DNA from: an uncultured Verrucomicrobiota bacterium
Lineage (GTDB): Bacteria; Verrucomicrobiota; Verrucomicrobiia; Limisphaerales; UBA1412
Direction of reading: 5' to 3'
Assembly: GCA_944389455.1 (NCBI GenBank)
Contig: CALXMK010000011.1
Location: 4,166 to 68,165 of the forward strand
Length of the DNA stretch: 64,000 nucleotides
Below, piece by piece: positions 1-64,000 of this stretch; the first letter of the stretch is position 1; each line of letters starts with the position of its first letter. The position numbers were made by a program, and so were the translations under genes. Under the pieces are notes generated by a model. It was not told the origin of the DNA, did not search any database, and worked only from the letters and a program-made list of their open reading frames with translations.

Positions 1-2
1 CG

Positions 3-1424
3 ATGAATTGGACGGGAAGACTTTCCGATATGATCAATGCTCGGATGGAAACTCTCATCCGAGATGAATTTTATTTGGGGGAGACTCCCGAGGAGGATTG
101 TTGGTTTTTGAGGGAAATGCGCTCTCGACAGGCAGATATGGATCCGGAGCAATTTGAGGTGACTGATATGGATTTGGATGAGGAGGCTTGGCCCAATGGT
201 TTGTTCCGCTGGACTCCACAGGAAGAGTTTGACCGCATTCGGAATATCTATGTCACAAATCGTCTTCCTTTTATGCTGCAATACATTGATATGACGGAAA
301 AAACAGTCTCTCTGCAAATAGAGGAAGTTGTGACGGCGGCGGAAGCGGGAGCTCTTTCGAAGGGGTATATTGCTATTAAGAACTTGTCAAATTATGCTCT
401 GGACTTAACGGGGTATCGTTTAACCGGGATTACGGAGTTTGAGTTTTCTCCCGGAACCGTGATAGAGGGGGAAGGCATGATCTATGTAGGGGCCGATTGG
501 AAGGGATTGCGTGAACGAGAGACATCACCTCGCGCAGGAGAGGAGTTGCTTATTGTCGGGAGCTATGAATCCTTGAATCTAAATGGGAATCCAGAGTTGC
601 AGCTGCTGAATCGTAATGGGGAGTTGGTGGATACTTTTACGGTAGAACTTCCCGCAGAGGAGGAATATTCCAATCTCAGAATCACGGAATTAATGTATTC
701 TCCGGCGGTGTATCAAAATGACATCACTACTGATTTGGATAGTTATTCCTGGATTAAGCTGAGCAATTGCGGTGAACAGGAGATTAATCTGGAAGGATAT
801 CGTCTTTCGGAAGGAATCAGCTATCAATTTCCTTCTTTTAATCTTGCTCCGGGAGAATCAGTTTTTCTAGCCAAAGAAGCTTATTATTTCCAACAGCGTT
901 ACCAGCCGGAGAATCTTCTTTTATTAGATGGATATTCCGGTAATCTTTCTAAAAAAGGAGAATATGTTTCTCTTTATTCTCCGGACGGAATCCAGATTCA
1001 AAGAGTTTGTTGGAATCAGGAATGGTATCCTGAAACAGCCGGAGAAGGGTATTCTCTGGAGGTGATAGATCCTTATGCTGAAGATTTGTTAATGATTGCA
1101 AAAGAAAATTATCAACCTTCGACAAAATTTGGGGGAAGTCCCGGCTATATTCTCTTTTCCCTATTACCGGATTTAATAATAGAGGATGGTGTTGTCAGTT
1201 TTACTGTTTCTTCCGACGATGTTACTATCCGAATGGAGCGTTCATTTGATCTGATCCAATGGGAAGAAGTTAATTTTAAAACAGAGGGGAATCGTGTCTT
1301 CGTAGAATACTCGGAGGAGAAACAGTGTTTTTATCGGGCAATCTTAACTGAAGAAGAGCTTTCGGAACCTGAACCGATTGAACCTGAGCCGACCGAATCG
1401 GCGGTTGAGGATTCAGGGAAATAA
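3..1424 (+). CDS. Lamin-tail-domain (LTD) repeat protein, C-terminal part (5' end probably lies outside the window)
   Basis: The ORF is open from the window edge. It has two LTD-like segments (IAIKNLSNYALDLTGYRLTG..., and LRITELMYSP...WIKLSNCGEQEINLEGYRLSEG...PGESVFLAK...GEYVSLYSPDG). A small C-terminal beta-domain (SFDLIQWEEV...CFYRAIL) and an EPEPIEPEP tail follow. TAA stop. Confidence 0.6.
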   Translation: MNWTGRLSDMINARMETLIRDEFYLGETPEEDCWFLREMRSRQADMDPEQFEVTDMDLDEEAWPNGLFRWTPQEEFDRIRNIYVTNRLPFMLQYIDMTEKTVSLQIEEVVTAAEAGALSKGYIAIKNLSNYALDLTGYRLTGITEFEFSPGTVIEGEGMIYVGADWKGLRERETSPRAGEELLIVGSYESLNLNGNPELQLLNRNGELVDTFTVELPAEEEYSNLRITELMYSPAVYQNDITTDLDSYSWIKLSNCGEQEINLEGYRLSEGISYQFPSFNLAPGESVFLAKEAYYFQQRYQPENLLLLDGYSGNLSKKGEYVSLYSPDGIQIQRVCWNQEWYPETAGEGYSLEVIDPYAEDLLMIAKENYQPSTKFGGSPGYILFSLLPDLIIEDGVVSFTVSSDDVTIRMERSFDLIQWEEVNFKTEGNRVFVEYSEEKQCFYRAILTEEELSEPEPIEPEPTESAVEDSGK

Positions 1425-1531
1425 TGTGATCAAAAATATATTCTTATTAGTTATTAGAATATAAGAAATATAAAGATATCTATTTCTGTTTCTGAGCAAG
1501 AGAATTCTTTGTTTTTAACCCCTGAAAGCAC

Positions 1532-1559
1532 TTGAAAAAAAAGGGTTAAATGATATAAT
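1532..1559 (+). promoter_or_regulatory. Candidate sigma70-type promoter for gyrB-gyrA
   Basis: TTGAAA (1532-1537), a 16-nt spacer, then an extended -10 TGaTATAAT (1551-1559), about 20 nt upstream of the gyrB ATG. Confidence 0.45.
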
Positions 1560-1572
1560 TGTTTGTCTTTAA

Positions 1573-4155
<2,583 letters not shown>

Positions 4156-4158
4156 GAA

Positions 4159-6846
4159 ATGACAGACAGTTCTAATAATGGTTCTGATAGCAGCCGCCCT
4201 TTGATGGGGAGCGGCTCCGTCTTTGCGGCAGGTGAAAAGGTAGCAAGAATAAATGTAGCCGATGAGCTGAAAAATTCCTTTTTGGATTATTCAATGTCGG
4301 TCATTGTTTCCCGTGCTTTGCCGGACGCGAGGGATGGGCTCAAGCCTTCCCAACGGCGTATTCTCTATGCAATGCACGAACTGAGGCTTTATCCGGGGCA
4401 TAAACATTTCAAGTGCGCAAAGATCTGTGGTGACACTAGTGGTAATTACCATCCTCATGGAGAGCAGGTTATCTACCCAACGCTTGTTCACATGGCTCAG
4501 CCTTGGTCAATGAGGGATACATTGGTTGATGGTCAAGGCAATTTCGGTTCTGTAGAAGGTGATGCTCCGGCCGCCATGCGTTATACGGAAGCTCGTCTGA
4601 CTCACTTGGGTGGCATTCTGATGAAAGACATGGACGAGGATACCGTTGACTTCATGCCCAATTATGATGAGCGTTTGACGGAACCGGTGGTATTTCCGGC
4701 GGCTTTTCCCAATCTGCTTGTCAATGGCGGAACCGGTATTGCCGTGGGGATGGCAACAAATTTAGCTCCCCATAATCTGGGAGAGGTTATTGATGGTATC
4801 TGTGCTTTGATTGACCAGCCGGAGTTGCGTCCTCTGGATTTGCTAAAATATATTAAAGGTCCTGATTTCCCTACAGGCTGTATGATCTGCGGTATGGATG
4901 GAATCAAGAAGTATTTTACAACCGGCAATGGCTCCATGAGGGTTCGCGGTAAAGTCGGAGTCGAACAGATCAAAGGAGGCCGAGAGCAGATTATCATCTC
5001 CGAAATTCCTTTTGGTGTGAATCGGGCGCAGCTGGTGGAGAGAATCGCAGATCTGGTTAATGAAAAAGTTTTGACTGAGATTTCTGCTGTTCGAGATGAA
5101 TCCGATGAGAATACTCGGGTAGTGATTGAGCTCAAACGTGACTCGGTTCCCAAAGTCGTTATCAATAATCTTTATAAGCACACTCAGCTGGAAACATCTT
5201 TCAGCGTAAATTCGCTGGCAATTGATCATGGCAGACCCAAGGTGCTCAATATGAAAGAGCTGATGGAGTGCTATATTGAGCATCGCCGTGAGGTTGTAAT
5301 TCGCAGGACCCGATGCCGTTTGAGAAAAGCGGAGGAACGAGCTGAAATTTTGGAGGGATATCTCATTGCACTGGATAATTTAGATGAGTTTATTCGTATT
5401 ATCCGTGAGTCGGCCAATAGAGATGAAGCTCGTGTGAAATTGTTGGCTTTTGAGTTTAGCCGTGAAGCGGTAGAACGCCTAGGAATTCTTATTCGCAGCG
5501 AAGCTCGTCTGCAAAATGGTCGTTATTGTTTCAGCGTGGCGCAGGCAAACGCTATTCTGGATTTGCGTTTATATCAATTAACCGGTCTGGAACAAGATAA
5601 AGTTCATGCAGAATACAAGAGCCTGTTGGATACCATTTTGGATTTGCAGGATATTCTTGCCCGCGAAGTTCGGGTTAAAAATATCATCAAGGAAGAGCTG
5701 ATGGATATCCGGACTCGCTTTGCGACAGAGCGGCGTACCTTGCTGGTTGCAGATACGGGAGAGATGGCTATTGAGGACCTTATTGCCAATGAGGGGGTCA
5801 TTATTACAATGACACATAAAGGTCTCATTAAACGAACCAACGTGAGCTCCTACAGACCCCAGCGCCGGGGAGGCAAAGGAGTGATTGGAATGGGTACCCG
5901 TTCCAGCGCTCTGGATGATGAAGAAGATTTTATTGAAAGGCTCTTTACGGCAAGTACTCATGATTATCTGCTTTTCTTTACCAATATGGGGAGAGTTTAC
6001 TGCGAGCGGGTACATGAAATCCCGGATATGGGGCGTGCCGCAAAGGGGCGCAGTATCGCCAACTTGTTGGAATTGCTTTCAGATGAAAAGATTGCCGCTC
6101 TGATTCGAATTCCTTCTGAGGTGGAGAATGGCAAGGATGTGACCTGGGAACAGGATCTCTGTCTCTTCTTCGCAACAAAGAAAGGAACCGTTAAACAGAC
6201 CGAACTTAAACAGTTTGCCAATATCCGCAAGGGCGGAATTATCGCTATCGGCATTGATGATGGGGATGTGCTTATTGATGTCAAACTTAGTTCTCACGGA
6301 GATGATGTGGTTCTGATTACTCATGAGGGTAAAAGTATTCGCTTCCATGAGGATGATGTGCGCAGAATGGGACGACCTGCTACAGGCGTTCGAGGCATCA
6401 TGCTTTCGGAAGGGGATTTTGTGGTGGCGGCTGCAATCGTTGAGAAAGATGCTTCACTCTTGGTTGCAGGAGAACATGGTATTGGCAAGCGGACCGATTT
6501 TGAAGAGTATCGCGTTCAATCCCGCGGAGGAAAGGGCATCATTACAATGAAGACGGCTGAGAAGACCGGAAAACTGGTGGGTGCGCTTACCGTTAAAGAT
6601 GGGGAAGAACTCATGCTTATTACGGTAGGGGGGCAGATGGTTCGCATTAAGGTGGATGAAATTCGCGAAGCTGGCCGCAACACCATGGGAGTTAAACTAA
6701 TTGATCTGCGGGAAGATGATAAACTTCAGGCAATTGCTCCGGTGGTTAAAGATGAAGGGGAAAATGATGAATCTTCGCAGCCCACGTTGGGTTTAGAATC
6801 AACTCCACTGCAGGAGAATTCATCTGAGAATCCAACGGAAGAATAA
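4159..6846 (+). CDS. gyrA: DNA gyrase subunit A
   Basis: DGLKPSQRRILYAM, the active-site region AAMRYTEARL and GyrA-box-like QRRGGKG with beta-pinwheel repeats. There is an acidic C-terminal tail. Confidence 0.97.
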   Translation: MTDSSNNGSDSSRPLMGSGSVFAAGEKVARINVADELKNSFLDYSMSVIVSRALPDARDGLKPSQRRILYAMHELRLYPGHKHFKCAKICGDTSGNYHPHGEQVIYPTLVHMAQPWSMRDTLVDGQGNFGSVEGDAPAAMRYTEARLTHLGGILMKDMDEDTVDFMPNYDERLTEPVVFPAAFPNLLVNGGTGIAVGMATNLAPHNLGEVIDGICALIDQPELRPLDLLKYIKGPDFPTGCMICGMDGIKKYFTTGNGSMRVRGKVGVEQIKGGREQIIISEIPFGVNRAQLVERIADLVNEKVLTEISAVRDESDENTRVVIELKRDSVPKVVINNLYKHTQLETSFSVNSLAIDHGRPKVLNMKELMECYIEHRREVVIRRTRCRLRKAEERAEILEGYLIALDNLDEFIRIIRESANRDEARVKLLAFEFSREAVERLGILIRSEARLQNGRYCFSVAQANAILDLRLYQLTGLEQDKVHAEYKSLLDTILDLQDILAREVRVKNIIKEELMDIRTRFATERRTLLVADTGEMAIEDLIANEGVIITMTHKGLIKRTNVSSYRPQRRGGKGVIGMGTRSSALDDEEDFIERLFTASTHDYLLFFTNMGRVYCERVHEIPDMGRAAKGRSIANLLELLSDEKIAALIRIPSEVENGKDVTWEQDLCLFFATKKGTVKQTELKQFANIRKGGIIAIGIDDGDVLIDVKLSSHGDDVVLITHEGKSIRFHEDDVRRMGRPATGVRGIMLSEGDFVVAAAIVEKDASLLVAGEHGIGKRTDFEEYRVQSRGGKGIITMKTAEKTGKLVGALTVKDGEELMLITVGGQMVRIKVDEIREAGRNTMGVKLIDLREDDKLQAIAPVVKDEGENDESSQPTLGLESTPLQENSSENPTEE

Positions 6847-6911
6847 AGCTGAATTAAAAATTACACCCTCTGCTTTACTCCTTCTTGAGGGAAAGGAGCG
6901 GAAGGATTGAT

Positions 6912-6952
6912 AAAAAAAGCACCTCTCTGTAAAAGGAAAAGGTGCTTTTTTA
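6912..6952. terminator. Rho-independent terminator after gyrA
   Basis: Stem agcacc (6918-6923) pairs with ggtgct (6941-6946). An A-run precedes it and a T-run follows it. Confidence 0.6.
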
Positions 6953-7288
6953 TTAAATCTTTCTTCCGACTCTTCTCATATAAGAATACGGTATTTTTGG
7001 GCAAAGACAAGTTCAGCGCTTCAATCTCATAAAAAATTGTCCCTATTTCTAATTTAGATTTCATAGGCGTATAGGAAGTCATTCCAGCTGATTAAAGATA
7101 GATACGGAATAAGATTCCATTTTGGAGTTTATGATATTTTTTTTGACAAAATATTTAATTTATGTTTCTATCTTTTTTAAAGACAGGAAGAATTCAATAA
7201 GTGTAAAATGAAAGATGTGACCATAACAGCCGATTTAATAATAGTGTGAATGAGCAAAACCAAAGAGTAGTAGATTGAAAATGCGTTT

Positions 7289-9889
7289 ATGATTTTATTT
7301 GGATTATTATTGTTCTTTTTGGGGCTTTTCTGGATTCTTCTAGTAGATGTGCCTGCAATGGCCAAAGCTAGGAGACTGAAAGAATTATGCAAACCAGGAA
7401 ACTTCACTAAGCACGGAATATATTATATAATAGGAAAGAATAAGACATTGCGGGTATCTGGTGTCGATCCAAAACTCACGATAGCTATCATTCCGGATAC
7501 AATAAGACATTATGGAATCAAATATACTGTTATAGGGATTGGAGATAGTGCTTTTTTGGGCTCCAAATCTTTAATTAGGGTAATTCTTTGTAAAAGTATT
7601 GTCTCAATTGAGGACAAAGCTTTTTGGGGCTGTGAATCCCTTATTGAAATAGAGATTCCCGATAGTGTTGTCTCAATTGGGAAAAGTGCGTTTTTTAGCT
7701 GTAAATCTCTTGTTGAAATAGAGATTCCCGATAGTGTTGTCTCAATTGGGGAAAGTGCGTTTTTTGGCTGTAAAAATCTAGTTTACGTTTCTCTTAGCAA
7801 AAAGGTTGTTTCAATTGAGGAAAGTGCTTTTTGGGGCTGTGAATCCCTTATTGAAATAGAGATACCCGATAGTGTTACCTCAATTGGGGAGAGTGCGTTT
7901 TGCAACTGTAATTCTTTAGTTAAAGTAACTCTTAGTAAAAATATTAGTTCAATTGAAAAATATTTATTTGCTTGTACAGCTCTTGAGAAAATAGAGATTC
8001 CAGATAAGGTTACCTTGATTGGAGAAAGCGCTTTTGCGAAGTGTGCATTTCTTCGTAAGATATTTTTGGGCAGAGGCGTTACTGAGATTAGAGCTGATGC
8101 TTTTGCAGAGACGAAACTCTCCAGAATAGTTTTCCCGGAGAGCGTAGTTTCAATTGGCAAAGGGGCTCTGAAATGTTGTTTTTCCCTAAGGGAGATTTAC
8201 TTTTCTTCATTGATTCCTCCTAAGGTTTCTTACAGTCTCATTAATTTTTCGTTTGAAAATATAATTTTTTATTTTCCTAAAGGATATATTGATTCTTATA
8301 AGAAAACGCTAATAGATTTAACAGAAAAATTTGATCTAGAATCGGTTATAGATGAGTGGAATCCATTTAGCCTTGTTACGGTTGGGAATATAGTCTATAC
8401 CCTAGATACTTCCAGCAGAACCGCTGCCGTTTGGGATTTAGTTGATTTTAAAATTCCTCACCTTGTTATTCCTGCCTCTATTGAATATGATGAAGTTCAT
8501 TATTCTGTTAGTAAGATTGAGAGATATGCTCTAGCCCATAGTTGTATATCTAAAATAGAGATTCCGGGTACGGTTCGTTTGATTGGAGAATTCGCTTTTA
8601 TGAATTCTCTCATGCTGCAAGAAGTAGTTTTGAGTAAAGGACTCATCGATATAGAAAAGAGTGCTTTTGAAAACTGTCAGCTGCTTAGCCAAATAGAGAT
8701 TCCAGAGGGTGTTGTCACGATTGGAGAGGGAGCTTTCAGGAAATGCAGCCGCTTTGGAGACATAGTCTTTCCGGCGAGTGTTGAAAGAATCGAGAGTTTT
8801 ATATTAGATGAATGTAATTCAATTAAAAAAGTTTATTTTAAATCTAAAGTTCCTCCCCAATTTGACATAGGCGCTTTTTTAGGGTGTTCCTCTGATATGA
8901 TTATTTATTACCCTAGAGAGGCCTCTGAAAAAGAGTGGAAAGATGTTTATGAGTTAAAGGAGTTTACTCACAAAGTATGGGATTGCATTCTCGTCAGGAA
9001 GGATCTTCTAAGTTGTATAATAGATCCGACAGAAAAAACAGCTATGGTTACAAATTGTTTTTCTACGGATGAGATTTTTACGATTCCGGATTCTATTGAG
9101 TATAAGGATGGAATTTATCCGATTACTAAGATTGGACTTTGGGCATTTTATGCTAAAAAATCATTGAAGCAAGTTGTTATTCCAAAGAGTGTAACATTGA
9201 TCGAAAGAGAGGCTTTTTATGCCTGTACCTCACTCCATAAGATTTATTTCAAATCTGAGGTTCCTCCTGAAACGGAACCAGGGGCATTTTTAGGCCGTCC
9301 TTCCGATATGATTGTTTATTGCCCCAAAGGGACCGAAGTTGAATGGAAAAAACAGTGGAAGAGTTTCAATATTCAGACATGGAATTCGGAACCCATTACA
9401 ATTCATGATGGGGGGATTACCTATATGCTGGACCCGGTTACCAAAACAGCGAAGATTTTGAAGTGCGATGACGATTATTTAAATTATCTTGTAGACTGTT
9501 CGATTACTGTGCGTGATACAACCATCCCAGGCAGCGGAAAGATGCTTATGACGAAGTATGCAGTGGAATATGAAGGAGAGTCTTATCCTGTGCAAGTGGT
9601 AGGCAAGGGGGCATTTTTCAACTGCAAGCAGTTGGAGAATATATGGTTATGGGATATTTATTCAATTGAGATGGATGCCTTTAGTTATTGTATATCGTTG
9701 AAAACAATCTTCTTTATTGCAAAACCACCAGCTGCCACAAAGAGTGCGTTCTATGCCTGTCCGAAGGATCTGCTTATTTGTTATCATGTCGAATTGGAAA
9801 AATATTGGCAGAAAACATGGAGCGGTTTCAGAACAGCGACTTTTAGAACATGCGGAGAATCTATGGATGAATCCCAATCTTCTGAATAA
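7289..9889 (+). CDS. BspA-type leucine-rich-repeat (LRR_5-like) surface protein
   Basis: Hydrophobic N-terminus (MILFGLLLFFLGLFWILL...AMA). Many 23-aa repeats of the IPDSVxSIGxxAFxxCxxL type. Four larger modules each end in xIYFxSxxPP...AF...IIYxPxG...W. The gene is visibly more AT-rich than gyrA. Confidence 0.8.
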   Translation: MILFGLLLFFLGLFWILLVDVPAMAKARRLKELCKPGNFTKHGIYYIIGKNKTLRVSGVDPKLTIAIIPDTIRHYGIKYTVIGIGDSAFLGSKSLIRVILCKSIVSIEDKAFWGCESLIEIEIPDSVVSIGKSAFFSCKSLVEIEIPDSVVSIGESAFFGCKNLVYVSLSKKVVSIEESAFWGCESLIEIEIPDSVTSIGESAFCNCNSLVKVTLSKNISSIEKYLFACTALEKIEIPDKVTLIGESAFAKCAFLRKIFLGRGVTEIRADAFAETKLSRIVFPESVVSIGKGALKCCFSLREIYFSSLIPPKVSYSLINFSFENIIFYFPKGYIDSYKKTLIDLTEKFDLESVIDEWNPFSLVTVGNIVYTLDTSSRTAAVWDLVDFKIPHLVIPASIEYDEVHYSVSKIERYALAHSCISKIEIPGTVRLIGEFAFMNSLMLQEVVLSKGLIDIEKSAFENCQLLSQIEIPEGVVTIGEGAFRKCSRFGDIVFPASVERIESFILDECNSIKKVYFKSKVPPQFDIGAFLGCSSDMIIYYPREASEKEWKDVYELKEFTHKVWDCILVRKDLLSCIIDPTEKTAMVTNCFSTDEIFTIPDSIEYKDGIYPITKIGLWAFYAKKSLKQVVIPKSVTLIEREAFYACTSLHKIYFKSEVPPETEPGAFLGRPSDMIVYCPKGTEVEWKKQWKSFNIQTWNSEPITIHDGGITYMLDPVTKTAKILKCDDDYLNYLVDCSITVRDTTIPGSGKMLMTKYAVEYEGESYPVQVVGKGAFFNCKQLENIWLWDIYSIEMDAFSYCISLKTIFFIAKPPAATKSAFYACPKDLLICYHVELEKYWQKTWSGFRTATFRTCGESMDESQSSE
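7600..7920 (+). repeat. Intragenic 69-bp (23-codon) tandem repeats with near-identical copies
   Basis: The units starting at 7646 and 7715 share 36 consecutive identical nt (gaaatagagattcccgatagtgttgtctcaattggg). A 38-nt identical run recurs at a 207-bp (3 x 69) offset, 7619 versus 7826. Confidence 0.85.
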
Positions 9890-9913
9890 TCGAAGAAAAA
9901 GATTTGAAAATAG

Positions 9914-9957
9914 AAGAATCCTCCCGGAGATGATTTTTGTTTCCAAGGAGGATTCTT
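9914..9957. terminator. Hairpin terminator between convergent genes
   Basis: Perfect 11-bp stem: aagaatcctcc (9914-9924) pairs with ggaggattctt (9947-9957). On the minus strand a T-rich tract follows it, downstream of the 9983 gene end. Confidence 0.55.
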
Positions 9958-9982
9958 ATGAGAAAAAAGATTTTTTTATAGG

Positions 9983-11827
9983 TTATTTCCGTTTAATCTT
10001 CAGATTTTCCCCGATGATTTTAACTCCTTCGGGAGCAAGCACCGTAGAAGTAAGCGTTCCGTCAGGCTGTTTCTTATGTTCTACCCTGAGAATTCCCTGT
10101 TTGAGAGGGAGTGAGCCTTTGGCCCAATCCAAGTCGCAGAGGTGGGGAGTAATACTGACGGTGCGGCCTCCGTCTTCTACATGGATCCCCAGGACATATT
10201 CGGTAAGCCATGAGGTGGGCCCGCTGGCCCAGCCGTGGCTGAGACTGTGACGAAGGCCTTTATAGCAGTAGTTGCCGTAATCTCCATGGATATCAACTTT
10301 ATCTTCAGGAACAATTTCATCAATTCGGGCGGCATTCTTCATCCAGTTAATATCAAAATCTTCCCAGAAGGTAGTTGCGCCCATATCGAGCATTCCTCCC
10401 CAATATTCACGAATGACGTCTAGGCAGCCTTGATAATCGTGAGCTTTGGCTCTAGCCAGGAGAACATAGTATCCGTAAAAGGTAGACATACGCTGTGCCC
10501 CGTCTACGGCCATGACGTTGTTGTTCATTTCTTCAGGGGAGGCTAATCCAGCCAATGCCATAAGGGCGGCGGCTTGCTTGCTGTTGTTTGGGTCGGGAAC
10601 ATAGGTGCGCATTTTAGCAGCAGCGGCGGCGCATTGCTCGGCAAGCTGTTCTTCACCCAGGTCTAGGCAAAGTGTTTGTCCGGCATCAAAAGCTAGAATC
10701 ATCAGAGCCTGCAAACCGGCGTGAATGGCTTGTGGGTTAGCGTTGCTTGGCCAATCAAGGAAACGGCCTTCGGGCATTTTTTCTTTTCCGTTTTCATCTA
10801 CACAGGAGAGAAGCTGTCGGAGCAGTCCTGTCAGATAAGGTTTCTGCTCTTTGAGATAATTCAGATCTCCATAGAAGCGGTACCAATCATTGTGAATGAG
10901 AATCCACCATATAGAATAGGAGCTGATTCCGTTCATCCAGGTCCCCAGAGGGGTTTCATCACGAACCAAATCAAGGCTGCGCGGTACCATCCAATTGTTC
11001 CCGAACACGGAGCTGATTGTCATGGTTTCCGGGTGCATATCCCCAATCCAGACCAGACGGTCGCGCTTGAATCCGTCCCAGACGTAATTTTGCATATTGA
11101 GTTGAACGGTGTAAGCTCCTGTCATCCAGATTTGATTCAGACGTGGATCGCTGCATTCAAAAGAACCCAAGTAGGGCAGATCGTTGTACAGGAAGACTGC
11201 ATTGACGAACTTCAGATTCAGTGAACTGTTTGTTTCGAGCAGGTCAATTCTGGCAAAGCGATAACCAGTATTGCCGATCTCGGCGGTTCCCAGCCAGGGA
11301 ATAAGAGTGGTTTGATCTCGGACGGCATGATCATTGGTGGCATTTTTTTTGCCGCCGATATCGTTCATCACTTCACTAACTGATTCTCCAAAGCGGATAC
11401 GGATTTTGACCGGTTGTCCGGTGGAAGTTCCCGAAGAACCGATTTGAATTCCGCCGGAGAGTTCTGTGCCGAAATCGAGTATGATGCTGGCCGGCTCTCC
11501 CTTATTAGCCAGAGTGCAGAAAGCTGGAGTGTATAGGCTGATTTGGTTGCTGGTCCTCTTAAGCAGAATTTCGGGATGTGTAACGGAGGATTTGTCATTA
11601 TTTTCCGATTGCCAGACGATTCGACTGGGTGTGACATAGGTTCTGACTCTTGAATCTCTCTCCACTTTATCCGAGGAAATCAGATGGCGAACCGGAGCCG
11701 GAACGTTTTGATTAGAAAAGGCTGTTTCCAGAGGGGTATCAGCTGGCGAGGCTGCGTTTGCACTAATTGAGCCGCAAAGCAATCCCGCGGAAAGGATGAG
11801 TGAACCGATTTTTTTATTTGTATTCAT
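9983..11827 (-). CDS. Secreted six-hairpin glycosidase, alpha-L-rhamnosidase (GH78)-like
   Basis: Signal peptide (MNTNKKIGSLILSAGLLCGSISANA). The C-terminal pattern FLDWPS...TFWEDFD...SLSHGWASGPTSWLTEYVLGI...ITPHLCDLDWAKG is typical of the rhamnosidase-type (alpha/alpha)6 catalytic domain plus C-terminal beta-sandwich. Confidence 0.55.
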   Translation of the reverse strand: MNTNKKIGSLILSAGLLCGSISANAASPADTPLETAFSNQNVPAPVRHLISSDKVERDSRVRTYVTPSRIVWQSENNDKSSVTHPEILLKRTSNQISLYTPAFCTLANKGEPASIILDFGTELSGGIQIGSSGTSTGQPVKIRIRFGESVSEVMNDIGGKKNATNDHAVRDQTTLIPWLGTAEIGNTGYRFARIDLLETNSSLNLKFVNAVFLYNDLPYLGSFECSDPRLNQIWMTGAYTVQLNMQNYVWDGFKRDRLVWIGDMHPETMTISSVFGNNWMVPRSLDLVRDETPLGTWMNGISSYSIWWILIHNDWYRFYGDLNYLKEQKPYLTGLLRQLLSCVDENGKEKMPEGRFLDWPSNANPQAIHAGLQALMILAFDAGQTLCLDLGEEQLAEQCAAAAAKMRTYVPDPNNSKQAAALMALAGLASPEEMNNNVMAVDGAQRMSTFYGYYVLLARAKAHDYQGCLDVIREYWGGMLDMGATTFWEDFDINWMKNAARIDEIVPEDKVDIHGDYGNYCYKGLRHSLSHGWASGPTSWLTEYVLGIHVEDGGRTVSITPHLCDLDWAKGSLPLKQGILRVEHKKQPDGTLTSTVLAPEGVKIIGENLKIKRK

Positions 11828-11874
11828 AAATTTAATAATTGATATATTTAAAATAGTTTTTGTTTTACATTCTT

Positions 11875-13272
11875 TTACTTTATCTCTTCACAGTCCCCCT
11901 GATAAGGGACGACGATTTGACTTTCGGGCAATTGAGTGCGTAAAGTTTCACCAAAAGCGATGGATTGATTTTCCTCTCCGTGCGTAACGAAAATTTTCTT
12001 GAGAGATCCTTTCAATTTGCCGATGTATTTTAAGAGTTCATCTCGATCGGCGTGGCCGGAGAAAGAGTCGATTTGAGCGACTTTGGCTTTAACTTTAAAG
12101 GGTTTGCCGAAGATGTTGACGGTCTTATCTCCGGATAAGATGGCATTGCCCAAGGTATTCTGGGCACAATAACCGATAAAGAGGATCAGAGTGTTTTTGT
12201 CCGCAATATGGTTTTTCAGATGATGTCGGATTCGTCCTGCTTCGCACATGCCTGAGGCGCTGATGATGATGGCAGGTTCATTGATGTTATTGAGCTTCAT
12301 GGATTGTGCGACTTCCCGAATATATGTCAGATTCCCCATACCAAAGGGATTGGTGCCGGATTGAAGAAACTCATAGATCTCATTATTAAAACATTCCGGA
12401 TGGAGACGATAAACTTCTGTGGCATTAACGCTTAGAGGACTGTCCACAAAGATTGGAACTTCAGGGAGTTTTCCGTCAAGGGTGAGCTGATGCAGCGTAT
12501 AAACGATATCTTGTGTGCGCCCCATGCTGAAGGCGGGAATGAGCACTGTGGCGCGATTGTGCAGAGCTTCTCCAACATATTTTAGAACTTCTTCCGTAGA
12601 CTTAGTTTTGGTTTCGTGCAGACGGTCTCCATAGGTGCTTTCGATATGGAGGTAGTCTACATTTTCTACCGGATCCGGATCACGCAGAATTTCGTCATTG
12701 CCGCGCCCCAGGTCTCCCGTAAAAAGATAACGAAATTTTTTCCCGTTTTCTTCGATATCTAGACAGATCTGGGATGATCCTAGAATATGCCCGGCATCAT
12801 AGAAAGTCAGAGTTACTCCGGGAGCAATCGGGATGGGGCGATAATAATTAAGCGTGACAAATTGCCTCATGGAACGTTCCGCGTCGGCTGGACCGTAGAG
12901 GGGGTCTACTGGAGGTAGCCCTTCTTTAGCCCGTTCTTTGGAGACGAAGGCAGCGTCCGCTTTTTGGATTTTAGCGCTGTCTTCGAGAATGATACTGCAT
13001 AAATCGCGAGTTGCGAAGGTACTGTAGATGTTGCCGGTGAAACCTTTGAGGCAGAGAGAGGGAAGAACACCACAGTGATCAATATGTGCGTGGCTTAGCA
13101 CCACGCAATCGATCTTAGCAGGATCAAAATCGAATTTACTATTTTTTTCGATGGATTCCATTCGGCGTCCCTGGAACATGCCGCATTCGAGCAGAATCCT
13201 GTTGCCGTTTACTTCCAGTATATATTTTGAGCCGGTAGTTGTCCGGATAGCTCCCAGAAAATGCAATTTCAT
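11875..13272 (-). CDS. MBL-fold beta-CASP ribonuclease (CPSF / RNase J-like family)
   Basis: VVLSHAHIDHCG metallo-beta-lactamase motif, then beta-CASP-like ESTYGD, and a C-terminal GHADRDEL (motif C region). Confidence 0.8.
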   Translation of the reverse strand: MKLHFLGAIRTTTGSKYILEVNGNRILLECGMFQGRRMESIEKNSKFDFDPAKIDCVVLSHAHIDHCGVLPSLCLKGFTGNIYSTFATRDLCSIILEDSAKIQKADAAFVSKERAKEGLPPVDPLYGPADAERSMRQFVTLNYYRPIPIAPGVTLTFYDAGHILGSSQICLDIEENGKKFRYLFTGDLGRGNDEILRDPDPVENVDYLHIESTYGDRLHETKTKSTEEVLKYVGEALHNRATVLIPAFSMGRTQDIVYTLHQLTLDGKLPEVPIFVDSPLSVNATEVYRLHPECFNNEIYEFLQSGTNPFGMGNLTYIREVAQSMKLNNINEPAIIISASGMCEAGRIRHHLKNHIADKNTLILFIGYCAQNTLGNAILSGDKTVNIFGKPFKVKAKVAQIDSFSGHADRDELLKYIGKLKGSLKKIFVTHGEENQSIAFGETLRTQLPESQIVVPYQGDCEEIK

Positions 13273-13464
13273 CTTTGACGCCTTTCTTTTTCGTTTTCTA
13301 TTGACCTAAATTTGAGGTACTGCCTATATATTAGCTGTTTTAGAGGTTTCTTCAAAATAAAAAGAGAATAAAAATAATTTTATTTAATTATAACATCTTG
13401 TCTATTATGAGGTAGTCTTGATAAGAAAGCTTTTATTTTTCCTTGATCGATAATTTTGAAATGC

Positions 13465-13500
13465 TAAAAAAAGCCCATCCACTATATCTAGAAGACGGGC
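13465..13500 (-). terminator. Rho-independent terminator (minus strand)
   Basis: On the minus strand, gcccgtc...gatgggc forms a stem (one G-U pair) followed by TTTTTTT. It lies just downstream of the 13536 gene end. Confidence 0.5.
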
Positions 13501-13535
13501 CAAGGTGTGTAATATGTTTTATAGTTTAATTCTTT

Positions 13536-14801
13536 CTATGAACTTTTCTCTGAAGATTCCTTGCTGCAGAATTGTTCAAAGTTTCTTCCCAGAATATCCT
13601 GAAGATCTCGGGAAATTTCTTCATCGGAGATTTCCCATCCGGAAGCTTCCAGAGCGGAGTATTTTTCACTGAGAGTCAGAATGAGCGATTCTTTGAAATG
13701 AGTCCACTTGTAAATAATTTGGTCCAAGACGCGTGCATCTGAGTGCTGAGCGGTGAAGCTAAGTCCCAGTAATTCAAAACGCAGCGTTGAGATTTCATCC
13801 ATTAAGGTGGGAATATTGGTGAACCACCAACAGCCAAAAGGATGAAGATTACGGAATTTACGGGCGGCTACGCAGAGAGAGTGTTGATTCTCGCGGCTTA
13901 AGGCCGTGACCAGGAAACGGTTTTCGGGGAAGTTTCTGCAGAGATTTTCCACAGAAGTGATGGAAGAAAGCCCCACACTATCTCCGGCTAGACAAAGCTG
14001 CGGATTAACCGCACGGGTTACTCCGCACATCATCGCAAAGGGGAGTCCCCGTTCACGGCAGAAGGGAAGAATGACTTTGGAGAGCATTTTATGCCGAGAG
14101 GTTTCTACCTGATAACTAAATTCGGGAGGTAGAGAGACCATTAGGTAGAGAGGGTTAAGTTTATCGGCCCAATCACTGAGGAATCGGAAGAGTTCATCTC
14201 TTACTTCCTGAGTCAGGGCTTCTGCGACGTTATATCCTTTTTCTCGAAGGTAAGCGATGGTATTTCCGTAATCCAGCAACAGCGGATCTATTCGCAGAGC
14301 GGTGAGGAATCGTGGATCCTGTTGAAGCCCTTTTTCCCAGTAGCTTGTTTCTTCTCGATCGAAGGGACTGTTGGTCATAACGACAGCTTTCAGTCCTGCC
14401 AGAGCAAAAGTTTCATCCACATGTTCCTCTAAGGATCGCTCTGCATACCATTTGCGAATGAGTTCGAGATCGCGTTTGCGGGGATCCAATCCCAGCATAT
14501 TGAGCGTGGTGATAACACCCCGGCAGCTTTCCGAAATAGGGGAGTGATGAAGGAAGAGTTCATTCCAGATGTATTGAGCCTGTTCACTTTTGCTAAGAGC
14601 AAAGAACTTGCTGTAGGGGATATTCATCCAACGAAAAGCTTCCGCTACCAAGTAGTGATAAACCAATAACTCATCAATTCCCCAGAGAAGCATCTTTCCC
14701 ATGGAAGGGGCATAGAGATGAGTATGGATATCAAGAATCTCGATTTGGTTCAATGCGTTACCAATACGGGTCTCTATAGGGACTTCTAAATTTTTTTTCA
14801 T
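13536..14801 (-). CDS. Amidohydrolase-fold protein, distant uronate (glucuronate) isomerase family
   Basis: N-terminal metal motif DIHTHLYAP (UxaC has DxHxHL). The C-terminal FGCWWFTNIPTLMDE...HSDARVL parallels the UxaC APWWFNDSP...TDSR pattern. It is 25 nt downstream of the transketolase-like gene on the same strand. Confidence 0.5.
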   Translation of the reverse strand: MKKNLEVPIETRIGNALNQIEILDIHTHLYAPSMGKMLLWGIDELLVYHYLVAEAFRWMNIPYSKFFALSKSEQAQYIWNELFLHHSPISESCRGVITTLNMLGLDPRKRDLELIRKWYAERSLEEHVDETFALAGLKAVVMTNSPFDREETSYWEKGLQQDPRFLTALRIDPLLLDYGNTIAYLREKGYNVAEALTQEVRDELFRFLSDWADKLNPLYLMVSLPPEFSYQVETSRHKMLSKVILPFCRERGLPFAMMCGVTRAVNPQLCLAGDSVGLSSITSVENLCRNFPENRFLVTALSRENQHSLCVAARKFRNLHPFGCWWFTNIPTLMDEISTLRFELLGLSFTAQHSDARVLDQIIYKWTHFKESLILTLSEKYSALEASGWEISDEEISRDLQDILGRNFEQFCSKESSEKSS

Positions 14802-14826
14802 TTTGCCTTTTGGGCTTATAACAAAA

Positions 14827-16878
14827 TTATTTACAGAGTTCCGTTGCAGCTTGGAGGATTCCCTCGGCAGTCATGCCCTGACTGCGGTAGAGTTGATCCG
14901 ATTTGTAGGCTGAGCGTCCAAATTCACCGCGGATGCCAAGCGATTTCATGTGGCAGGAGATTCCCTCTTGGACGAGGGCATGTGCAATCATGGCTCCCAT
15001 GCCGCAAATCAGCTGATGATCTTCAAGGGTCAGTATTTTCCCGTTTGTTTTGCGGACAGCAGCGCCAATTGTCTCAATATCCACTTTATTGACAAAGGGA
15101 GAGTTAATCAGCGTGGCACGGATACCCTGAGCTTCCATAAGTTTGAGAGATTCCATTGCGTATCCGAGCAAGGGACCGCAGGTGATTAAGGTCAGATCAT
15201 TCCCTTCAACCAGTAGTTGTGCTTTACCCCAAGGATAGTCGCTGTTTTCTTTCCAGCAGAGAGGATAACTTTCTCGGCCGACAAAAAAGATCATGGTATC
15301 CGGCTCCTTGCCAGCCTTTCTGTCTGCTTCAAACCTCTTGATGGCTTGATACATAAGGGATTGGGCTTCATCCGCGCAGGAAGGTGCGATTACCGTTGTA
15401 TGAGGAATGGAGGAGACCGCCGAGAAATAGGTAGTCGCCTGGTGAGAGGCTCCGTCGGCAGCATCTTGTAGTCCAACATGAGAGAAGATTGCAATTACCG
15501 GAGCCTGAGAGAGATTGGCCATCGTTAGTGGTAAGTTGCCTTTGGTGACGCCGAATTGCCCAAACGCATCGACAATAGGAATATAACCAAGCTTAGAAAA
15601 TCCCGCAGCGACACTAATCATATTAGATTCAGCAATGCCTACTTCTGTATAGCGATCGGGAAATGCTTTATGGAAAGAGGCGATTCCGGTAGAACCTTGG
15701 ACGTCGCAGCAGATTGAGTAGACCGGAGATCCTTCTTGAGCAGCTTGAATTACTCCCCGACTCAGACCGGACTGTGTTTTATCCTTTTTAACAGAGGGAG
15801 CAGCAACTTTGGAGATTGGATTCTTTTTAGCAGCTTCAGCAAGCATCCAATCTTCGTGGAGTTTTTCCGCCCAGATGATGAATTCGCCCGGAATGTTTTC
15901 TGTTCCACCATAAATTTCGGAGATGAAATCCAGAATTTTTTCGGCGTTTTTTAGAGGAAAACCGTGAGCGCCGCTAGGACTTTCTTCGGTGGATTTGACT
16001 CCTTTGCCCTTGATTGTTTTGCACCAAAGACAGACAGGTTTGGTAGGATTTGCCTTAGCTTTGGCAATAGCGGTTTCCAAAGCTTGATAGACGGCTTCCA
16101 GATTGTTGCCATCCGGAACTTTAATCATATCCCATCCCAATGTAGCCAGTGCTTCAATAGAAGGTTGCATTGAGTAGGAATCGTCACTGATTTTTCCGGA
16201 AAGTTTGGCATTATTATCTGAGAGCAGCATCACAAAGGGGTTGAGCTTACCTTTAGAGGCAAAACCAGGAATTGCACTAAATGCTTCTTTTGCTTCGCCT
16301 TCCATACTGGCCCCATCAGACATTACGCAGAGAGTAACCCTGTCTTTTCCTGCTATTTTATCGGCCATTGCCAATCCTTGTGCCTGAGGAAGAGAGGATC
16401 CCAAAGGTCCGTTGCTTAGAAAAACTCCTTCGGGATTAAGATGAGATTCTCCATGACCGGTGAGTTTGCTCTCAAAACTGCGGAATCCCTTTAGGGATTC
16501 AAAGGTCATATCGTCGAAACCGTAATTGGCACGCAGAGCATAGATACCATTCTCTGCATGACCGGCGTCGTTGACAAAATGATAGGCTTCATACCAGGGC
16601 CTTCCTTGAACAGAAAACATAATGGCATGAGCTGCCGAGATAATTTCAGCAAAAGCAGAGGGGCCCCCCCAGTGGGAAGCGGCACCGCCTATTACAGCGT
16701 GCAGATCCATTAGGGCAATTAAGGCGCGGTTAGCACGAGGATCTGCGGCGATAACTTCTTGACCTGCTGTATTTTTGATTTTTACGGAATAGCGGGGCTC
16801 AGCCGTTGGGGCGGGAGCGAGTTTGTTCTTAATCGGCAGCGGAGTAAACGAAATCGGATGGGAAGATACTTCTGTCAT
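14827..16878 (-). CDS. Divergent transketolase-family thiamine-diphosphate enzyme
   Basis: TPP-binding pattern GHGESH...GPLGSSLPQAQGLA...MSDGASMEGEAKEAF...LLSDNNAKLSG (SDG replaces the usual GDG). Pyrimidine-binding and C-terminal domains are present. About 60 aa of atypical N-terminal extension. Confidence 0.7.
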   Translation of the reverse strand: MTEVSSHPISFTPLPIKNKLAPAPTAEPRYSVKIKNTAGQEVIAADPRANRALIALMDLHAVIGGAASHWGGPSAFAEIISAAHAIMFSVQGRPWYEAYHFVNDAGHAENGIYALRANYGFDDMTFESLKGFRSFESKLTGHGESHLNPEGVFLSNGPLGSSLPQAQGLAMADKIAGKDRVTLCVMSDGASMEGEAKEAFSAIPGFASKGKLNPFVMLLSDNNAKLSGKISDDSYSMQPSIEALATLGWDMIKVPDGNNLEAVYQALETAIAKAKANPTKPVCLWCKTIKGKGVKSTEESPSGAHGFPLKNAEKILDFISEIYGGTENIPGEFIIWAEKLHEDWMLAEAAKKNPISKVAAPSVKKDKTQSGLSRGVIQAAQEGSPVYSICCDVQGSTGIASFHKAFPDRYTEVGIAESNMISVAAGFSKLGYIPIVDAFGQFGVTKGNLPLTMANLSQAPVIAIFSHVGLQDAADGASHQATTYFSAVSSIPHTTVIAPSCADEAQSLMYQAIKRFEADRKAGKEPDTMIFFVGRESYPLCWKENSDYPWGKAQLLVEGNDLTLITCGPLLGYAMESLKLMEAQGIRATLINSPFVNKVDIETIGAAVRKTNGKILTLEDHQLICGMGAMIAHALVQEGISCHMKSLGIRGEFGRSAYKSDQLYRSQGMTAEGILQAATELCK

Positions 16879-17135
16879 ATTTTGTCTTTGTGGCTTATAT
16901 TAATTATACTTTCAAGACCTCTTATACGAGGCTGAAATTACTATAAAGCAGTTTAGTTTAAATTCTGTCATTTGTCATCAATTATTTCCTGGATAGTGCT
17001 CTGAGTAAATGATTGCTTCATGAGGATGAACTGTTGAATTTTCGCAAAAGAATATGTTAAACTAAAGTCAGCAGCGGAGGAGATTGGAGAAAGTTCTCTT
17101 CCAGTATAAGAATTTAAATAGAAGAGAGTTATATT

Positions 17136-17633
17136 ATGCCGATTTATGAATATGCGTGTCCTCGATGTAGGAAAGTTTTCAGTTTTTTCTCAAAAACGCT
17201 TACTCCGCCGCGTCAGCCGAATTGTCCGCAATGCGGACTCGAGAATTTGGAAAAAGTGTTGAGTCGTTTTTCGGCTCCGAGAGGAGTTCAAGAACCCTCT
17301 GCCAAATCGGAGGGTGAGGGTCCGATGCTCAGCGCGGCGGATGAGGCCAGAATGGAGGCTGTTATGGGAGAGCTTGAGCGGGATATGGATCATATTGATG
17401 AAAACAATCCAAAACACTTGGCTTATATGATGAAGAGGATGAAGGATGCGATGCCGCCTGGAATGATGCCTAAAGAATTTGACGAAGCTATGAAAAGGCT
17501 GGAGAAGGGGGAATCTCCTGAAAAAATCGAGGAGGAAATGGGAGATATTTTTGGAATGGATGAAGAGGGAGGAGCTCAGGAAAGAGGAGGCTTGGAGAGC
17601 TACTCCCATGACAGCGGATTATATGATTATTAA
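17136..17633 (+). CDS. FmdB-family CxxC-CxxC zinc-ribbon protein with acidic C-terminal extension
   Basis: MPIYEYACPRCRKVF...CPQCG is the hallmark of the FmdB zinc-ribbon family. Confidence 0.75.
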   Translation: MPIYEYACPRCRKVFSFFSKTLTPPRQPNCPQCGLENLEKVLSRFSAPRGVQEPSAKSEGEGPMLSAADEARMEAVMGELERDMDHIDENNPKHLAYMMKRMKDAMPPGMMPKEFDEAMKRLEKGESPEKIEEEMGDIFGMDEEGGAQERGGLESYSHDSGLYDY

Positions 17634-17651
17634 AAGGAGTATTATTGCAGA

Positions 17652-18458
17652 TTAGATAGTTTGCGAGAGAAATCCTCCATCCACGCGGATATCACTGCCA
17701 GTGATAAAACTGCCGGCCCGCGGTGAAGCCAGCAGCAGAATCGCTCCTGCCAGTTCTTCCGGTTTGCCAAAGCGTTTCATAGGGGTGTGGTTCCAGATAG
17801 AGCGGGTGCGTTCTGTAGGAGAACCGTCTTTATTAAAAAGGAGTGAGCGGTTTTGTTGAGCGGGGAAGAATCCCGGAGTCACCGAATTGACACGAACTCC
17901 ATGGGGAGCCCATTCACGGGCAAGAAAACGGGTTAAATTAAGTACGGCAGCCTTGGCAGCGCTATAAGCAACTACTTTGGAAAGAGGAATGTGTGCCGAG
18001 ACGCTGGCGAAATTGATAATGCTGCCCTTGCCTTGACGACACATCGCGGTGCCAAAGACTTGACAAGGCAGGATGATGCCTGCCATCAGGTTAGTATCGA
18101 TGAGCTTTTGCCAGTCGTCTTGCTCGATTTGTTCAAACCCATGTTCGGGGGAGGTAGTAGCAGCTGGTGAATTCCCGCCTGCTGCGTTGACCAGAATAGA
18201 GGGTTCTCCTAGCTCTTGGATGATAGCTTTCTGTACTGATTGCAGGGATTGTTTTTGTGAGGCGTCGGCAGAGAAAAAGGCAGCTTTCCCTCCTTGGTGT
18301 AAGATGGATTGAACTCGAGCCTGACCGCGTTCTGCATTGCGGCCTATGATAGCAATGCTTGCTCCGGCCTGTGCAAGCGCTTCGGCGGCATGGCCGCCCA
18401 ATTCTCCTGTGGCTCCGATAACGACAGCGACTTCTCCAGTCAGATTAAAAATATCCAT
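17652..18458 (-). CDS. Short-chain dehydrogenase/reductase (SDR) family oxidoreductase
   Basis: Cofactor motif VIGATGELGG, NAAGG, and the catalytic YSAAKAA. Confidence 0.85.
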   Translation of the reverse strand: MDIFNLTGEVAVVIGATGELGGHAAEALAQAGASIAIIGRNAERGQARVQSILHQGGKAAFFSADASQKQSLQSVQKAIIQELGEPSILVNAAGGNSPAATTSPEHGFEQIEQDDWQKLIDTNLMAGIILPCQVFGTAMCRQGKGSIINFASVSAHIPLSKVVAYSAAKAAVLNLTRFLAREWAPHGVRVNSVTPGFFPAQQNRSLLFNKDGSPTERTRSIWNHTPMKRFGKPEELAGAILLLASPRAGSFITGSDIRVDGGFLSQTI

Positions 18459-18474
18459 TATTGACTAAAAAGTA

Positions 18475-18508
18475 TTAAAAAAAACGTTCCCCCTTAGGGG
18501 GAACGTTT
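18475..18508 (-). terminator. Rho-independent terminator (minus strand)
   Basis: Perfect stem aacgttccccc / gggggaacgtt with a 3-nt loop. On the minus strand a run of T follows it. It lies downstream of the 18553 gene end. Confidence 0.8.
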
Positions 18509-18552
18509 AGAGAAACAATATTATCAAAAAACATTTATTATATGATAAAAAA

Positions 18553-18738
18553 TTATCTACCTTCTAACATCTGAGCTGGGAGATTGCTATCCCATCCGCG
18601 AGGGCTGTTCCAAGGACGATCAGAGTTATTAGCAAGATCATCTTCTGTCGTTTTACATGATGTTGTTAGACAGCAGAAAAGGACCAGCGCCGGCAGGATC
18701 AAAAGATAAAAGGTAAATTTAGGGTATCTCTTTATCAT
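18553..18738 (-). CDS. Small putative lipoprotein / secreted peptide (61 aa)
   Basis: N-terminal hydrophobic segment ending in LTTSC (lipobox-like). A GAGG-type RBS lies upstream and a strong terminator downstream. Confidence 0.45.
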   Translation of the reverse strand: MIKRYPKFTFYLLILPALVLFCCLTTSCKTTEDDLANNSDRPWNSPRGWDSNLPAQMLEGR

Positions 18739-18770
18739 ATAATAAACCTCACTACACGACTCTGCAAATC

Positions 18771-19535
18771 TTAAAATTTTGCGGCCATAACGGTGTCTCC
18801 CTCTAGAATGATTTCACCTTCGGTTAGCCAACCTGGCATCAGGCTGGCCACACTATAGGTAGGTTCTACGGAGACAACTTTTACACGGCCAATCAGGCGT
18901 CCGTCACGGGCTACAAGCAATTCACCCGATTCGGCAACTTCATTATTGGATCCGATATCCAGTACGACGAAATCCCATTTAGGATCCACGGCAGTGACTT
19001 TGCCCTTCAGGTTTTCAGGCAGAGCAACCATCTGAACTCCTTGAGTATAACGGGCCAAATCTGTCTCTAAACGGGTAATTTTACGAGAGAGAAGTTCATT
19101 CTCATCTAACAGAGCGGTGTTGTTTACGACAGCTTCACGTAAATCAGCCTGCATCTGACGAACTCCGTCAGGCTGCAATCCTAATGCATCCCAACGAGAA
19201 AGTTTGGAATTAGCGTCGCTGAGACTTTTTTCCGTTTCTTCCAGTTGAGCCATCTTCTCTTGAGCTAACTTATTGAGATCATCGCGTTGACGAATAGTCT
19301 GATCGAGCTGAGATCTGGTATCAACAAGGTCGGCGGTAGCGACTTTGAGATTTTCTTGGGTTTCTTTCAAAGTGGCAGATGTCTCACGCAGATTACGCTG
19401 CGTGTTGCTGAGATTATCCCGGGTTGAAGTCAAATCAGCCTGTAAGGTTGTGATTTTTTCTTTTACCTGAGTAACGCTTACACTGACAGATACAAGTCCC
19501 GCCACAAGGGCTATTATCAAAGCTGCTCTAAACAT
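18771..19535 (-). CDS. Membrane-anchored coiled-coil protein with C-terminal beta-domain, function unknown
   Basis: I prefer the internal ATG at 19535 (MFRAALIIALVAGLVSVSV) over the ORF-track start at 19589. The middle is a long heptad-like, Q/L/E/T-rich region. The C-terminus reads GKVTAVDPKWDFVVLDIGS...GRVKVVSVEP. Confidence 0.55.
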   Translation of the reverse strand: MFRAALIIALVAGLVSVSVSVTQVKEKITTLQADLTSTRDNLSNTQRNLRETSATLKETQENLKVATADLVDTRSQLDQTIRQRDDLNKLAQEKMAQLEETEKSLSDANSKLSRWDALGLQPDGVRQMQADLREAVVNNTALLDENELLSRKITRLETDLARYTQGVQMVALPENLKGKVTAVDPKWDFVVLDIGSNNEVAESGELLVARDGRLIGRVKVVSVEPTYSVASLMPGWLTEGEIILEGDTVMAAKF

Positions 19536-19751
19536 AGATGTCTCTAAACAACGCACCTTGAGTCTAAACTCAATTTTTATATCTGTCAAGTGGCGGATGA
19601 GATAAATTTTTTCTCTTCCTCAAATTATCTGTTTTATTTGAAGTTTGTTGGGATCTTGTAAAATTAAAAGTTTGAAGAAAGATAGAATAGTTATTCTTTT
19701 TTTCATTAGAATGGGAATCTTTTCCCTTTTTGCTAAGGCCCAGGAAAGGAA

Positions 19752-21521
19752 TCAATCAATTGCCGTAATAGCAGAGCTGTTTGAGGCATCAATGGCTCGG
19801 CGGTAGTATTCACTGGTTTGGAGAAGCTGTTCATGGGAGCCAATGGCTTGGATACGGCCGTCTACCAGTACCAAAATAAGGGACGCATGGGCGAGAGTAG
19901 ACATACGGTGTGCAATCATGAAGGTAGTTCTCTTCTTAGCTAGAAGTCTGAGTGCTTCAATTACGTACAGCTGATTTTCTGCATCCAGTGCACTGGTTGG
20001 TTCATCAAGAATAAGAATAGGTGCATTTTTGAGAAAAGCACGAGCCAGACAGAGCCTCTGCTTTTCTCCGACTGAGAGACGAGAGCCGCCATCTCCAATA
20101 TGAGTTTCCCATCGGTTGGGAAGTCGCTCGATGACGGTATCAATATGGACAAGACGCGCGACGTCCATCATCTCTTCTTGAGTAGCCCCTTCTCGGCCGA
20201 AAAGGATATTTTCACGGACTGTTCCAGGAATAATAAGGGGTTCTTGATGAACGTAGGAAATAGAGCGTCGAAGACTATTCAAGTTATAGTTGCGGATATC
20301 CAATCCATTGATTCGGATAGAGCCGCTTTCTGGATCAAAAGAACGAGAGAGCAGCTGTACCAGAGTGGTTTTGCCGGAGCCATTGGGACCCACTATGGCG
20401 AGGAATTCCCCTGGGACAATTTTAAAAGACAGGTCATGTATGATTTGTCTAGCAGGAGTGTATCCGAAGTTGACATGTTCAAATTCTACCGAGAGTCCAT
20501 GATCGGAAGAGGGGGCCATTGCTCCATTGGGTGGAGATTTGATCTCAGGCTGAGTATCTAGAACTTCAAAAACACGGGCCACGCCTGCGCGTGCATCGGC
20601 AAGTGTGGAACCGGCCTGGGTCAGCTGCTGAAGAGGAATATAAAATTGACTCAGGTAATTGGTAAAGACGATAAGTTCACCAACACTCAATCGGCCTGCA
20701 ATAACTTCATTAGCTCCGGCACAAATGATGCCTGCCATGCCCAGAGAGAAGATAATGCCGATAGAATTCTGATATATGATTTCTATCGTGTGTTGGTGAA
20801 GTCGTTTGTACCAGGCAGATTTATTGTATTTTGAAAATTGTTTTTCGGTGTAATCTTGGAGAACAAAACTTTGAATTGCGGAGATAGAGTTGATTGTCTG
20901 TTGAATATAGGTAGCGACTTGACTGTCGGCTTTGTGAGCCTGTACACTGCGGCGATTCATCATTTTGCCGTAAATTTTGATGCTCAAAACAAGCATCGGC
21001 AGAATGACGCAGGAGATAAAGGTAAGCATCTCGTTAACTTTCCACATAATCCAGAGCATGCTGAACATGGAAAGGAAGCTGGCGGCCGATGAGAACCAGA
21101 CGTGCTGGAAAAGAGTCTGGAAAGAGTAGGTATCCCAGCAGAGTCTGTAGATCATGTCTCCATGCTTTTGATTGAGGAAATAACTCAAAGAGAGTGTTTG
21201 CATCCAGCCGAAAAGACGCTGACGAATCTGTCTGAGTCCCTTGAGCCCAATCCGGATAACAACATAGTTTTGGATTGAAGTCAGGATGCTGGTTAGAAAG
21301 TAGATAACAAAGACCGATAGAGAACAGAGAAAGATTTGCAGAAAGAGAGTTTGTTCTCTAAAAGTTTTTCCCCAGGAACCGACCCAGTCAGGAAGAGGGT
21401 TATCTCCCAGAATATAATCCAAGAGCAGAGCGATAGGCCATGGCTTGAGAATGCCAATGCATGTACTCAAAAGAAGAAGCCCCAAAGCTACCAGAATGGA
21501 GCTTAGCTGGGGCTTGTACAA
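19752..21521 (-). CDS. ABC exporter, fused permease + ATPase (MsbA / lipid A exporter-like)
   Basis: Six-TM N-terminal half. Walker A GPNGSGKTT, signature LSVGEKQR and Walker B ILILDEPTSALD. TGA stop. Confidence 0.85.
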   Translation of the reverse strand: MYKPQLSSILVALGLLLLSTCIGILKPWPIALLLDYILGDNPLPDWVGSWGKTFREQTLFLQIFLCSLSVFVIYFLTSILTSIQNYVVIRIGLKGLRQIRQRLFGWMQTLSLSYFLNQKHGDMIYRLCWDTYSFQTLFQHVWFSSAASFLSMFSMLWIMWKVNEMLTFISCVILPMLVLSIKIYGKMMNRRSVQAHKADSQVATYIQQTINSISAIQSFVLQDYTEKQFSKYNKSAWYKRLHQHTIEIIYQNSIGIIFSLGMAGIICAGANEVIAGRLSVGELIVFTNYLSQFYIPLQQLTQAGSTLADARAGVARVFEVLDTQPEIKSPPNGAMAPSSDHGLSVEFEHVNFGYTPARQIIHDLSFKIVPGEFLAIVGPNGSGKTTLVQLLSRSFDPESGSIRINGLDIRNYNLNSLRRSISYVHQEPLIIPGTVRENILFGREGATQEEMMDVARLVHIDTVIERLPNRWETHIGDGGSRLSVGEKQRLCLARAFLKNAPILILDEPTSALDAENQLYVIEALRLLAKKRTTFMIAHRMSTLAHASLILVLVDGRIQAIGSHEQLLQTSEYYRRAIDASNSSAITAID

Positions 21522-21572
21522 AAGGAAAACTCGATAGGAGTTTTTATTCAGAACGGAAGAAGAGAAAAAGGT

Positions 21573-21890
21573 TTATTTGGAAGAATCGGCAGCTGAAGCA
21601 GAAGCTGAGGAAGCCATAGCCGGTTCAGATTTAGCGGCTTTAGGAGCTTCACTTTTAGTTTCTGTATGATGGTGATGATGCTGCCCGCCTGAAGGAGGTG
21701 TAGGGTTCTTATAATCAGTGCAATAGAATCCGTGTCCCTTGAAAATAATGCCGGCCCCTTCACCAATAAGGCGTTTGACTGGTCCTTGACAATTTTCGTC
21801 AGGGCAGGTATGGATGGGCTCAGCGCTCATTCTTTGAAATAGGTCAAAATGCTTCCCGCATTTCTCGCAAACGTATTCGTATGTTGGCAT
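21573..21890 (-). CDS. FmdB-family zinc-ribbon protein (second paralogue) with a His5 run
   Basis: I prefer the start at 21890 (MPTYEYVCEKCGKHF...CPDENCQG). The C-terminal low-complexity tail contains HHHHH. Confidence 0.75.
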   Translation of the reverse strand: MPTYEYVCEKCGKHFDLFQRMSAEPIHTCPDENCQGPVKRLIGEGAGIIFKGHGFYCTDYKNPTPPSGGQHHHHHTETKSEAPKAAKSEPAMASSASASAADSSK

Positions 21891-22115
21891 AGTAAAACTG
21901 CTGTGCCGCACTACTGCGGTACAACCCGCTCTTATAATCCCTTAATATTCATGATAAGTCAAGATTTCTTATCAATTAGGGAGATGGATAGTTTTTGCAG
22001 AGAAAAAGTGAGTGGAGCTATTCTAGCCTGAGGTTGAAATGAGGAATATGCTCAAATTATAAAATCTCGTATCGAAACAGAGATAAAGTTTCTACTAAGC
22101 AGAGATATTTACAAA

Positions 22116-22234
22116 TTATTCACAATTACTTGTTTTTAGTTAAAAATCATAAGTTCTTTTACAAAAGAAAAATATGTCATATAAAAAATATATATGTGAA
22201 TAAAATTTTAAAAAGACGGATTTTTTGTGAATAA
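22116..22234. promoter_or_regulatory. Cluster of three exact DnaA-box consensus sites (TTATNCACA)
   Basis: TTATTCACA at 22116-22124. Its complement TGTGAATAA occurs at 22195-22203 and 22226-22234. All lie inside a very AT-rich 388-bp divergent spacer. Confidence 0.5.
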
Positions 22235-22299
22235 CTTCGTTCTTTGAGAGCAGAGTTTCCTCTTTACTTAAAAGGTGTTTTTGATTTTTCTATTTTCTT

Positions 22300-25200
22300 G
22301 TGTATTTGAAGAATCTGACAATACTCGGTTTTAAATCTTTTGCTGATAAGACCAGCTTGGATTTTCCTCATGGTATTACAGCAATTGTCGGCCCCAATGG
22401 CTGCGGTAAGTCTAATGTGGCGGATGCCATTCGTTGGGTATTGGGAGAACAGTCTGCCAAGGCCCTGCGAGGTGGAGAAATGTCCGATATTATTTTTAAT
22501 GGGACAGAAACACGTCGGCCTCTTTCGATGGCGGAGGTTTCTTTAACAATAGGGGATGTGGATCAGGAGCAGTTAAGAGCGGCCAATTTGGAGTTACTTT
22601 TCAATGAGGTGACAGTAACACGGCGAATATATCGAGATGGAAGCAATGAATATTTTTTGAACCGTACAGCGTGTCGACTTAAGGATATTCAGCAGCTCTT
22701 TTTGGGAACGGGTGTGGGAAGAACGAGTTACAGCATCATGGCTCAAGGACATATTACACAGATTCTCAGCAGCCGTCCTGAAGATAGACGAATGATTTTT
22801 GAAGAAGCGGCGGGAATTACCCGTTTTAAGACGCAAAAGAAAGAGGCTCTGCGCAGATTGGATCAGACGGAAGTGAATTTAGGCCGCATATCGGAGCTGG
22901 TACGTGAGATCAAGCGGCAGATCGGTTCTTTGCAGAGGCAGGCCGGTAAGGCACGGCGCTATAAGGCATTGGCAGCGGATTTGAAGTTCCTTGATACGCA
23001 GTTAGGCAGGCATTACTATGAGGAGACTTCAGAGGTTCTTGCTCTACGCAGAGAGGAGGAAGAGAAATTGAATGGAGAGATTCATCAGGGAGAAGAACGG
23101 GTGCGAGGATTAGAAGGCAAGATAGAGCTTTCGCGAGGTCAGATGGAGGAATTGGAGCGAGAATTAACTCAGCAGCAGACTCTCGCACTGGAAACTCGCA
23201 GCCGGGTAGATGCGCTTAAAAAGAAGATTGAATTCGACGAGGAGAGAATCAGCGAGAGTAAGCAGAGAATCGCCTCAGCAAAGGCAGAGATTGATACGGC
23301 AGAGGAGAAAAAGGGGAGTGTTCATACTGATTTAGAAGAACTTGTGCATAAATTAGAGGAGACTCGCCGAGAGCTGGAAGAGGATCGAGAGTTGCTGAAG
23401 GACAGGACAGATATTCTTAAAGGAGTGGATTCTTCTCTTCTTGAACGGCAGAGAACCTTGAGAAATATTCAGAACAAACTTTTTGGAGTTCGTCAGAAAT
23501 TGAACAAAATCCGGTCGGAGATTAATAGTCTTGATTTGCAGAAGCAGGGAAATACGGTTCGATTGGAAAAGCTTCAGAGTGAGTTAGAACAGAATACTCT
23601 TGAGATAAGCGAATTGGAGGAGAGGCAAACAGAGTTTAAGCAGTCTTCAGAGAGTGATAAACAGGTGGACGCAGAGAAGAAAAAAGAACTTCAACGGCTT
23701 CAGGGAGAGCTTCAGCGTTTAAATCAGGAAGGAGCGGTACTGAGAAATCAGCAGGATGAGCTTTTCCGTCTTCAGGCCTCACGCAAATCAAGACTTAGTG
23801 TGCTGGAGCAGCTTCAGACTAGTCGTGAGGGATTTGAATCAGGGGCTCAGGAGGTGCTTAAAGCTTCCCGCAGCGGGATTTTATCCGGAGCGTTGGGAGC
23901 GCTGGTGGACAGAATGCTGATACCCCAGGAGTATATTAATGCGGTAGAGCTTTTTTTGGGTAAAAGGCTTCAATTAGTATTGGTAAGGAATCCAGAGACG
24001 GTGGAGAGTGTTTTTACCTATCTTAGGAATGTTAAAAAGGGAGTAGTATCTTTGGTTCCGCTAAGCTGGAGTCCCGAGGAAGAGTCTCAAGTTTTGGGAA
24101 CGGTCCCTTCGGAGCTCTCAGCGGATATAGAGAAAGCTTTAACGGAGGATGAATCTAAACCTATCCGTCTTCAATCGGTTATAGAGGCAGAGGAATCTGT
24201 CCAAAAATTGATCAGAAGATTGGTGGGAAGAGCCTGGTTGGTGCCGGATTTGAATATAGCGTCTCGGCTATGGAACCGTTTTCCTGGAGAGGTTGAGTTT
24301 GTGACTCTGGCTGGAGAAGTTTTGAGTCGAGAGGGGATTTTTACAGGGGGATCCCGCAAAGAGGTTTCGGGGGCTTCCTCTCTTTTAGGCAGAAAGAATG
24401 AAATCGAAGAGCTGAAGCGGGAAACTATCCAGCTGGAGCAGAAGAAAACGGAGCTGATAAGTCAAAGAGAGGCTCTTTCGGTTCGTCAAAAGCAGGCTCA
24501 GGAGGCAGTAGTGAAAATTCAGCTTGAAATCCGTTCTCGCGAGGTGGAAGCGGCTGCGCGGTTAGGGGAATATCGTGCTTTGGAAAATTCGCTGAGAGTG
24601 AGGAAGCAGCGCGAGGAGACTCTTAATCGTGAGAAGGAGCTATTGCAGAGGCGTGAAGCCGAGAGTCAGGCCCGGCGTCAATTACTGGGAGAACAGATAT
24701 CCGAGGCGGAGGCCGATGAACAGAGCTTGTCTGATAATATCAATGGAATTAATGAGGCAGTAGAGGTTTTGCGCCGTGACAGAGATGTAGCTCAGAATGC
24801 CTTAACGGAGGTGAAGATAGCTCTCGCTGCCCGGGAGCAGTTTTATAATACTCATCAGCTTCAGAAAAAATCAGCGGAAAATCGACTGGCGGAATTGGAA
24901 CGCTTAATTACCCAACGTCGTCAGGAAATTGATAATGCTGAGCAGAAGATTGGCAAATATCAGGCAGAGATTGAGGAATCCCGTTTGCAGACAGAGTTCC
25001 AGAGTAAAGAATATGAGCAGCTCAATGAGCGATTGGCAGAGTTGGGAAGCCGTAAAAAGAGCCTTTCAGCAGAGATTGCCGAGCGAGAGGGAGATCTAAA
25101 ATCGATTCGGAATTTGTTAGCTCAACTGCAGGAACAGCATGGCAAGCTGTGTGTTGCTATTAAACAGTGTGAGATGACACTTCAGAATATCTCAGAACGA

Positions 25201-26160
25201 ATGAGGGAGAGATATCAGCTAGCCTTGGAAGAGATCTTGCCTGAGCCTTTTCTGGCAAGTGAAACTGAAGAAGGAATCCGATTGGAAAGACCTTTTATGA
25301 AAACCTCTGATTTGGAAGAACAAGTTTCTCAGGGGGAAGAAAAAGATGAGGCAGATCGAGGAGGAGTGCCTGCATCGGAACAGCAATCGTCGGAAGAGGA
25401 AATTCGCGCAGAGAAATCTTTTCCTCCGATCGATTGGCAATCGGTAGCAGAGATGGTTAAAAGTCTTCAGGAGAGGATTGATCAGATGGGGCCCGTAAAT
25501 CTGGTTGCGATTGAGGAGTATGAGGAGATCGAGCAGAGACATCGGTTTTATCAGGAACAGCAATCCGATTTAATTAAGGCTAAAGCACATTTGCTGGAGG
25601 TGGTTGCAAAGATCAATCAACAGACTAGGGAGATGTTTTTGGAGACGTTTGAGAAGATAAAAGTAAATTTCAGAGAGATGTTCGCGACGTTTTTCCATGG
25701 GGGATATGCGGATCTCAAGCTTGTAGATGAGCGTGATGTGCTGGAGTCCGGAATAGATATTTCTGTAAGGCCCCCGGGCAAGCAGCTTAAGGCAGTTTCC
25801 CTGCTCTCTGGAGGAGAACAGACCATGACGGCTGTGGCTCTGCTTTTTGCAATTTATCAGGTGAAGCCTTCTCCATTCTGTGTATTGGATGAGCTGGATG
25901 CGCCATTGGATGAGGCGAATGTGGATCGTTTTATTACCGTATTAAAGCGTTTTACGGATTTTTCACAGTTTGTCGTGATTTCTCATAGCAAGAGGACAAT
26001 CGCAGCGGCGAATTCTATTCATGGGGTGACAATGCCCGAGAGAGGAGTCTCGCGGATGGTAAGTGTGAAGTTCCGTGATGAGACAGGCGGGCTTGAGATA
26101 GAGAGTGAAGAGAATGGAGAGGGAGAGAAGAGCTCAGTGCAGGATATGCAGAAAGCTTAA
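22300..26160 (+). CDS. smc: Chromosome partition protein SMC
   Basis: GTG start. N-terminal Walker A GPNGCGKSN, long coiled coils flanking a hinge, and C-terminal LSGGEQTMTAVALLFA plus FCVLDELDAPLD. Confidence 0.95.
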   Translation: MYLKNLTILGFKSFADKTSLDFPHGITAIVGPNGCGKSNVADAIRWVLGEQSAKALRGGEMSDIIFNGTETRRPLSMAEVSLTIGDVDQEQLRAANLELLFNEVTVTRRIYRDGSNEYFLNRTACRLKDIQQLFLGTGVGRTSYSIMAQGHITQILSSRPEDRRMIFEEAAGITRFKTQKKEALRRLDQTEVNLGRISELVREIKRQIGSLQRQAGKARRYKALAADLKFLDTQLGRHYYEETSEVLALRREEEEKLNGEIHQGEERVRGLEGKIELSRGQMEELERELTQQQTLALETRSRVDALKKKIEFDEERISESKQRIASAKAEIDTAEEKKGSVHTDLEELVHKLEETRRELEEDRELLKDRTDILKGVDSSLLERQRTLRNIQNKLFGVRQKLNKIRSEINSLDLQKQGNTVRLEKLQSELEQNTLEISELEERQTEFKQSSESDKQVDAEKKKELQRLQGELQRLNQEGAVLRNQQDELFRLQASRKSRLSVLEQLQTSREGFESGAQEVLKASRSGILSGALGALVDRMLIPQEYINAVELFLGKRLQLVLVRNPETVESVFTYLRNVKKGVVSLVPLSWSPEEESQVLGTVPSELSADIEKALTEDESKPIRLQSVIEAEESVQKLIRRLVGRAWLVPDLNIASRLWNRFPGEVEFVTLAGEVLSREGIFTGGSRKEVSGASSLLGRKNEIEELKRETIQLEQKKTELISQREALSVRQKQAQEAVVKIQLEIRSREVEAAARLGEYRALENSLRVRKQREETLNREKELLQRREAESQARRQLLGEQISEAEADEQSLSDNINGINEAVEVLRRDRDVAQNALTEVKIALAAREQFYNTHQLQKKSAENRLAELERLITQRRQEIDNAEQKIGKYQAEIEESRLQTEFQSKEYEQLNERLAELGSRKKSLSAEIAEREGDLKSIRNLLAQLQEQHGKLCVAIKQCEMTLQNISERMRERYQLALEEILPEPFLASETEEGIRLERPFMKTSDLEEQVSQGEEKDEADRGGVPASEQQSSEEEIRAEKSFPPIDWQSVAEMVKSLQERIDQMGPVNLVAIEEYEEIEQRHRFYQEQQSDLIKAKAHLLEVVAKINQQTREMFLETFEKIKVNFREMFATFFHGGYADLKLVDERDVLESGIDISVRPPGKQLKAVSLLSGGEQTMTAVALLFAIYQVKPSPFCVLDELDAPLDEANVDRFITVLKRFTDFSQFVVISHSKRTIAAANSIHGVTMPERGVSRMVSVKFRDETGGLEIESEENGEGEKSSVQDMQKA

Positions 26161-26229
26161 AGAGTAAGGCTGTTGGAAGAAAAGAGGTTTATTTTTTTGT
26201 GGTTTAGGTTAAAATAACTGCAGCTGTGC

Positions 26230-28026
26230 ATGGCAGATAGTCTCTGCAAATCCGTAACAGACCTTATGGAGAGTTATAAAACAGTTACTTTTGAGGGGGA
26301 GTTTAAGTTAAAAAGCGGCAATTCATTGCCACGGATAACACTTGCTTATGAGACGTATGGAACGTTAAATGAAGATGGCTCTAATGTGATTTTTATCTTT
26401 CATGCGCTGACAGGAGATTCTCATGTAGCCAGTCATGGAGAGCTTGACTCGGAGGGATGGTGGGAGAGTGCCGTCGGTCCTGGCAAAGCGTATGACACTA
26501 ATAAATATTTTGTTATTTGCAGTAATGTGTTGGGCGGATGTCGGGGAAGCAGTGGGCCGATGTTTATCAATCCTGCTACAAACAAACCCTATGGATTATC
26601 CTTCCCGGTAGTGACAATAGAAGATATGGTTCATGCCCAGGCTCTGTTGTTGGATTACCTGAAAATTGATACAGTTCTCTTGGTTACAGGCGGCTCCATG
26701 GGCGGAATGCAGGCTTTGCAATGGGCGGTTTCTTATCCAGAAAGAGTAAAAAACGTACAGATTCTGGCTTCAACGGGTAAAGTTTCTCCTCAGACGATTG
26801 CTCTCAATGAAGTGGCCAGACAGGCAATTTACGCGGATCCAAATTGGAATCATGGGGATTATTATGGAGAGAATCAAGTACGTCCGGATAAAGGGTTGGC
26901 CGTAGCGCGGATGTTGGGGCATATTACTTATTTATGTGAGGAGAGTATGCAGCGGAAATTTGGCCGTGATTTGCAGAAGAGAACTAGCGTAGGATATGAT
27001 TTTGAGGTTGATTTCAGTGTAGAGAGCTATTTGCGTTATCGGGGAGAGAATTTTACGCATCGCTTTGACGCGAATTCGCTTCTTTATGTAAGCAAAGCGA
27101 TCGATTACTTTGATATCAGCGATGGCTATGCTTCTATGGATGAGGCACTGGGGCGTATTCAAGCTCGAGTGCTAATTGCAAGCTATTCTTCCGATTGGCT
27201 TTTCCCTCCCGAGCAATCGGCTAAACTTGCTCGGACAATGCTCCGCAATGGGGTTGACGCGACTTATGTGGAGATTGACAGTGATTATGGCCATGATGCC
27301 TTTTTATTGGAGCTGGATAAATTAAGTAAGTTGACTCGTGATTTTTTGGAGCCCTCTTCGGTGGGTGAAATGGAGGAACCTCTCTGTACCAGCCGTCTTT
27401 GTCAGGAGAAACGCCAGGATCATGAGTTAATTTTGCAGATTATTCCCAGTAAATCTCGGGTTCTGGATTTAGGATGTGGAACGGGGGAATTGATTGAGCG
27501 CCTTTCAAGGGAGAAAGCCGCTGAAACACGCGGAGTAGATCTTAGAGAGGAGAATGTTCGGGCTTGTATCAGCAAGGGACTTTCCGTGCGTCAAGGGAAT
27601 ATCGAGGATGGACTCAAGGATTATCCCGATGAGGAGTTTGACTATGTGATTCTGAGCCAGACAATTGGTTATTTGGATAATCCGAAAGCTGTTGTTGAGG
27701 AGATGCTTAGGGTGGGGCGCAGAGCTATTATTTCATTTGAGAATGGAGGATGGTGGCATGAGCGTTTTCGCGCTATGCAGGGTAATGGAATGGGGCCAAC
27801 ACTGACTTCAGGGGAACCGCGTTGCCGTATTATTACGTTAGATCAATTTGAGAGTTTAGCGCTTCAATCCGGTGCAGTCATTGAAAGGACGGAGTTTCTC
27901 TTGAATGGGAAACACCTGCCGAATTTGAGTCAGGTGAAGCAAATGCTTGAGGAGAAACTGGGCAATCAGGAACAGGCAGCTGCCTTATTGGCGGATACGG
28001 CAATGTATGTGCTTTGTCGGAAGTAG
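26230..28026 (+). CDS. metX: Homoserine O-acetyltransferase (MetX) fused to a MetW-like domain
   Basis: The N-terminal ~385 aa form an alpha/beta hydrolase (GGSMGGMQALQW nucleophile elbow, SDWLFPP, YGHDAFL). The C-terminal ~200 aa look like MetW (VLDLGCGTGELIERL, FDYVILSQTI, EMLRVGRRAIISF). Confidence 0.85.
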   Translation: MADSLCKSVTDLMESYKTVTFEGEFKLKSGNSLPRITLAYETYGTLNEDGSNVIFIFHALTGDSHVASHGELDSEGWWESAVGPGKAYDTNKYFVICSNVLGGCRGSSGPMFINPATNKPYGLSFPVVTIEDMVHAQALLLDYLKIDTVLLVTGGSMGGMQALQWAVSYPERVKNVQILASTGKVSPQTIALNEVARQAIYADPNWNHGDYYGENQVRPDKGLAVARMLGHITYLCEESMQRKFGRDLQKRTSVGYDFEVDFSVESYLRYRGENFTHRFDANSLLYVSKAIDYFDISDGYASMDEALGRIQARVLIASYSSDWLFPPEQSAKLARTMLRNGVDATYVEIDSDYGHDAFLLELDKLSKLTRDFLEPSSVGEMEEPLCTSRLCQEKRQDHELILQIIPSKSRVLDLGCGTGELIERLSREKAAETRGVDLREENVRACISKGLSVRQGNIEDGLKDYPDEEFDYVILSQTIGYLDNPKAVVEEMLRVGRRAIISFENGGWWHERFRAMQGNGMGPTLTSGEPRCRIITLDQFESLALQSGAVIERTEFLLNGKHLPNLSQVKQMLEEKLGNQEQAAALLADTAMYVLCRK

Positions 28027-28070
28027 ACTTTCATTGAAAAGTCTTTAGAGAAACTTCTGGGGGTGTATTT

Positions 28071-29207
28071 TTAATGTCTGCTGACCTTAGGAAGTCCAAG
28101 GCGGCGGATGCGGAGAAATTCATCCCAGCGGTTTAGCCTCAGACGGAGAAAATGGCGAATCATCCAAAGATCCGAGTGTCTGCGCAGGGGGGTCAGGCGT
28201 TGTCGTTCTGCTGATAGCCAGGAGCGCTTTTGCCAGCAGTCTTTAATCGGAGCCCAAACGGTGTTGGTGAAAAAGGAGATTCTCCTCAGCAGCAGACTTC
28301 CGGCAATCCCTTCTGCTGTTAGCCAGAGAATTTGAAGGAGAATAATAGGCCATAAGACAGGGCCGCTTTGCTTCAAAAGAACCAATAGATTATTGCGATT
28401 TGCGTAGAATCGTTTAGTATCGCTGGTGCGGAGTTCGATGATTTTTTCTCCACCGGAAGAGTTTACATAAGCGGCACCTCGGTGATGGAGTGTGGCACCG
28501 GGGAATCCCATGCAGGTGCCTCCGGCAAGCCAGATCCGCCATGAAAGATCGAGTTCATCTGCATACATGAAGAAGTTTTCGTCAAAACCACCCAGTTTTT
28601 TAAAAGTTTCCCTCAAAACAAGATAGGCGCAGCCTTCCGGCATGAGAATGGGGGTCGGACGGTGGAAGTCTTTTCGGCAGGTGGGAAACCCCAATAGGTC
28701 AAAACCTTCTGCTCCGAGGCTTTGAAAGTTGTCGCTGTCATAGTCTAGGATACGAGGAACAGCAGCGGTGACATGATATTTTTCCGCGTCAGCTAAGAGT
28801 TTTTCCAAAGTTTCGGGTTCAAACCATGTATCATTGTTGAGAAAAAGGAGCCATTTACCCCTGGCTTGAGCAGCGGGAAGATTATTTCCTTTGCAGTAGC
28901 CAAAGTTGCCTCCGTTTTGAATAAAACGGGCCGAACCGGGTGGCCAATTTTGCAGGAGTTTGCAGCAGAGCTGTTCTGAGCCGTCTTCCGAGAGATTGTC
29001 GGCGACCAGGGTTTCTATTTGAGAAAAGAGGGTTTGTTGGCGAATCGACTCTAAACAGCGGTGCATCCAGTGGCCGCCCTTATAGTTAAGAATAATAACG
29101 GAAATCAACGGTTGTTGCTCCGAATGATAGATTGGAGGCAGATCAGATCGAGAGGATTCGGTGATGGACGGCTGATTCAAATCAGTTTTCTTCTTTTTTT
29201 TGTTCAT
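28071..29207 (-). CDS. Family 2 glycosyltransferase
   Basis: ISVIILNYKG...DNLSEDGS...FLNNDTW pattern (GT-A fold, DxD-like). It overlaps the upstream gene by 26 nt. Confidence 0.8.
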   Translation of the reverse strand: MNKKKKKTDLNQPSITESSRSDLPPIYHSEQQPLISVIILNYKGGHWMHRCLESIRQQTLFSQIETLVADNLSEDGSEQLCCKLLQNWPPGSARFIQNGGNFGYCKGNNLPAAQARGKWLLFLNNDTWFEPETLEKLLADAEKYHVTAAVPRILDYDSDNFQSLGAEGFDLLGFPTCRKDFHRPTPILMPEGCAYLVLRETFKKLGGFDENFFMYADELDLSWRIWLAGGTCMGFPGATLHHRGAAYVNSSGGEKIIELRTSDTKRFYANRNNLLVLLKQSGPVLWPIILLQILWLTAEGIAGSLLLRRISFFTNTVWAPIKDCWQKRSWLSAERQRLTPLRRHSDLWMIRHFLRLRLNRWDEFLRIRRLGLPKVSRH

Positions 29208-29961
29208 CCTCGGAGGTTATGACTTTATATGTTTCCGAGGCTGAAACTACTTTATAAATGGTACGATCATCGGAAGAGTGTGTCTTGACGATAGAATTAG
29301 GGGGGAGATATCCGCGCCAATTAACACAAGGATAGATAATGCTGCAGCGCCCGATGAGGGAGCCGGGGTTCAGTACTGTATTACAGCCGATTTGAGCATG
29401 GTCTCCAATCACGGAACCAAATTTTTCAAGACCCACGGGGATATCTTCCGCATTGAATTTGATGGTAATTTCACCCGGCGTCAGTTTGACGTTGGAAATT
29501 TTAGTGCCGGCTCCCAAATGGGCTTTGTATCCCAGAATAGAATCGCCAATATAATTGAAGTGAGGAATTTGACATTCATCAAAGATGATGGAGTGCTTGA
29601 TTTCACAGGCGTGCCCGATCGTAACATGGTCTCCGATTAGATTATAGCCACGGATATAGGCTCCGTGACGAATATGGCAGCCACGTCCGATGATGACCGG
29701 GCCCAGAATCATGGCCCCTTCCTCAACCAAAGAGCCTTCCCCGATGAAAACATTTTCACCGATAAAAGGATTGCCTAAACGAAGGAAAGAACCTTTACCG
29801 AGGAATTTTTTGTATTCTTCAGGATTATTTTTCAGGAGAGCAACCAGGTAGTCTATGTAAGCAGGTAGTTTTTTAAGAGGATTCCACACTTTGTTAGCGT
29901 TTTTAAAGAGTTCTCCATAGTGAGTATGTGAGATGTCTAGAAAATTTTCTGTTCGCAGCAT
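29182..29961 (-). CDS. Left-handed beta-helix (hexapeptide-repeat) transferase, GlmU C-terminal-like
   Basis: Repeated [LIV]G-x4 hexapeptides (IGENVFIGEGSLVEEGAMILGPVIIGRGCHI...IGDHVTIGHACEI...). TGA stop lies inside the start region of the GT2 gene. Confidence 0.65.
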   Translation of the reverse strand: MLRTENFLDISHTHYGELFKNANKVWNPLKKLPAYIDYLVALLKNNPEEYKKFLGKGSFLRLGNPFIGENVFIGEGSLVEEGAMILGPVIIGRGCHIRHGAYIRGYNLIGDHVTIGHACEIKHSIIFDECQIPHFNYIGDSILGYKAHLGAGTKISNVKLTPGEITIKFNAEDIPVGLEKFGSVIGDHAQIGCNTVLNPGSLIGRCSIIYPCVNWRGYLPPNSIVKTHSSDDRTIYKVVSASETYKVITSEDEQKKEEN

Positions 29962-30002
29962 AGGAAATTGATGATTATAGGTAAGTGAATAAGTGGTATT
30001 AA

Positions 30003-30058
30003 AAATAAAAAACAGGCGATTTGTTTCTCTCAGACGATAGACAAATCAGCCTGTTTTA
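30003..30058 (-). terminator. Rho-independent terminator after lemA (minus strand)
   Basis: On the minus strand, acaggctgatttgt...acaaatcgcctgt forms a stem with one bulge, followed by TTTTTTATTTTT. Confidence 0.6.
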
Positions 30059-30074
30059 TCACGAAATTTAGTAA

Positions 30075-30641
30075 TTAAAATTGGACGGAAGGAGCTTGTT
30101 TGGCTTCTTCTTCAACTTCAAATAGAACTTCCGGATGGAACCCAAGTATTCCTGCGATGAGAACCGTAGGGAAGGTTTCTCTCTTAGTATTATAGCGGGT
30201 AACACTGTCATTATAGAACTGGCGAGCAAAGGAGATCTTATTCTCTGTCGTAACCAATTCCTCCTGTAAAGCCAAAAAGTTTTGATTAGCCTTTAAGTCA
30301 GGATAAGCTTCGGCCACGGCCATAAGGCGAGCAAGAGCCCCGCTAAGTTCACCTTCAGCTTTGATTGCATCGGCAGGCAGGGTTGCCTTGGTAGCATTAG
30401 CTCGGGCATTGATAACCCGATCAAGTGTTTCTTTCTCGTGAGAAGCGTATCCTTTGACGGTATTAACTAGATTGGGGATTAGGTCATGACGTCTTTTAAG
30501 TTGGACATCGATCTGAGCCCAAGCATTTTTAACTGTTTGTCTCAGGGTAACAAGGCTGTTGTAGATAGCTATACCCAAAACAACCAGAACCAGTACCCCT
30601 AATGCTATTAACGCTAATAATATTAGCAAAATGGTAATCAC
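30075..30641 (-). CDS. lemA: LemA family protein
   Basis: An N-terminal TM helix is followed by YNSLVTLRQTVKNAWAQIDVQLKRRHDLIPNLVNTVKGYASHEKETL, which is characteristic of LemA. Confidence 0.9.
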   Translation of the reverse strand: MITILLILLALIALGVLVLVVLGIAIYNSLVTLRQTVKNAWAQIDVQLKRRHDLIPNLVNTVKGYASHEKETLDRVINARANATKATLPADAIKAEGELSGALARLMAVAEAYPDLKANQNFLALQEELVTTENKISFARQFYNDSVTRYNTKRETFPTVLIAGILGFHPEVLFEVEEEAKQAPSVQF

Positions 30642-30776
30642 GATGTTTTATCTTTCTTTGTTAGTTAAAGTGAATTTCAGCTAAAAACTCTTAAGACTGC
30701 CATTTCTTTCCGTAAAAGCCTAAGAACTTTCCCTGATTATCACCAGTTGCCCTTATTAGATAGTAAAAATTAAAAG

Positions 30777-33422
30777 ATGTCTAGTATTTTATTAATGATT
30801 TTTGCAAAGAACTTCAGAAAGGGATGCTTGTTTTTCAGTAGAGCCGGTTTTATAATCCGACAAGTGGAGAGTGGAAGTAAATCAGTCAAATTAACTCCTA
30901 TGATGAGGCAGTACCGGCAGATTAAATCCGGTTTGCCTCCCGATGCCATATTGTTATTTAGACTGGGGGATTTTTACGAGATGTTTTTTGAGGATGCTCA
31001 GGAGGGTGCCCGGATTCTGAACATTGCTTTGACCAAAAGAGGAGAGTCCTGCCCAATGTGTGGGATCCCTTATCATGCGGCAGAGGGGTATCTTTCTAAG
31101 TTACTTCAAGCGGGACGCAAAGTCGCTATTTGTGACCAGATGGAGGAGCCACGACCAGGGAAAATTGTGAAGCGTGAAGTAACCCAGATATTGAGTCCGG
31201 GAACACATTTTGATGAGAAGATTTTAAGTGCGGATCGGAACAATTTTCTCGCTGCGGTCTATCCTTATCTCGGGAAATACGGTTTTGCCGTAGCGGATTT
31301 GACGACAGGGGATTTTTTTGTGACCGAGACAGAGAGTGAGTCCGGGCTCTTGACGGAGCTGGAGCGTCAACGTCCGGCAGAGCTGATAATTCCTTCCGAG
31401 GCTAATGAGCTGCGCAGATTGTTAGTGGGAGGATATCCCAATCTGGTTTTGTATGAAGATTGGGTTTTTATGCCGGAGACGAGTTTTTATACGGTTAAGG
31501 ATCACTTTCATACTGTAAATTTGGATGGTTTTGGATTAACAGACCATCAGGCTGCTGTGGGAGCAGCGGGGGCTATGCTGCATTATTTATCGCAGTATTT
31601 GCGGCGTGATATTGGACAGCTGACACGTATTTCTTTTTATGAGAGCAGTAATTATCTTGTATTGGATGGAAATACTCTGAGAAATCTTGAGATTCTTGAG
31701 CCCCTCAATAGGATTATTTCCGGAGGACGCTCACTCTTTGCGGTTTTAAATAAAACCTCTACTCCAATGGGAGCACGTATGCTTCGTGGATGGCTCTCTC
31801 AACCCCTGGCAGATGCAGTGCAGATTGCCAAACGGCAGCAGGCGGTTGCTGCTTGGTTAGAGCATTCACGGCAGCGGGAGCTGTTTCGAGAGATATTGGA
31901 AAAAGTGCGCGATTTGGAAAGGGTATTGACCCGTTTGAATACAGTTTCGGGCAATGCTCGGGATATGGTTCAGTTGGCTCAGGGGTTGGAGCAGTTGCCT
32001 GCGACTCTTCAACTGCTTGAGTCATTACGGAGTGATTCAGCTTTGATCAATCAGTTGGCAGATCAGATTACTCCTATGCCGGAGGTAATAGAGCTGATTC
32101 AGTCACGGATTGTGGATGAGCCTCCAATTAGTACAAAAGAGGGTGGGATGATCCGTGCTGGGGTGGATGCAGATCTGGATGAATTGCGTCAGATCATGCA
32201 TGGGGGCAAGAATTGGGTAGCTAAATTACAGCAAGAGGAGATAGAGCGAACAGGTATTCCTAATTTGAAGGTTCGTTTTAATTCCGTGTTTGGTTATTAT
32301 ATTGAAGTAACTAAGACACATTTGGATAAGATACCAGCAGACTATATTCGCCGTCAGACTATTGCTAATGGAGAGCGTTTTGCAACTCCAGAACTTAAGG
32401 AATGGGAAGGAAAGATTCTTGGAGCGGAAGAACGGGTTAAACGAATTGAGTATGATCTTTTTGTAAAATTAAGAGAGAGTGTGTTGGAGGAATTGGTTCG
32501 AATTCAGAGAAACGCAAGAGTTCTGGCTCAATTGGATGTACTAGCTTCTTTCGCGGAGACAGCCTGGCTTTATAATTATATTTGTCCTACAGTAAAAGAT
32601 GAGGGGATAATTTCTATTCGCAATGGAAGACATCCGGTTTTAGATCAGACTTTGGAATCAAACCGGTTTGTTCCTAATGATTGTGAGCTAAATCACACGA
32701 CTCGTCAATTGGCACTTATTACGGGGCCTAATATGGGGGGAAAGAGTACCTATATTCGGCAGACGGCATTATTAACTTTAATGGCACAAGCGGGGAGTTT
32801 TATTCCGGCTCAAGAGGCCCGGATTGATGTGGTAGATCGTATTTTTACTCGAATAGGAGCCAGTGATGATCTGGCTCGAGGACAGTCGACTTTTATGGTC
32901 GAGATGAGCGAGACAGCATCTATACTCAATAACGCAACCTCTCGCAGTCTGGTTATTTTAGATGAAATAGGGCGCGGAACAAGTACTTTTGACGGGTTAA
33001 GTCTGGCTTGGAGTATTGTGGAGTATCTGCATAACCAATGCGGAGCTTTAACTCTTTTTGCTACACACTATCATGAGCTGACAGAGTTGGAGGATCGGTT
33101 GGAACGAGTATTCAATCTTAATGCTGGGGTGCGTGAATATCATGGTCAGATTGTTTTTTTGCATCAGATTTTTCCGGGAGCTTCCGACAAGAGTTATGGT
33201 ATCCAGGTGGCGAAATTGGCCGGTGTGCCGGAGAGCGTGCTCAAGCGGGCACGCGAGGTGTTAGCTAATCTGGAGGAATCCGAATTGACACCTTTAGGAG
33301 CTGATGGAGTTGAGTCTGGTCCAGAGGAGGTTAAAAGCCAAAGACTCAATCCTCGGCGACAGAATCTGCGTAAGCTCTCTGATCCAGGCCAACTGGATCT
33401 TTTTTCGGAGTTGGGGCTATAA
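30777..33422 (+). CDS. mutS: DNA mismatch repair protein MutS
   Basis: LTPMMRQYRQIK near the N-terminus, Walker A GPNMGGKST, DEIGRGTSTFDG and THYHEL. The true start is probably the in-frame GTG at 30864, because the first 29 codons of the longest ORF are not MutS-like. Confidence 0.93.
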   Translation: MSSILLMIFAKNFRKGCLFFSRAGFIIRQVESGSKSVKLTPMMRQYRQIKSGLPPDAILLFRLGDFYEMFFEDAQEGARILNIALTKRGESCPMCGIPYHAAEGYLSKLLQAGRKVAICDQMEEPRPGKIVKREVTQILSPGTHFDEKILSADRNNFLAAVYPYLGKYGFAVADLTTGDFFVTETESESGLLTELERQRPAELIIPSEANELRRLLVGGYPNLVLYEDWVFMPETSFYTVKDHFHTVNLDGFGLTDHQAAVGAAGAMLHYLSQYLRRDIGQLTRISFYESSNYLVLDGNTLRNLEILEPLNRIISGGRSLFAVLNKTSTPMGARMLRGWLSQPLADAVQIAKRQQAVAAWLEHSRQRELFREILEKVRDLERVLTRLNTVSGNARDMVQLAQGLEQLPATLQLLESLRSDSALINQLADQITPMPEVIELIQSRIVDEPPISTKEGGMIRAGVDADLDELRQIMHGGKNWVAKLQQEEIERTGIPNLKVRFNSVFGYYIEVTKTHLDKIPADYIRRQTIANGERFATPELKEWEGKILGAEERVKRIEYDLFVKLRESVLEELVRIQRNARVLAQLDVLASFAETAWLYNYICPTVKDEGIISIRNGRHPVLDQTLESNRFVPNDCELNHTTRQLALITGPNMGGKSTYIRQTALLTLMAQAGSFIPAQEARIDVVDRIFTRIGASDDLARGQSTFMVEMSETASILNNATSRSLVILDEIGRGTSTFDGLSLAWSIVEYLHNQCGALTLFATHYHELTELEDRLERVFNLNAGVREYHGQIVFLHQIFPGASDKSYGIQVAKLAGVPESVLKRAREVLANLEESELTPLGADGVESGPEEVKSQRLNPRRQNLRKLSDPGQLDLFSELGL

Positions 33423-33636
33423 AAGAGTAGAAATATTATAGATAAAATAGCTTTTTCTCATGTTCAATAAAATAACAGGAGAGGGTTCAATTTGTAATAA
33501 ATATTGAATTTGATTTTAATTTATTTTAGAAATAGAATATATGTATCAGTGTATTCAGTCTGATTTCTTTAATAAAGAAGAACTTTTCAAGAATTTTAAC
33601 ACTATCTTCTTAAGATAACTATTTAAACTTGAGATA

Positions 33637-36600
33637 ATGAATAGAATAATCAGAAGTTTTTTTTATTGTTTTTTAATTTTGTTCAGCTTTGGAGGAGTTG
33701 TTTCTTTGGCTTCTGAATCGGGGCTGAATAATGGGATAAATTCCCAAGAGCTATTTTTATCTCCCGTAAGTGAGACTAATCAGGCAGGGGAAACGAGTAC
33801 TGAGTCTTTTTTTCATTTCAAACAGGATAATATCCTGTTTGTTACGAGTCATAATATATCTTTTCTTTGGCATAACAGTTTTTTTCAATCTTTTTCCGAT
33901 CATTTAATGAAATCCTCCCAGAGGGCTATCAATATCGATTTAATTGTGGTTAAGAATCGGGATGATAATATATTAGTTCCTTCAGCACGTTATGTAGATC
34001 TAATTGAAGCGCAATTGGAAGAATATGATTATGATATGATTATTGCCGATGGAAACGAGGTAGCAAATCTCTTTTTCAATAATATCCTTATTGTACCAAA
34101 AGAGTGCATCTTTGTTTTCTGTAATTATATCGGAGAGGGATATAAAGAAGCGAAGATTTCCAACATGACAGGGTTTGTTTTGCCGGAGACAGAGATAGAG
34201 AATCTCAAATTGGGGGCGAAGCTTTTCCCTAATGCCAAAAAAGGAGTGTTGATTGTGGATGGAACTGAGGCAGGAGAAGTATTGTGCGAGACAGCCCTGA
34301 AACGACGAGATGAAATTCCTTTAGAGGAGGTGGAGATTATCAGTGGATCGGATTATTCTACTCAGGGAATGCTGACTAAACTTAAGACTTTGGATCCAGA
34401 AAAAGATTTTGTGGTTTTTTATTCATGGCGTTCTCAACACTCTCCTAAGATATATAATAGTCAAGAGGTAGTTGATATCATGAAAAATACGTTTCATGGG
34501 CCGATTTTGAATGGTTGGGATGCTTATACAAAGTTAGGTTTTCTAGGGGGAGAGGTCATTAAAACAGAAGATGCCTCTTTAGCTCTGGTTTCAATTGTCA
34601 ATCAGATTTTCCGAGGCGTAAAGCCCGAGATTATTCCTATAGAAACTTGTAAAACGCATTTGATCTTTAATTATGATGGTTTACAGAAGTTTAATCTCAG
34701 GCCCAGTATGATTTTAGATCAGTTTGAGTTGATTAATCAACCGAAGCCGTTCGTTGAGAGGAATATGACTTTTATTTTATCTTTGTTTAGCCTGCTCTTA
34801 TTGTTGCTAATAGTTGCATTGATTTATCAATATTTCAAGTTGGTACAGATGAATCGGCCGATTTCGTTATTGAGACTCCTGCCGATAGGACTGGTAGTAA
34901 CGGATTTTGATGGAAAGATCTTATTTTTATCCAGTGGATTACTTTTTAAAAATCGAATAGCAAAAGGAAGCTATATTCAGGATATTGCGTTATATAATGG
35001 AGAACTCTGTCAGAAGATATTAGATACGCTCAGGGAAAATAAGAATCTGGAATCCAATTCTGGAAACTTTAAGTATAATGGTCATCAATGGGTGTTGACA
35101 GCTCAGAGGATAGATTACAATGTGTTTGGCAAAGAGGTTCTGTTTTGGGTTAGTTCTGATGTGGAGGATATGTACCGGATGTTGCGAGTGGAGCAGGGGA
35201 TAGGAGATATATTGTCCGACCTGATTTTGCAGAGGGATTTTGATATTATTATTTCTAGATCTTTTGATTTAATGGTCAATTATATTGACGCGGATCGTAT
35301 GGGCTTTTTTGAATTTAATTCGACTATGAATTCCTTTACGAGGAAAAAGTCGTGGATACGGAATGAAAAGATTCCTCCTCCGGATGAGAAGATAATCAAT
35401 ACTCTTTATAAGCAATATGGTGAGGAAATAAGAAATAATGGGCTTTATCTTAGTTCTAAAGTAGTAGATCCAGAGAAGTATAAAGTGGTTGAGGACGATC
35501 TCAAAGGGCGTTCTATTTTGATTGTTCCTTGTTTTATAAATGGAAAGTTTTGGGGAATGATTACTGCTTCTGCGATGCAGATGAGGCATGACTTTAATGA
35601 AGCAGATAGATTTGTTTTGAGCAATGTAGCCAAAATTATCTCTTTGGCTAGAATTCATTTTGATCAGCTAAATTATATCAACATGACTAATGAGCAGATG
35701 AAGATCATGATTGATACCATCAGTATTCCTATTTGGTTTTATGATAAGAAGGGAAACTTTCTGAGAGGGAATAAAGCATTGGAAAAGCTTTCAAGTACCT
35801 CTAAAAATTCTCTAAAATATAAAAATGGAGTTTCTTACGTAGAGTTGGGGAAGGAGTATAATGAAAATTCTGTGGAGGAAGTGATCAAGACCCGTAAAGA
35901 GATTAATCAAGAGATAATTTGGCAGAATCGATATTTTGATCTTTATACTGTTCCGGTCTTAAATAACAAGGGAGAAATTCTCTATGTCATTAAGAGTGCC
36001 GTAGAAAGCACAAATTTAAAGAGATTGCTCAGAAATCAGAGTTTGCTCAATGAGTGTTTACAGTCGGTGTTTGAAAATCGAAATGAGGAAACTGCACTGG
36101 AAACGCTCGCAAAAATTATCGGTAAACATTTTAGGGTAAGTCGCTGTGCAGTGTTGAAGTTGAAATATCAGTTCGATAAAGCTTATCTTCAGATGAAGAC
36201 TGAATATGTGGCTCCAGGAGGATCACCTGTTTTTAGAAAAAAGGAGTTTTATCCGATACAAAGTGATTTTTTAGTAAAGAAATTTCTTGAATATAGAGTG
36301 GTTTCATTTGCTGATTTTCAAGATGAATATTTTCCCAAAAGTACCTCAAATGATTTTTGGAAGAATCTTTTGACGAAGAAACTAGATACCCGATCTGCTT
36401 ATTTTGTTCCGATCTGGTTTTCCGGGAAGTTATGGGGCTCGCTCTATTTATCTTTTGAGGATGAGCAATATGTTTTCCCGACTCAAGATTATAGAATTTT
36501 GTTTTTGGGAGCGCATCTTATTGAGATTATAGTGGAGAATCGTTATCGGTTGGAGGGAATGCTTCGGGCTGTAGATCAAGCTCAGGCTGCGGATAAAGCT

Positions 36601-37872
36601 AAAAGTTATTTTATTGCCAGTGTCAGTCATGAAATCCGAACGCCGTTAAATTCCATTATCGGTTTTTCGGAATTGCTGCAAAAATCGAATACTCTGAATG
36701 AAGAGGAACGTCAGTATCTTAATAATATCATCTTTAGTGGAAACGCACTGTTGATGTTGGTTAATGATGTGTTGGATTTATCCAAACTGGAGTCAGGGAA
36801 GATGAAAAAGAATCCTATTTGGGTTAATTTTAATATATTGGGAAAGGATGTTTTGAAAATATTCGAGCTATCTGCTGCAGCTAAAAAGAATTCTTTGGAA
36901 ATACGTTGTGAGAAGGTGCCGTTGTTGAAGTTGGACTATATGCAGATTCGACAGATTCTGATTAATCTCATTGGAAATGCCGTGAAGTTTACAGAAGGCG
37001 GACGAATTATTTTAACAGCTGTTTTCAAACCGAATTCTGATGAAAATGTTCAGACAGGAGTGTTTAAATTCTGTATTTCGGATACCGGTATTGGGATTCG
37101 TCCAGAAGATCAGGTTCGGTTGATGGAGCCTTTTGTTCAGTTATCTAATATGCGTGGAACTAACACAATTAATACCGGCACGGGGTTAGGATTATCGATT
37201 TGTAAGCGTTTAGCGGAGAATATGGGAGGGAAAATATGGATTAAGAGCAAGTATGGAAAAGGTTCTACCTTTGGTGTGGATTTACCAAATGTTCCTTATA
37301 GTTATAAGGAAAAACAGCAGATTATAGATATAAGTTCTAGAACAATAACAATAGGTGAAGAATTCAGAAATAGTACTCTGCAGGTTGCAAAAGAGCAAGT
37401 AGTAGAATTGCTGAAAGAGTGGAGTATATTGTTGGTGGATGATGTTCCATTGAATTGTAAGTTGTTGGAATTAATCTGCAAGAATGTAGGGTTGAAGAAG
37501 ATAAAAAATGTTTCAAATGGACAGGCTGCTTTAGATTTAATGGATAATATTCATTTTGATCTGATACTCACGGATCTTTGGATGCCCGAGATGAGTGGTT
37601 TTGAAATGTTGAAGAAGATTCGCAGCAATCCGAAAAATAATAAAACAATGGTAGTAGCGGTTACTGCGGATATCGAATTTCAGGAAGTCTCAAGTTTTGA
37701 TTTGGTTCTTTATAAGCCTGTAACACAGGATAAGTTTATGGAATTGCTTCAGAAAATAGTTGCTCTGGCTCCTTCTGGGAGTTTTACTCTAGATTGGCAG
37801 AGGAGTATGGAGAAGATCAGAAAAGTTGAAAAGAAAAAGAATATTGCTTTTTTACAGAAAAATAATTATTGA
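33637..37872 (+). CDS. Hybrid sensor histidine kinase / response regulator (1411 aa)
   Basis: Signal anchor, a ~350-aa periplasmic domain and a TM helix (FILSLFSLLLLLLIVALIY). Cytoplasmic PAS/GAF-like repeats follow. H-box SHEIRTPLNS (His codon 36628-36630), G-box GTGLGLSICKRL and a receiver domain (LLVDDVPLN...ILTDLWMPEMSG). The gene is markedly AT-rich. TGA stop. Confidence 0.85.
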   Translation: MNRIIRSFFYCFLILFSFGGVVSLASESGLNNGINSQELFLSPVSETNQAGETSTESFFHFKQDNILFVTSHNISFLWHNSFFQSFSDHLMKSSQRAINIDLIVVKNRDDNILVPSARYVDLIEAQLEEYDYDMIIADGNEVANLFFNNILIVPKECIFVFCNYIGEGYKEAKISNMTGFVLPETEIENLKLGAKLFPNAKKGVLIVDGTEAGEVLCETALKRRDEIPLEEVEIISGSDYSTQGMLTKLKTLDPEKDFVVFYSWRSQHSPKIYNSQEVVDIMKNTFHGPILNGWDAYTKLGFLGGEVIKTEDASLALVSIVNQIFRGVKPEIIPIETCKTHLIFNYDGLQKFNLRPSMILDQFELINQPKPFVERNMTFILSLFSLLLLLLIVALIYQYFKLVQMNRPISLLRLLPIGLVVTDFDGKILFLSSGLLFKNRIAKGSYIQDIALYNGELCQKILDTLRENKNLESNSGNFKYNGHQWVLTAQRIDYNVFGKEVLFWVSSDVEDMYRMLRVEQGIGDILSDLILQRDFDIIISRSFDLMVNYIDADRMGFFEFNSTMNSFTRKKSWIRNEKIPPPDEKIINTLYKQYGEEIRNNGLYLSSKVVDPEKYKVVEDDLKGRSILIVPCFINGKFWGMITASAMQMRHDFNEADRFVLSNVAKIISLARIHFDQLNYINMTNEQMKIMIDTISIPIWFYDKKGNFLRGNKALEKLSSTSKNSLKYKNGVSYVELGKEYNENSVEEVIKTRKEINQEIIWQNRYFDLYTVPVLNNKGEILYVIKSAVESTNLKRLLRNQSLLNECLQSVFENRNEETALETLAKIIGKHFRVSRCAVLKLKYQFDKAYLQMKTEYVAPGGSPVFRKKEFYPIQSDFLVKKFLEYRVVSFADFQDEYFPKSTSNDFWKNLLTKKLDTRSAYFVPIWFSGKLWGSLYLSFEDEQYVFPTQDYRILFLGAHLIEIIVENRYRLEGMLRAVDQAQAADKAKSYFIASVSHEIRTPLNSIIGFSELLQKSNTLNEEERQYLNNIIFSGNALLMLVNDVLDLSKLESGKMKKNPIWVNFNILGKDVLKIFELSAAAKKNSLEIRCEKVPLLKLDYMQIRQILINLIGNAVKFTEGGRIILTAVFKPNSDENVQTGVFKFCISDTGIGIRPEDQVRLMEPFVQLSNMRGTNTINTGTGLGLSICKRLAENMGGKIWIKSKYGKGSTFGVDLPNVPYSYKEKQQIIDISSRTITIGEEFRNSTLQVAKEQVVELLKEWSILLVDDVPLNCKLLELICKNVGLKKIKNVSNGQAALDLMDNIHFDLILTDLWMPEMSGFEMLKKIRSNPKNNKTMVVAVTADIEFQEVSSFDLVLYKPVTQDKFMELLQKIVALAPSGSFTLDWQRSMEKIRKVEKKKNIAFLQKNNY

Positions 37873-38003
37873 TTATAAAAAAGTTATTTGTATTATATGC
37901 AATTCTTTCTGAATTGTGGCAAGTTTTCTGCTATATTATATGGTAATTATTGCCGGGAGGTAAGAAGTTTAAGGAGGTTCTTCCGGTTTTGAGATATCCA
38001 GTC

Positions 38004-38100
38004 CTCCTGCCGTGAACGGTCTTTTCTTTTTTACGGTGCAGAGCCTGTTTTTTATGGGCGAGGAAGAGAGCTCAATCACGGCAGGAGATCTTTTTTCTTT
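38004..38100 (+). other. Structured intergenic element / complex terminator between convergent genes
   Basis: Perfect 11-bp inverted repeat: ctcctgccgtg (38004-38014) pairs with cacggcaggag (38077-38087). A T-rich tract (38089-38100) follows it. The 62-nt interior contains further T-runs. Confidence 0.4.
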
Positions 38101-38114
38101 TGTAATTTCTTGTT

Positions 38115-39050
38115 TTAGAGAAATTTTGGTAAAATAGGCGTTTCAGATATCAGGGATGAATGGCAGGGGCGTTCCGTAATAAGTTCATTTCCTTGGGGAT
38201 GTCCTGTAAGAATTGGAGAGAAGGGATCATGCTGTTCTCTGAGACGCACAGCACGGGAGAGAGAGCGGTTGGCATAGCAGTAAATGCAGCCTTGGGTACA
38301 GGTGCTATAGATACCGATATCAATACTTTCTCCACAGCCGCAGGTCGGGCGTTGGATAGGATCTTTTTTCAAGGCAAGAGGAGAAGAGATCAATTTTTTA
38401 ATCAGATCACAGTCAACACAAGCTCCAGGACGGATTCCATAAGCGGAGAGATCCATTGATTCAGCGCAGGTAAAAAGGGGAAGCTGATAAAATTCTGCAA
38501 TTTGTGAGAGGTTATATGCGATGCGGTCAATTTCTGCCGGAGTTAATCCCCGGATAATTTTTTTCAAATGAGAGTAGGGATCGACAAAACTTAGTATGCA
38601 GCGGCGGGTATAGGAGGAGATTTTTTCACAAAGATGTTTAAAGGCTTCTGTGTGCCATTCGATGGAGTGAAGTGAATCCAGTAGAATAGGATCATAGCGC
38701 CAGATCACTCTTTCTGGGCCTATTTTTTCTGCCAGACGGATAAATGTTTCCACTAAGACGCTTTTTTCAGGAAGTCCCGGTTCAATCTCTTTTTCGTAGT
38801 TGGTTAGAGTAAATTGAAAATAAAAATGGTAGCCTATCTTGTGAATTTCATCCAGGTAAGGAAGAAGCGGAGCCGGATTTTTACTCCAGAAGATAATGCA
38901 CTCTACGCTTGAGGGAGAAAAAGTAATTCTGCTGAGGTGATGAGGATTGCGAGGGTTTGGGACTAGTATTATTCCTTCTTTAAGACGGTTCACTATCCAT
39001 TCTGGATAGAGGGAGGGAATATCTGTTCGACGGCTGGCGCTCAGGATCAT
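38115..39050 (-). CDS. DUF1848 domain protein (putative Fe-S enzyme)
   Basis: N-terminal ILSASRRTDIPSLYPEWIVNRLKEG is the typical DUF1848 opening. The C-terminal Cys cluster is CGCGESIDIG...CTQGCIYCYAN. Confidence 0.65.
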   Translation of the reverse strand: MILSASRRTDIPSLYPEWIVNRLKEGIILVPNPRNPHHLSRITFSPSSVECIIFWSKNPAPLLPYLDEIHKIGYHFYFQFTLTNYEKEIEPGLPEKSVLVETFIRLAEKIGPERVIWRYDPILLDSLHSIEWHTEAFKHLCEKISSYTRRCILSFVDPYSHLKKIIRGLTPAEIDRIAYNLSQIAEFYQLPLFTCAESMDLSAYGIRPGACVDCDLIKKLISSPLALKKDPIQRPTCGCGESIDIGIYSTCTQGCIYCYANRSLSRAVRLREQHDPFSPILTGHPQGNELITERPCHSSLISETPILPKFL

Positions 39051-39122
39051 TTTGGTTATTAGTGTTCTAAGGGAGTCAAATGAGAGTTGGATACAATGTT
39101 TTTCGGCTAGGGAGGGAGAAGA

Positions 39123-39166
39123 TTAAAAAAGAGATGCCGGCTTTAACTGAAAAGAGATAAAGCCGG
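39123..39166 (-). terminator. Rho-independent terminator after the GLUG protein gene (minus strand)
   Basis: Perfect 10-bp stem: gccggcttta (39135-39144) pairs with taaagccggc (39157-39166). A T-run follows on the minus strand. Confidence 0.75.
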
Positions 39167-39186
39167 CGCTAAGATTATTTTTTATT

Positions 39187-40539
39187 TTATTCGGCAGGAT
39201 ATTGCAGCCGAAAATAAGAGTTTCCAGAGAGAAGTGTGTATTTGGAAACGACATAGGTTTTAAGCCCTTCTTCATCATCCGTTTCTCCTGTAACGTCTTG
39301 CCATTCTTTGAGGTCTGTACTTCTTTGAAGAACAGGAGAACCAGCTGGATCCCACTTGATGTGCAAATTATCTCCGGACCAAGTATAAGTCAGGAGATAA
39401 GTAGGTTCTGGATCGGGTTCTGGCTCCGGGTCCGGGTCGGGAGCAACATTGGCTATATTATTTAGATAGGGATATCCATCGTTGACAGTGGAAGAGATTC
39501 CCCAAATGGAGTCAAAAGACCATCCGCTGTAATAGGCGGCGTTTTTCATCTGTTCGGTGGAACGAGCATAGTTGGTGGCAAAAGATTTATTGTTGCCGAT
39601 ACAGTAAGTTCTTCCTGTTGTTTGTACATCCCAATAGGTGACTCTCAAATTCGTATTGCCGTAGCCGGCAATTCCGGCGACATAGTTATCAGCACCGGAA
39701 ACTCTTCCTGTAGCGTAGCATTGAGTGATAGTTCCATTATCTTGACCACAAAGTCCGCCCACACGATATTGTCCGGAGACGGAGCCTCTCGCGTAGCAGC
39801 AGACTACAGGCCCGTGGTTCCAGCCGATTAATCCTCCGGCATAACTGGTTTCCAGATTGGCCGAAACGGAGCCGGAGGCGTAGCATGCTTGAGTATTAGA
39901 CTCGGTTAGACTTTGACCGATGAGGCCTCCTACGCCGGAATTTCCTACAATACTAGCAGTTGAGCAGCTATAAGTGACGGTGGAACGATAGACTTCTCCA
40001 GCCAAACCTCCTGCGCAGTTTCCATAGGCGGTAACCATGCCTGAGGTTGCCACGGTAGAGATAGTGCAGTTATCAGCGTATCCTACTAATCCTCCTACGT
40101 CGCTTGCACCAGTGATATTACAATCGAGCAGCCGAAGATTGGCTAGAATGGCTTGTGAGCAGTAACCGAAGAAGCCAACAAAGTTACTGGTATAGCGCTG
40201 AATCGTTAGACCTGTAATGGCGTAATTGTTTCCGTTGAAAATTCCGCGAAACATGGCCGCTTGAGTACCGATAGGAGAAAATCCCTGTCCATTATTCCAA
40301 GTGGAGGTAGAGGATGCGTCGATGCTGTTTTTGAGTTGATAATATCTTCCAGCGGATTGATTGGCAGTCTGGCTCATCCAAAGGAGGTTTTCTACAGAAG
40401 TGATGAGAAAAGGATTGTTTTGAGTGCCAGCTCCTTCTGGAATGGCTGGTTCTGGAGTTGCTGCTGAAAGAGGGATAAAGTTTCCTATTACCATTAGAAC
40501 AGTAATACTTAGCAAAGATTTTAGCTTATTCGCTATCAT
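39187..40539 (-). CDS. Secreted GLUG-motif repeat protein
   Basis: I prefer the start at 40539 (MIANKLKSLLSITVLMVIGNFIPLSAA signal). Repeated GGLVG/GGLIG/GGLCG GLUG motifs are present. A PDPDPEPEPDPEP linker and a C-terminal beta-domain (STDLKEWQDV...YFRLQY) follow. Confidence 0.75.
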   Translation of the reverse strand: MIANKLKSLLSITVLMVIGNFIPLSAATPEPAIPEGAGTQNNPFLITSVENLLWMSQTANQSAGRYYQLKNSIDASSTSTWNNGQGFSPIGTQAAMFRGIFNGNNYAITGLTIQRYTSNFVGFFGYCSQAILANLRLLDCNITGASDVGGLVGYADNCTISTVATSGMVTAYGNCAGGLAGEVYRSTVTYSCSTASIVGNSGVGGLIGQSLTESNTQACYASGSVSANLETSYAGGLIGWNHGPVVCCYARGSVSGQYRVGGLCGQDNGTITQCYATGRVSGADNYVAGIAGYGNTNLRVTYWDVQTTGRTYCIGNNKSFATNYARSTEQMKNAAYYSGWSFDSIWGISSTVNDGYPYLNNIANVAPDPDPEPEPDPEPTYLLTYTWSGDNLHIKWDPAGSPVLQRSTDLKEWQDVTGETDDEEGLKTYVVSKYTLLSGNSYFRLQYPAE

Positions 40540-40629
40540 ACTTCCGGAAAAATAGCATAAAAGATGCCAGCTCGCAAATGGGAGATTTAAATAGGAGATT
40601 TCTGTAAAGAAGGAGAGATAACAATTTAT

Positions 40630-40693
40630 TTGACTCAAAGTGCTGTGAGATTAAAAATAAAAAGCACTTCTTTTTAGAAGATTTTCTAAAAAG
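40630..40693 (+). promoter_or_regulatory. Candidate promoter plus 24-bp perfect palindrome upstream of the EamA-like gene
   Basis: TTGACT (40630-40635), a 16-17 nt spacer, then TAAAAAT. Next comes ctttttagaa-gatt-ttctaaaaag (40670-40693), a perfect 10-bp inverted repeat. Confidence 0.3.
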
Positions 40694-40733
40694 AGACATT
40701 GTAGAATTTGGATTCTCGGCAATATTTTTTGAT

Positions 40734-41141
40734 ATGTGGAAGTTATATGCTGTTCTTTCGGCAGTGTTTGCTGCATTAACCGCAATTTTCGCGAAAGTAG
40801 GTGTCAAGGATATCAATTCTGACTTGGCAACAGCTATTCGCACGACGGTCATTTTAGCTATTACTTGAGGAATTGTCTTGAGTCAGAATCTCTTACCAGG
40901 AATAAGAGAGGTGGAGAAACGGACTTGGATATTTTTGATTTTATCAGGAGCGGCCACGGGATTATCTTGGCTTTTCTATTTTAAAGCGCTTCAGTTGGGA
41001 GATGTCTCACGAGTGGCTCCCATTGATAAAATGAGTGTCATTATAACGATTTTGCTAGCATTTCTTTTCCTCAAGGAACCTGTTAATTTAAAGGTAATAT
41101 TGGGGATTACTACAGGGAGTATTATTCTTCTTTTTAAATAA
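40734..41141 (+). pseudogene. Small (about 135-codon) four-TM EamA/DMT-family transporter interrupted by one in-frame TGA
   Basis: ATG 40734 opens MWKLYAVLSAVFAALTAIFAKVGVKDINSDLATAIRTTVILAIT. An in-frame TGA follows at 40866-40868. The same frame continues GIVLSQNLLPG...WLFYFKALQLGDVSRVAPIDKMSVI... to TAA at 41141. Confidence 0.7.
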
Positions 41142-41319
41142 GTCCTGTGGTTTTTCTGGAAATACAGGGACTGAGTATAACCGTTTGCATATTAAACTTA
41201 TGGAGAAAGTTGCTATATGTTAGATTGATTTATGGGTATGACTTGACAAGAGTCTCTCTGAATGGCACTCTGGAATAGCACCCGGGGCGAGTTAGATGCC
41301 CCCTGAAATTTGATATATT

Positions 41320-43542
41320 ATGTCAGAAAATCAAACTCCCAAAGAAGGATGCTGCTGTTGCAGTAAAGCAGCATCAATTGATCCTATTTTTAATCCTAAA
41401 TCAGTCGCCGTTGTCGGAGCGACCGAGAAGCCTAATTCCGTAGGACGAACCGTCCTCTGGAATTTGATCAGCAGCCCGTTTGGAGGTCCTGTATTTCCCA
41501 TCAATCCTAAGCGTCCTAGCGTTTTGGGAATTAAAGCATATCCGAGTTTATCCGAATGTCCGGGAGAGGTGGATCTGATTGTAGTTTGTACTCCGGCCAA
41601 AACGGTGCGCGGTATTGTAGCCGAAGCTGTTCAAAAAGGAGTCAAAGGGGCCGTTATCATTTCCGCTGGTTTTAAAGAGATTGGACCTGAAGGTGTGGAA
41701 ATGGAAAGACAGCTAATGGAAGAGGCTTCCAAGAGCGGTTTGCGCATTGTAGGGCCAAACTGTTTGGGTATTATGAATCCGGTGGGAGGAGTAAATGCTT
41801 CTTTTGCTCCGGCAGTAGCATCTCCGGGCAATGTGGCTTTCATTAGCCAGAGCGGCGCATTGGGATGTGCCGTATTGGATTGGTGCGCGCAGAATGGAAT
41901 TGGCCTCTCTTGCTTTGCTTCTATCGGGTCTATGATGGATGTTAATTGGGGAGATTTGATTTCATTCTTGGGTGAAGATGAGAATACGCAGAGCATCGCT
42001 ATTTATATGGAGTCAATTGGAGATGCTCCTTCATTCCTTGCTGCGGCGGCTAAAGTAACTCCCAAAAAACCGATCATTGTGATTAAGCCAGGGCGCACCG
42101 CAGGTGCGGCCAAAGCTGCCGCTTCTCATACGGGATCCATGACCGGTTCAGATGATGTATTGGATGCAGCTTTCAAGAGGGTAGGAGTAGTGCGGGTTAC
42201 TGAAATCTCTGAGTTTTATAGTATGTTTAACGCACTGGCCCGTCAGCCGCTGCCCCAGGGCAATCGTCTGACTGTTATCACCAACGCTGGAGGCCCTGGC
42301 GTATTGTGTACGGATGCACTGATTTTGGGCGGTGGTGTTTTGGCCAGTGTCTCACCGGAGACGGTTGAACAGCTCAATACTTTCTTGCCTGCGGCTTGGA
42401 GCCATAGCAATCCGATTGATATTTTGGGGGATGCCAGCCCGGATGCTTATGCGAGAACACTGGAGGTTGCCGGCAACGACCCTGCTAGCGATGGTTTGCT
42501 GGTGATTTTAACTCCCCAATCGGTAACCAAGCCGACAGAAACGGCCGAACAGCTAAAGAAGTTCGGTAAGATTGCCGGCAAGCCGGTTTATGCTAGCTGG
42601 ATGGGGGGAGAAATTGTTGCCAAAGGACAGGAGATTTTGACAGCGGCCGGAGTGCCTGTCTTTGCTGAACCCGATATGGCGGCCAAGGTCTTTACAATGC
42701 TCTATGGCTATAAGAAGAACCTGGAGGCGCTTTCTGTTCCAGGAGAAGAGAGTCAGAGCGAAGAGGATCGTGCTAAATCGCGTGAGACTGCTGCTGCGAT
42801 CATTGATGCGGTCCGTGCTTCTGGGCGTACAATTTTAACTGAGTATGAGTCTAAGAAGCTACTCACCGCTTACGGAATCAATACTGTTCAAACAGAGATC
42901 GCCCGTACAGAAGAAGATGCTATTAAGCTAGCAGAAGGGATGAAATTCCCTGTAGTAGCCAAGCTTCTTTCTGAGACAATTACTCATAAGACCGATGTAG
43001 GCGGAGTAAAACTGAATTTACAGTCTCCTGAGGATGTGCGCAATGCCTTTGTAGAAATTAAGACATCCGTTTCCAATAATCCGAAATGGGGACCGGAGCA
43101 TTTCCAAGGCGTGACTATTCAACAAATGGTCAAGCAGGATGGTTATGAGATTATTCTCGGATCCAGCCTGGATCCTCAATTTGGACCTGTTCTGCTCTTT
43201 GGTATGGGCGGACAGCTGGTAGAAGTTTTTAAGGATAAGGCATTAGGACTGCCACCGCTGAATACGACTCATGCCCGTATGATGTTTGAACAGACTAAGA
43301 TCTTTAAGGCTCTCAAGGGAGTTCGTGGTCGTAAGTCTGTGGATATGAAAGTATTGGAAAATCTTATGGTTCAATTTTCCAGAATAGTAGCTGAGCAGCC
43401 TTGGATTAAGGAAATGGATATCAATCCTCTGTTAGCTTCTGAAGAGCAAATCATTGCGTTGGATGCTCGTGTTATTCTGCATGATTTGAATACACCAGAG
43501 GAGAAACTTTCCAAACCAGCTATTCGTTGCTGTAAGAAGTAA
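41320..43542 (+). CDS. ADP-forming acetyl-CoA synthetase (acetate--CoA ligase family; fused CoA-binding, ligase and ATP-grasp domains)
   Basis: [20 protein letters not shown] CoA-binding start, [14 protein letters not shown], phosphohistidine-loop-like [10 protein letters not shown], and a C-terminal ATP-grasp domain (EYESKKLL...FPVVAKL). Confidence 0.8.
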
Positions 43543-43571
43543 AAAGGATAAATTTACAGCTAGATTTTGAG

Positions 43572-43610
43572 ATACCGCCGGAGTTTATAAGAGCTTCGGC
43601 GGTATTTTTA
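43572..43610 (+). terminator. Rho-independent terminator
   Basis: Stem ataccgccg (43572-43580) pairs with cggcggtat (43597-43605), followed by TTTTTA. Confidence 0.75.
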
Positions 43611-43838
43611 TGAGAAGAGAATGAGTGAAATTAGGGAAGGGAGATGGAATTATGTGATATTTACGGATAAATTGGTTTGACAGGAATTTGAATTTCGGGG
43701 ATAAAGAAGAAAATTAAGGAAAAAACTTTTCTTTTAGAGCTGAAATGTTATCATCAATAATTATTGAACAGAGGGCTTCTCTTTCTGCTGAGGAGGCAGG
43801 ATGATATCCTCTAAAAATAAAAGGAATAAACGAATTAT

Positions 43839-44732
43839 ATGCAACGTCGCGATTTTATAAAGTTGTCCGCAATGGCTGGTCTGGTGGCGGCTATTACTCC
43901 TGCCGCTAAAGCGTTCCAAATTCCAGATCCTGCTCAACCTGCTGAATTGAAAATCAGTCTTCAAGAGGGAGTCGCTCCCGGTAATAGTTTGAAAGAGAAA
44001 TTAGACTTCATGGAGGCCAATGGTATTGTTGGTTTGGAACCAGGAGGGGGAGGATTATCCAGAAGGGTTGAGGAATTTCAAAAAGCGCTGGAAGGTCGTA
44101 ATATTAAGATCAGTGCTATTTGTGCCGGATTTGAAGGAGTTCCGATGTCAGATGATCCAGCAGTGCGTCGTAAAGCGATAGACAGTATCAAAGAAATCAC
44201 TACGGCAGCTGGAGCTTTAGGTTCCACAGGGGTGATTTTTGTTCCAGCCTTTAATGGTCAGACCAAACTGGGGAATAAGGAAGGGCGTGAAATTCTTCTT
44301 AAAGAGGTGTTGCCGGAGTTGGCAGAACATGCCGAAAAATGTGGTACTCATGTCATTCTGGAACCTCTAAATAGAGGCGAGGCTTTCTTCTTGCGTCAGG
44401 TAGCGGATGCGGCTTCTATTTGTCGAGATGTCAATCGTCCCGGTTTGGCTCTTATGGGGGATTTTTGGCACATGACCTGGGAGGAAACTTCGGACTTTGC
44501 TGCTTTTATAGCTGGAGCTAAGTGGTTGTGGCATATTCATATTGCCAGCCGCCGCAATCGCTGTATTCCTGGAGAAGATGGAGAAGCTGATAATTATGTG
44601 GATGGTTTCAGAGGATTGAAGGCCATTGGCTATCGTCACTACATCAGTTTTGAGTGTGGAGCAAAAGGCCCTCGTGAAAAGGCAATCCCGGCAGCTTGTA
44701 AGCTTATGCGTGAACAATGGGAACAAGCCTGA
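43839..44732 (+). CDS. TAT-exported xylose-isomerase-like TIM-barrel protein (sugar phosphate isomerase/epimerase family)
   Basis: Twin-arginine signal MQRRDFIKLSAMAGLVAAITPAAKA. The body shows the typical pattern ILEPLNR...GDFWHM...HIHIASRRNR...ISFEC. Confidence 0.7.
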   Translation: MQRRDFIKLSAMAGLVAAITPAAKAFQIPDPAQPAELKISLQEGVAPGNSLKEKLDFMEANGIVGLEPGGGGLSRRVEEFQKALEGRNIKISAICAGFEGVPMSDDPAVRRKAIDSIKEITTAAGALGSTGVIFVPAFNGQTKLGNKEGREILLKEVLPELAEHAEKCGTHVILEPLNRGEAFFLRQVADAASICRDVNRPGLALMGDFWHMTWEETSDFAAFIAGAKWLWHIHIASRRNRCIPGEDGEADNYVDGFRGLKAIGYRHYISFECGAKGPREKAIPAACKLMREQWEQA

Positions 44733-44909
44733 GTTCTAAAATAAGAATATATTAATAAAAAAGAATAGCTTTCTTGAAAATCGTTTTCAGAAGGCTAAAC
44801 TGGTGGGAGCGAGTCCAATCTGGTCTCGCTCCCGGCATATATAGGAGGCACTCCCGGAAGAGGAGAGTGAATAGAGCGAGATTAAGCAGAGTATCTTTTG
44901 CAGAAATAT

Positions 44910-45740
44910 ATGGAAAATAGAGATTTTCCCATTGGTGTTTTTGATTCTGGGATAGGAGGTCTGACTGTTGTAAGGCAGATTCACAGTCTGATGCCTAATG
45001 AATCTATTATTTACCTGGGTGATACGGCACGAGTGCCGTATGGGACAAAGGCGCCGGAGACGATAATCCGTTTTGCTTGTGAAGATGCCCAGTTTCTCAT
45101 GGATCAAAAGGTCAAAGCGATCGTAGTTGCCTGTAATACGGCTTCTGCATGGGCTCTTCGGGAGTTGGAACGCAGGTTTGCTTTGCCTGTTTGCGGGGTT
45201 ATTACTCCGGGAGCGGAAACGGCTCTTATTGTCAGTCGCAATAAGCGTATAGGGGTCATAGGAACTACAGCTACAATTCTTAGCCAAGCCTACACTTATG
45301 CAATGAAAGATCGATTGCAGAAGATTCAGGTCTATTCGCAGGCCTGTCCTCTATTGGTTCCATTGGTTGAAGAGGGATGGCTTATGCATCCGATTACGCT
45401 TAAAGTTTTAGAGGAGTATCTTACCCCAATTGTTATAGAGCAGATTGACACTCTTATTTTGGGATGTACCCATTATCCTTTGCTTAAAAGAGCAATTCAA
45501 CAGGTAATACCTACGTTGGCTTCGCAGCCAATTGAGCTGATTGATTCAGCCGAAAGCTGTGCTCAGCATCTGCGGAGACGTTTAACTGATTTAGATTTGC
45601 TGACCAGTTCTGCGCAATTGGGGACAATTACTCCCTTTTTTACAGATGAGACTCCTAATTTTAAGAGAATCAGCAGTCGTTTTCTCGGAAGAAAACTCCC
45701 TTCGGCTACGAGGGTTCAGCTGAGAGAATATCTTCTCTAA
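44910..45740 (+). CDS. murI: Glutamate racemase
   Basis: IGVFDSGIGGLTV, VVACNTAS and LGCTHYPLL motifs. I prefer the ATG at 44910 over the TTG at 44898 in the ORF track. Confidence 0.93.
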   Translation: MENRDFPIGVFDSGIGGLTVVRQIHSLMPNESIIYLGDTARVPYGTKAPETIIRFACEDAQFLMDQKVKAIVVACNTASAWALRELERRFALPVCGVITPGAETALIVSRNKRIGVIGTTATILSQAYTYAMKDRLQKIQVYSQACPLLVPLVEEGWLMHPITLKVLEEYLTPIVIEQIDTLILGCTHYPLLKRAIQQVIPTLASQPIELIDSAESCAQHLRRRLTDLDLLTSSAQLGTITPFFTDETPNFKRISSRFLGRKLPSATRVQLREYLL

Positions 45741-45814
45741 AAAGAGGAAAACTCTCATTAATACTTCTTCTATTTTAGAAAGGAGTAAACATTGTAGGCA
45801 TTTGCGGAAAAGGG

Positions 45815-45844
45815 TTGAAAGAAAGATTTTAAATTAGATAAAAT
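45815..45844 (+). promoter_or_regulatory. Candidate promoter of the ABC/GldG/AsmA-like operon
   Basis: TTGAAA (45815-45820), an 18-nt spacer, then TAAAAT (45839-45844), 17 nt before the ATG at 45861. Confidence 0.3.
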
Positions 45845-45860
45845 ACGAAAGCGGAGTTTT

Positions 45861-46838
45861 ATGGGGGAAGAAAAAAGCGATTTAATGATCGAAGTTAAGA
45901 ACCTGACCAAGCGCTATGGAAATGTGGCCGCGATCAGCAATTTAAATTTTAGAGTCAAGCGAGGTGAGGTTGTCGGTCTGCTGGGCCCGAATGGTGCCGG
46001 TAAAAGCACGACATTGAAAATTCTTTCTACTTTCATGGCTGCGACTTCAGGGACGGCGAGAGTGGCTGGGTACGATGTATTTGATCAATCTGAAGAGGTA
46101 CGCCGTCGTATCGGATATATGCCGGAGAATAATCCTCTTAATCCGGATATGAGAGTAAGGGAGTATTTAAAGTTTCGAGGAAGGCTCAAGGGACTCAGTG
46201 CGGTGGAGAGTCGCCGAAGGACAGATTATGTACTCAAAGAGTGTGATATTGATGATGTTGAGTATAAAATAATAGGTCAGCTCTCGATGGGATATCGTCG
46301 GCGTGTAGGGATAGCTGATGCTATTATCAATGATCCAGAGTTGATTATTCTGGATGAGCCTACTTTAGGATTGGATCCCAATCAGATTCGGACAGCTCGT
46401 AATTTGATCAAGAAACTTCAGGGTAAGCATACTATTTTAATTTCGAGTCATATTTTGCATGAGGTGGAGATGACCTGCAACCGGGTAGTGATATTGCGTC
46501 AGGGGAAGATTCTGGTGTCGGATGATACCAAGCATTTGCAGTCGATTATGGGACAGGCAGCTCGGGTAGTGGCAGAGATTAAAGCTCCACTGGAAGATTT
46601 GAAGTTTTGCTGGAGGGATTTTGAAGGAATTGGGGGGGTAGATATTTCTGCGTCGGAGGGGGATTATTATCGTTGTGTGCTTTCGTTTAAGGCTGAAATT
46701 TCAGATCCCCGCGAGGATATTTTCCGCATGGTGCGTGAGAATAATTGGAATTTGCGTGAATTGACAATGCAACGTCCCTCTCTAGAAGATGTATTTATGT
46801 ATCTGACTCGGGAGAAGGAAGAGGAGGAAGATCTTTAA
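45861..46838 (+). CDS. ABC transporter ATP-binding protein (GldA / ABC-2 subfamily-like)
   Basis: Walker A GPNGAGKST, signature variant LSMGYRRRVGIA, Walker B LIILDEPTLGLD and H-loop SSHIL. Confidence 0.9.
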   Translation: MGEEKSDLMIEVKNLTKRYGNVAAISNLNFRVKRGEVVGLLGPNGAGKSTTLKILSTFMAATSGTARVAGYDVFDQSEEVRRRIGYMPENNPLNPDMRVREYLKFRGRLKGLSAVESRRRTDYVLKECDIDDVEYKIIGQLSMGYRRRVGIADAIINDPELIILDEPTLGLDPNQIRTARNLIKKLQGKHTILISSHILHEVEMTCNRVVILRQGKILVSDDTKHLQSIMGQAARVVAEIKAPLEDLKFCWRDFEGIGGVDISASEGDYYRCVLSFKAEISDPREDIFRMVRENNWNLRELTMQRPSLEDVFMYLTREKEEEEDL

Positions 46839-46858
46839 GAAGAATAAGAAAGAGGAGA

Positions 46859-47611
46859 ATGAATATTTTCTTTACATTATTTAGGAGGGAGCTAGGTGGC
46901 TATTTCAGCTCGCTCAATGGATATGTGATTATCAGTTCAGCTCTGGTATTGGTGGGGGCTTGTTTTTCGGATCTGGTGGTGAGACTGAATACTCATCCGA
47001 CGGATATGACTTTGCCGACGATGTTTTTTTCATCCTGGTATTTTTGGCTGATCATGTTGCTTTCCTCACCTTTAATCACTATGCGTTCTTTTGCCAAAGA
47101 GAAATCTAATGGAACTTATGAGACGCTGATGACAGCTCCTGTAAATGATTGGCAGGTGTTAATGAGTAAATTCTGTGGAGCGCTCTTTTTCTACGCGATG
47201 ATCTGGATGCCGGTAATGTTTTCAATGCTGATTTTGAGAATGTATATAGATAATGCGCTTATAGTGAGTATTCCGGGAGTGTTTACCTCTTATTTCGGAG
47301 TCCTTGTTGTAGGGATGTTGTATATGGCAATTGGCTGTTTCAGCTCGGCGGTTACCAAAAGTCAAATTGTGGCGGGGATGCTTAGTTTTACCTTGGGAAT
47401 GGGTGTGTTTATGCTGGGATATCGGAGCTTTTTTGAGAATACGGAGACCAATCAGCTGGTAGAGCTGATGTCTCGTTTGTCCGTGGCAGCTTATGTAGAG
47501 GAGTGTTCCCGAGGAATTATTGATACACGACCGTTACTTTTCGCGTTGACGCTGACGTTTTTCTTTCTGTTTGTCACTTATCAAGTTTTACAAAGGAGAA
47601 GATGGAAATGA
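46859..47611 (+). CDS. ABC-2 type permease (GldF-like)
   Basis: Six predicted hydrophobic helices. An AGGAG RBS lies upstream. The stop overlaps the next gene's start (ATGGAAATGA). Confidence 0.7.
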   Translation: MNIFFTLFRRELGGYFSSLNGYVIISSALVLVGACFSDLVVRLNTHPTDMTLPTMFFSSWYFWLIMLLSSPLITMRSFAKEKSNGTYETLMTAPVNDWQVLMSKFCGALFFYAMIWMPVMFSMLILRMYIDNALIVSIPGVFTSYFGVLVVGMLYMAIGCFSSAVTKSQIVAGMLSFTLGMGVFMLGYRSFFENTETNQLVELMSRLSVAAYVEECSRGIIDTRPLLFALTLTFFFLFVTYQVLQRRRWK

Positions 47612-49110
47612 ATCAGTCAGAGAAGATTAGTTTTTCAGTAGAGCGTCGTCGGCGCATTGCGTTGAATGTAGTGGGGTCCATTGTAGGGTTATTAGCCATT
47701 TTGATTTTTTTGAACATTCTCGGAATGAGGCATTTTATCCGTTTGCATTTAGATTCACGGGATTCTTCGAAACTTTCACCAATGACGACGGAAGCTCTCA
47801 AAAAGTTAGAGAGAGATGTCAAGGTGATCCTTCTCTTTGAGAAGGAGCTTCCGCTATATTCCTCAATTGATAATCTGTTGAGAGAGTATGAGAACGCTTC
47901 ACCCCGCATTAGTGTGGAGCGCGTCGATTATACGCGTGAGCCTCAGCGGGCAGAGAATATCAAGAAGAGATATCAGTTGGTTTTGCCAGAACTGAAGGAG
48001 AAGACCTACTTCCGCAATCTGGTTATTTTTGATATCCCAGGGAGAACTCCTCGGGTGATTTATGAGAAGGAGTTTTCGGATTTTAATGTAAATAACTATG
48101 TTTCCGGAAAGGAGTCTGAGATTAAAAGAGTGACATTTAAGGGGGAGATGCTTTTTACGGGAGCTCTGGTTTCTTTGCTGGAATCCAGCCAGAAAATCGC
48201 TTATTTTTCAGAGGGACATCGAGAACATAGCTTGAAAGATGATAATGTGAACAGCGGATATTCTAAATTTGCAGAAATTCTTAAACAAAGCAATATAGAG
48301 GTCAAGGGGCTGAGTATTTGGTCAGAAAAAGAGATTCCAGCGGATTGTTCTCTTCTCATTGTGGGCGGCCCTCAGGATTTGCTTACGGAAGATGAGATTA
48401 CAAAGATAGATAATTATCTTAGTCGAGGTGGAAGTTTATTGGTTTTAATGCCTCAATTAGGAAAGACGGGGTTAGAGCCGTTGATGAAGGATTGGGGAAT
48501 AGATGTTAAAGATCAGCTGGTATATGATCCTGTTTCCCATTGGAATTATAATCCTGTAGTAACAAATTTTAATTCTCAGAGTCCGATCAGCCGTCCTCTT
48601 TTTGGGAGTATGCTGTTATTGCCTCTTTGCCGGGAGGTTAGCAAATCTTCCACAGCGATTCGTGGACCTGATGCGCCTCAGGTAGTAGAGTTGTTCCGCA
48701 GCAGTACTTCCGGAATGGGGGTCAGCTTAAATCAAAAGGGAGAAGTAGTAACTGAAGAGGGAGAGCAACCTGCGGAATTGAGTATGGCGGCATCAGTGGA
48801 GAAAGGTGCTTTGGCTGGCGTTCGATTTGGAAGAGGTACTACTCGTATCGTAGTAATTGGAAATTCCCGTTTTTTTGATAACCGTTGGCTGGATGCAACT
48901 CCCGCGAACCGGGATTTTACAGTACTTGCTTTGAATTGGCTTTTGGATCGAACTCAGCTTATGGGAGGTGTAGGCCCTAAAGCTATTTTGGAGTATCAGC
49001 TGAGTATGAGTCAGGCTCAACTCCATTTGCTGGTTCTTATCATGATATTGATCGTGCCTGGCTGTGTTATGGGGTTAGGGATGATAGTTTGGTTTTGGCG
49101 CCGAAATTAG
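47602..49110 (+). CDS. GldG-like ABC transporter auxiliary component
   Basis: N- and C-terminal TM anchors. RIVVIGNSRFFDNRWL...NRDFTVLALNWLL matches the typical GldG / ABC_transp_aux C-terminal pattern. Confidence 0.65.
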   Translation: MEMNQSEKISFSVERRRRIALNVVGSIVGLLAILIFLNILGMRHFIRLHLDSRDSSKLSPMTTEALKKLERDVKVILLFEKELPLYSSIDNLLREYENASPRISVERVDYTREPQRAENIKKRYQLVLPELKEKTYFRNLVIFDIPGRTPRVIYEKEFSDFNVNNYVSGKESEIKRVTFKGEMLFTGALVSLLESSQKIAYFSEGHREHSLKDDNVNSGYSKFAEILKQSNIEVKGLSIWSEKEIPADCSLLIVGGPQDLLTEDEITKIDNYLSRGGSLLVLMPQLGKTGLEPLMKDWGIDVKDQLVYDPVSHWNYNPVVTNFNSQSPISRPLFGSMLLLPLCREVSKSSTAIRGPDAPQVVELFRSSTSGMGVSLNQKGEVVTEEGEQPAELSMAASVEKGALAGVRFGRGTTRIVVIGNSRFFDNRWLDATPANRDFTVLALNWLLDRTQLMGGVGPKAILEYQLSMSQAQLHLLVLIMILIVPGCVMGLGMIVWFWRRN

Positions 49111-49138
49111 GGGCTAAAAGTAGAGGATGTAGCGTATT

Positions 49139-51190
49139 ATGATGAAGTCGGGACTTACCTGGGTATTCATTTTTTTGGCTTGCACCCTGGGGGTGATTGT
49201 TTTTTGGTTTGACCAGAGTTCTCCAACACCTGAAATGAGTAAAGGAGAGAGGGGATTACTTTTTCCTCATTGGGAACCGTATAGAGTGCAATCGATTGAT
49301 TTTTTCTATGCTACAAATCGCTTTGTAAGAATACAGAAGCGGGGTAAACATTGGGATTTGAATGCACCTCTCCATTATCCGGCGAATGAACCTTTGTTAG
49401 AGGAAATTATTCGGCAGGTAGGGGAGTTGTATGCTGATCGACATATTACCGGACAGGAGTTAGAGCGGTATAAAAGCGGTTTAGGGGATTATGGAATCAG
49501 TGCTTTTCATTATTCATTGATTTTGCAGCATGGAGATGAACGGATAGAGATCCGCTTGGGGAATAAAACGGTAGGTGAGGATGAGGTTTTCTTTCAGCTG
49601 ATTGGTCGTGAGGGGATTTTTCTGGGAAATGCTAAATTGTTAAATTTGATTCCGAAATCGGAATCGGGATGGAGGGATAGTCGTGTAGTTCGTTTAGATA
49701 AAGAGCGTGTTTGCCAGATTGATTTTAAGGCACCGGTTCCGTATGGGATTGATTTGCGCCGACGTGAAAATGAATCTCGGCGTTGGGATATTTATGATCC
49801 TACTCCTATGCGTGCTGATGCAGAGAAGATTGAGGGCCTGATGGATTTATTTGAGAATTGGAGGGTTGAGAAGTTTGTGACTGATTTCCCTTTAAGAAGA
49901 GAGGAAGGGTTGGATCAGTATGGACTGAGGTATCCTAAGGCACAGATTACTTTTCTGTCGGAGCCTTTTGAGGAAGTAGTAGAACGAACTGGCGATAAAG
50001 AAAAGAAAGAGACTCAGCTAGAGAAAATTACGGTTCAATTTGGGAATATCAATCAGAATAATACAGAGATGGCTTATATTGGTTTGGAGAGCGATTCGAT
50101 GACCAATATTGTGATGGCTAAGAGTGAGTTTTTAAATGATTTAATGAAACCCTGGCAATCATTTGTTGATCCTCATTTGTGGAATGTGTTTTCTAATGAA
50201 GTCAGATCTGTGATTTTCACAAGTCTTCCTGCAGAAGAAGATGAAACAGGGAGTTCTTTTATTTTGGAGAAAAACGCGTTGAGTGATCATTGGCAGGCCA
50301 GAGGATTAGAGGCAGGATCGCTTAGCGGTACAAATATTTATCCAGTGGATGAAGAGGTTGTCCAGTGGTTAATGAATGCCTTATGCCAGACAGAGATTAC
50401 AGCGGTAGCTAAGGATTTGGTTACTGATTATACTCCATTTGGATTGAAAAAACCATTTCAATGGATAAGGGTAAATCGGCATGGAGGGGTATCAGATCAG
50501 CAGGTAAACTTTGCCAGAGTAAATAGGGGGGAGTCAGTTTTCATTCCCGATTTAGAGAAAAAGACTGATTTAGAGACGGCGGAACCTAAGAGTAAATCCA
50601 AGTCTCAGAGTGAGGCTTTTCGTTATTATATTCGACGGTTGGAGAACCGTGCTGATGGTATTCCGGAGGAGATGGCCGTTCATGCGGTCAGCGAGGAGAG
50701 TGCGCTTAAATTTCCTATTGAAGCGTTTCAGCTTTATCCGCGAAATATTATGAATTTTACGACGAATGATTTTGTGCAGATAACTTTTACCTATCAGGAT
50801 CGCAAGGCGATTATCGAGCGAGATTTGGTAGGAGGATATAAAGTGGTAGGGTACCAGGGAAAACTGCCTGAGCCGATTTTAATGCTGATAGATGAATTTG
50901 TCTATCGTTTGGGAGAATTTAGAGTGGATAGCTGGATTTATCGAGGAGATAAACTACCTGAGGAGTATGAAATTAAACCAGATGGACGTTCTTTGAAAAT
51001 ACAATATTTGAATCGGGGAAATATTGAGGATTGTGAATTGATTTTTGGAGAAATATGGGTAGCGGGTACGCCGATTGCTGTCATTGAGATAGATGACAAA
51101 TTATGGGTTTTCAAATTCCCTTTGAGAATCTATGACTATTATCAAGATTTATTGAATGTATTAATGGGGAGAACTTATCTTGGAAGATAG
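49139..51190 (+). CDS. DUF4340-like membrane-anchored protein
   Basis: N-terminal TM helix (LTWVFIFLACTLGVIVFWF). It sits directly after a GldG-like gene, the usual DUF4340 context. It has no catalytic motifs that I can recognise. Confidence 0.4.
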   Translation: MMKSGLTWVFIFLACTLGVIVFWFDQSSPTPEMSKGERGLLFPHWEPYRVQSIDFFYATNRFVRIQKRGKHWDLNAPLHYPANEPLLEEIIRQVGELYADRHITGQELERYKSGLGDYGISAFHYSLILQHGDERIEIRLGNKTVGEDEVFFQLIGREGIFLGNAKLLNLIPKSESGWRDSRVVRLDKERVCQIDFKAPVPYGIDLRRRENESRRWDIYDPTPMRADAEKIEGLMDLFENWRVEKFVTDFPLRREEGLDQYGLRYPKAQITFLSEPFEEVVERTGDKEKKETQLEKITVQFGNINQNNTEMAYIGLESDSMTNIVMAKSEFLNDLMKPWQSFVDPHLWNVFSNEVRSVIFTSLPAEEDETGSSFILEKNALSDHWQARGLEAGSLSGTNIYPVDEEVVQWLMNALCQTEITAVAKDLVTDYTPFGLKKPFQWIRVNRHGGVSDQQVNFARVNRGESVFIPDLEKKTDLETAEPKSKSKSQSEAFRYYIRRLENRADGIPEEMAVHAVSEESALKFPIEAFQLYPRNIMNFTTNDFVQITFTYQDRKAIIERDLVGGYKVVGYQGKLPEPILMLIDEFVYRLGEFRVDSWIYRGDKLPEEYEIKPDGRSLKIQYLNRGNIEDCELIFGEIWVAGTPIAVIEIDDKLWVFKFPLRIYDYYQDLLNVLMGRTYLGR

Positions 51191-54100
51191 AGAAGATTGT
51201 CGAAGAGATATCAAAAAAGAAAATGAGGAGGAATTTTCACTTCCAACCAAGGAAGGAAGAGTTGTTACTTCGTTTCGTGGCTGGTGGATATTTGGAATGC
51301 TTTGCCGGCATAAGAAGCTGCTAAGGTGTCTTTTTTATCCAGTTTTAGGATGTGGGCTATTGCTCTTTTTTATATTATTCTGGCTAGCTACGGCAGGATT
51401 ACCGGATTATGCTGCCCGCAAAGTGAGCGAGGAGCTTGAATCGAGAGGTTTTGGTTTTTCAGCGAAAAAGCTCAAGCTTTCCTGGAATCTGGGATTACAG
51501 GCGTATGGATTGAGTTTTGTATTTGACAGGGAGAGTCAGAGTGAATTCTTTTTTGATTCGGCTATTCTGAATATGGATTATCTGGGAATGTGGCGTGGAG
51601 AAAATATCATTGATTCCATTACGATTCGTTCGGGCTCTTTTCAATGGGTGCCCTCAAAGGATTCTAAAAAGGAAGAGGTCTTGAGAATTGATGATATTGC
51701 CGGAATGATGATTTTTGATGAGACAGAGAAACATGTCTGGACTTTGAAGAATCTAAGCGGAGTTTTCCGAAAGACGAAAATTCAGATTATGGGAGAGTTG
51801 AGAAATACGGATGTTCTGGGTAAGAAACGGTTAGAGAGAGAAAAAAGAAAGCATGATCCTGAATATGTCCGTAAAATCAATCGTACCATTCATGAGATTT
51901 TCACTAGCTTCTATTCGTTTCAAACGGATTTTTCACCCAAGCTGATTTTAAATTTGAATTTAGATGCTAAAGATTTGTTTTCGTCTGAGATGACATTGTT
52001 TTTCGATTTAGAAGATGTCCGTGGGCAATATGGCTGGGGAAGAAATTTTCGGATAGAGTTGGCTTTGAATGAGGTTTCGGAAAATAAGAGTCTTGGAGAG
52101 TTAACCTTAAAAGTGAGATTAGGGCAGGCGGAGAGTATTCGGTTTGATCTTTCTTTAGAAAAGGCCATTTTGGAGACAAAATTGCAGTTCTCAAAAGAGG
52201 ATATTCAACCTCATTCATTGCATATAAAAGGGACTGCGGACTGGATTTCAAGTTCTCTCTTCAATATGAAGAATTACGATTTGGATTTTTCTTGGGTATC
52301 AAGTTCTTTGCAAGATACCAATGGGATGATTTCATTGAAAGCTCAGATGGATCAATTTTGGGTTTTTGATAAGGGGAGAGTGGATCGAGTCGAGCTGACT
52401 GCAAATATCGGAGGAGATTATCGTTATAATTCTTCTGTATCAGAGATATTTCCGAGAGGATATTTTGAGGAAATTGATTGGCAAAAAGCACAAAAAATTA
52501 TTCAGCATCTTTACTTTCCGCAGGAGGCTGTCGTAAGTCTTAATCTTTCTCGTCCTGATACTTTTTGGGGGAAAGCCAATCAAGCAGAGTTGAAAATCAA
52601 TTTAATCCGTCGATCTCCTCATGATTATCAGAATTGGAATGATTCTCAATATGGGTTATGGCGTTGGATTACCCCGGTAGAAATGAAAATGAACCTTGAT
52701 TTAGACCAGCTGCATCTCTTGGAGCCGGAGTTGGAAACTGAAAAGTTGGCTTTGGATTTGCAGTGGGGGGCTCCTTATTTTCGGATAAATAAACTCTATT
52801 CTGTTCTCTATAACGGAGAGGTTGATTTTACGGGAAATCTTAATATAGAGGATCGTTATGCTAGAGGAGAGGCGGTTTCAGATTGTGACGCACATCGATT
52901 AGCCCATTTATTAGATGATCATGGACAGCGTTGGTTAAGCCAATTTGGATGGGAACCTGAGACTCCTCCAGATCTTTCAGCGAAAGCTAAAGTTCGTTTG
53001 GCGGAGTGGACTAATTTAAAGCCGGATTGGAAAAATGAGGTTTTACCTCAGTTGGAACTAGAAGGACATTTACAGGGGACCAATGTGAATTTTAAGGGAG
53101 TATCGGCTTTGAGTGCCGAGGGAAGTTTTTGTTTAACTAATGCTATCTGGACTTTGCCGGATTTTAAGGTTGTAAGGCCAGAAGGAAATATCGTTTTTTA
53201 TTATGAGAGTGACTCCAGAACACAAGATTATTATTGGGATTTTGACAGCAGCTGTAATCCCAAGGATGTTGCTCCTCTTCTCGGGGCCGGAGCGGATAAG
53301 GCTCTGCAGATGTTTGAGTTTAATTCTACTCCTCATATTACAGCCAAGCTATGGGGACGATGGAGAGATTTAACCCGGAGCGGATTGGAAGCTCGGATAA
53401 ACGCGGATAATTTTGTTTTCCGCAAGCTGCCGATTGATCATGTGCAATCTTTAGTGACATATACGAATGGATTTGTTCGGGCTGTGGATTCTCTGGTGAC
53501 TCTTCCTCCCCTTTCGCGTCCTGTCCCGGAAGGAGATCCCGTCCCTCCACTGGTGGAGGGACAGCAGCTTAGAGTTGATGAAGTAACCTATTCTGCAGAA
53601 AAAGATCAGGTTACGATTACTAACGGAGTGGCTTATCTTTATCCGGGTTTGCTGACGCGGGTAATTGGGCCCGTGACGGATGAAGCCATGAGACATTATC
53701 ATTTTGAGTTGCCACCTCATCTTCAGGTCAATGGAATGATTCCGATCAAGGAAGCAGAGCATTCTTTTATAGATTTTAAGATTACTCAAGGTACGGATCT
53801 TAATTGGTGGAAGATAAAGGCAGAGAACTTGACGGGATTAGTTCGGTGGCAAGGGGATAGACTTTGCCTGACAAATCTGAATGCTGATTTTTATGATGGG
53901 AATCTTAACGGCTGGGCACAATTTGATTTTAAGGAAAAGGGCAGTTCGGATTTTCAATTTGATGCCAGATTCCAAGATTGTTCTCTGAGCCCTTTTGCTG
54001 CCAGTTTCAGTAATAATAAGACCAATAATTTGGATGGGAAATTGTCCGGTCAATTGTTGATTCTTTCGGCCAATACTGCCGATTGGGATAGTTGGAGAGG

Positions 54101-54626
54101 ATATAGTTCTGTAAGTATTACTAATGGGCTTATCTGGGATATACCTCTTTTTGGGATTTTTTCGGATATGCTAAATAGTTTATCCCCCGGATTGGGTAAC
54201 TCCCGTGCGGATCAGGGAGGAGGAACTTTTCGGATAACTAATTCGGTTATTTGGACAGATGATATGTTAATAGCTACACCTACTTTTCAGATACACTATC
54301 AGGGAAGTATCGATTTTGATCGTAATCTTGATGCTCAAGTGGATATCGATATTCTCAGACGGTGGGGAAGTATAGGTAAAGTAATTAATTTTGTTACGTT
54401 GCCGGTACGGCGTATTTTCCGCTGTAATGTACGAGGTGTTTTGGAAGCTCCGGAGATTGAATTAACTTATATTCCCAAGCCGGTGATGATGATTTTAAGA
54501 CCGGTTAAAACGCTTAGGAATGTATTTCACTTCAATAAAGAGGATAATGAAAATGATGTCAGTGAAGAGAGTGGCATCAGTGAGGAAAACAGTACTGTCG
54601 AAGAGGTTGGCATTAATAGAGAATGA
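51180..54626 (+). CDS. AsmA-like (AsmA / TamB / YhdP clan) large envelope protein
   Basis: N-terminal anchor (LRCLFYPVLGCGLLLFFILFWLATAGL) is followed by a long beta-rich region. The C-terminus resembles AsmA_2 (NGLIWDIPLFG...GGGTFRITNSVIWTDDMLIATPTFQIHYQGSIDFDRNLDAQVDI...FRCNVRGVLEAPEIEL). The start is ambiguous: TTG 51180 overlaps the upstream stop, and ATG 51294 is the alternative. Confidence 0.55.
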   Translation: MEDREDCRRDIKKENEEEFSLPTKEGRVVTSFRGWWIFGMLCRHKKLLRCLFYPVLGCGLLLFFILFWLATAGLPDYAARKVSEELESRGFGFSAKKLKLSWNLGLQAYGLSFVFDRESQSEFFFDSAILNMDYLGMWRGENIIDSITIRSGSFQWVPSKDSKKEEVLRIDDIAGMMIFDETEKHVWTLKNLSGVFRKTKIQIMGELRNTDVLGKKRLEREKRKHDPEYVRKINRTIHEIFTSFYSFQTDFSPKLILNLNLDAKDLFSSEMTLFFDLEDVRGQYGWGRNFRIELALNEVSENKSLGELTLKVRLGQAESIRFDLSLEKAILETKLQFSKEDIQPHSLHIKGTADWISSSLFNMKNYDLDFSWVSSSLQDTNGMISLKAQMDQFWVFDKGRVDRVELTANIGGDYRYNSSVSEIFPRGYFEEIDWQKAQKIIQHLYFPQEAVVSLNLSRPDTFWGKANQAELKINLIRRSPHDYQNWNDSQYGLWRWITPVEMKMNLDLDQLHLLEPELETEKLALDLQWGAPYFRINKLYSVLYNGEVDFTGNLNIEDRYARGEAVSDCDAHRLAHLLDDHGQRWLSQFGWEPETPPDLSAKAKVRLAEWTNLKPDWKNEVLPQLELEGHLQGTNVNFKGVSALSAEGSFCLTNAIWTLPDFKVVRPEGNIVFYYESDSRTQDYYWDFDSSCNPKDVAPLLGAGADKALQMFEFNSTPHITAKLWGRWRDLTRSGLEARINADNFVFRKLPIDHVQSLVTYTNGFVRAVDSLVTLPPLSRPVPEGDPVPPLVEGQQLRVDEVTYSAEKDQVTITNGVAYLYPGLLTRVIGPVTDEAMRHYHFELPPHLQVNGMIPIKEAEHSFIDFKITQGTDLNWWKIKAENLTGLVRWQGDRLCLTNLNADFYDGNLNGWAQFDFKEKGSSDFQFDARFQDCSLSPFAASFSNNKTNNLDGKLSGQLLILSANTADWDSWRGYSSVSITNGLIWDIPLFGIFSDMLNSLSPGLGNSRADQGGGTFRITNSVIWTDDMLIATPTFQIHYQGSIDFDRNLDAQVDIDILRRWGSIGKVINFVTLPVRRIFRCNVRGVLEAPEIELTYIPKPVMMILRPVKTLRNVFHFNKEDNENDVSEESGISEENSTVEEVGINRE

Positions 54627-54674
54627 GTGAATTGTGACCACCTTGAAAGGAGAGTTTTTTAAGGGAAATAGAGT

Positions 54675-54728
54675 AATAAAACAGGAGTCAGAAAAAGTGG
54701 TATTTCCAGACTCCTGTAATAGTTTTTA
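54675..54728. terminator. Bidirectional hairpin terminator between convergent genes
   Basis: Perfect 9-bp stem: acaggagtc (54681-54689) pairs with gactcctgt (54709-54717). T-rich tracts follow on both strands. Confidence 0.65.
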
Positions 54729-54735
54729 GTGCTGT

Positions 54736-56745
54736 TTAACGCAGGAATTTTTCAGCACGCTCAGGTGTATAGAGTTCCCAGAGAGAAGCAACAACCCATC
54801 CAGGAGCAAAGATATCGTTATAATAGCCTTTGCCGTTGCGGCCGTAATCCCAATGTGTATGTTGGACAACTTCAGGATAAAATCCTTTTTTGGCAATTCC
54901 GCAAAGGTTTCCTTCAATGGGAAGTAGTTGTCCCATAGAAGAGGTGATAAGGTCTGCGACGTCGCCAAAGCGTTTTTCATCTGCTTCTTGTTCCAACCAA
55001 CGCAATACGTCGGCAAATTCAAAGATGAAGACATCGACATGGTTGTTTTCGACCGAGACGTTGCCCCAGCCGCGGGTTTTAAATCCTAAGTCACCCAGCA
55101 TTTGTCCTTGAGCAAAGGGAACATCATAAAGATAATACCAGGAGATAGCAAAGTAAGCGGCTTTGCTGGAGAGTTCTTTGTAGCGTTTAGCTTCTTCCCC
55201 TTGTGAGACCAGTGCCAAGTAGTAGGTCGCAGTAGCAGCGTAGAGAGAAGCTTCCTTATCTTCGCAATTAGCGTCGAGAGTGGAAGAGAAATAATCTGCT
55301 TTTGATATGATTTCATTTTCCAAATAGTTTGCTGTACCTTTGGCAGCACGGAGATAGCGTTCATCTTGGAAGTATTTATAGCCCATGACCAGAGGCAGAG
55401 TCGCGGAGGGAGTGCTTCCACCGCTGGAGTCTACGAGGGAAAAGTCGTCACGGAATTTGCGAGGGAAGCTTCCATCTTCATTTTGAAGTTTGATGAATTG
55501 ATCGAGCATATTGCGGATTTTATTTTCCCAGACGGGATGTTTACGGCCGCGGTCACGTTCATATTTCAAATAATGCAGTACAGCGTAAATGCCCTCGCTT
55601 TGACGACGGATACTGTGGACTGGTTCAATGTGGTTTCTGCCGAAATCGACGAATTCATTAAAGAATCCTGCTGGAGAGAATCCGTTAGTTTCATAGGTAT
55701 TGAATATGTTTTGTGCGTTTTTGACTAGTTCCGGACGGTTGTTTTGTTCGCCGTATTCAAATGCGTTGAAGGCATTGAGCAGAACTCTGCCAACAAAGCC
55801 AATTTCAGCTCTAGGAACGATATCACAAGTGGCTACACGTACGGCTTCACCAGAGTAGAAAGCAAGTGGATATTTATCCGTGTAACTTTGTACAAAGAAG
55901 TTACTCATAACCTCTTTCATTTGTTCTACTTTATAAGGAGATGAAACTTCTTTGGGGCTGTATGAGTCATAGCAGTATTGCCATGTATCCTTGATGAATG
56001 AGGAATAGTCATTGGCTTTCCCTTCGCGGATTTCCCATGTCAGTTCTATTGTTTCTCCTTTTTCAAGTTTTTCAAAGGCATAGACTGAGGGAGCCAATGT
56101 TAGCTTGCGTACATAGGAATGGGGAGTTTCCTGGTAGGGAAATCCGAAGCAGAGAGCTGTTTTGCCATCTTGATTTTCAAATCCTACATAGCCCAAATCA
56201 GTTTTTCCGGAGAGCATGATTTCTCCTTCATAGTGGGTGCTGAGAGCATCATTTTCGTATTTTGCTTTGCGGATAACAGTTGTAAAAGATTCTGTTGCTG
56301 GGTTATAAGCTCCTGTCAAAGGAGTGCTTAGACGATCGTCGCGAACGGTCCAGCTATCTGAAGTGTGAAAAGAGGGTGCGTTTCTGGGGGAACGCAAATT
56401 TTGTCGATACCAGAATCCCGGCATATAGAAATAGCTTTCTGTATGGTTATAATCAGTAGATAGTACTTGAGTTAGTCTGAACCATGTGTCTTGATTAGCC
56501 TTGATCTTAAGTATTAGCTCAGTCCCGTCACGTGTTTCTTTTAGACGGCGGGTAATTTTCAAAGGCATTTTAACATCGCTGCCTTCAGTCTGAAGCTCTC
56601 CTTTGTTATCAAAAAGGCGATATTCGCTGGATTGATTGCCAGGAACCTTAATTGAGAGTTTGGTTACAATATCCTCAGGGGCTATGGCAGCCTGAGCGGC
56701 CGTGGCGATGAGGATAGCCATTAATGAGATAAATACTTTTTTCAT
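54736..56745 (-). CDS. Secreted protein of unknown function (possible beta-sandwich + alpha/alpha-toroid carbohydrate-active enzyme)
   Basis: Signal peptide MKKVFISLMAILIATAAQA. The C-terminal half is helix-repeat-like (YLRAAKGTANYLENE..., AAYFAISWYYLYD...). No family motif recognised. Confidence 0.3.
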   Translation of the reverse strand: MKKVFISLMAILIATAAQAAIAPEDIVTKLSIKVPGNQSSEYRLFDNKGELQTEGSDVKMPLKITRRLKETRDGTELILKIKANQDTWFRLTQVLSTDYNHTESYFYMPGFWYRQNLRSPRNAPSFHTSDSWTVRDDRLSTPLTGAYNPATESFTTVIRKAKYENDALSTHYEGEIMLSGKTDLGYVGFENQDGKTALCFGFPYQETPHSYVRKLTLAPSVYAFEKLEKGETIELTWEIREGKANDYSSFIKDTWQYCYDSYSPKEVSSPYKVEQMKEVMSNFFVQSYTDKYPLAFYSGEAVRVATCDIVPRAEIGFVGRVLLNAFNAFEYGEQNNRPELVKNAQNIFNTYETNGFSPAGFFNEFVDFGRNHIEPVHSIRRQSEGIYAVLHYLKYERDRGRKHPVWENKIRNMLDQFIKLQNEDGSFPRKFRDDFSLVDSSGGSTPSATLPLVMGYKYFQDERYLRAAKGTANYLENEIISKADYFSSTLDANCEDKEASLYAATATYYLALVSQGEEAKRYKELSSKAAYFAISWYYLYDVPFAQGQMLGDLGFKTRGWGNVSVENNHVDVFIFEFADVLRWLEQEADEKRFGDVADLITSSMGQLLPIEGNLCGIAKKGFYPEVVQHTHWDYGRNGKGYYNDIFAPGWVVASLWELYTPERAEKFLR

Positions 56746-57081
56746 AGGAAGTGGTTTATTTCCTTTTATCCGGTTAATTCCGATGACTTAATGTAATTGT
56801 TTAGATAACTTTTGGCAAGAATACAGAGAAGGAAATGAGAGAAAATTCAAAACGGGTATTTTGGAATATAAAAAGAGTTATTAAGAGAGAGTTTGATAGA
56901 GTGAATAAGAGGAATTTAAAAGGATATTGTTCGAACTAAGAAAAAGACTCAGTTCCATAATAAAAAATAATTTTTCCGCTTGAGAGGGGGTTGACAGATG
57001 GTCTACACTAAGCATAGTGTGTTGTGCACTGTTTTTTATTGAGAGCATTCAATTCGTTTTGTGCATAGATAGGTCTGAGAT

Positions 57082-57837
57082 ATGAGTTTTTTTAGTACTT
57101 TATTTGGTGCCAAAAGGTCGCCTGCGGGAGGGAATATCAAGATTGAGCTAGTGACAGTTCAACCGGGAAAATTTTTAATGGGTAGTTCAGAGAAGGAAGA
57201 GGGCCGACTGCGGGATGAAATTCAGCATGAAGTCACTCTTACTCATGGGTTTAAAATTGGAAAATATCCGATTACTCAAGAAGAATGGGAAAAGGTAATG
57301 GGAAATAATCCATCCTGTTTTACCAATGTACATCCTCGAACTCCCGTTAATGGAGTCAGTTGGCATGATTGCCAGGAGTTTCTCTATCGTCTTTGCCGTA
57401 TGACAGGTAAGAATTGGCGGTTGCCTACGGAAGCGGAATGGGAATATGCCTGTCGAGCCGGGACGTTGACAGCGCTTAACAGCGGCAAAGATTTGACCGA
57501 TGATTATGAGTGTCCAAATATGAATGAGGTCGCATGGTATGGACGCAATAGTCAGAAAATTCCTCATCCTGTAGGAGAAAAGAAACCTAATGCCTGGGGG
57601 ATTTATGATATGCATGGAAATATTTACGAATGGTGTTCCGATATCTATGTTCCTTATTCTACTGCTCCTGTAACGGATCCGGTGGGCAATAGCACAGCTG
57701 ATGATGCTGCGTATGTTTTACGTGGTGGTTGCTGGCTGGTTAGTGCCCGTAGCTGCCGTTCTGCCAATCGAGGTTATGGTCATCCGGAAGACAGTCATGA
57801 AATGTACGGTTTGAGAGTTGTTTGTGACGAGAATTAA
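57082..57837 (+). CDS. FGE-sulfatase (SUMF1/EgtB/PvdO) domain protein, probably not a canonical formylglycine-generating enzyme
   Basis: GVSWHDCQEF...WRLPTEAEWEYACRAGT...NAWGIYDMHGNIYEWCSD...LRGGCW...CRSANR. It has no signal peptide and lacks the CxxxxC active-site spacing of true FGEs. Confidence 0.75.
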   Translation: MSFFSTLFGAKRSPAGGNIKIELVTVQPGKFLMGSSEKEEGRLRDEIQHEVTLTHGFKIGKYPITQEEWEKVMGNNPSCFTNVHPRTPVNGVSWHDCQEFLYRLCRMTGKNWRLPTEAEWEYACRAGTLTALNSGKDLTDDYECPNMNEVAWYGRNSQKIPHPVGEKKPNAWGIYDMHGNIYEWCSDIYVPYSTAPVTDPVGNSTADDAAYVLRGGCWLVSARSCRSANRGYGHPEDSHEMYGLRVVCDEN

Positions 57838-57865
57838 TTTCCCACAGGAATAAAAGTTTTGACTT

Positions 57866-57904
57866 TAAAAAAGATCGAACGGAATTATTCGTTCGGTCTT
57901 TTTC
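57866..57904. terminator. Bidirectional rho-independent terminator
   Basis: Stem gatcgaacg (57873-57881) pairs with cgttcggtc (57890-57898), including one G-U pair. An A-run precedes it and a T-run follows. It lies between convergent genes. Confidence 0.7.
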
Positions 57905-57952
57905 TACAATATTGTAATATTTTGACAGTCAGTGTGCGGAGGTCTGATTGTT

Positions 57953-59338
57953 TTAGCGATAGAGAACGTGGATAGCCTGTTTTTGAGAATCTTCAATGGC
58001 TTCCATAATACCTTCACTGACGCTGGGATGAGGGAATATACCTCGAAGAAGATCTGAGCGTTTGGCTTTCATGGCAATGAGGATACTCAGCATTCCGACC
58101 ATTTCAGGGGCTTGGGCCGCAACGAGCTCTATTCCCAGAAGTTGTTCATTTTCAGAGTCAAAGATGACTTTGACGAAACCTCGTTCTTCCGCTGATATAA
58201 GGGATTTGCCGTTGGCGCCCAGATTGAATTTGCCAATTTGGATTTGATGACCGGAGTCAAGAGCTTCTTTTTCCGAAAGACCGGCTTTGGCTGCGGGAGG
58301 AATGGTATAGATGCAGGAGGGGACAGAGTCAAAATTGGTGTGAACAGGTTTGCCGGCAAGAGAGTTGATAATAGCTACAGCTCTAGCGGAAGCATAGTGA
58401 GCCAATTGAATGGATCCGCGAACACAATCGCCGGCGGCATAAATTCCGGGAGAGGAGGTTTCCCCTTGTTCATTGGTAGGGATTCCCCGATCAAAGTGAA
58501 TTCCGCAGTATTCTTCCAATCCTTCAATCGAACGGGGACAGCGGCCCGTGCAGACGATAACCAGTTCCGAATCCAAAGCGGCAGATTTGCCTTTTTCTTC
58601 ATAATAAACCAAGAGATTCCCATTCTCCTGTTGAGAGATAGATTGAACTTTTGTATTAAGAATTGTTTTAATCCCGGAACGACGCAAAGCCATCCCAATA
58701 TATTTAACAGTATCTGATGGAAAAGAGGGTAGAATAGTAGGAAGACCTTCCAGAAGTGTAACTTTGCTGCCTAGCTGGCTGAAGAAGGTTGCCAGTTCAA
58801 TACCGATAACTCCTGCTCCGATAATACTGATTTGTTGATATTTTTCAAAGTTGCAGGAGAGAATGTCATCGGAGGTTTTTGCGAGTTCAATTCCGGGAAT
58901 CGAGGGAAGAGCCGGTTCTGCGCCTAGAGCGAGGAGAATATTTTCCGCTTCAATAATTTGTCCATCGGTTAAGGTAACAGTTTTGGAACCTGTAAAACGA
59001 GCTGAAGAGCAAAAGAGTGTGACTCCACGGGCTTTGAGAAGAGAGGTTATTCCGCTGGAGAGTTTTTGCACGATTTGTTCTTTACGCTGGAAAATAGCGG
59101 TAAGATCCGCCGATATTTTACCCTGAAGTCCGAAAACTCCGGAATTAACAGCGGCGGCCAATGATGTGGATTCTAACAGTGTTTTGGTAGGGATACATCC
59201 ACGATTTAGGCAGACTCCGCCGGGTTGGTGATTGTCAATTAGAGCGGTATCAATACCATAATGGGCAGCCCGCAGGGCGGCAGTATAACCGGCAGGTCCG
59301 GCCCCGATAATCAGTAGTTTTTTGCGGATAGGTGTCAT
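57953..59338 (-). CDS. lpd: Dihydrolipoyl dehydrogenase
   Basis: IIGAGPAGY FAD motif, redox-active GGVCLNRGCIPTK, NAD motif IIGAGVIGIE and C-terminal HPHPSVSE. Confidence 0.9.
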   Translation of the reverse strand: MTPIRKKLLIIGAGPAGYTAALRAAHYGIDTALIDNHQPGGVCLNRGCIPTKTLLESTSLAAAVNSGVFGLQGKISADLTAIFQRKEQIVQKLSSGITSLLKARGVTLFCSSARFTGSKTVTLTDGQIIEAENILLALGAEPALPSIPGIELAKTSDDILSCNFEKYQQISIIGAGVIGIELATFFSQLGSKVTLLEGLPTILPSFPSDTVKYIGMALRRSGIKTILNTKVQSISQQENGNLLVYYEEKGKSAALDSELVIVCTGRCPRSIEGLEEYCGIHFDRGIPTNEQGETSSPGIYAAGDCVRGSIQLAHYASARAVAIINSLAGKPVHTNFDSVPSCIYTIPPAAKAGLSEKEALDSGHQIQIGKFNLGANGKSLISAEERGFVKVIFDSENEQLLGIELVAAQAPEMVGMLSILIAMKAKRSDLLRGIFPHPSVSEGIMEAIEDSQKQAIHVLYR

Positions 59339-59474
59339 AATGCGGTGTATCTTCTATTTTTCGGATAATTCCGCCGCTGAATAACCGCGGTGGAGAATCT
59401 CTCGTAGCAATTATTTTAGCGAAAATTTTCTTTTGCGAACAGCTTGAAAATACGGAAGGAGTGAAGAGAGCGAA

Positions 59475-59510
59475 TAAAAAGATACCGACTCCCGTTTCGG
59501 AAGTCGGTAA
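59475..59510 (-). terminator. Rho-independent terminator after rbr (minus strand)
   Basis: On the minus strand, taccgacttccg...cgggagtcggta forms a stem followed by TCTTTTTATT. Confidence 0.7.
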
Positions 59511-59539
59511 TGTTCATTAACAAGAAGAAATCGTTAAAA

Positions 59540-60118
59540 CTAGATGTTAGTCTTTTTGATTTCAAAGTAAGCCTGTGGATGCAGACATGCTGGGCAAGCT
59601 TTGGGTGCTTCTTTGCCGACATGAATATATCCGCAGTTACGGCATTGCCATACGACCTCGCCGTCTTTGGCAAAGACCTTGGCTTTTTCAATATTTGACA
59701 CAAAAGCGCGATAACGCTCTTCATGATTCTTCTCGGCAACGCTGATATTACGATACATAGCCGCAATTTCAGGGAATCCTTCTTTCTGAGCTATTTCGGC
59801 AAATTTAGGATAGGCTTCAGCCCATTCTTCATGCTCACCGTTTGCAGCGGCTTGAAGATTTTCCAAGGTTGTGCCGATAACTCCAGCAGGATAGCAGGCA
59901 GTGATTTCCACTGTGCCGCCTTCCAGATATTTGAACATGCGTTTGGCGTGTTCTTTTTCCTGATTAGCAGTCTCAGTGAAGATATCAGAAATTTGTTCAA
60001 AACCTTCTTTTTTGGCGACGCTTGCAAAGAATGTATAACGATTCCTTGCTTGAGATTCACCGGCAAAAGATGTTAATAAATTTTTTTCTGTCTGTGTACC
60101 TTTAATACTTTTATTCAT
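59540..60118 (-). CDS. rbr: Rubrerythrin
   Basis: N-terminal ferritin-like diiron domain (GESQARNRY...EKEHAKR...EHEEW...AEKNHEERY). C-terminal rubredoxin-like CRNCG...CPAC. Confidence 0.93.
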   Translation of the reverse strand: MNKSIKGTQTEKNLLTSFAGESQARNRYTFFASVAKKEGFEQISDIFTETANQEKEHAKRMFKYLEGGTVEITACYPAGVIGTTLENLQAAANGEHEEWAEAYPKFAEIAQKEGFPEIAAMYRNISVAEKNHEERYRAFVSNIEKAKVFAKDGEVVWQCRNCGYIHVGKEAPKACPACLHPQAYFEIKKTNI

Positions 60119-60134
60119 AATTTATTTGGCTAAG

Positions 60135-60180
60135 TCAGAGATAATAATAGGTCTCTATAGAGAAATAAGATTATCTCTGA
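60135..60180. promoter_or_regulatory. 46-bp imperfect palindrome immediately upstream of rbr (candidate operator or leader hairpin)
   Basis: The outer arms tcagagataat (60135-60145) / attatctctga (60170-60180) are perfect. The inner palindrome tctctatagaga (60152-60163) shares the same centre. 19 of 23 positions per half-site are complementary. Confidence 0.45.
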
Positions 60181-60289
60181 GGGTAATTCGGATTAACCAC
60201 CCTTTTGTTAAAGGATAACACATTACTAGAAGTAGGTCAAGTTTTTGAGTGATTTGATTAAAATAAAATCAGTTTTTTGAAGATAGAGA

Positions 60290-61306
60290 TTATTCCAATT
60301 GTGTTCCGATTGTAAGAGAGGTTCCGCTAATGAATTGACGCGTTGGCAGAGGTTTTTTCCCTTCGCGCTGAAGCTCTAAAATGCGGAGTATACCTTCTCC
60401 GCAGGCGATCCAGAGTTCATCATTCTCTGCCCGAAGAATTGTGCCGGGAGGTGGAGCAGAAGGAGTATTGGAAGAGTTTTTCAAATAGTTGTCATTTTGA
60501 TTCTCTGTCAGAGAAAGCGGTTCTGCTTTAAGAATTTTGAGAAGAATCTTTTTATCTCCTTCAGTCAATAAACAATAAGTTCCGGGCCAGGGTGTCAATC
60601 CGCGAATGAGGGAATCGAGTTGCCGAGCTGACATAGTCCAATGGATCCGACCATCTTCTTTGGTAATTTTGCGTGCGTAGGTTGCTTTTGCTTCAGATTG
60701 TGGAGTGGGGATGATATTGCCGGATAAATAATCAGGCAGTGTTTTAATAAGTAGCTCTCCGCCTATTTGAGCTAGCCTGTCATGGAGAGTTTGTGCGTTA
60801 TCTTTATCCTCAATGGGGGTAGAACTCACGGCTAGGATATCCCCGGTATCGAGGCCTGCGTTCATTTTCATCAAAGTGACTCCTGTTGTGGATTTCCCGT
60901 CAATAATAGCCCATTGAATAGGGGCTGCTCCACGATAGAGAGGCAAGAGGGAGGTATGTATATTCAGGCAGCCATAGCGAGGAAGATCCAACAGTGGTTG
61001 GGGAAGAATCTTTCCATAGGCAGCGACAATAATTAAATCAGGGGCTAACTTTTGAAGCAGTTCAAGTGTTTCCGGAGTGCGGAGTTTCTCTGGTTGAAAG
61101 CAAGGAATTCCAAACTGAAGTGCGATGTTTTTGACGGGAGTAGGTTGAAGACGAAGTTTTCTTCCTTTGGGTTTGTCGGGTTGAGAAAGTACTGCAATGA
61201 TTTCCCAGGAGCTTTTGGGAGAGAAGGGCCGCGAGACGGAGGCGAGAGCTTTTAGACATTCGGCCGCCAGGTCTGGAGTGCCCATGAAGATAATTTTGTA
61301 TAACAT
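60290..61306 (-). CDS. fmt: Methionyl-tRNA formyltransferase
   Basis: IIFMGTPD N-terminus, the LNIHTSLLPLYRGAAPIQWAI catalytic motif, and a C-terminal tRNA-binding domain. Confidence 0.9.
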   Translation of the reverse strand: MLYKIIFMGTPDLAAECLKALASVSRPFSPKSSWEIIAVLSQPDKPKGRKLRLQPTPVKNIALQFGIPCFQPEKLRTPETLELLQKLAPDLIIVAAYGKILPQPLLDLPRYGCLNIHTSLLPLYRGAAPIQWAIIDGKSTTGVTLMKMNAGLDTGDILAVSSTPIEDKDNAQTLHDRLAQIGGELLIKTLPDYLSGNIIPTPQSEAKATYARKITKEDGRIHWTMSARQLDSLIRGLTPWPGTYCLLTEGDKKILLKILKAEPLSLTENQNDNYLKNSSNTPSAPPPGTILRAENDELWIACGEGILRILELQREGKKPLPTRQFISGTSLTIGTQLE

Positions 61307-61319
61307 AGAGATATTTTTA

Positions 61320-64000
61320 TTATCTATTAGATAGGTTAGGAATTGTTTTAGTCTGAGTGTTTTTGGTATTTCCTTTGAGCCAACCGATACGAGTCAGAAG
61401 TGTCATCAGGGAGGGAAGAGTTGTCAGAGAAGCAAGCATGCAAAGCAAAGTTCCGATTCCCATAACGAAGCCTAGACTTTGAATGCCTTGATGTTTTCCT
61501 AACATCAGACTGCCAAAGCCGGCAATGGTGGTTAGAGCTGAGATGATGACAGCCATTCCTGTACTGGTAGCCAGAATAACCGGTTTGCCTTCCTCGAGGT
61601 ATCGGTTCAGAATCTGAATTCCACCGGAGACGCCAACCCCGATAGTCATGGGTAGTGCCATGATATTTGCCGGATTAAAAGGAATTCCATAGATTACCAT
61701 GCAGCCAATTAGCCAGATCATCCCTACTAAAACGGGGATTAAGGCTAGTATAATATAGGTTATTCTGCGGAATCGCAGATAGAGCAGAATGAGAATGGCT
61801 GCTAAAGAGTACCATGCCGCTTCAATATAGCTGTTCTTCAGCAGTGAGGTGTATTCATAGAGCTGAACAGGAGAACCTGTAACATCGGGACAGATTGAAC
61901 GAATTTCAGAGATAAATTCTTCCTGGTTCTTCCGTTCCCAAATATCTTTTTTAGGGAAGATCTCGATAGCATAGAGGCCATTTTTACTCACAAATCGATT
62001 GTAGAGAGGGGAAGGAAGATCTTCTGGTTTAAGAGGTCCACTGTTATCTTGTGCTTTGAGTGTATCAAAGGTGGTGGCGATATCATTGAAGAAATAATAT
62101 TGGTAGAGACCAAGTTTGCGGGAGATTTTGTTGGTGTCTTCACGTAGAAAGCAAATGTTCATTTCGGTGATTTCATTAGCCAGTTCTCTGAGCATGGACA
62201 GAAGATCTCTTTGTTTAGGATCTTCTTTGACTTCTTCAATGGCGAAATTGATATATCCCAGCAGACGCTGAAGTTCTTCTTTGAGTTTAGGAATATCAAC
62301 GGAGTGGATTTCCGGCGGAGAAATCTGGAATTTGGAGACAATTTCCCGTATGCGTCCGATTCTTTCCAATCGTTCTTCCAGGTGTTCGTTTTGTGTAAGA
62401 CCTACGGCGGATTGGACGCTATAGACACTGGGGAGTTTTTTAAGTTCTTGTTGTAGTTTTAGTGCTTCTTCTTTATCCTCTGCCATAACGATACCATAAA
62501 GGACAGAGTTAGTTGCGGCAGCTAACAGTCGGTCTTGGAGTACGACGGCCGGAAGTCCTTTGGACTGCATATTCAGCAGGTTATAGTCAAAATAGATTTT
62601 AGGAAAAGCGAATATCAGGCAGATAAGGCAGAGAAGAAGGCTCAGAATAAAGAGAGGCCATGAGGTGCGCATCCAGAATTTGTCAATTTTTTCTCGAATC
62701 CAGGGATTACGGTAAATGACTTTTTTATTTTTAGATTTCCATTCGGCTCCTTTGAGAAGGATAATGGGAAGTAGAGTCATCATGGGTAGAAGACAAATAA
62801 TAAGCCCTCCTCCGCTGATGATTCCCATTTCTTTGACCCCTTGGAATTTGGCAAATCCCATGGCTAAGAAAGCTCCAGCAGTAGCCAATCCACCAGTGAA
62901 AACACCTAAACCAGTATTAATTAGTGAGATGTGGATTGATTTGGCGGGGGAGTGTCCCTTGGCAAGTTCTTCTTCGAAACGACTGACCAGGTGTACTCCA
63001 AAATCGATTCCGAGGCCAATTAACATGGGGAGAAAAGTAATCGTGAGCAGGTTAAGTCTTCCAACAACCAGAGTAGTCCATCCCATAGTGAAGATTAATC
63101 CCAGCATGAGACAGAATACTGCGGCTATAGGACGATGGAACTCTCGGTATCCGTAACAGAAGATAAGTAAGCAGAGAATGAGAGAGACGATAGTTGAGAG
63201 GGTTGTGTCATGCTGACTTTGCTGCATTTCGTCAAATTCAAGAACAGGTTCCCCGGTAATGCCTACATTGATTCCACCGATCTTCATTTTTGTGTCTTCA
63301 ATAAGTTCACGCAAACGGGATACGACTTGAAAATTGAGTTTTTCGTCGGTTGCATGGAGGTTAATGACATACATTTTGCCATTATCGAAGGTAAGATATT
63401 GTTGGCTTTCAGCTTGCTCGCCTGAGCCAAAGAGCGCTGCTAACCCAGGGGAAAGAGGTGGACCAGGATTGACTGCAGCCTGATATGCACCACGCAGAAT
63501 GCGGGAGAGTGCGGGAAGAGTATTAATCATATTTTTCGCCTCTTCACTTTCTTCTCCTTTGTTCTGGATTTCCATGAAGCTGTTATTGATATATTTAAAG
63601 AGCCCAACCAAATTAGTGGCTGTCATGAAGTTGGTGATGTAGGGAGCGTAGTTTTGGAGTTCTTCTTCCAATTCAGTCAGTGTCTGGTTATCTACAAAGA
63701 GAAGAGCTTTTTTCCCCATCATTTTTAGGTCTCCTTTGTAGAAAACATCAGTAAAGAGATTGGTTTCCTGTTCCAGACGATGACCAAGGATTTCTACAAA
63801 TTTGCGATTTCGTTCAAAGTTATCGCTTTCAACAATGACGACAATATCATCTTGGTTGGGGAATTCCTGTTTATATTTTAAGAAGATTTGATGATATTTT
63901 TTATCGGCGCCAACCAAGGCATTACGGTCGGTACTGAACTGGAGATGTTTTATAGTATACCAACTGCAGAGAACAGCTAGGAGAAGTTGAAAAAGAATAA
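61320..64000 (-). CDS. MMPL/RND-superfamily transporter (HpnN-like), 5' end beyond the window
   Basis: Two 6-TM bundles with large loop domains. The reading frame stays open upstream of the ORF-track TTG at 63917 all the way to position 64000 (...ILFQLLLAVLCSWYTIKHLQFSTDRNALVGAD), which adds the expected first TM helix. Confidence 0.7.
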   Translation of the reverse strand, partial: ILFQLLLAVLCSWYTIKHLQFSTDRNALVGADKKYHQIFLKYKQEFPNQDDIVVIVESDNFERNRKFVEILGHRLEQETNLFTDVFYKGDLKMMGKKALLFVDNQTLTELEEELQNYAPYITNFMTATNLVGLFKYINNSFMEIQNKGEESEEAKNMINTLPALSRILRGAYQAAVNPGPPLSPGLAALFGSGEQAESQQYLTFDNGKMYVINLHATDEKLNFQVVSRLRELIEDTKMKIGGINVGITGEPVLEFDEMQQSQHDTTLSTIVSLILCLLIFCYGYREFHRPIAAVFCLMLGLIFTMGWTTLVVGRLNLLTITFLPMLIGLGIDFGVHLVSRFEEELAKGHSPAKSIHISLINTGLGVFTGGLATAGAFLAMGFAKFQGVKEMGIISGGGLIICLLPMMTLLPIILLKGAEWKSKNKKVIYRNPWIREKIDKFWMRTSWPLFILSLLLCLICLIFAFPKIYFDYNLLNMQSKGLPAVVLQDRLLAAATNSVLYGIVMAEDKEEALKLQQELKKLPSVYSVQSAVGLTQNEHLEERLERIGRIREIVSKFQISPPEIHSVDIPKLKEELQRLLGYINFAIEEVKEDPKQRDLLSMLRELANEITEMNICFLREDTNKISRKLGLYQYYFFNDIATTFDTLKAQDNSGPLKPEDLPSPLYNRFVSKNGLYAIEIFPKKDIWERKNQEEFISEIRSICPDVTGSPVQLYEYTSLLKNSYIEAAWYSLAAILILLYLRFRRITYIILALIPVLVGMIWLIGCMVIYGIPFNPANIMALPMTIGVGVSGGIQILNRYLEEGKPVILATSTGMAVIISALTTIAGFGSLMLGKHQGIQSLGFVMGIGTLLCMLASLTTLPSLMTLLTRIGWLKGNTKNTQTKTIPNLSNR

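Follow-up and report, generated by a model that had tools for sequence, protein, structure and literature searches.

The spacer upstream of smc in an uncultured Verrucomicrobiota bacterium carries three perfect DnaA boxes, and their number, orientation and register to smc are kept in four family-level lineages in which the spacer has otherwise diverged. We put the probability at about 0.55 that DnaA binds this trio as a transcription factor and that the boxes constitute a conserved cis-regulatory module in the promoter of smc; DnaA is inferred as the binder from the motif. A first-pass annotation of the same 64-kb stretch of DNA (hereafter the window) had proposed two readings, a replication origin (oriC) and a DnaA-regulated smc promoter. 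The comparative evidence supports the second, with boxes, orientation and register conserved and DnaA binding putative, and we set the first aside. Consensus boxes lie just upstream of the putative smc promoter, and they are kept in orthologous promoters while the flanks diverge.

Three DnaA boxes cluster upstream of smc

The smc gene occupies positions 22300..26160 of the plus strand and encodes a protein of 1286 aa from a GTG start (MYLKNLTILGFKSF...), with the Pfam domains SMC_N and SMC_hinge and with verrucomicrobial SMC proteins as its homologues. A small FmdB-like Zn-ribbon gene (21573..21891, minus strand; Pfam Zn_ribbon_8) diverges from it and heads a minus-strand unit that also includes an ABC exporter (19752-21521). 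The true start of the Zn-ribbon gene is the ATG at 21891 (MPTYEYVCEKCG...), so that the spacer comprises 21892-22299 and not 21912-22299 as annotated at first.

All four boxes reported in the first-pass annotation were recovered at the same positions. Box 1 (22116..22124, plus strand) is TTATTCACA, an exact match to the DnaA-box consensus TTATNCACA. Box 2 (22195..22203, minus strand) reads TGTGAATAA on the plus strand and TTATTCACA on the minus strand, and box 3 (22226..22237, minus strand) is TGTGAATAA (22226-22234) with a conserved CTT extension, which on the minus strand gives AAGTTATTCACA. These three exact TTATNCACA matches run forward, reverse and reverse and lie between 66 and 184 bp ahead of the smc start codon, with the start of box 3 located 74 bp 5' of it. 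The fourth box, TTATGCACA at 23343..23351 (minus strand), lies within smc, as had been described, and no further box at ≤1 mismatch was present in the 408-bp spacer.

The total box count of the window is unremarkable, because four matches were reached in 11 of 100 shuffles; the computed expectation for the whole 64 kb is 1.75. Since this expectation accommodates one stray box, the TTATGCACA within smc is most likely a chance match outside the module, and no exact box was found within the smc coding region of relatives. The clustering of three boxes in the spacer is far beyond chance. Dinucleotide shuffles of the 408 bp contained a mean of 0.0155 exact boxes versus the 3 observed, and among 20,000 such shuffles two boxes appeared in 1 and three in 0. 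Furthermore, TTATTCACA occurs three times in the 64 kb, every time inside the smc-upstream spacer, where the copies form the tightest non-coding 9-mer triple of the window.

The module is conserved in family-level relatives

In family-level relatives (SMC 57-61% identical, GC 48-55%), the module takes the form TTATTCACA-N6-TGTGAAYAA-N21/22-TGTGAATAA(CTT). Its carriers were grouped as L091/L092/L118, L093/L095/L175 and L094, and all seven have box 1 as the exact 9-mer, 6 bp from box 2. Box 2 is exact in five relatives and is TGTGAACAA in L094, a form also found in the conspecific strain L004 through a T to C change at 22201. Measured from the true smc GTG, box 3 is at -71 to -74 in the window and the family-level relatives. 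The gap between boxes 2 and 3 is 21-22 bp in all of them, and start to start the two boxes are 30-32 bp apart, about three helical turns. No other exact TTATTCACA was found in the relatives' 8-12 kb loci, and any remaining exact matches to TTATNCACA there are TTATGCACA boxes that occur singly and outside smc.

The window's species departs from this pattern: boxes 1 and 2, 6 bp apart in the relatives, are here separated by 70 bp, an expansion that has shifted box 1 by 64 bp. Functions that depend on these two boxes touching or nearly touching are therefore expected to be altered in this species. Synteny with the Zn-ribbon gene is present in L091, L092, L093 and L095 and absent in L094, which has a different upstream neighbour and in which the module is still found with smc. 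Because L094 keeps the module without the adjoining gene, regulation by the divergent Zn-ribbon protein is unlikely.

A consensus promoter scan gave weak promoter-like matches whose -35 hexamers were the TTCACA sequences in box 1 (rightward) and box 2 (leftward), and one could suppose that the trio is nothing but such hexamers in divergent promoters, or a repeat arisen by chance in AT-rich DNA. However, 9-12 bases and not 6 are invariant across lineages with diverged spacers, and chance is excluded by the local spacer shuffles, so that we regard this explanation as very improbable. The leftward matches of the scan overlap box 2, and boxes 1 and 2 could also serve to regulate the Zn-ribbon/ABC unit.

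Putative promoter elements of smc

The word CTTTACT (22262..22268, plus strand) occupies invariant alignment columns in the family, and the start of box 3 lies 36 bp upstream of it. We infer that TTTACT within it serves as the -35 element for smc, although a simple consensus promoter scan did not call it as such. Distant relatives have CTTTACA, CTTGCCA or CTTGTCA at this position, and in Chthoniobacterales the -35-like word is followed by N17 and a TATATT-like hexamer. A sigma-54 promoter (GG-N10-GC) was considered and rejected, as it fits the CTTGC variants only and not the CTTTAC ones. Downstream, a T-rich stretch in partly conserved alignment columns (22286..22296, plus strand) holds a putative -10 element (TTTTCT or TTCTAT), 17-19 bp past the -35-like hexamer. 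This assignment of -35 and -10 elements is a weak one. With a -10 element at this position, the smc mRNA would be leaderless or have a very short leader, and no Shine-Dalgarno sequence is visible before the smc GTG.

An imperfect palindrome, CTTTG-AGAG-CAGAG followed by TTT (22247..22260), was read from the sequence and aligned with the relatives. It sits where distant relatives have the proximal NrdR-like box described below; it does not match the NrdR pattern and may be a relic.

Distant Verrucomicrobiota combine box 3 with NrdR-like operators

More distant Verrucomicrobiota (SMC about 47% identical) retain box 3 alone, at -74 to -77. It is exact and in the same orientation in 8 Pedosphaerales/Limisphaerales-like MAGs, which share the invariant word TGTGAATAACTT, and three further MAGs have one-mismatch variants. 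When 79 smc loci were considered together, 16 of 29 exact boxes fell ≤600 bp upstream of smc, a region that makes up 3.4% of the sequence, and 15 of these 16 were TTATTCACA. The variant boxes are TGTGAACAA (L094, L088, L026 and strain L004), GGTGGATAACTT (L025) and GGTGAATAACTT (L011). Known DnaA boxes are degenerate (TTWTNCACA, and TTGTCCACA in Actinobacteria), and the variants observed here fit this degeneracy.

In the distant relatives box 3 sits in the linker of a tandem NrdR-like operator. A combination of DnaA boxes with NrdR boxes is known from E. coli nrdAB, and the smc promoters of these relatives similarly pair DnaA-type with NrdR-like boxes. We searched for NrdR operators as two 16-bp boxes (C4, A6, A8, T9, T11, G13) separated by a 15-16 bp linker (PMC13584703). 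Tandem NrdR-like operators were found upstream of smc across Verrucomicrobiota in 24 of 84 relatives' loci, compared with 41 NrdR-type tandems overall in 1.42 Mb, and they abut a -35-like element. As in the tandem operators of RNR genes, two NrdR-like 16-mers carry these conserved bases and are joined by a 15-16 bp linker. The differences are that smc takes the place of an RNR gene as the target, and that the normally unconserved linker holds a conserved DnaA-type box in some lineages. No NrdR-type tandem was found anywhere in the window, and the window's family likewise has none. Both DnaA and NrdR are conserved throughout the PVC superphylum (PMC4989314).

Since a tandem NrdR-like operator is present at the smc promoter of sister lineages, whether or not box 3 sits in its linker, a connection of smc with replication and dNTP status appears to be general among Verrucomicrobiota. 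In the window's family, control of smc would have moved from NrdR to DnaA-type boxes. Taken together, the NrdR-like tandems, part of which have a DnaA-type box in their linker, and the DnaA-type boxes that occur alone in the window's family would represent an evolutionarily flexible yet persistent coupling of condensin expression to replication or dNTP status. Two other interpretations of these upstream regions were discarded. A covarying hairpin in distant relatives, considered as an RNA or terminator, is better accounted for by the palindromic NrdR-box pattern. A CRP-type site (TGTGA-N6-TCACA) does not agree with the alignment, which shows the 'spacer' ATAACT to be invariant and the right half-site to be unconserved.

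The spacer has few traits of a replication origin

The presence of three perfect boxes in an AT-rich divergent spacer, with gyrB and gyrA located 15-20 kb upstream, would suit a chromosomal or secondary origin in which DnaA unwinds the adjacent A/T runs, and in the Akkermansiaceae MAG L050 dnaA lies one gene from smc. However, GC skew was positive (+0.03 to +0.33) in every 2-kb window of the 64 kb and of the 8.4 kb upstream. It amounted to +0.091 in the 10 kb to the left of the spacer and +0.218 in the 10 kb to the right, with no sign change over 72 kb. The skew over these 72 kb already contradicts the origin reading, and in six relatives' loci the sign was equally the same on both sides of the module.

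The features that had suggested an origin also proved to be ordinary. The spacer had been called the longest and most AT-rich; it ranks third in length, with spacers of 681 and 442 bp exceeding its 408 bp, and its GC of 0.297 is typical of intergenic DNA (mean 0.327), several spacers being AT-richer. The switch in gene orientation, taken as a sign of an origin, is one of 10 in the window. In relatives with about 50% GC, the spacer that holds the module measures about 170 bp and lacks an AT-rich unwinding stretch; together with the typical GC of the window's spacer, this argues against the A/T runs as an unwinding element. Three boxes compare with roughly 5 to >20 exact boxes in the dnaA-adjacent clusters of metagenomes (L154, L188, L206).

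For the window, tblastn detected no dnaA, and no Pfam-scanned protein had the beta-clamp domain expected of a dnaN product. The 8.4 kb upstream of the window (L007) likewise gave no dnaA by tblastn and contained no box cluster. No parAB domains were present among the Pfam-scanned proteins, and no parS was found nearby. The box words themselves are those of bacterial oriC, with TTATTCACA and AAGTTATTCACA occurring in real dnaA-adjacent arrays, but the trio of the window comes without a skew switch, an array or nearby origin-linked genes, and its relatives without an unwinding element. We therefore consider an origin at this site exceedingly improbable. Because the distance to smc is conserved in this genome and its relatives, the boxes are better viewed as a candidate replication-linked gene switch. 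A cluster of perfect DnaA boxes in a divergent AT-rich spacer is insufficient for calling an origin.

DnaA and other candidate binders of the module

The words TTATTCACA and AAGTTATTCACA (the 12-mer) and the convergent N6 pair are also found within dense dnaA-adjacent clusters of unrelated metagenomic bacteria. In a metagenomic sample of 120 loci with TTATTCACA-N5-7-TGTGAAYAA pairs, 8 were dnaA-adjacent and most adjoined other genes (KsgA, NUDIX, transketolase, Rrf2), so that the palindrome is not by itself diagnostic of DnaA. A search for DnaA homologues returned only Verrucomicrobiales matches, and in three Verrucomicrobiales (L218, L219, L050) the sequence close to dnaA contained T(A/T)TTCCACA-type boxes and no exact TTATTCACA.

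These findings bear on the possibility that another, clade-specific transcription factor recognises TTATTCACA and controls smc and/or the Zn-ribbon/ABC unit from an inverted repeat and a half-site. The arrangement TTATTCACA-N6-TGTGAATAA forms an inverted repeat, 24 bp long, such as dimeric regulators bind, the metagenomic pairs adjoin many non-replication genes including those for Rrf2-family regulators, and the TWTTCCACA boxes near dnaA in Verrucomicrobiales differ from those of the module. Yet distant relatives keep just one 12-mer, which is asymmetric and lacks a partner half-site, and such a lone box fits a monomer-binding protein, for example DnaA, better than a dimeric helix-turn-helix factor. 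In addition, sequence variation falls at positions where DnaA boxes are known to tolerate change, the identical words are part of bona fide dnaA-adjacent box arrays, and no regulator gene accompanies the module, the Zn-ribbon gene being missing there in L094. We consider another factor unlikely.

Several DnaA-controlled promoters outside oriC are known, namely those of dnaA, nrdAB, polA and purH in E. coli, of sda and dnaA in B. subtilis, and of gcrA and ftsZ in Caulobacter. The smc module resembles them in having a few consensus 9-mers in the promoter region of a DNA-metabolism or cell-cycle gene, conserved in orthologous promoters. The DnaA regulon of E. coli is compact and consists of replication, nucleotide and repair genes, and DnaA there favours tandem boxes 2-3 bp apart (PMC11317965). 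The module differs from these tandem pairs in its convergent pair and in a third box three helical turns off. A full-text literature search retrieved no paper that names smc among DnaA targets, and nothing of the kind for Verrucomicrobiota.

Comparison with the DARS elements of E. coli

An alternative that keeps DnaA as the binder is a site that controls DnaA activity, like E. coli DARS (or datA), and does not regulate smc. A head-to-head DnaA pair would occupy boxes 1 and 2 and a third protomer box 3, leading to nucleotide exchange, titration or inactivation of DnaA. DARS1 of E. coli (TTATCCACT-N5-TGTGGATAA-N3-TGTGTATTA; L097 208-242) has the same forward, reverse, reverse order and likewise lies in a spacer upstream of a DNA-metabolism gene, uvrB; DARS2 shares the three-box order and the intergenic position upstream of such a gene. 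Since the box order of the window (+, -, -) matches that of DARS1, a role in the control of DnaA activity retains some probability. In the DARS core, boxes I and II are opposite with a 5-bp gap and box III has the same direction as II (PMC6868365). The corresponding convergent gap of 6 bp in the window's relatives is close to this, and in the metagenomes the N6 convergent pair, which recurs beside dnaA, was twice as frequent as the N5 or N7 pair (54, 27 and 26 distinct pairs, respectively).

Other properties of the module do not agree with a DARS. The gap between boxes 2 and 3 is 21-22 bp in the window and its relatives as compared with 3 bp in DARS1, where box III is adjacent to II; the 70-bp gap between boxes 1 and 2 in the window should abolish a head-to-head dimer; and distant relatives retain box 3 alone. 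Boxes I and III are degenerate in DARS1, whereas all three boxes are perfect consensus here. Furthermore, the module stands at a fixed register to the smc promoter, and its tight spacing from the smc start and the -35-like element favours a promoter role. The literature consulted describes DARS solely in E. coli, and we know of no report beyond E. coli and its close relatives. A DARS-like site without a role in smc regulation seems improbable to us. Rather improbable, too, is a verrucomicrobial DARS/datA counterpart that would reset or titrate the initiator at the condensin promoter; such a DnaA-handling element would physically couple initiator status to chromosome compaction and would be, as far as we know, the first DARS/datA-type element outside Gammaproteobacteria.

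A model for DnaA at the smc promoter

For the DnaA-responsive smc promoter that we favour, we propose that DnaA occupies the high-affinity sites as its level or nucleotide state varies over the replication cycle. Positioned at about -70 and -100 from the transcription start, it would modulate RNA polymerase at the smc promoter. Activation would be likelier than repression, given that the boxes are situated upstream of the -35 element without overlapping it. Condensin supply would thereby be coupled to replication initiation, and boxes 1 and 2 may simultaneously repress transcription of the leftward Zn-ribbon/ABC unit. If this model is true, the replication initiator directly determines how much of the main chromosome-compacting machine is available, in a phylum whose gene regulation is almost unstudied.

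Other features of the spacer

No intrinsic terminators were found in the spacer and no tRNA or tmRNA genes in the window. A known structured RNA is not the explanation for the module, because Rfam at gathering thresholds gave no match in the window, and its sole hit in 12 relatives' loci was a SAM riboswitch in L042 that is unrelated and lies on the opposite strand. The 70 bp that separate box 1 from box 2 (22125..22194), peculiar to the window's species, have no second copy in the window, which argues against a mobile element or repeat. This stretch is AT-rich and contains several A-tracts, for which a role in DNA bending is speculation.

DnaA boxes upstream of smc

Three exact DnaA-box matches lie in the spacer ahead of smc, with coordinates and strands that agree with the first-pass annotation: TTATTCACA at 22116-22124 on the plus strand (box 1), and on the minus strand at 22195-22203 (box 2) and 22226-22234 (box 3). 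The trio spans 119 bp. We also recovered the one further exact box that had been named, an isolated TTATGCACA at 23343-23351 (minus strand) inside smc. The earlier estimate of about two chance matches per window proved sound (1.75 expected, 4 seen, at least 4 in 11 of 100 shuffles). The total of 4 in 64 kb is unremarkable, but the packing of three into 119 bp is not. When the 408-bp spacer was shuffled with dinucleotides preserved, the mean was 0.0155 exact boxes, and of 20,000 shuffles one contained two boxes and none contained three. Within the window TTATTCACA is confined to the trio, which is the tightest non-coding 9-mer triple, and no further boxes with up to one mismatch were found in the spacer.

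The spacer runs from 21892 to 22299, not from 21912, because the Zn-ribbon gene on its left starts with an ATG at 21891. That small FmdB-type gene (21573-21891) is one of two Zn_ribbon_8 genes within 5 kb; the longer (165 aa, 17136-17633) is the sole plus-strand gene in a minus-strand block. Also on the minus strand to the left are rhamnosidase-like, beta-CASP RNase, transketolase-like, short-chain dehydrogenase and ABC exporter genes. To the right, on the plus strand, are smc, a metX-metW fusion and, farther along, mutS. The SMC homologues are verrucomicrobial, the closest being 57-61% identical and a second tier (Pedosphaera and similar) about 47-49%. The window sequence corresponds to the 172-kb ENA scaffold ONAT22-1_SAMEA6814635_METAG-scaffold_110, identical across the 14.2 kb compared, with base 1 at about record position 79,961.

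The spacer as a candidate replication origin

The reading of the spacer as oriC was rejected on skew, box number and the spacers of relatives. All 2-kb windows had positive GC skew, between +0.03 and +0.33, as did the 8.4 kb preceding the window; the value was +0.091 in the 10 kb left of the spacer and +0.218 in the 10 kb right of it. The positive skew persists through the minus-strand gene block on the left, and the skew keeps one sign across the module in six relatives' loci as well. The plus strand is therefore G-rich throughout. The G-rich strand is usually the leading strand, so an origin would be expected to the left, beyond the stretch analysed. The skew itself is unusually strong, reaching +0.33 per 2 kb, with the plus strand G-rich over at least 72 kb (window plus upstream segment L007, 1-8422).

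By comparison with the three boxes here, metagenomic clusters adjacent to dnaA (loci L154, L188, L206) have between about 5 and more than 20 exact ones. The A/T runs had been proposed as an unwinding element, but relatives of about 50% GC carry the module in a roughly 170-bp spacer that lacks an AT-rich unwinding stretch. Nor is the spacer the longest or most AT-rich of the window: it ranks third by length, and its GC of 0.297 is close to the intergenic mean of 0.327. The orientation flip, taken as an origin sign, is one of ten. Consistent with the earlier statement that dnaA and dnaN are absent from the window, a tblastn search of the window and the 8.4 kb before it found no dnaA, and DnaN domains were seen in none of the proteins scanned. 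The genes gyrB and gyrA occupy 1579-6846. Searches of the window for parS sites, tRNA genes and Rfam families found none.

The longest spacer (40639-41319, 681 bp, GC 0.376) is divergent, between genes for a GLUG-motif protein and an ADP-forming acetyl-CoA synthetase-like protein. Three low-GC islands (GC 0.35-0.39 versus about 0.44-0.47) were also seen. The island at 7001-10000 coincides with a BspA-type leucine-rich-repeat protein gene (7289-9889), that at 33001-38000 with the gene for a 1411-aa GAF/hybrid histidine kinase (33637-37872), and that at 50001-53000 covers the end of a DUF4340 protein (49139-51190) and the start of a 1148-aa Pfam-less protein (51180-54626).

Conservation of the module

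We compared contigs encoding the nearest SMC homologues, together with L118 and L175 from a metagenome pattern scan. The arrangement TTATTCACA(+)-N6-TGTGAAYAA(-)-N21/22-TGTGAATAA(-) was present in all seven, a set drawn from three lineages in addition to that of the window. Their 8-12 kb loci contained no extra exact TTATTCACA, and the only other exact TTATNCACA matches were single TTATGCACA boxes, all outside smc. The starts of boxes 2 and 3 are separated by 30-32 bp; box 3 of the relatives lies 71-74 bp ahead of the true GTG start of smc, and an invariant CTTTACT (22262-22268 in the window) follows 35-36 bp downstream of the box 3 start. In L094 a peptidase gene replaces the upstream Zn-ribbon/ABC unit and the module is intact, indicating that it travels with smc. 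The gap between boxes 1 and 2 is 70 bp in the window, compared with 6 bp in relatives; the AT-rich stretch separating them (22125-22194) has no second copy in the window. A conspecific strain carries a T to C change at 22201, converting box 2 to TGTGAACAA, a variant shared with L094.

The smc start is miscalled in the public annotation of several relatives. In L093 and L095 it was placed at a TTG within the -35-like CTTTACTTG, 30 bp upstream of the conserved GTG-TAT-TTG-AAG start; the L094 call is truncated, with that start 180 bp upstream. An AbiEi/AbiEii toxin-antitoxin pair separates smc from metXW in L091 (7514-8877) and L092 (6608-7971); the two are adjacent in the window.

In 79 smc loci of species-representative genomes, 16 of 29 exact TTATNCACA boxes fell in the 600 bp preceding smc, which make up 3.4% of the sequence, and 15 of these 16 read TTATTCACA. 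Eight Pedosphaerales/Limisphaerales-like MAGs have a single box, oriented as box 3 is, at positions -74 to -77; it is lengthened to the invariant 12-mer TGTGAATAACTT. One-mismatch variants occur in three more MAGs (GGTGAATAACTT in L011, TGTGAACAACTT in L088 and L026), and L025 has GGTGGATAACTT. DnaA boxes are degenerate (TTWTNCACA, with TTGTCCACA in Actinobacteria), and the variants in these distant MAGs change positions where such degeneracy is known. A SAM riboswitch (RF00162, 74 bits) upstream of smc on the opposite strand in L042, at 2055-2173 (minus strand), presumably serves the divergent gene.

DnaA as the probable binding protein

The perfect match of the boxes to the consensus, the lone asymmetric sites in distant relatives and variants consistent with DnaA-box degeneracy all argue for DnaA. 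Scanning metagenomes for TTATTCACA-N5-7-TGTGAAYAA gave at least 120 loci; the pair is widespread, recurring beside dnaN as well as dnaA. By tblastn, dnaA lay beside the pair in 8 of the 120 loci listed, far above chance for one gene; these pairs sit in dense canonical-box arrays in which the 12-mer AAGTTATTCACA recurs. Among the matches listed, distinct pairs with N6 (54) were twice as common as those with N5 (27) or N7 (26). Against DnaA, most listed pairs adjoin unrelated genes (KsgA 14, NUDIX 11, transketolase 10, Rrf2 5), some of which may be unrecognised DnaA targets or carry sites of other regulators. Also against it, in the three verrucomicrobial dnaA upstream regions compared (L050, L218 and L219, all Verrucomicrobiales and outside the window's family) the boxes are of the TWTTCCACA type. 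L050 (4798-11616, an Akkermansiaceae MAG) has GATTCCACA, AGTTCCACA and CTTTTCACA upstream of dnaA, without canonical boxes; there, just one gene, of 296 aa, lies between dnaA on the minus strand and smc on the plus strand.

NrdR-like operators

In distant relatives, two partial palindromes flank box 3, such as CCTCAATTAGTTGTGC and CCACCATATGTGGTGG in L088. They fit the conserved NrdR-box positions C4, A6, (A8, T9), T11 and G13, and they are spaced by a 15-16 bp linker, as is canonical for NrdR operators (PMC13584703). In a strict scan, 24 of 84 loci had such a tandem in the 250 bp preceding smc; these loci come from Pedosphaerales, Chthoniobacterales and Verrucomicrobiales (L013, L014, L017, L019, L030, L036, L048, L052, L057, L060-L062, L064, L066, L067, L083 and L088 among them). 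The entire 1.42 Mb scanned contained only 41 such tandems. The same scan found none upstream of smc in Planctomycetota or Firmicutes loci, and none in the window and its family. The tandems lie 50-170 bp upstream of smc. Box 3, where present, sits within the linker (checked in L013, L066 and L088); this linker, normally unconserved, contains the DnaA-type word TGTGAATAACTT in several loci. As tandem NrdR-like boxes precede smc in many Verrucomicrobiota, these data suggest that smc is part of an NrdR regulon in the phylum. DnaA and NrdR are both conserved in the PVC superphylum (PMC4989314).

A candidate DnaA-controlled smc promoter

CTTTACT is a putative -35 element of the smc promoter. Its counterparts in other orders are TTTACA, TTGCCA and TTGTCA, and in Chthoniobacterales the counterpart is followed, after N17, by a TATATT-like hexamer. 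The predicted T-rich -10 region would lie 17-19 bp past the -35 and just 6-11 bp ahead of the start codon, so the smc mRNA leader would be very short or absent; no Shine-Dalgarno sequence is visible ahead of the start. We infer that DnaA would modulate transcription initiation from box 3 at about -70, box 2 at about -100 and box 1 farther upstream. Since the boxes lie clear of the core promoter, an activating role would be somewhat more probable than a repressing one. Weak promoter-like matches in the leftward direction take TTCACA of box 2 as their -35 hexamer, so divergent transcription may be repressed at the same time.

Comparative genomics, through box conservation and register to smc, supports a DnaA-regulated smc promoter, the fallback of the first-pass annotation, and we consider this reading slightly better than an even bet (roughly 0.55). 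A DnaA-controlled promoter is also the closest known kind of element; no paper naming smc as a DnaA target came up in one full-text literature search. The main interest lies in an initiator-condensin link, the phylum-wide NrdR-like operator at smc and a geometry resembling DARS, the DnaA-reactivating sequence of Escherichia coli. In the DARS core, boxes I and II are opposite and II and III point in the same direction (PMC6868365). DARS1 of MG1655, TTATCCACT-N5-TGTGGATAA-N3-TGTGTATTA, has the same box orientation as the window trio. Unlike DARS1, the module has a II-III gap of 21-22 bp and, in the window, a I-II gap of 70 bp, and this spacing places the window module outside the DARS class. The relatives' compact N6 versions could conceivably have a DnaA-handling role.
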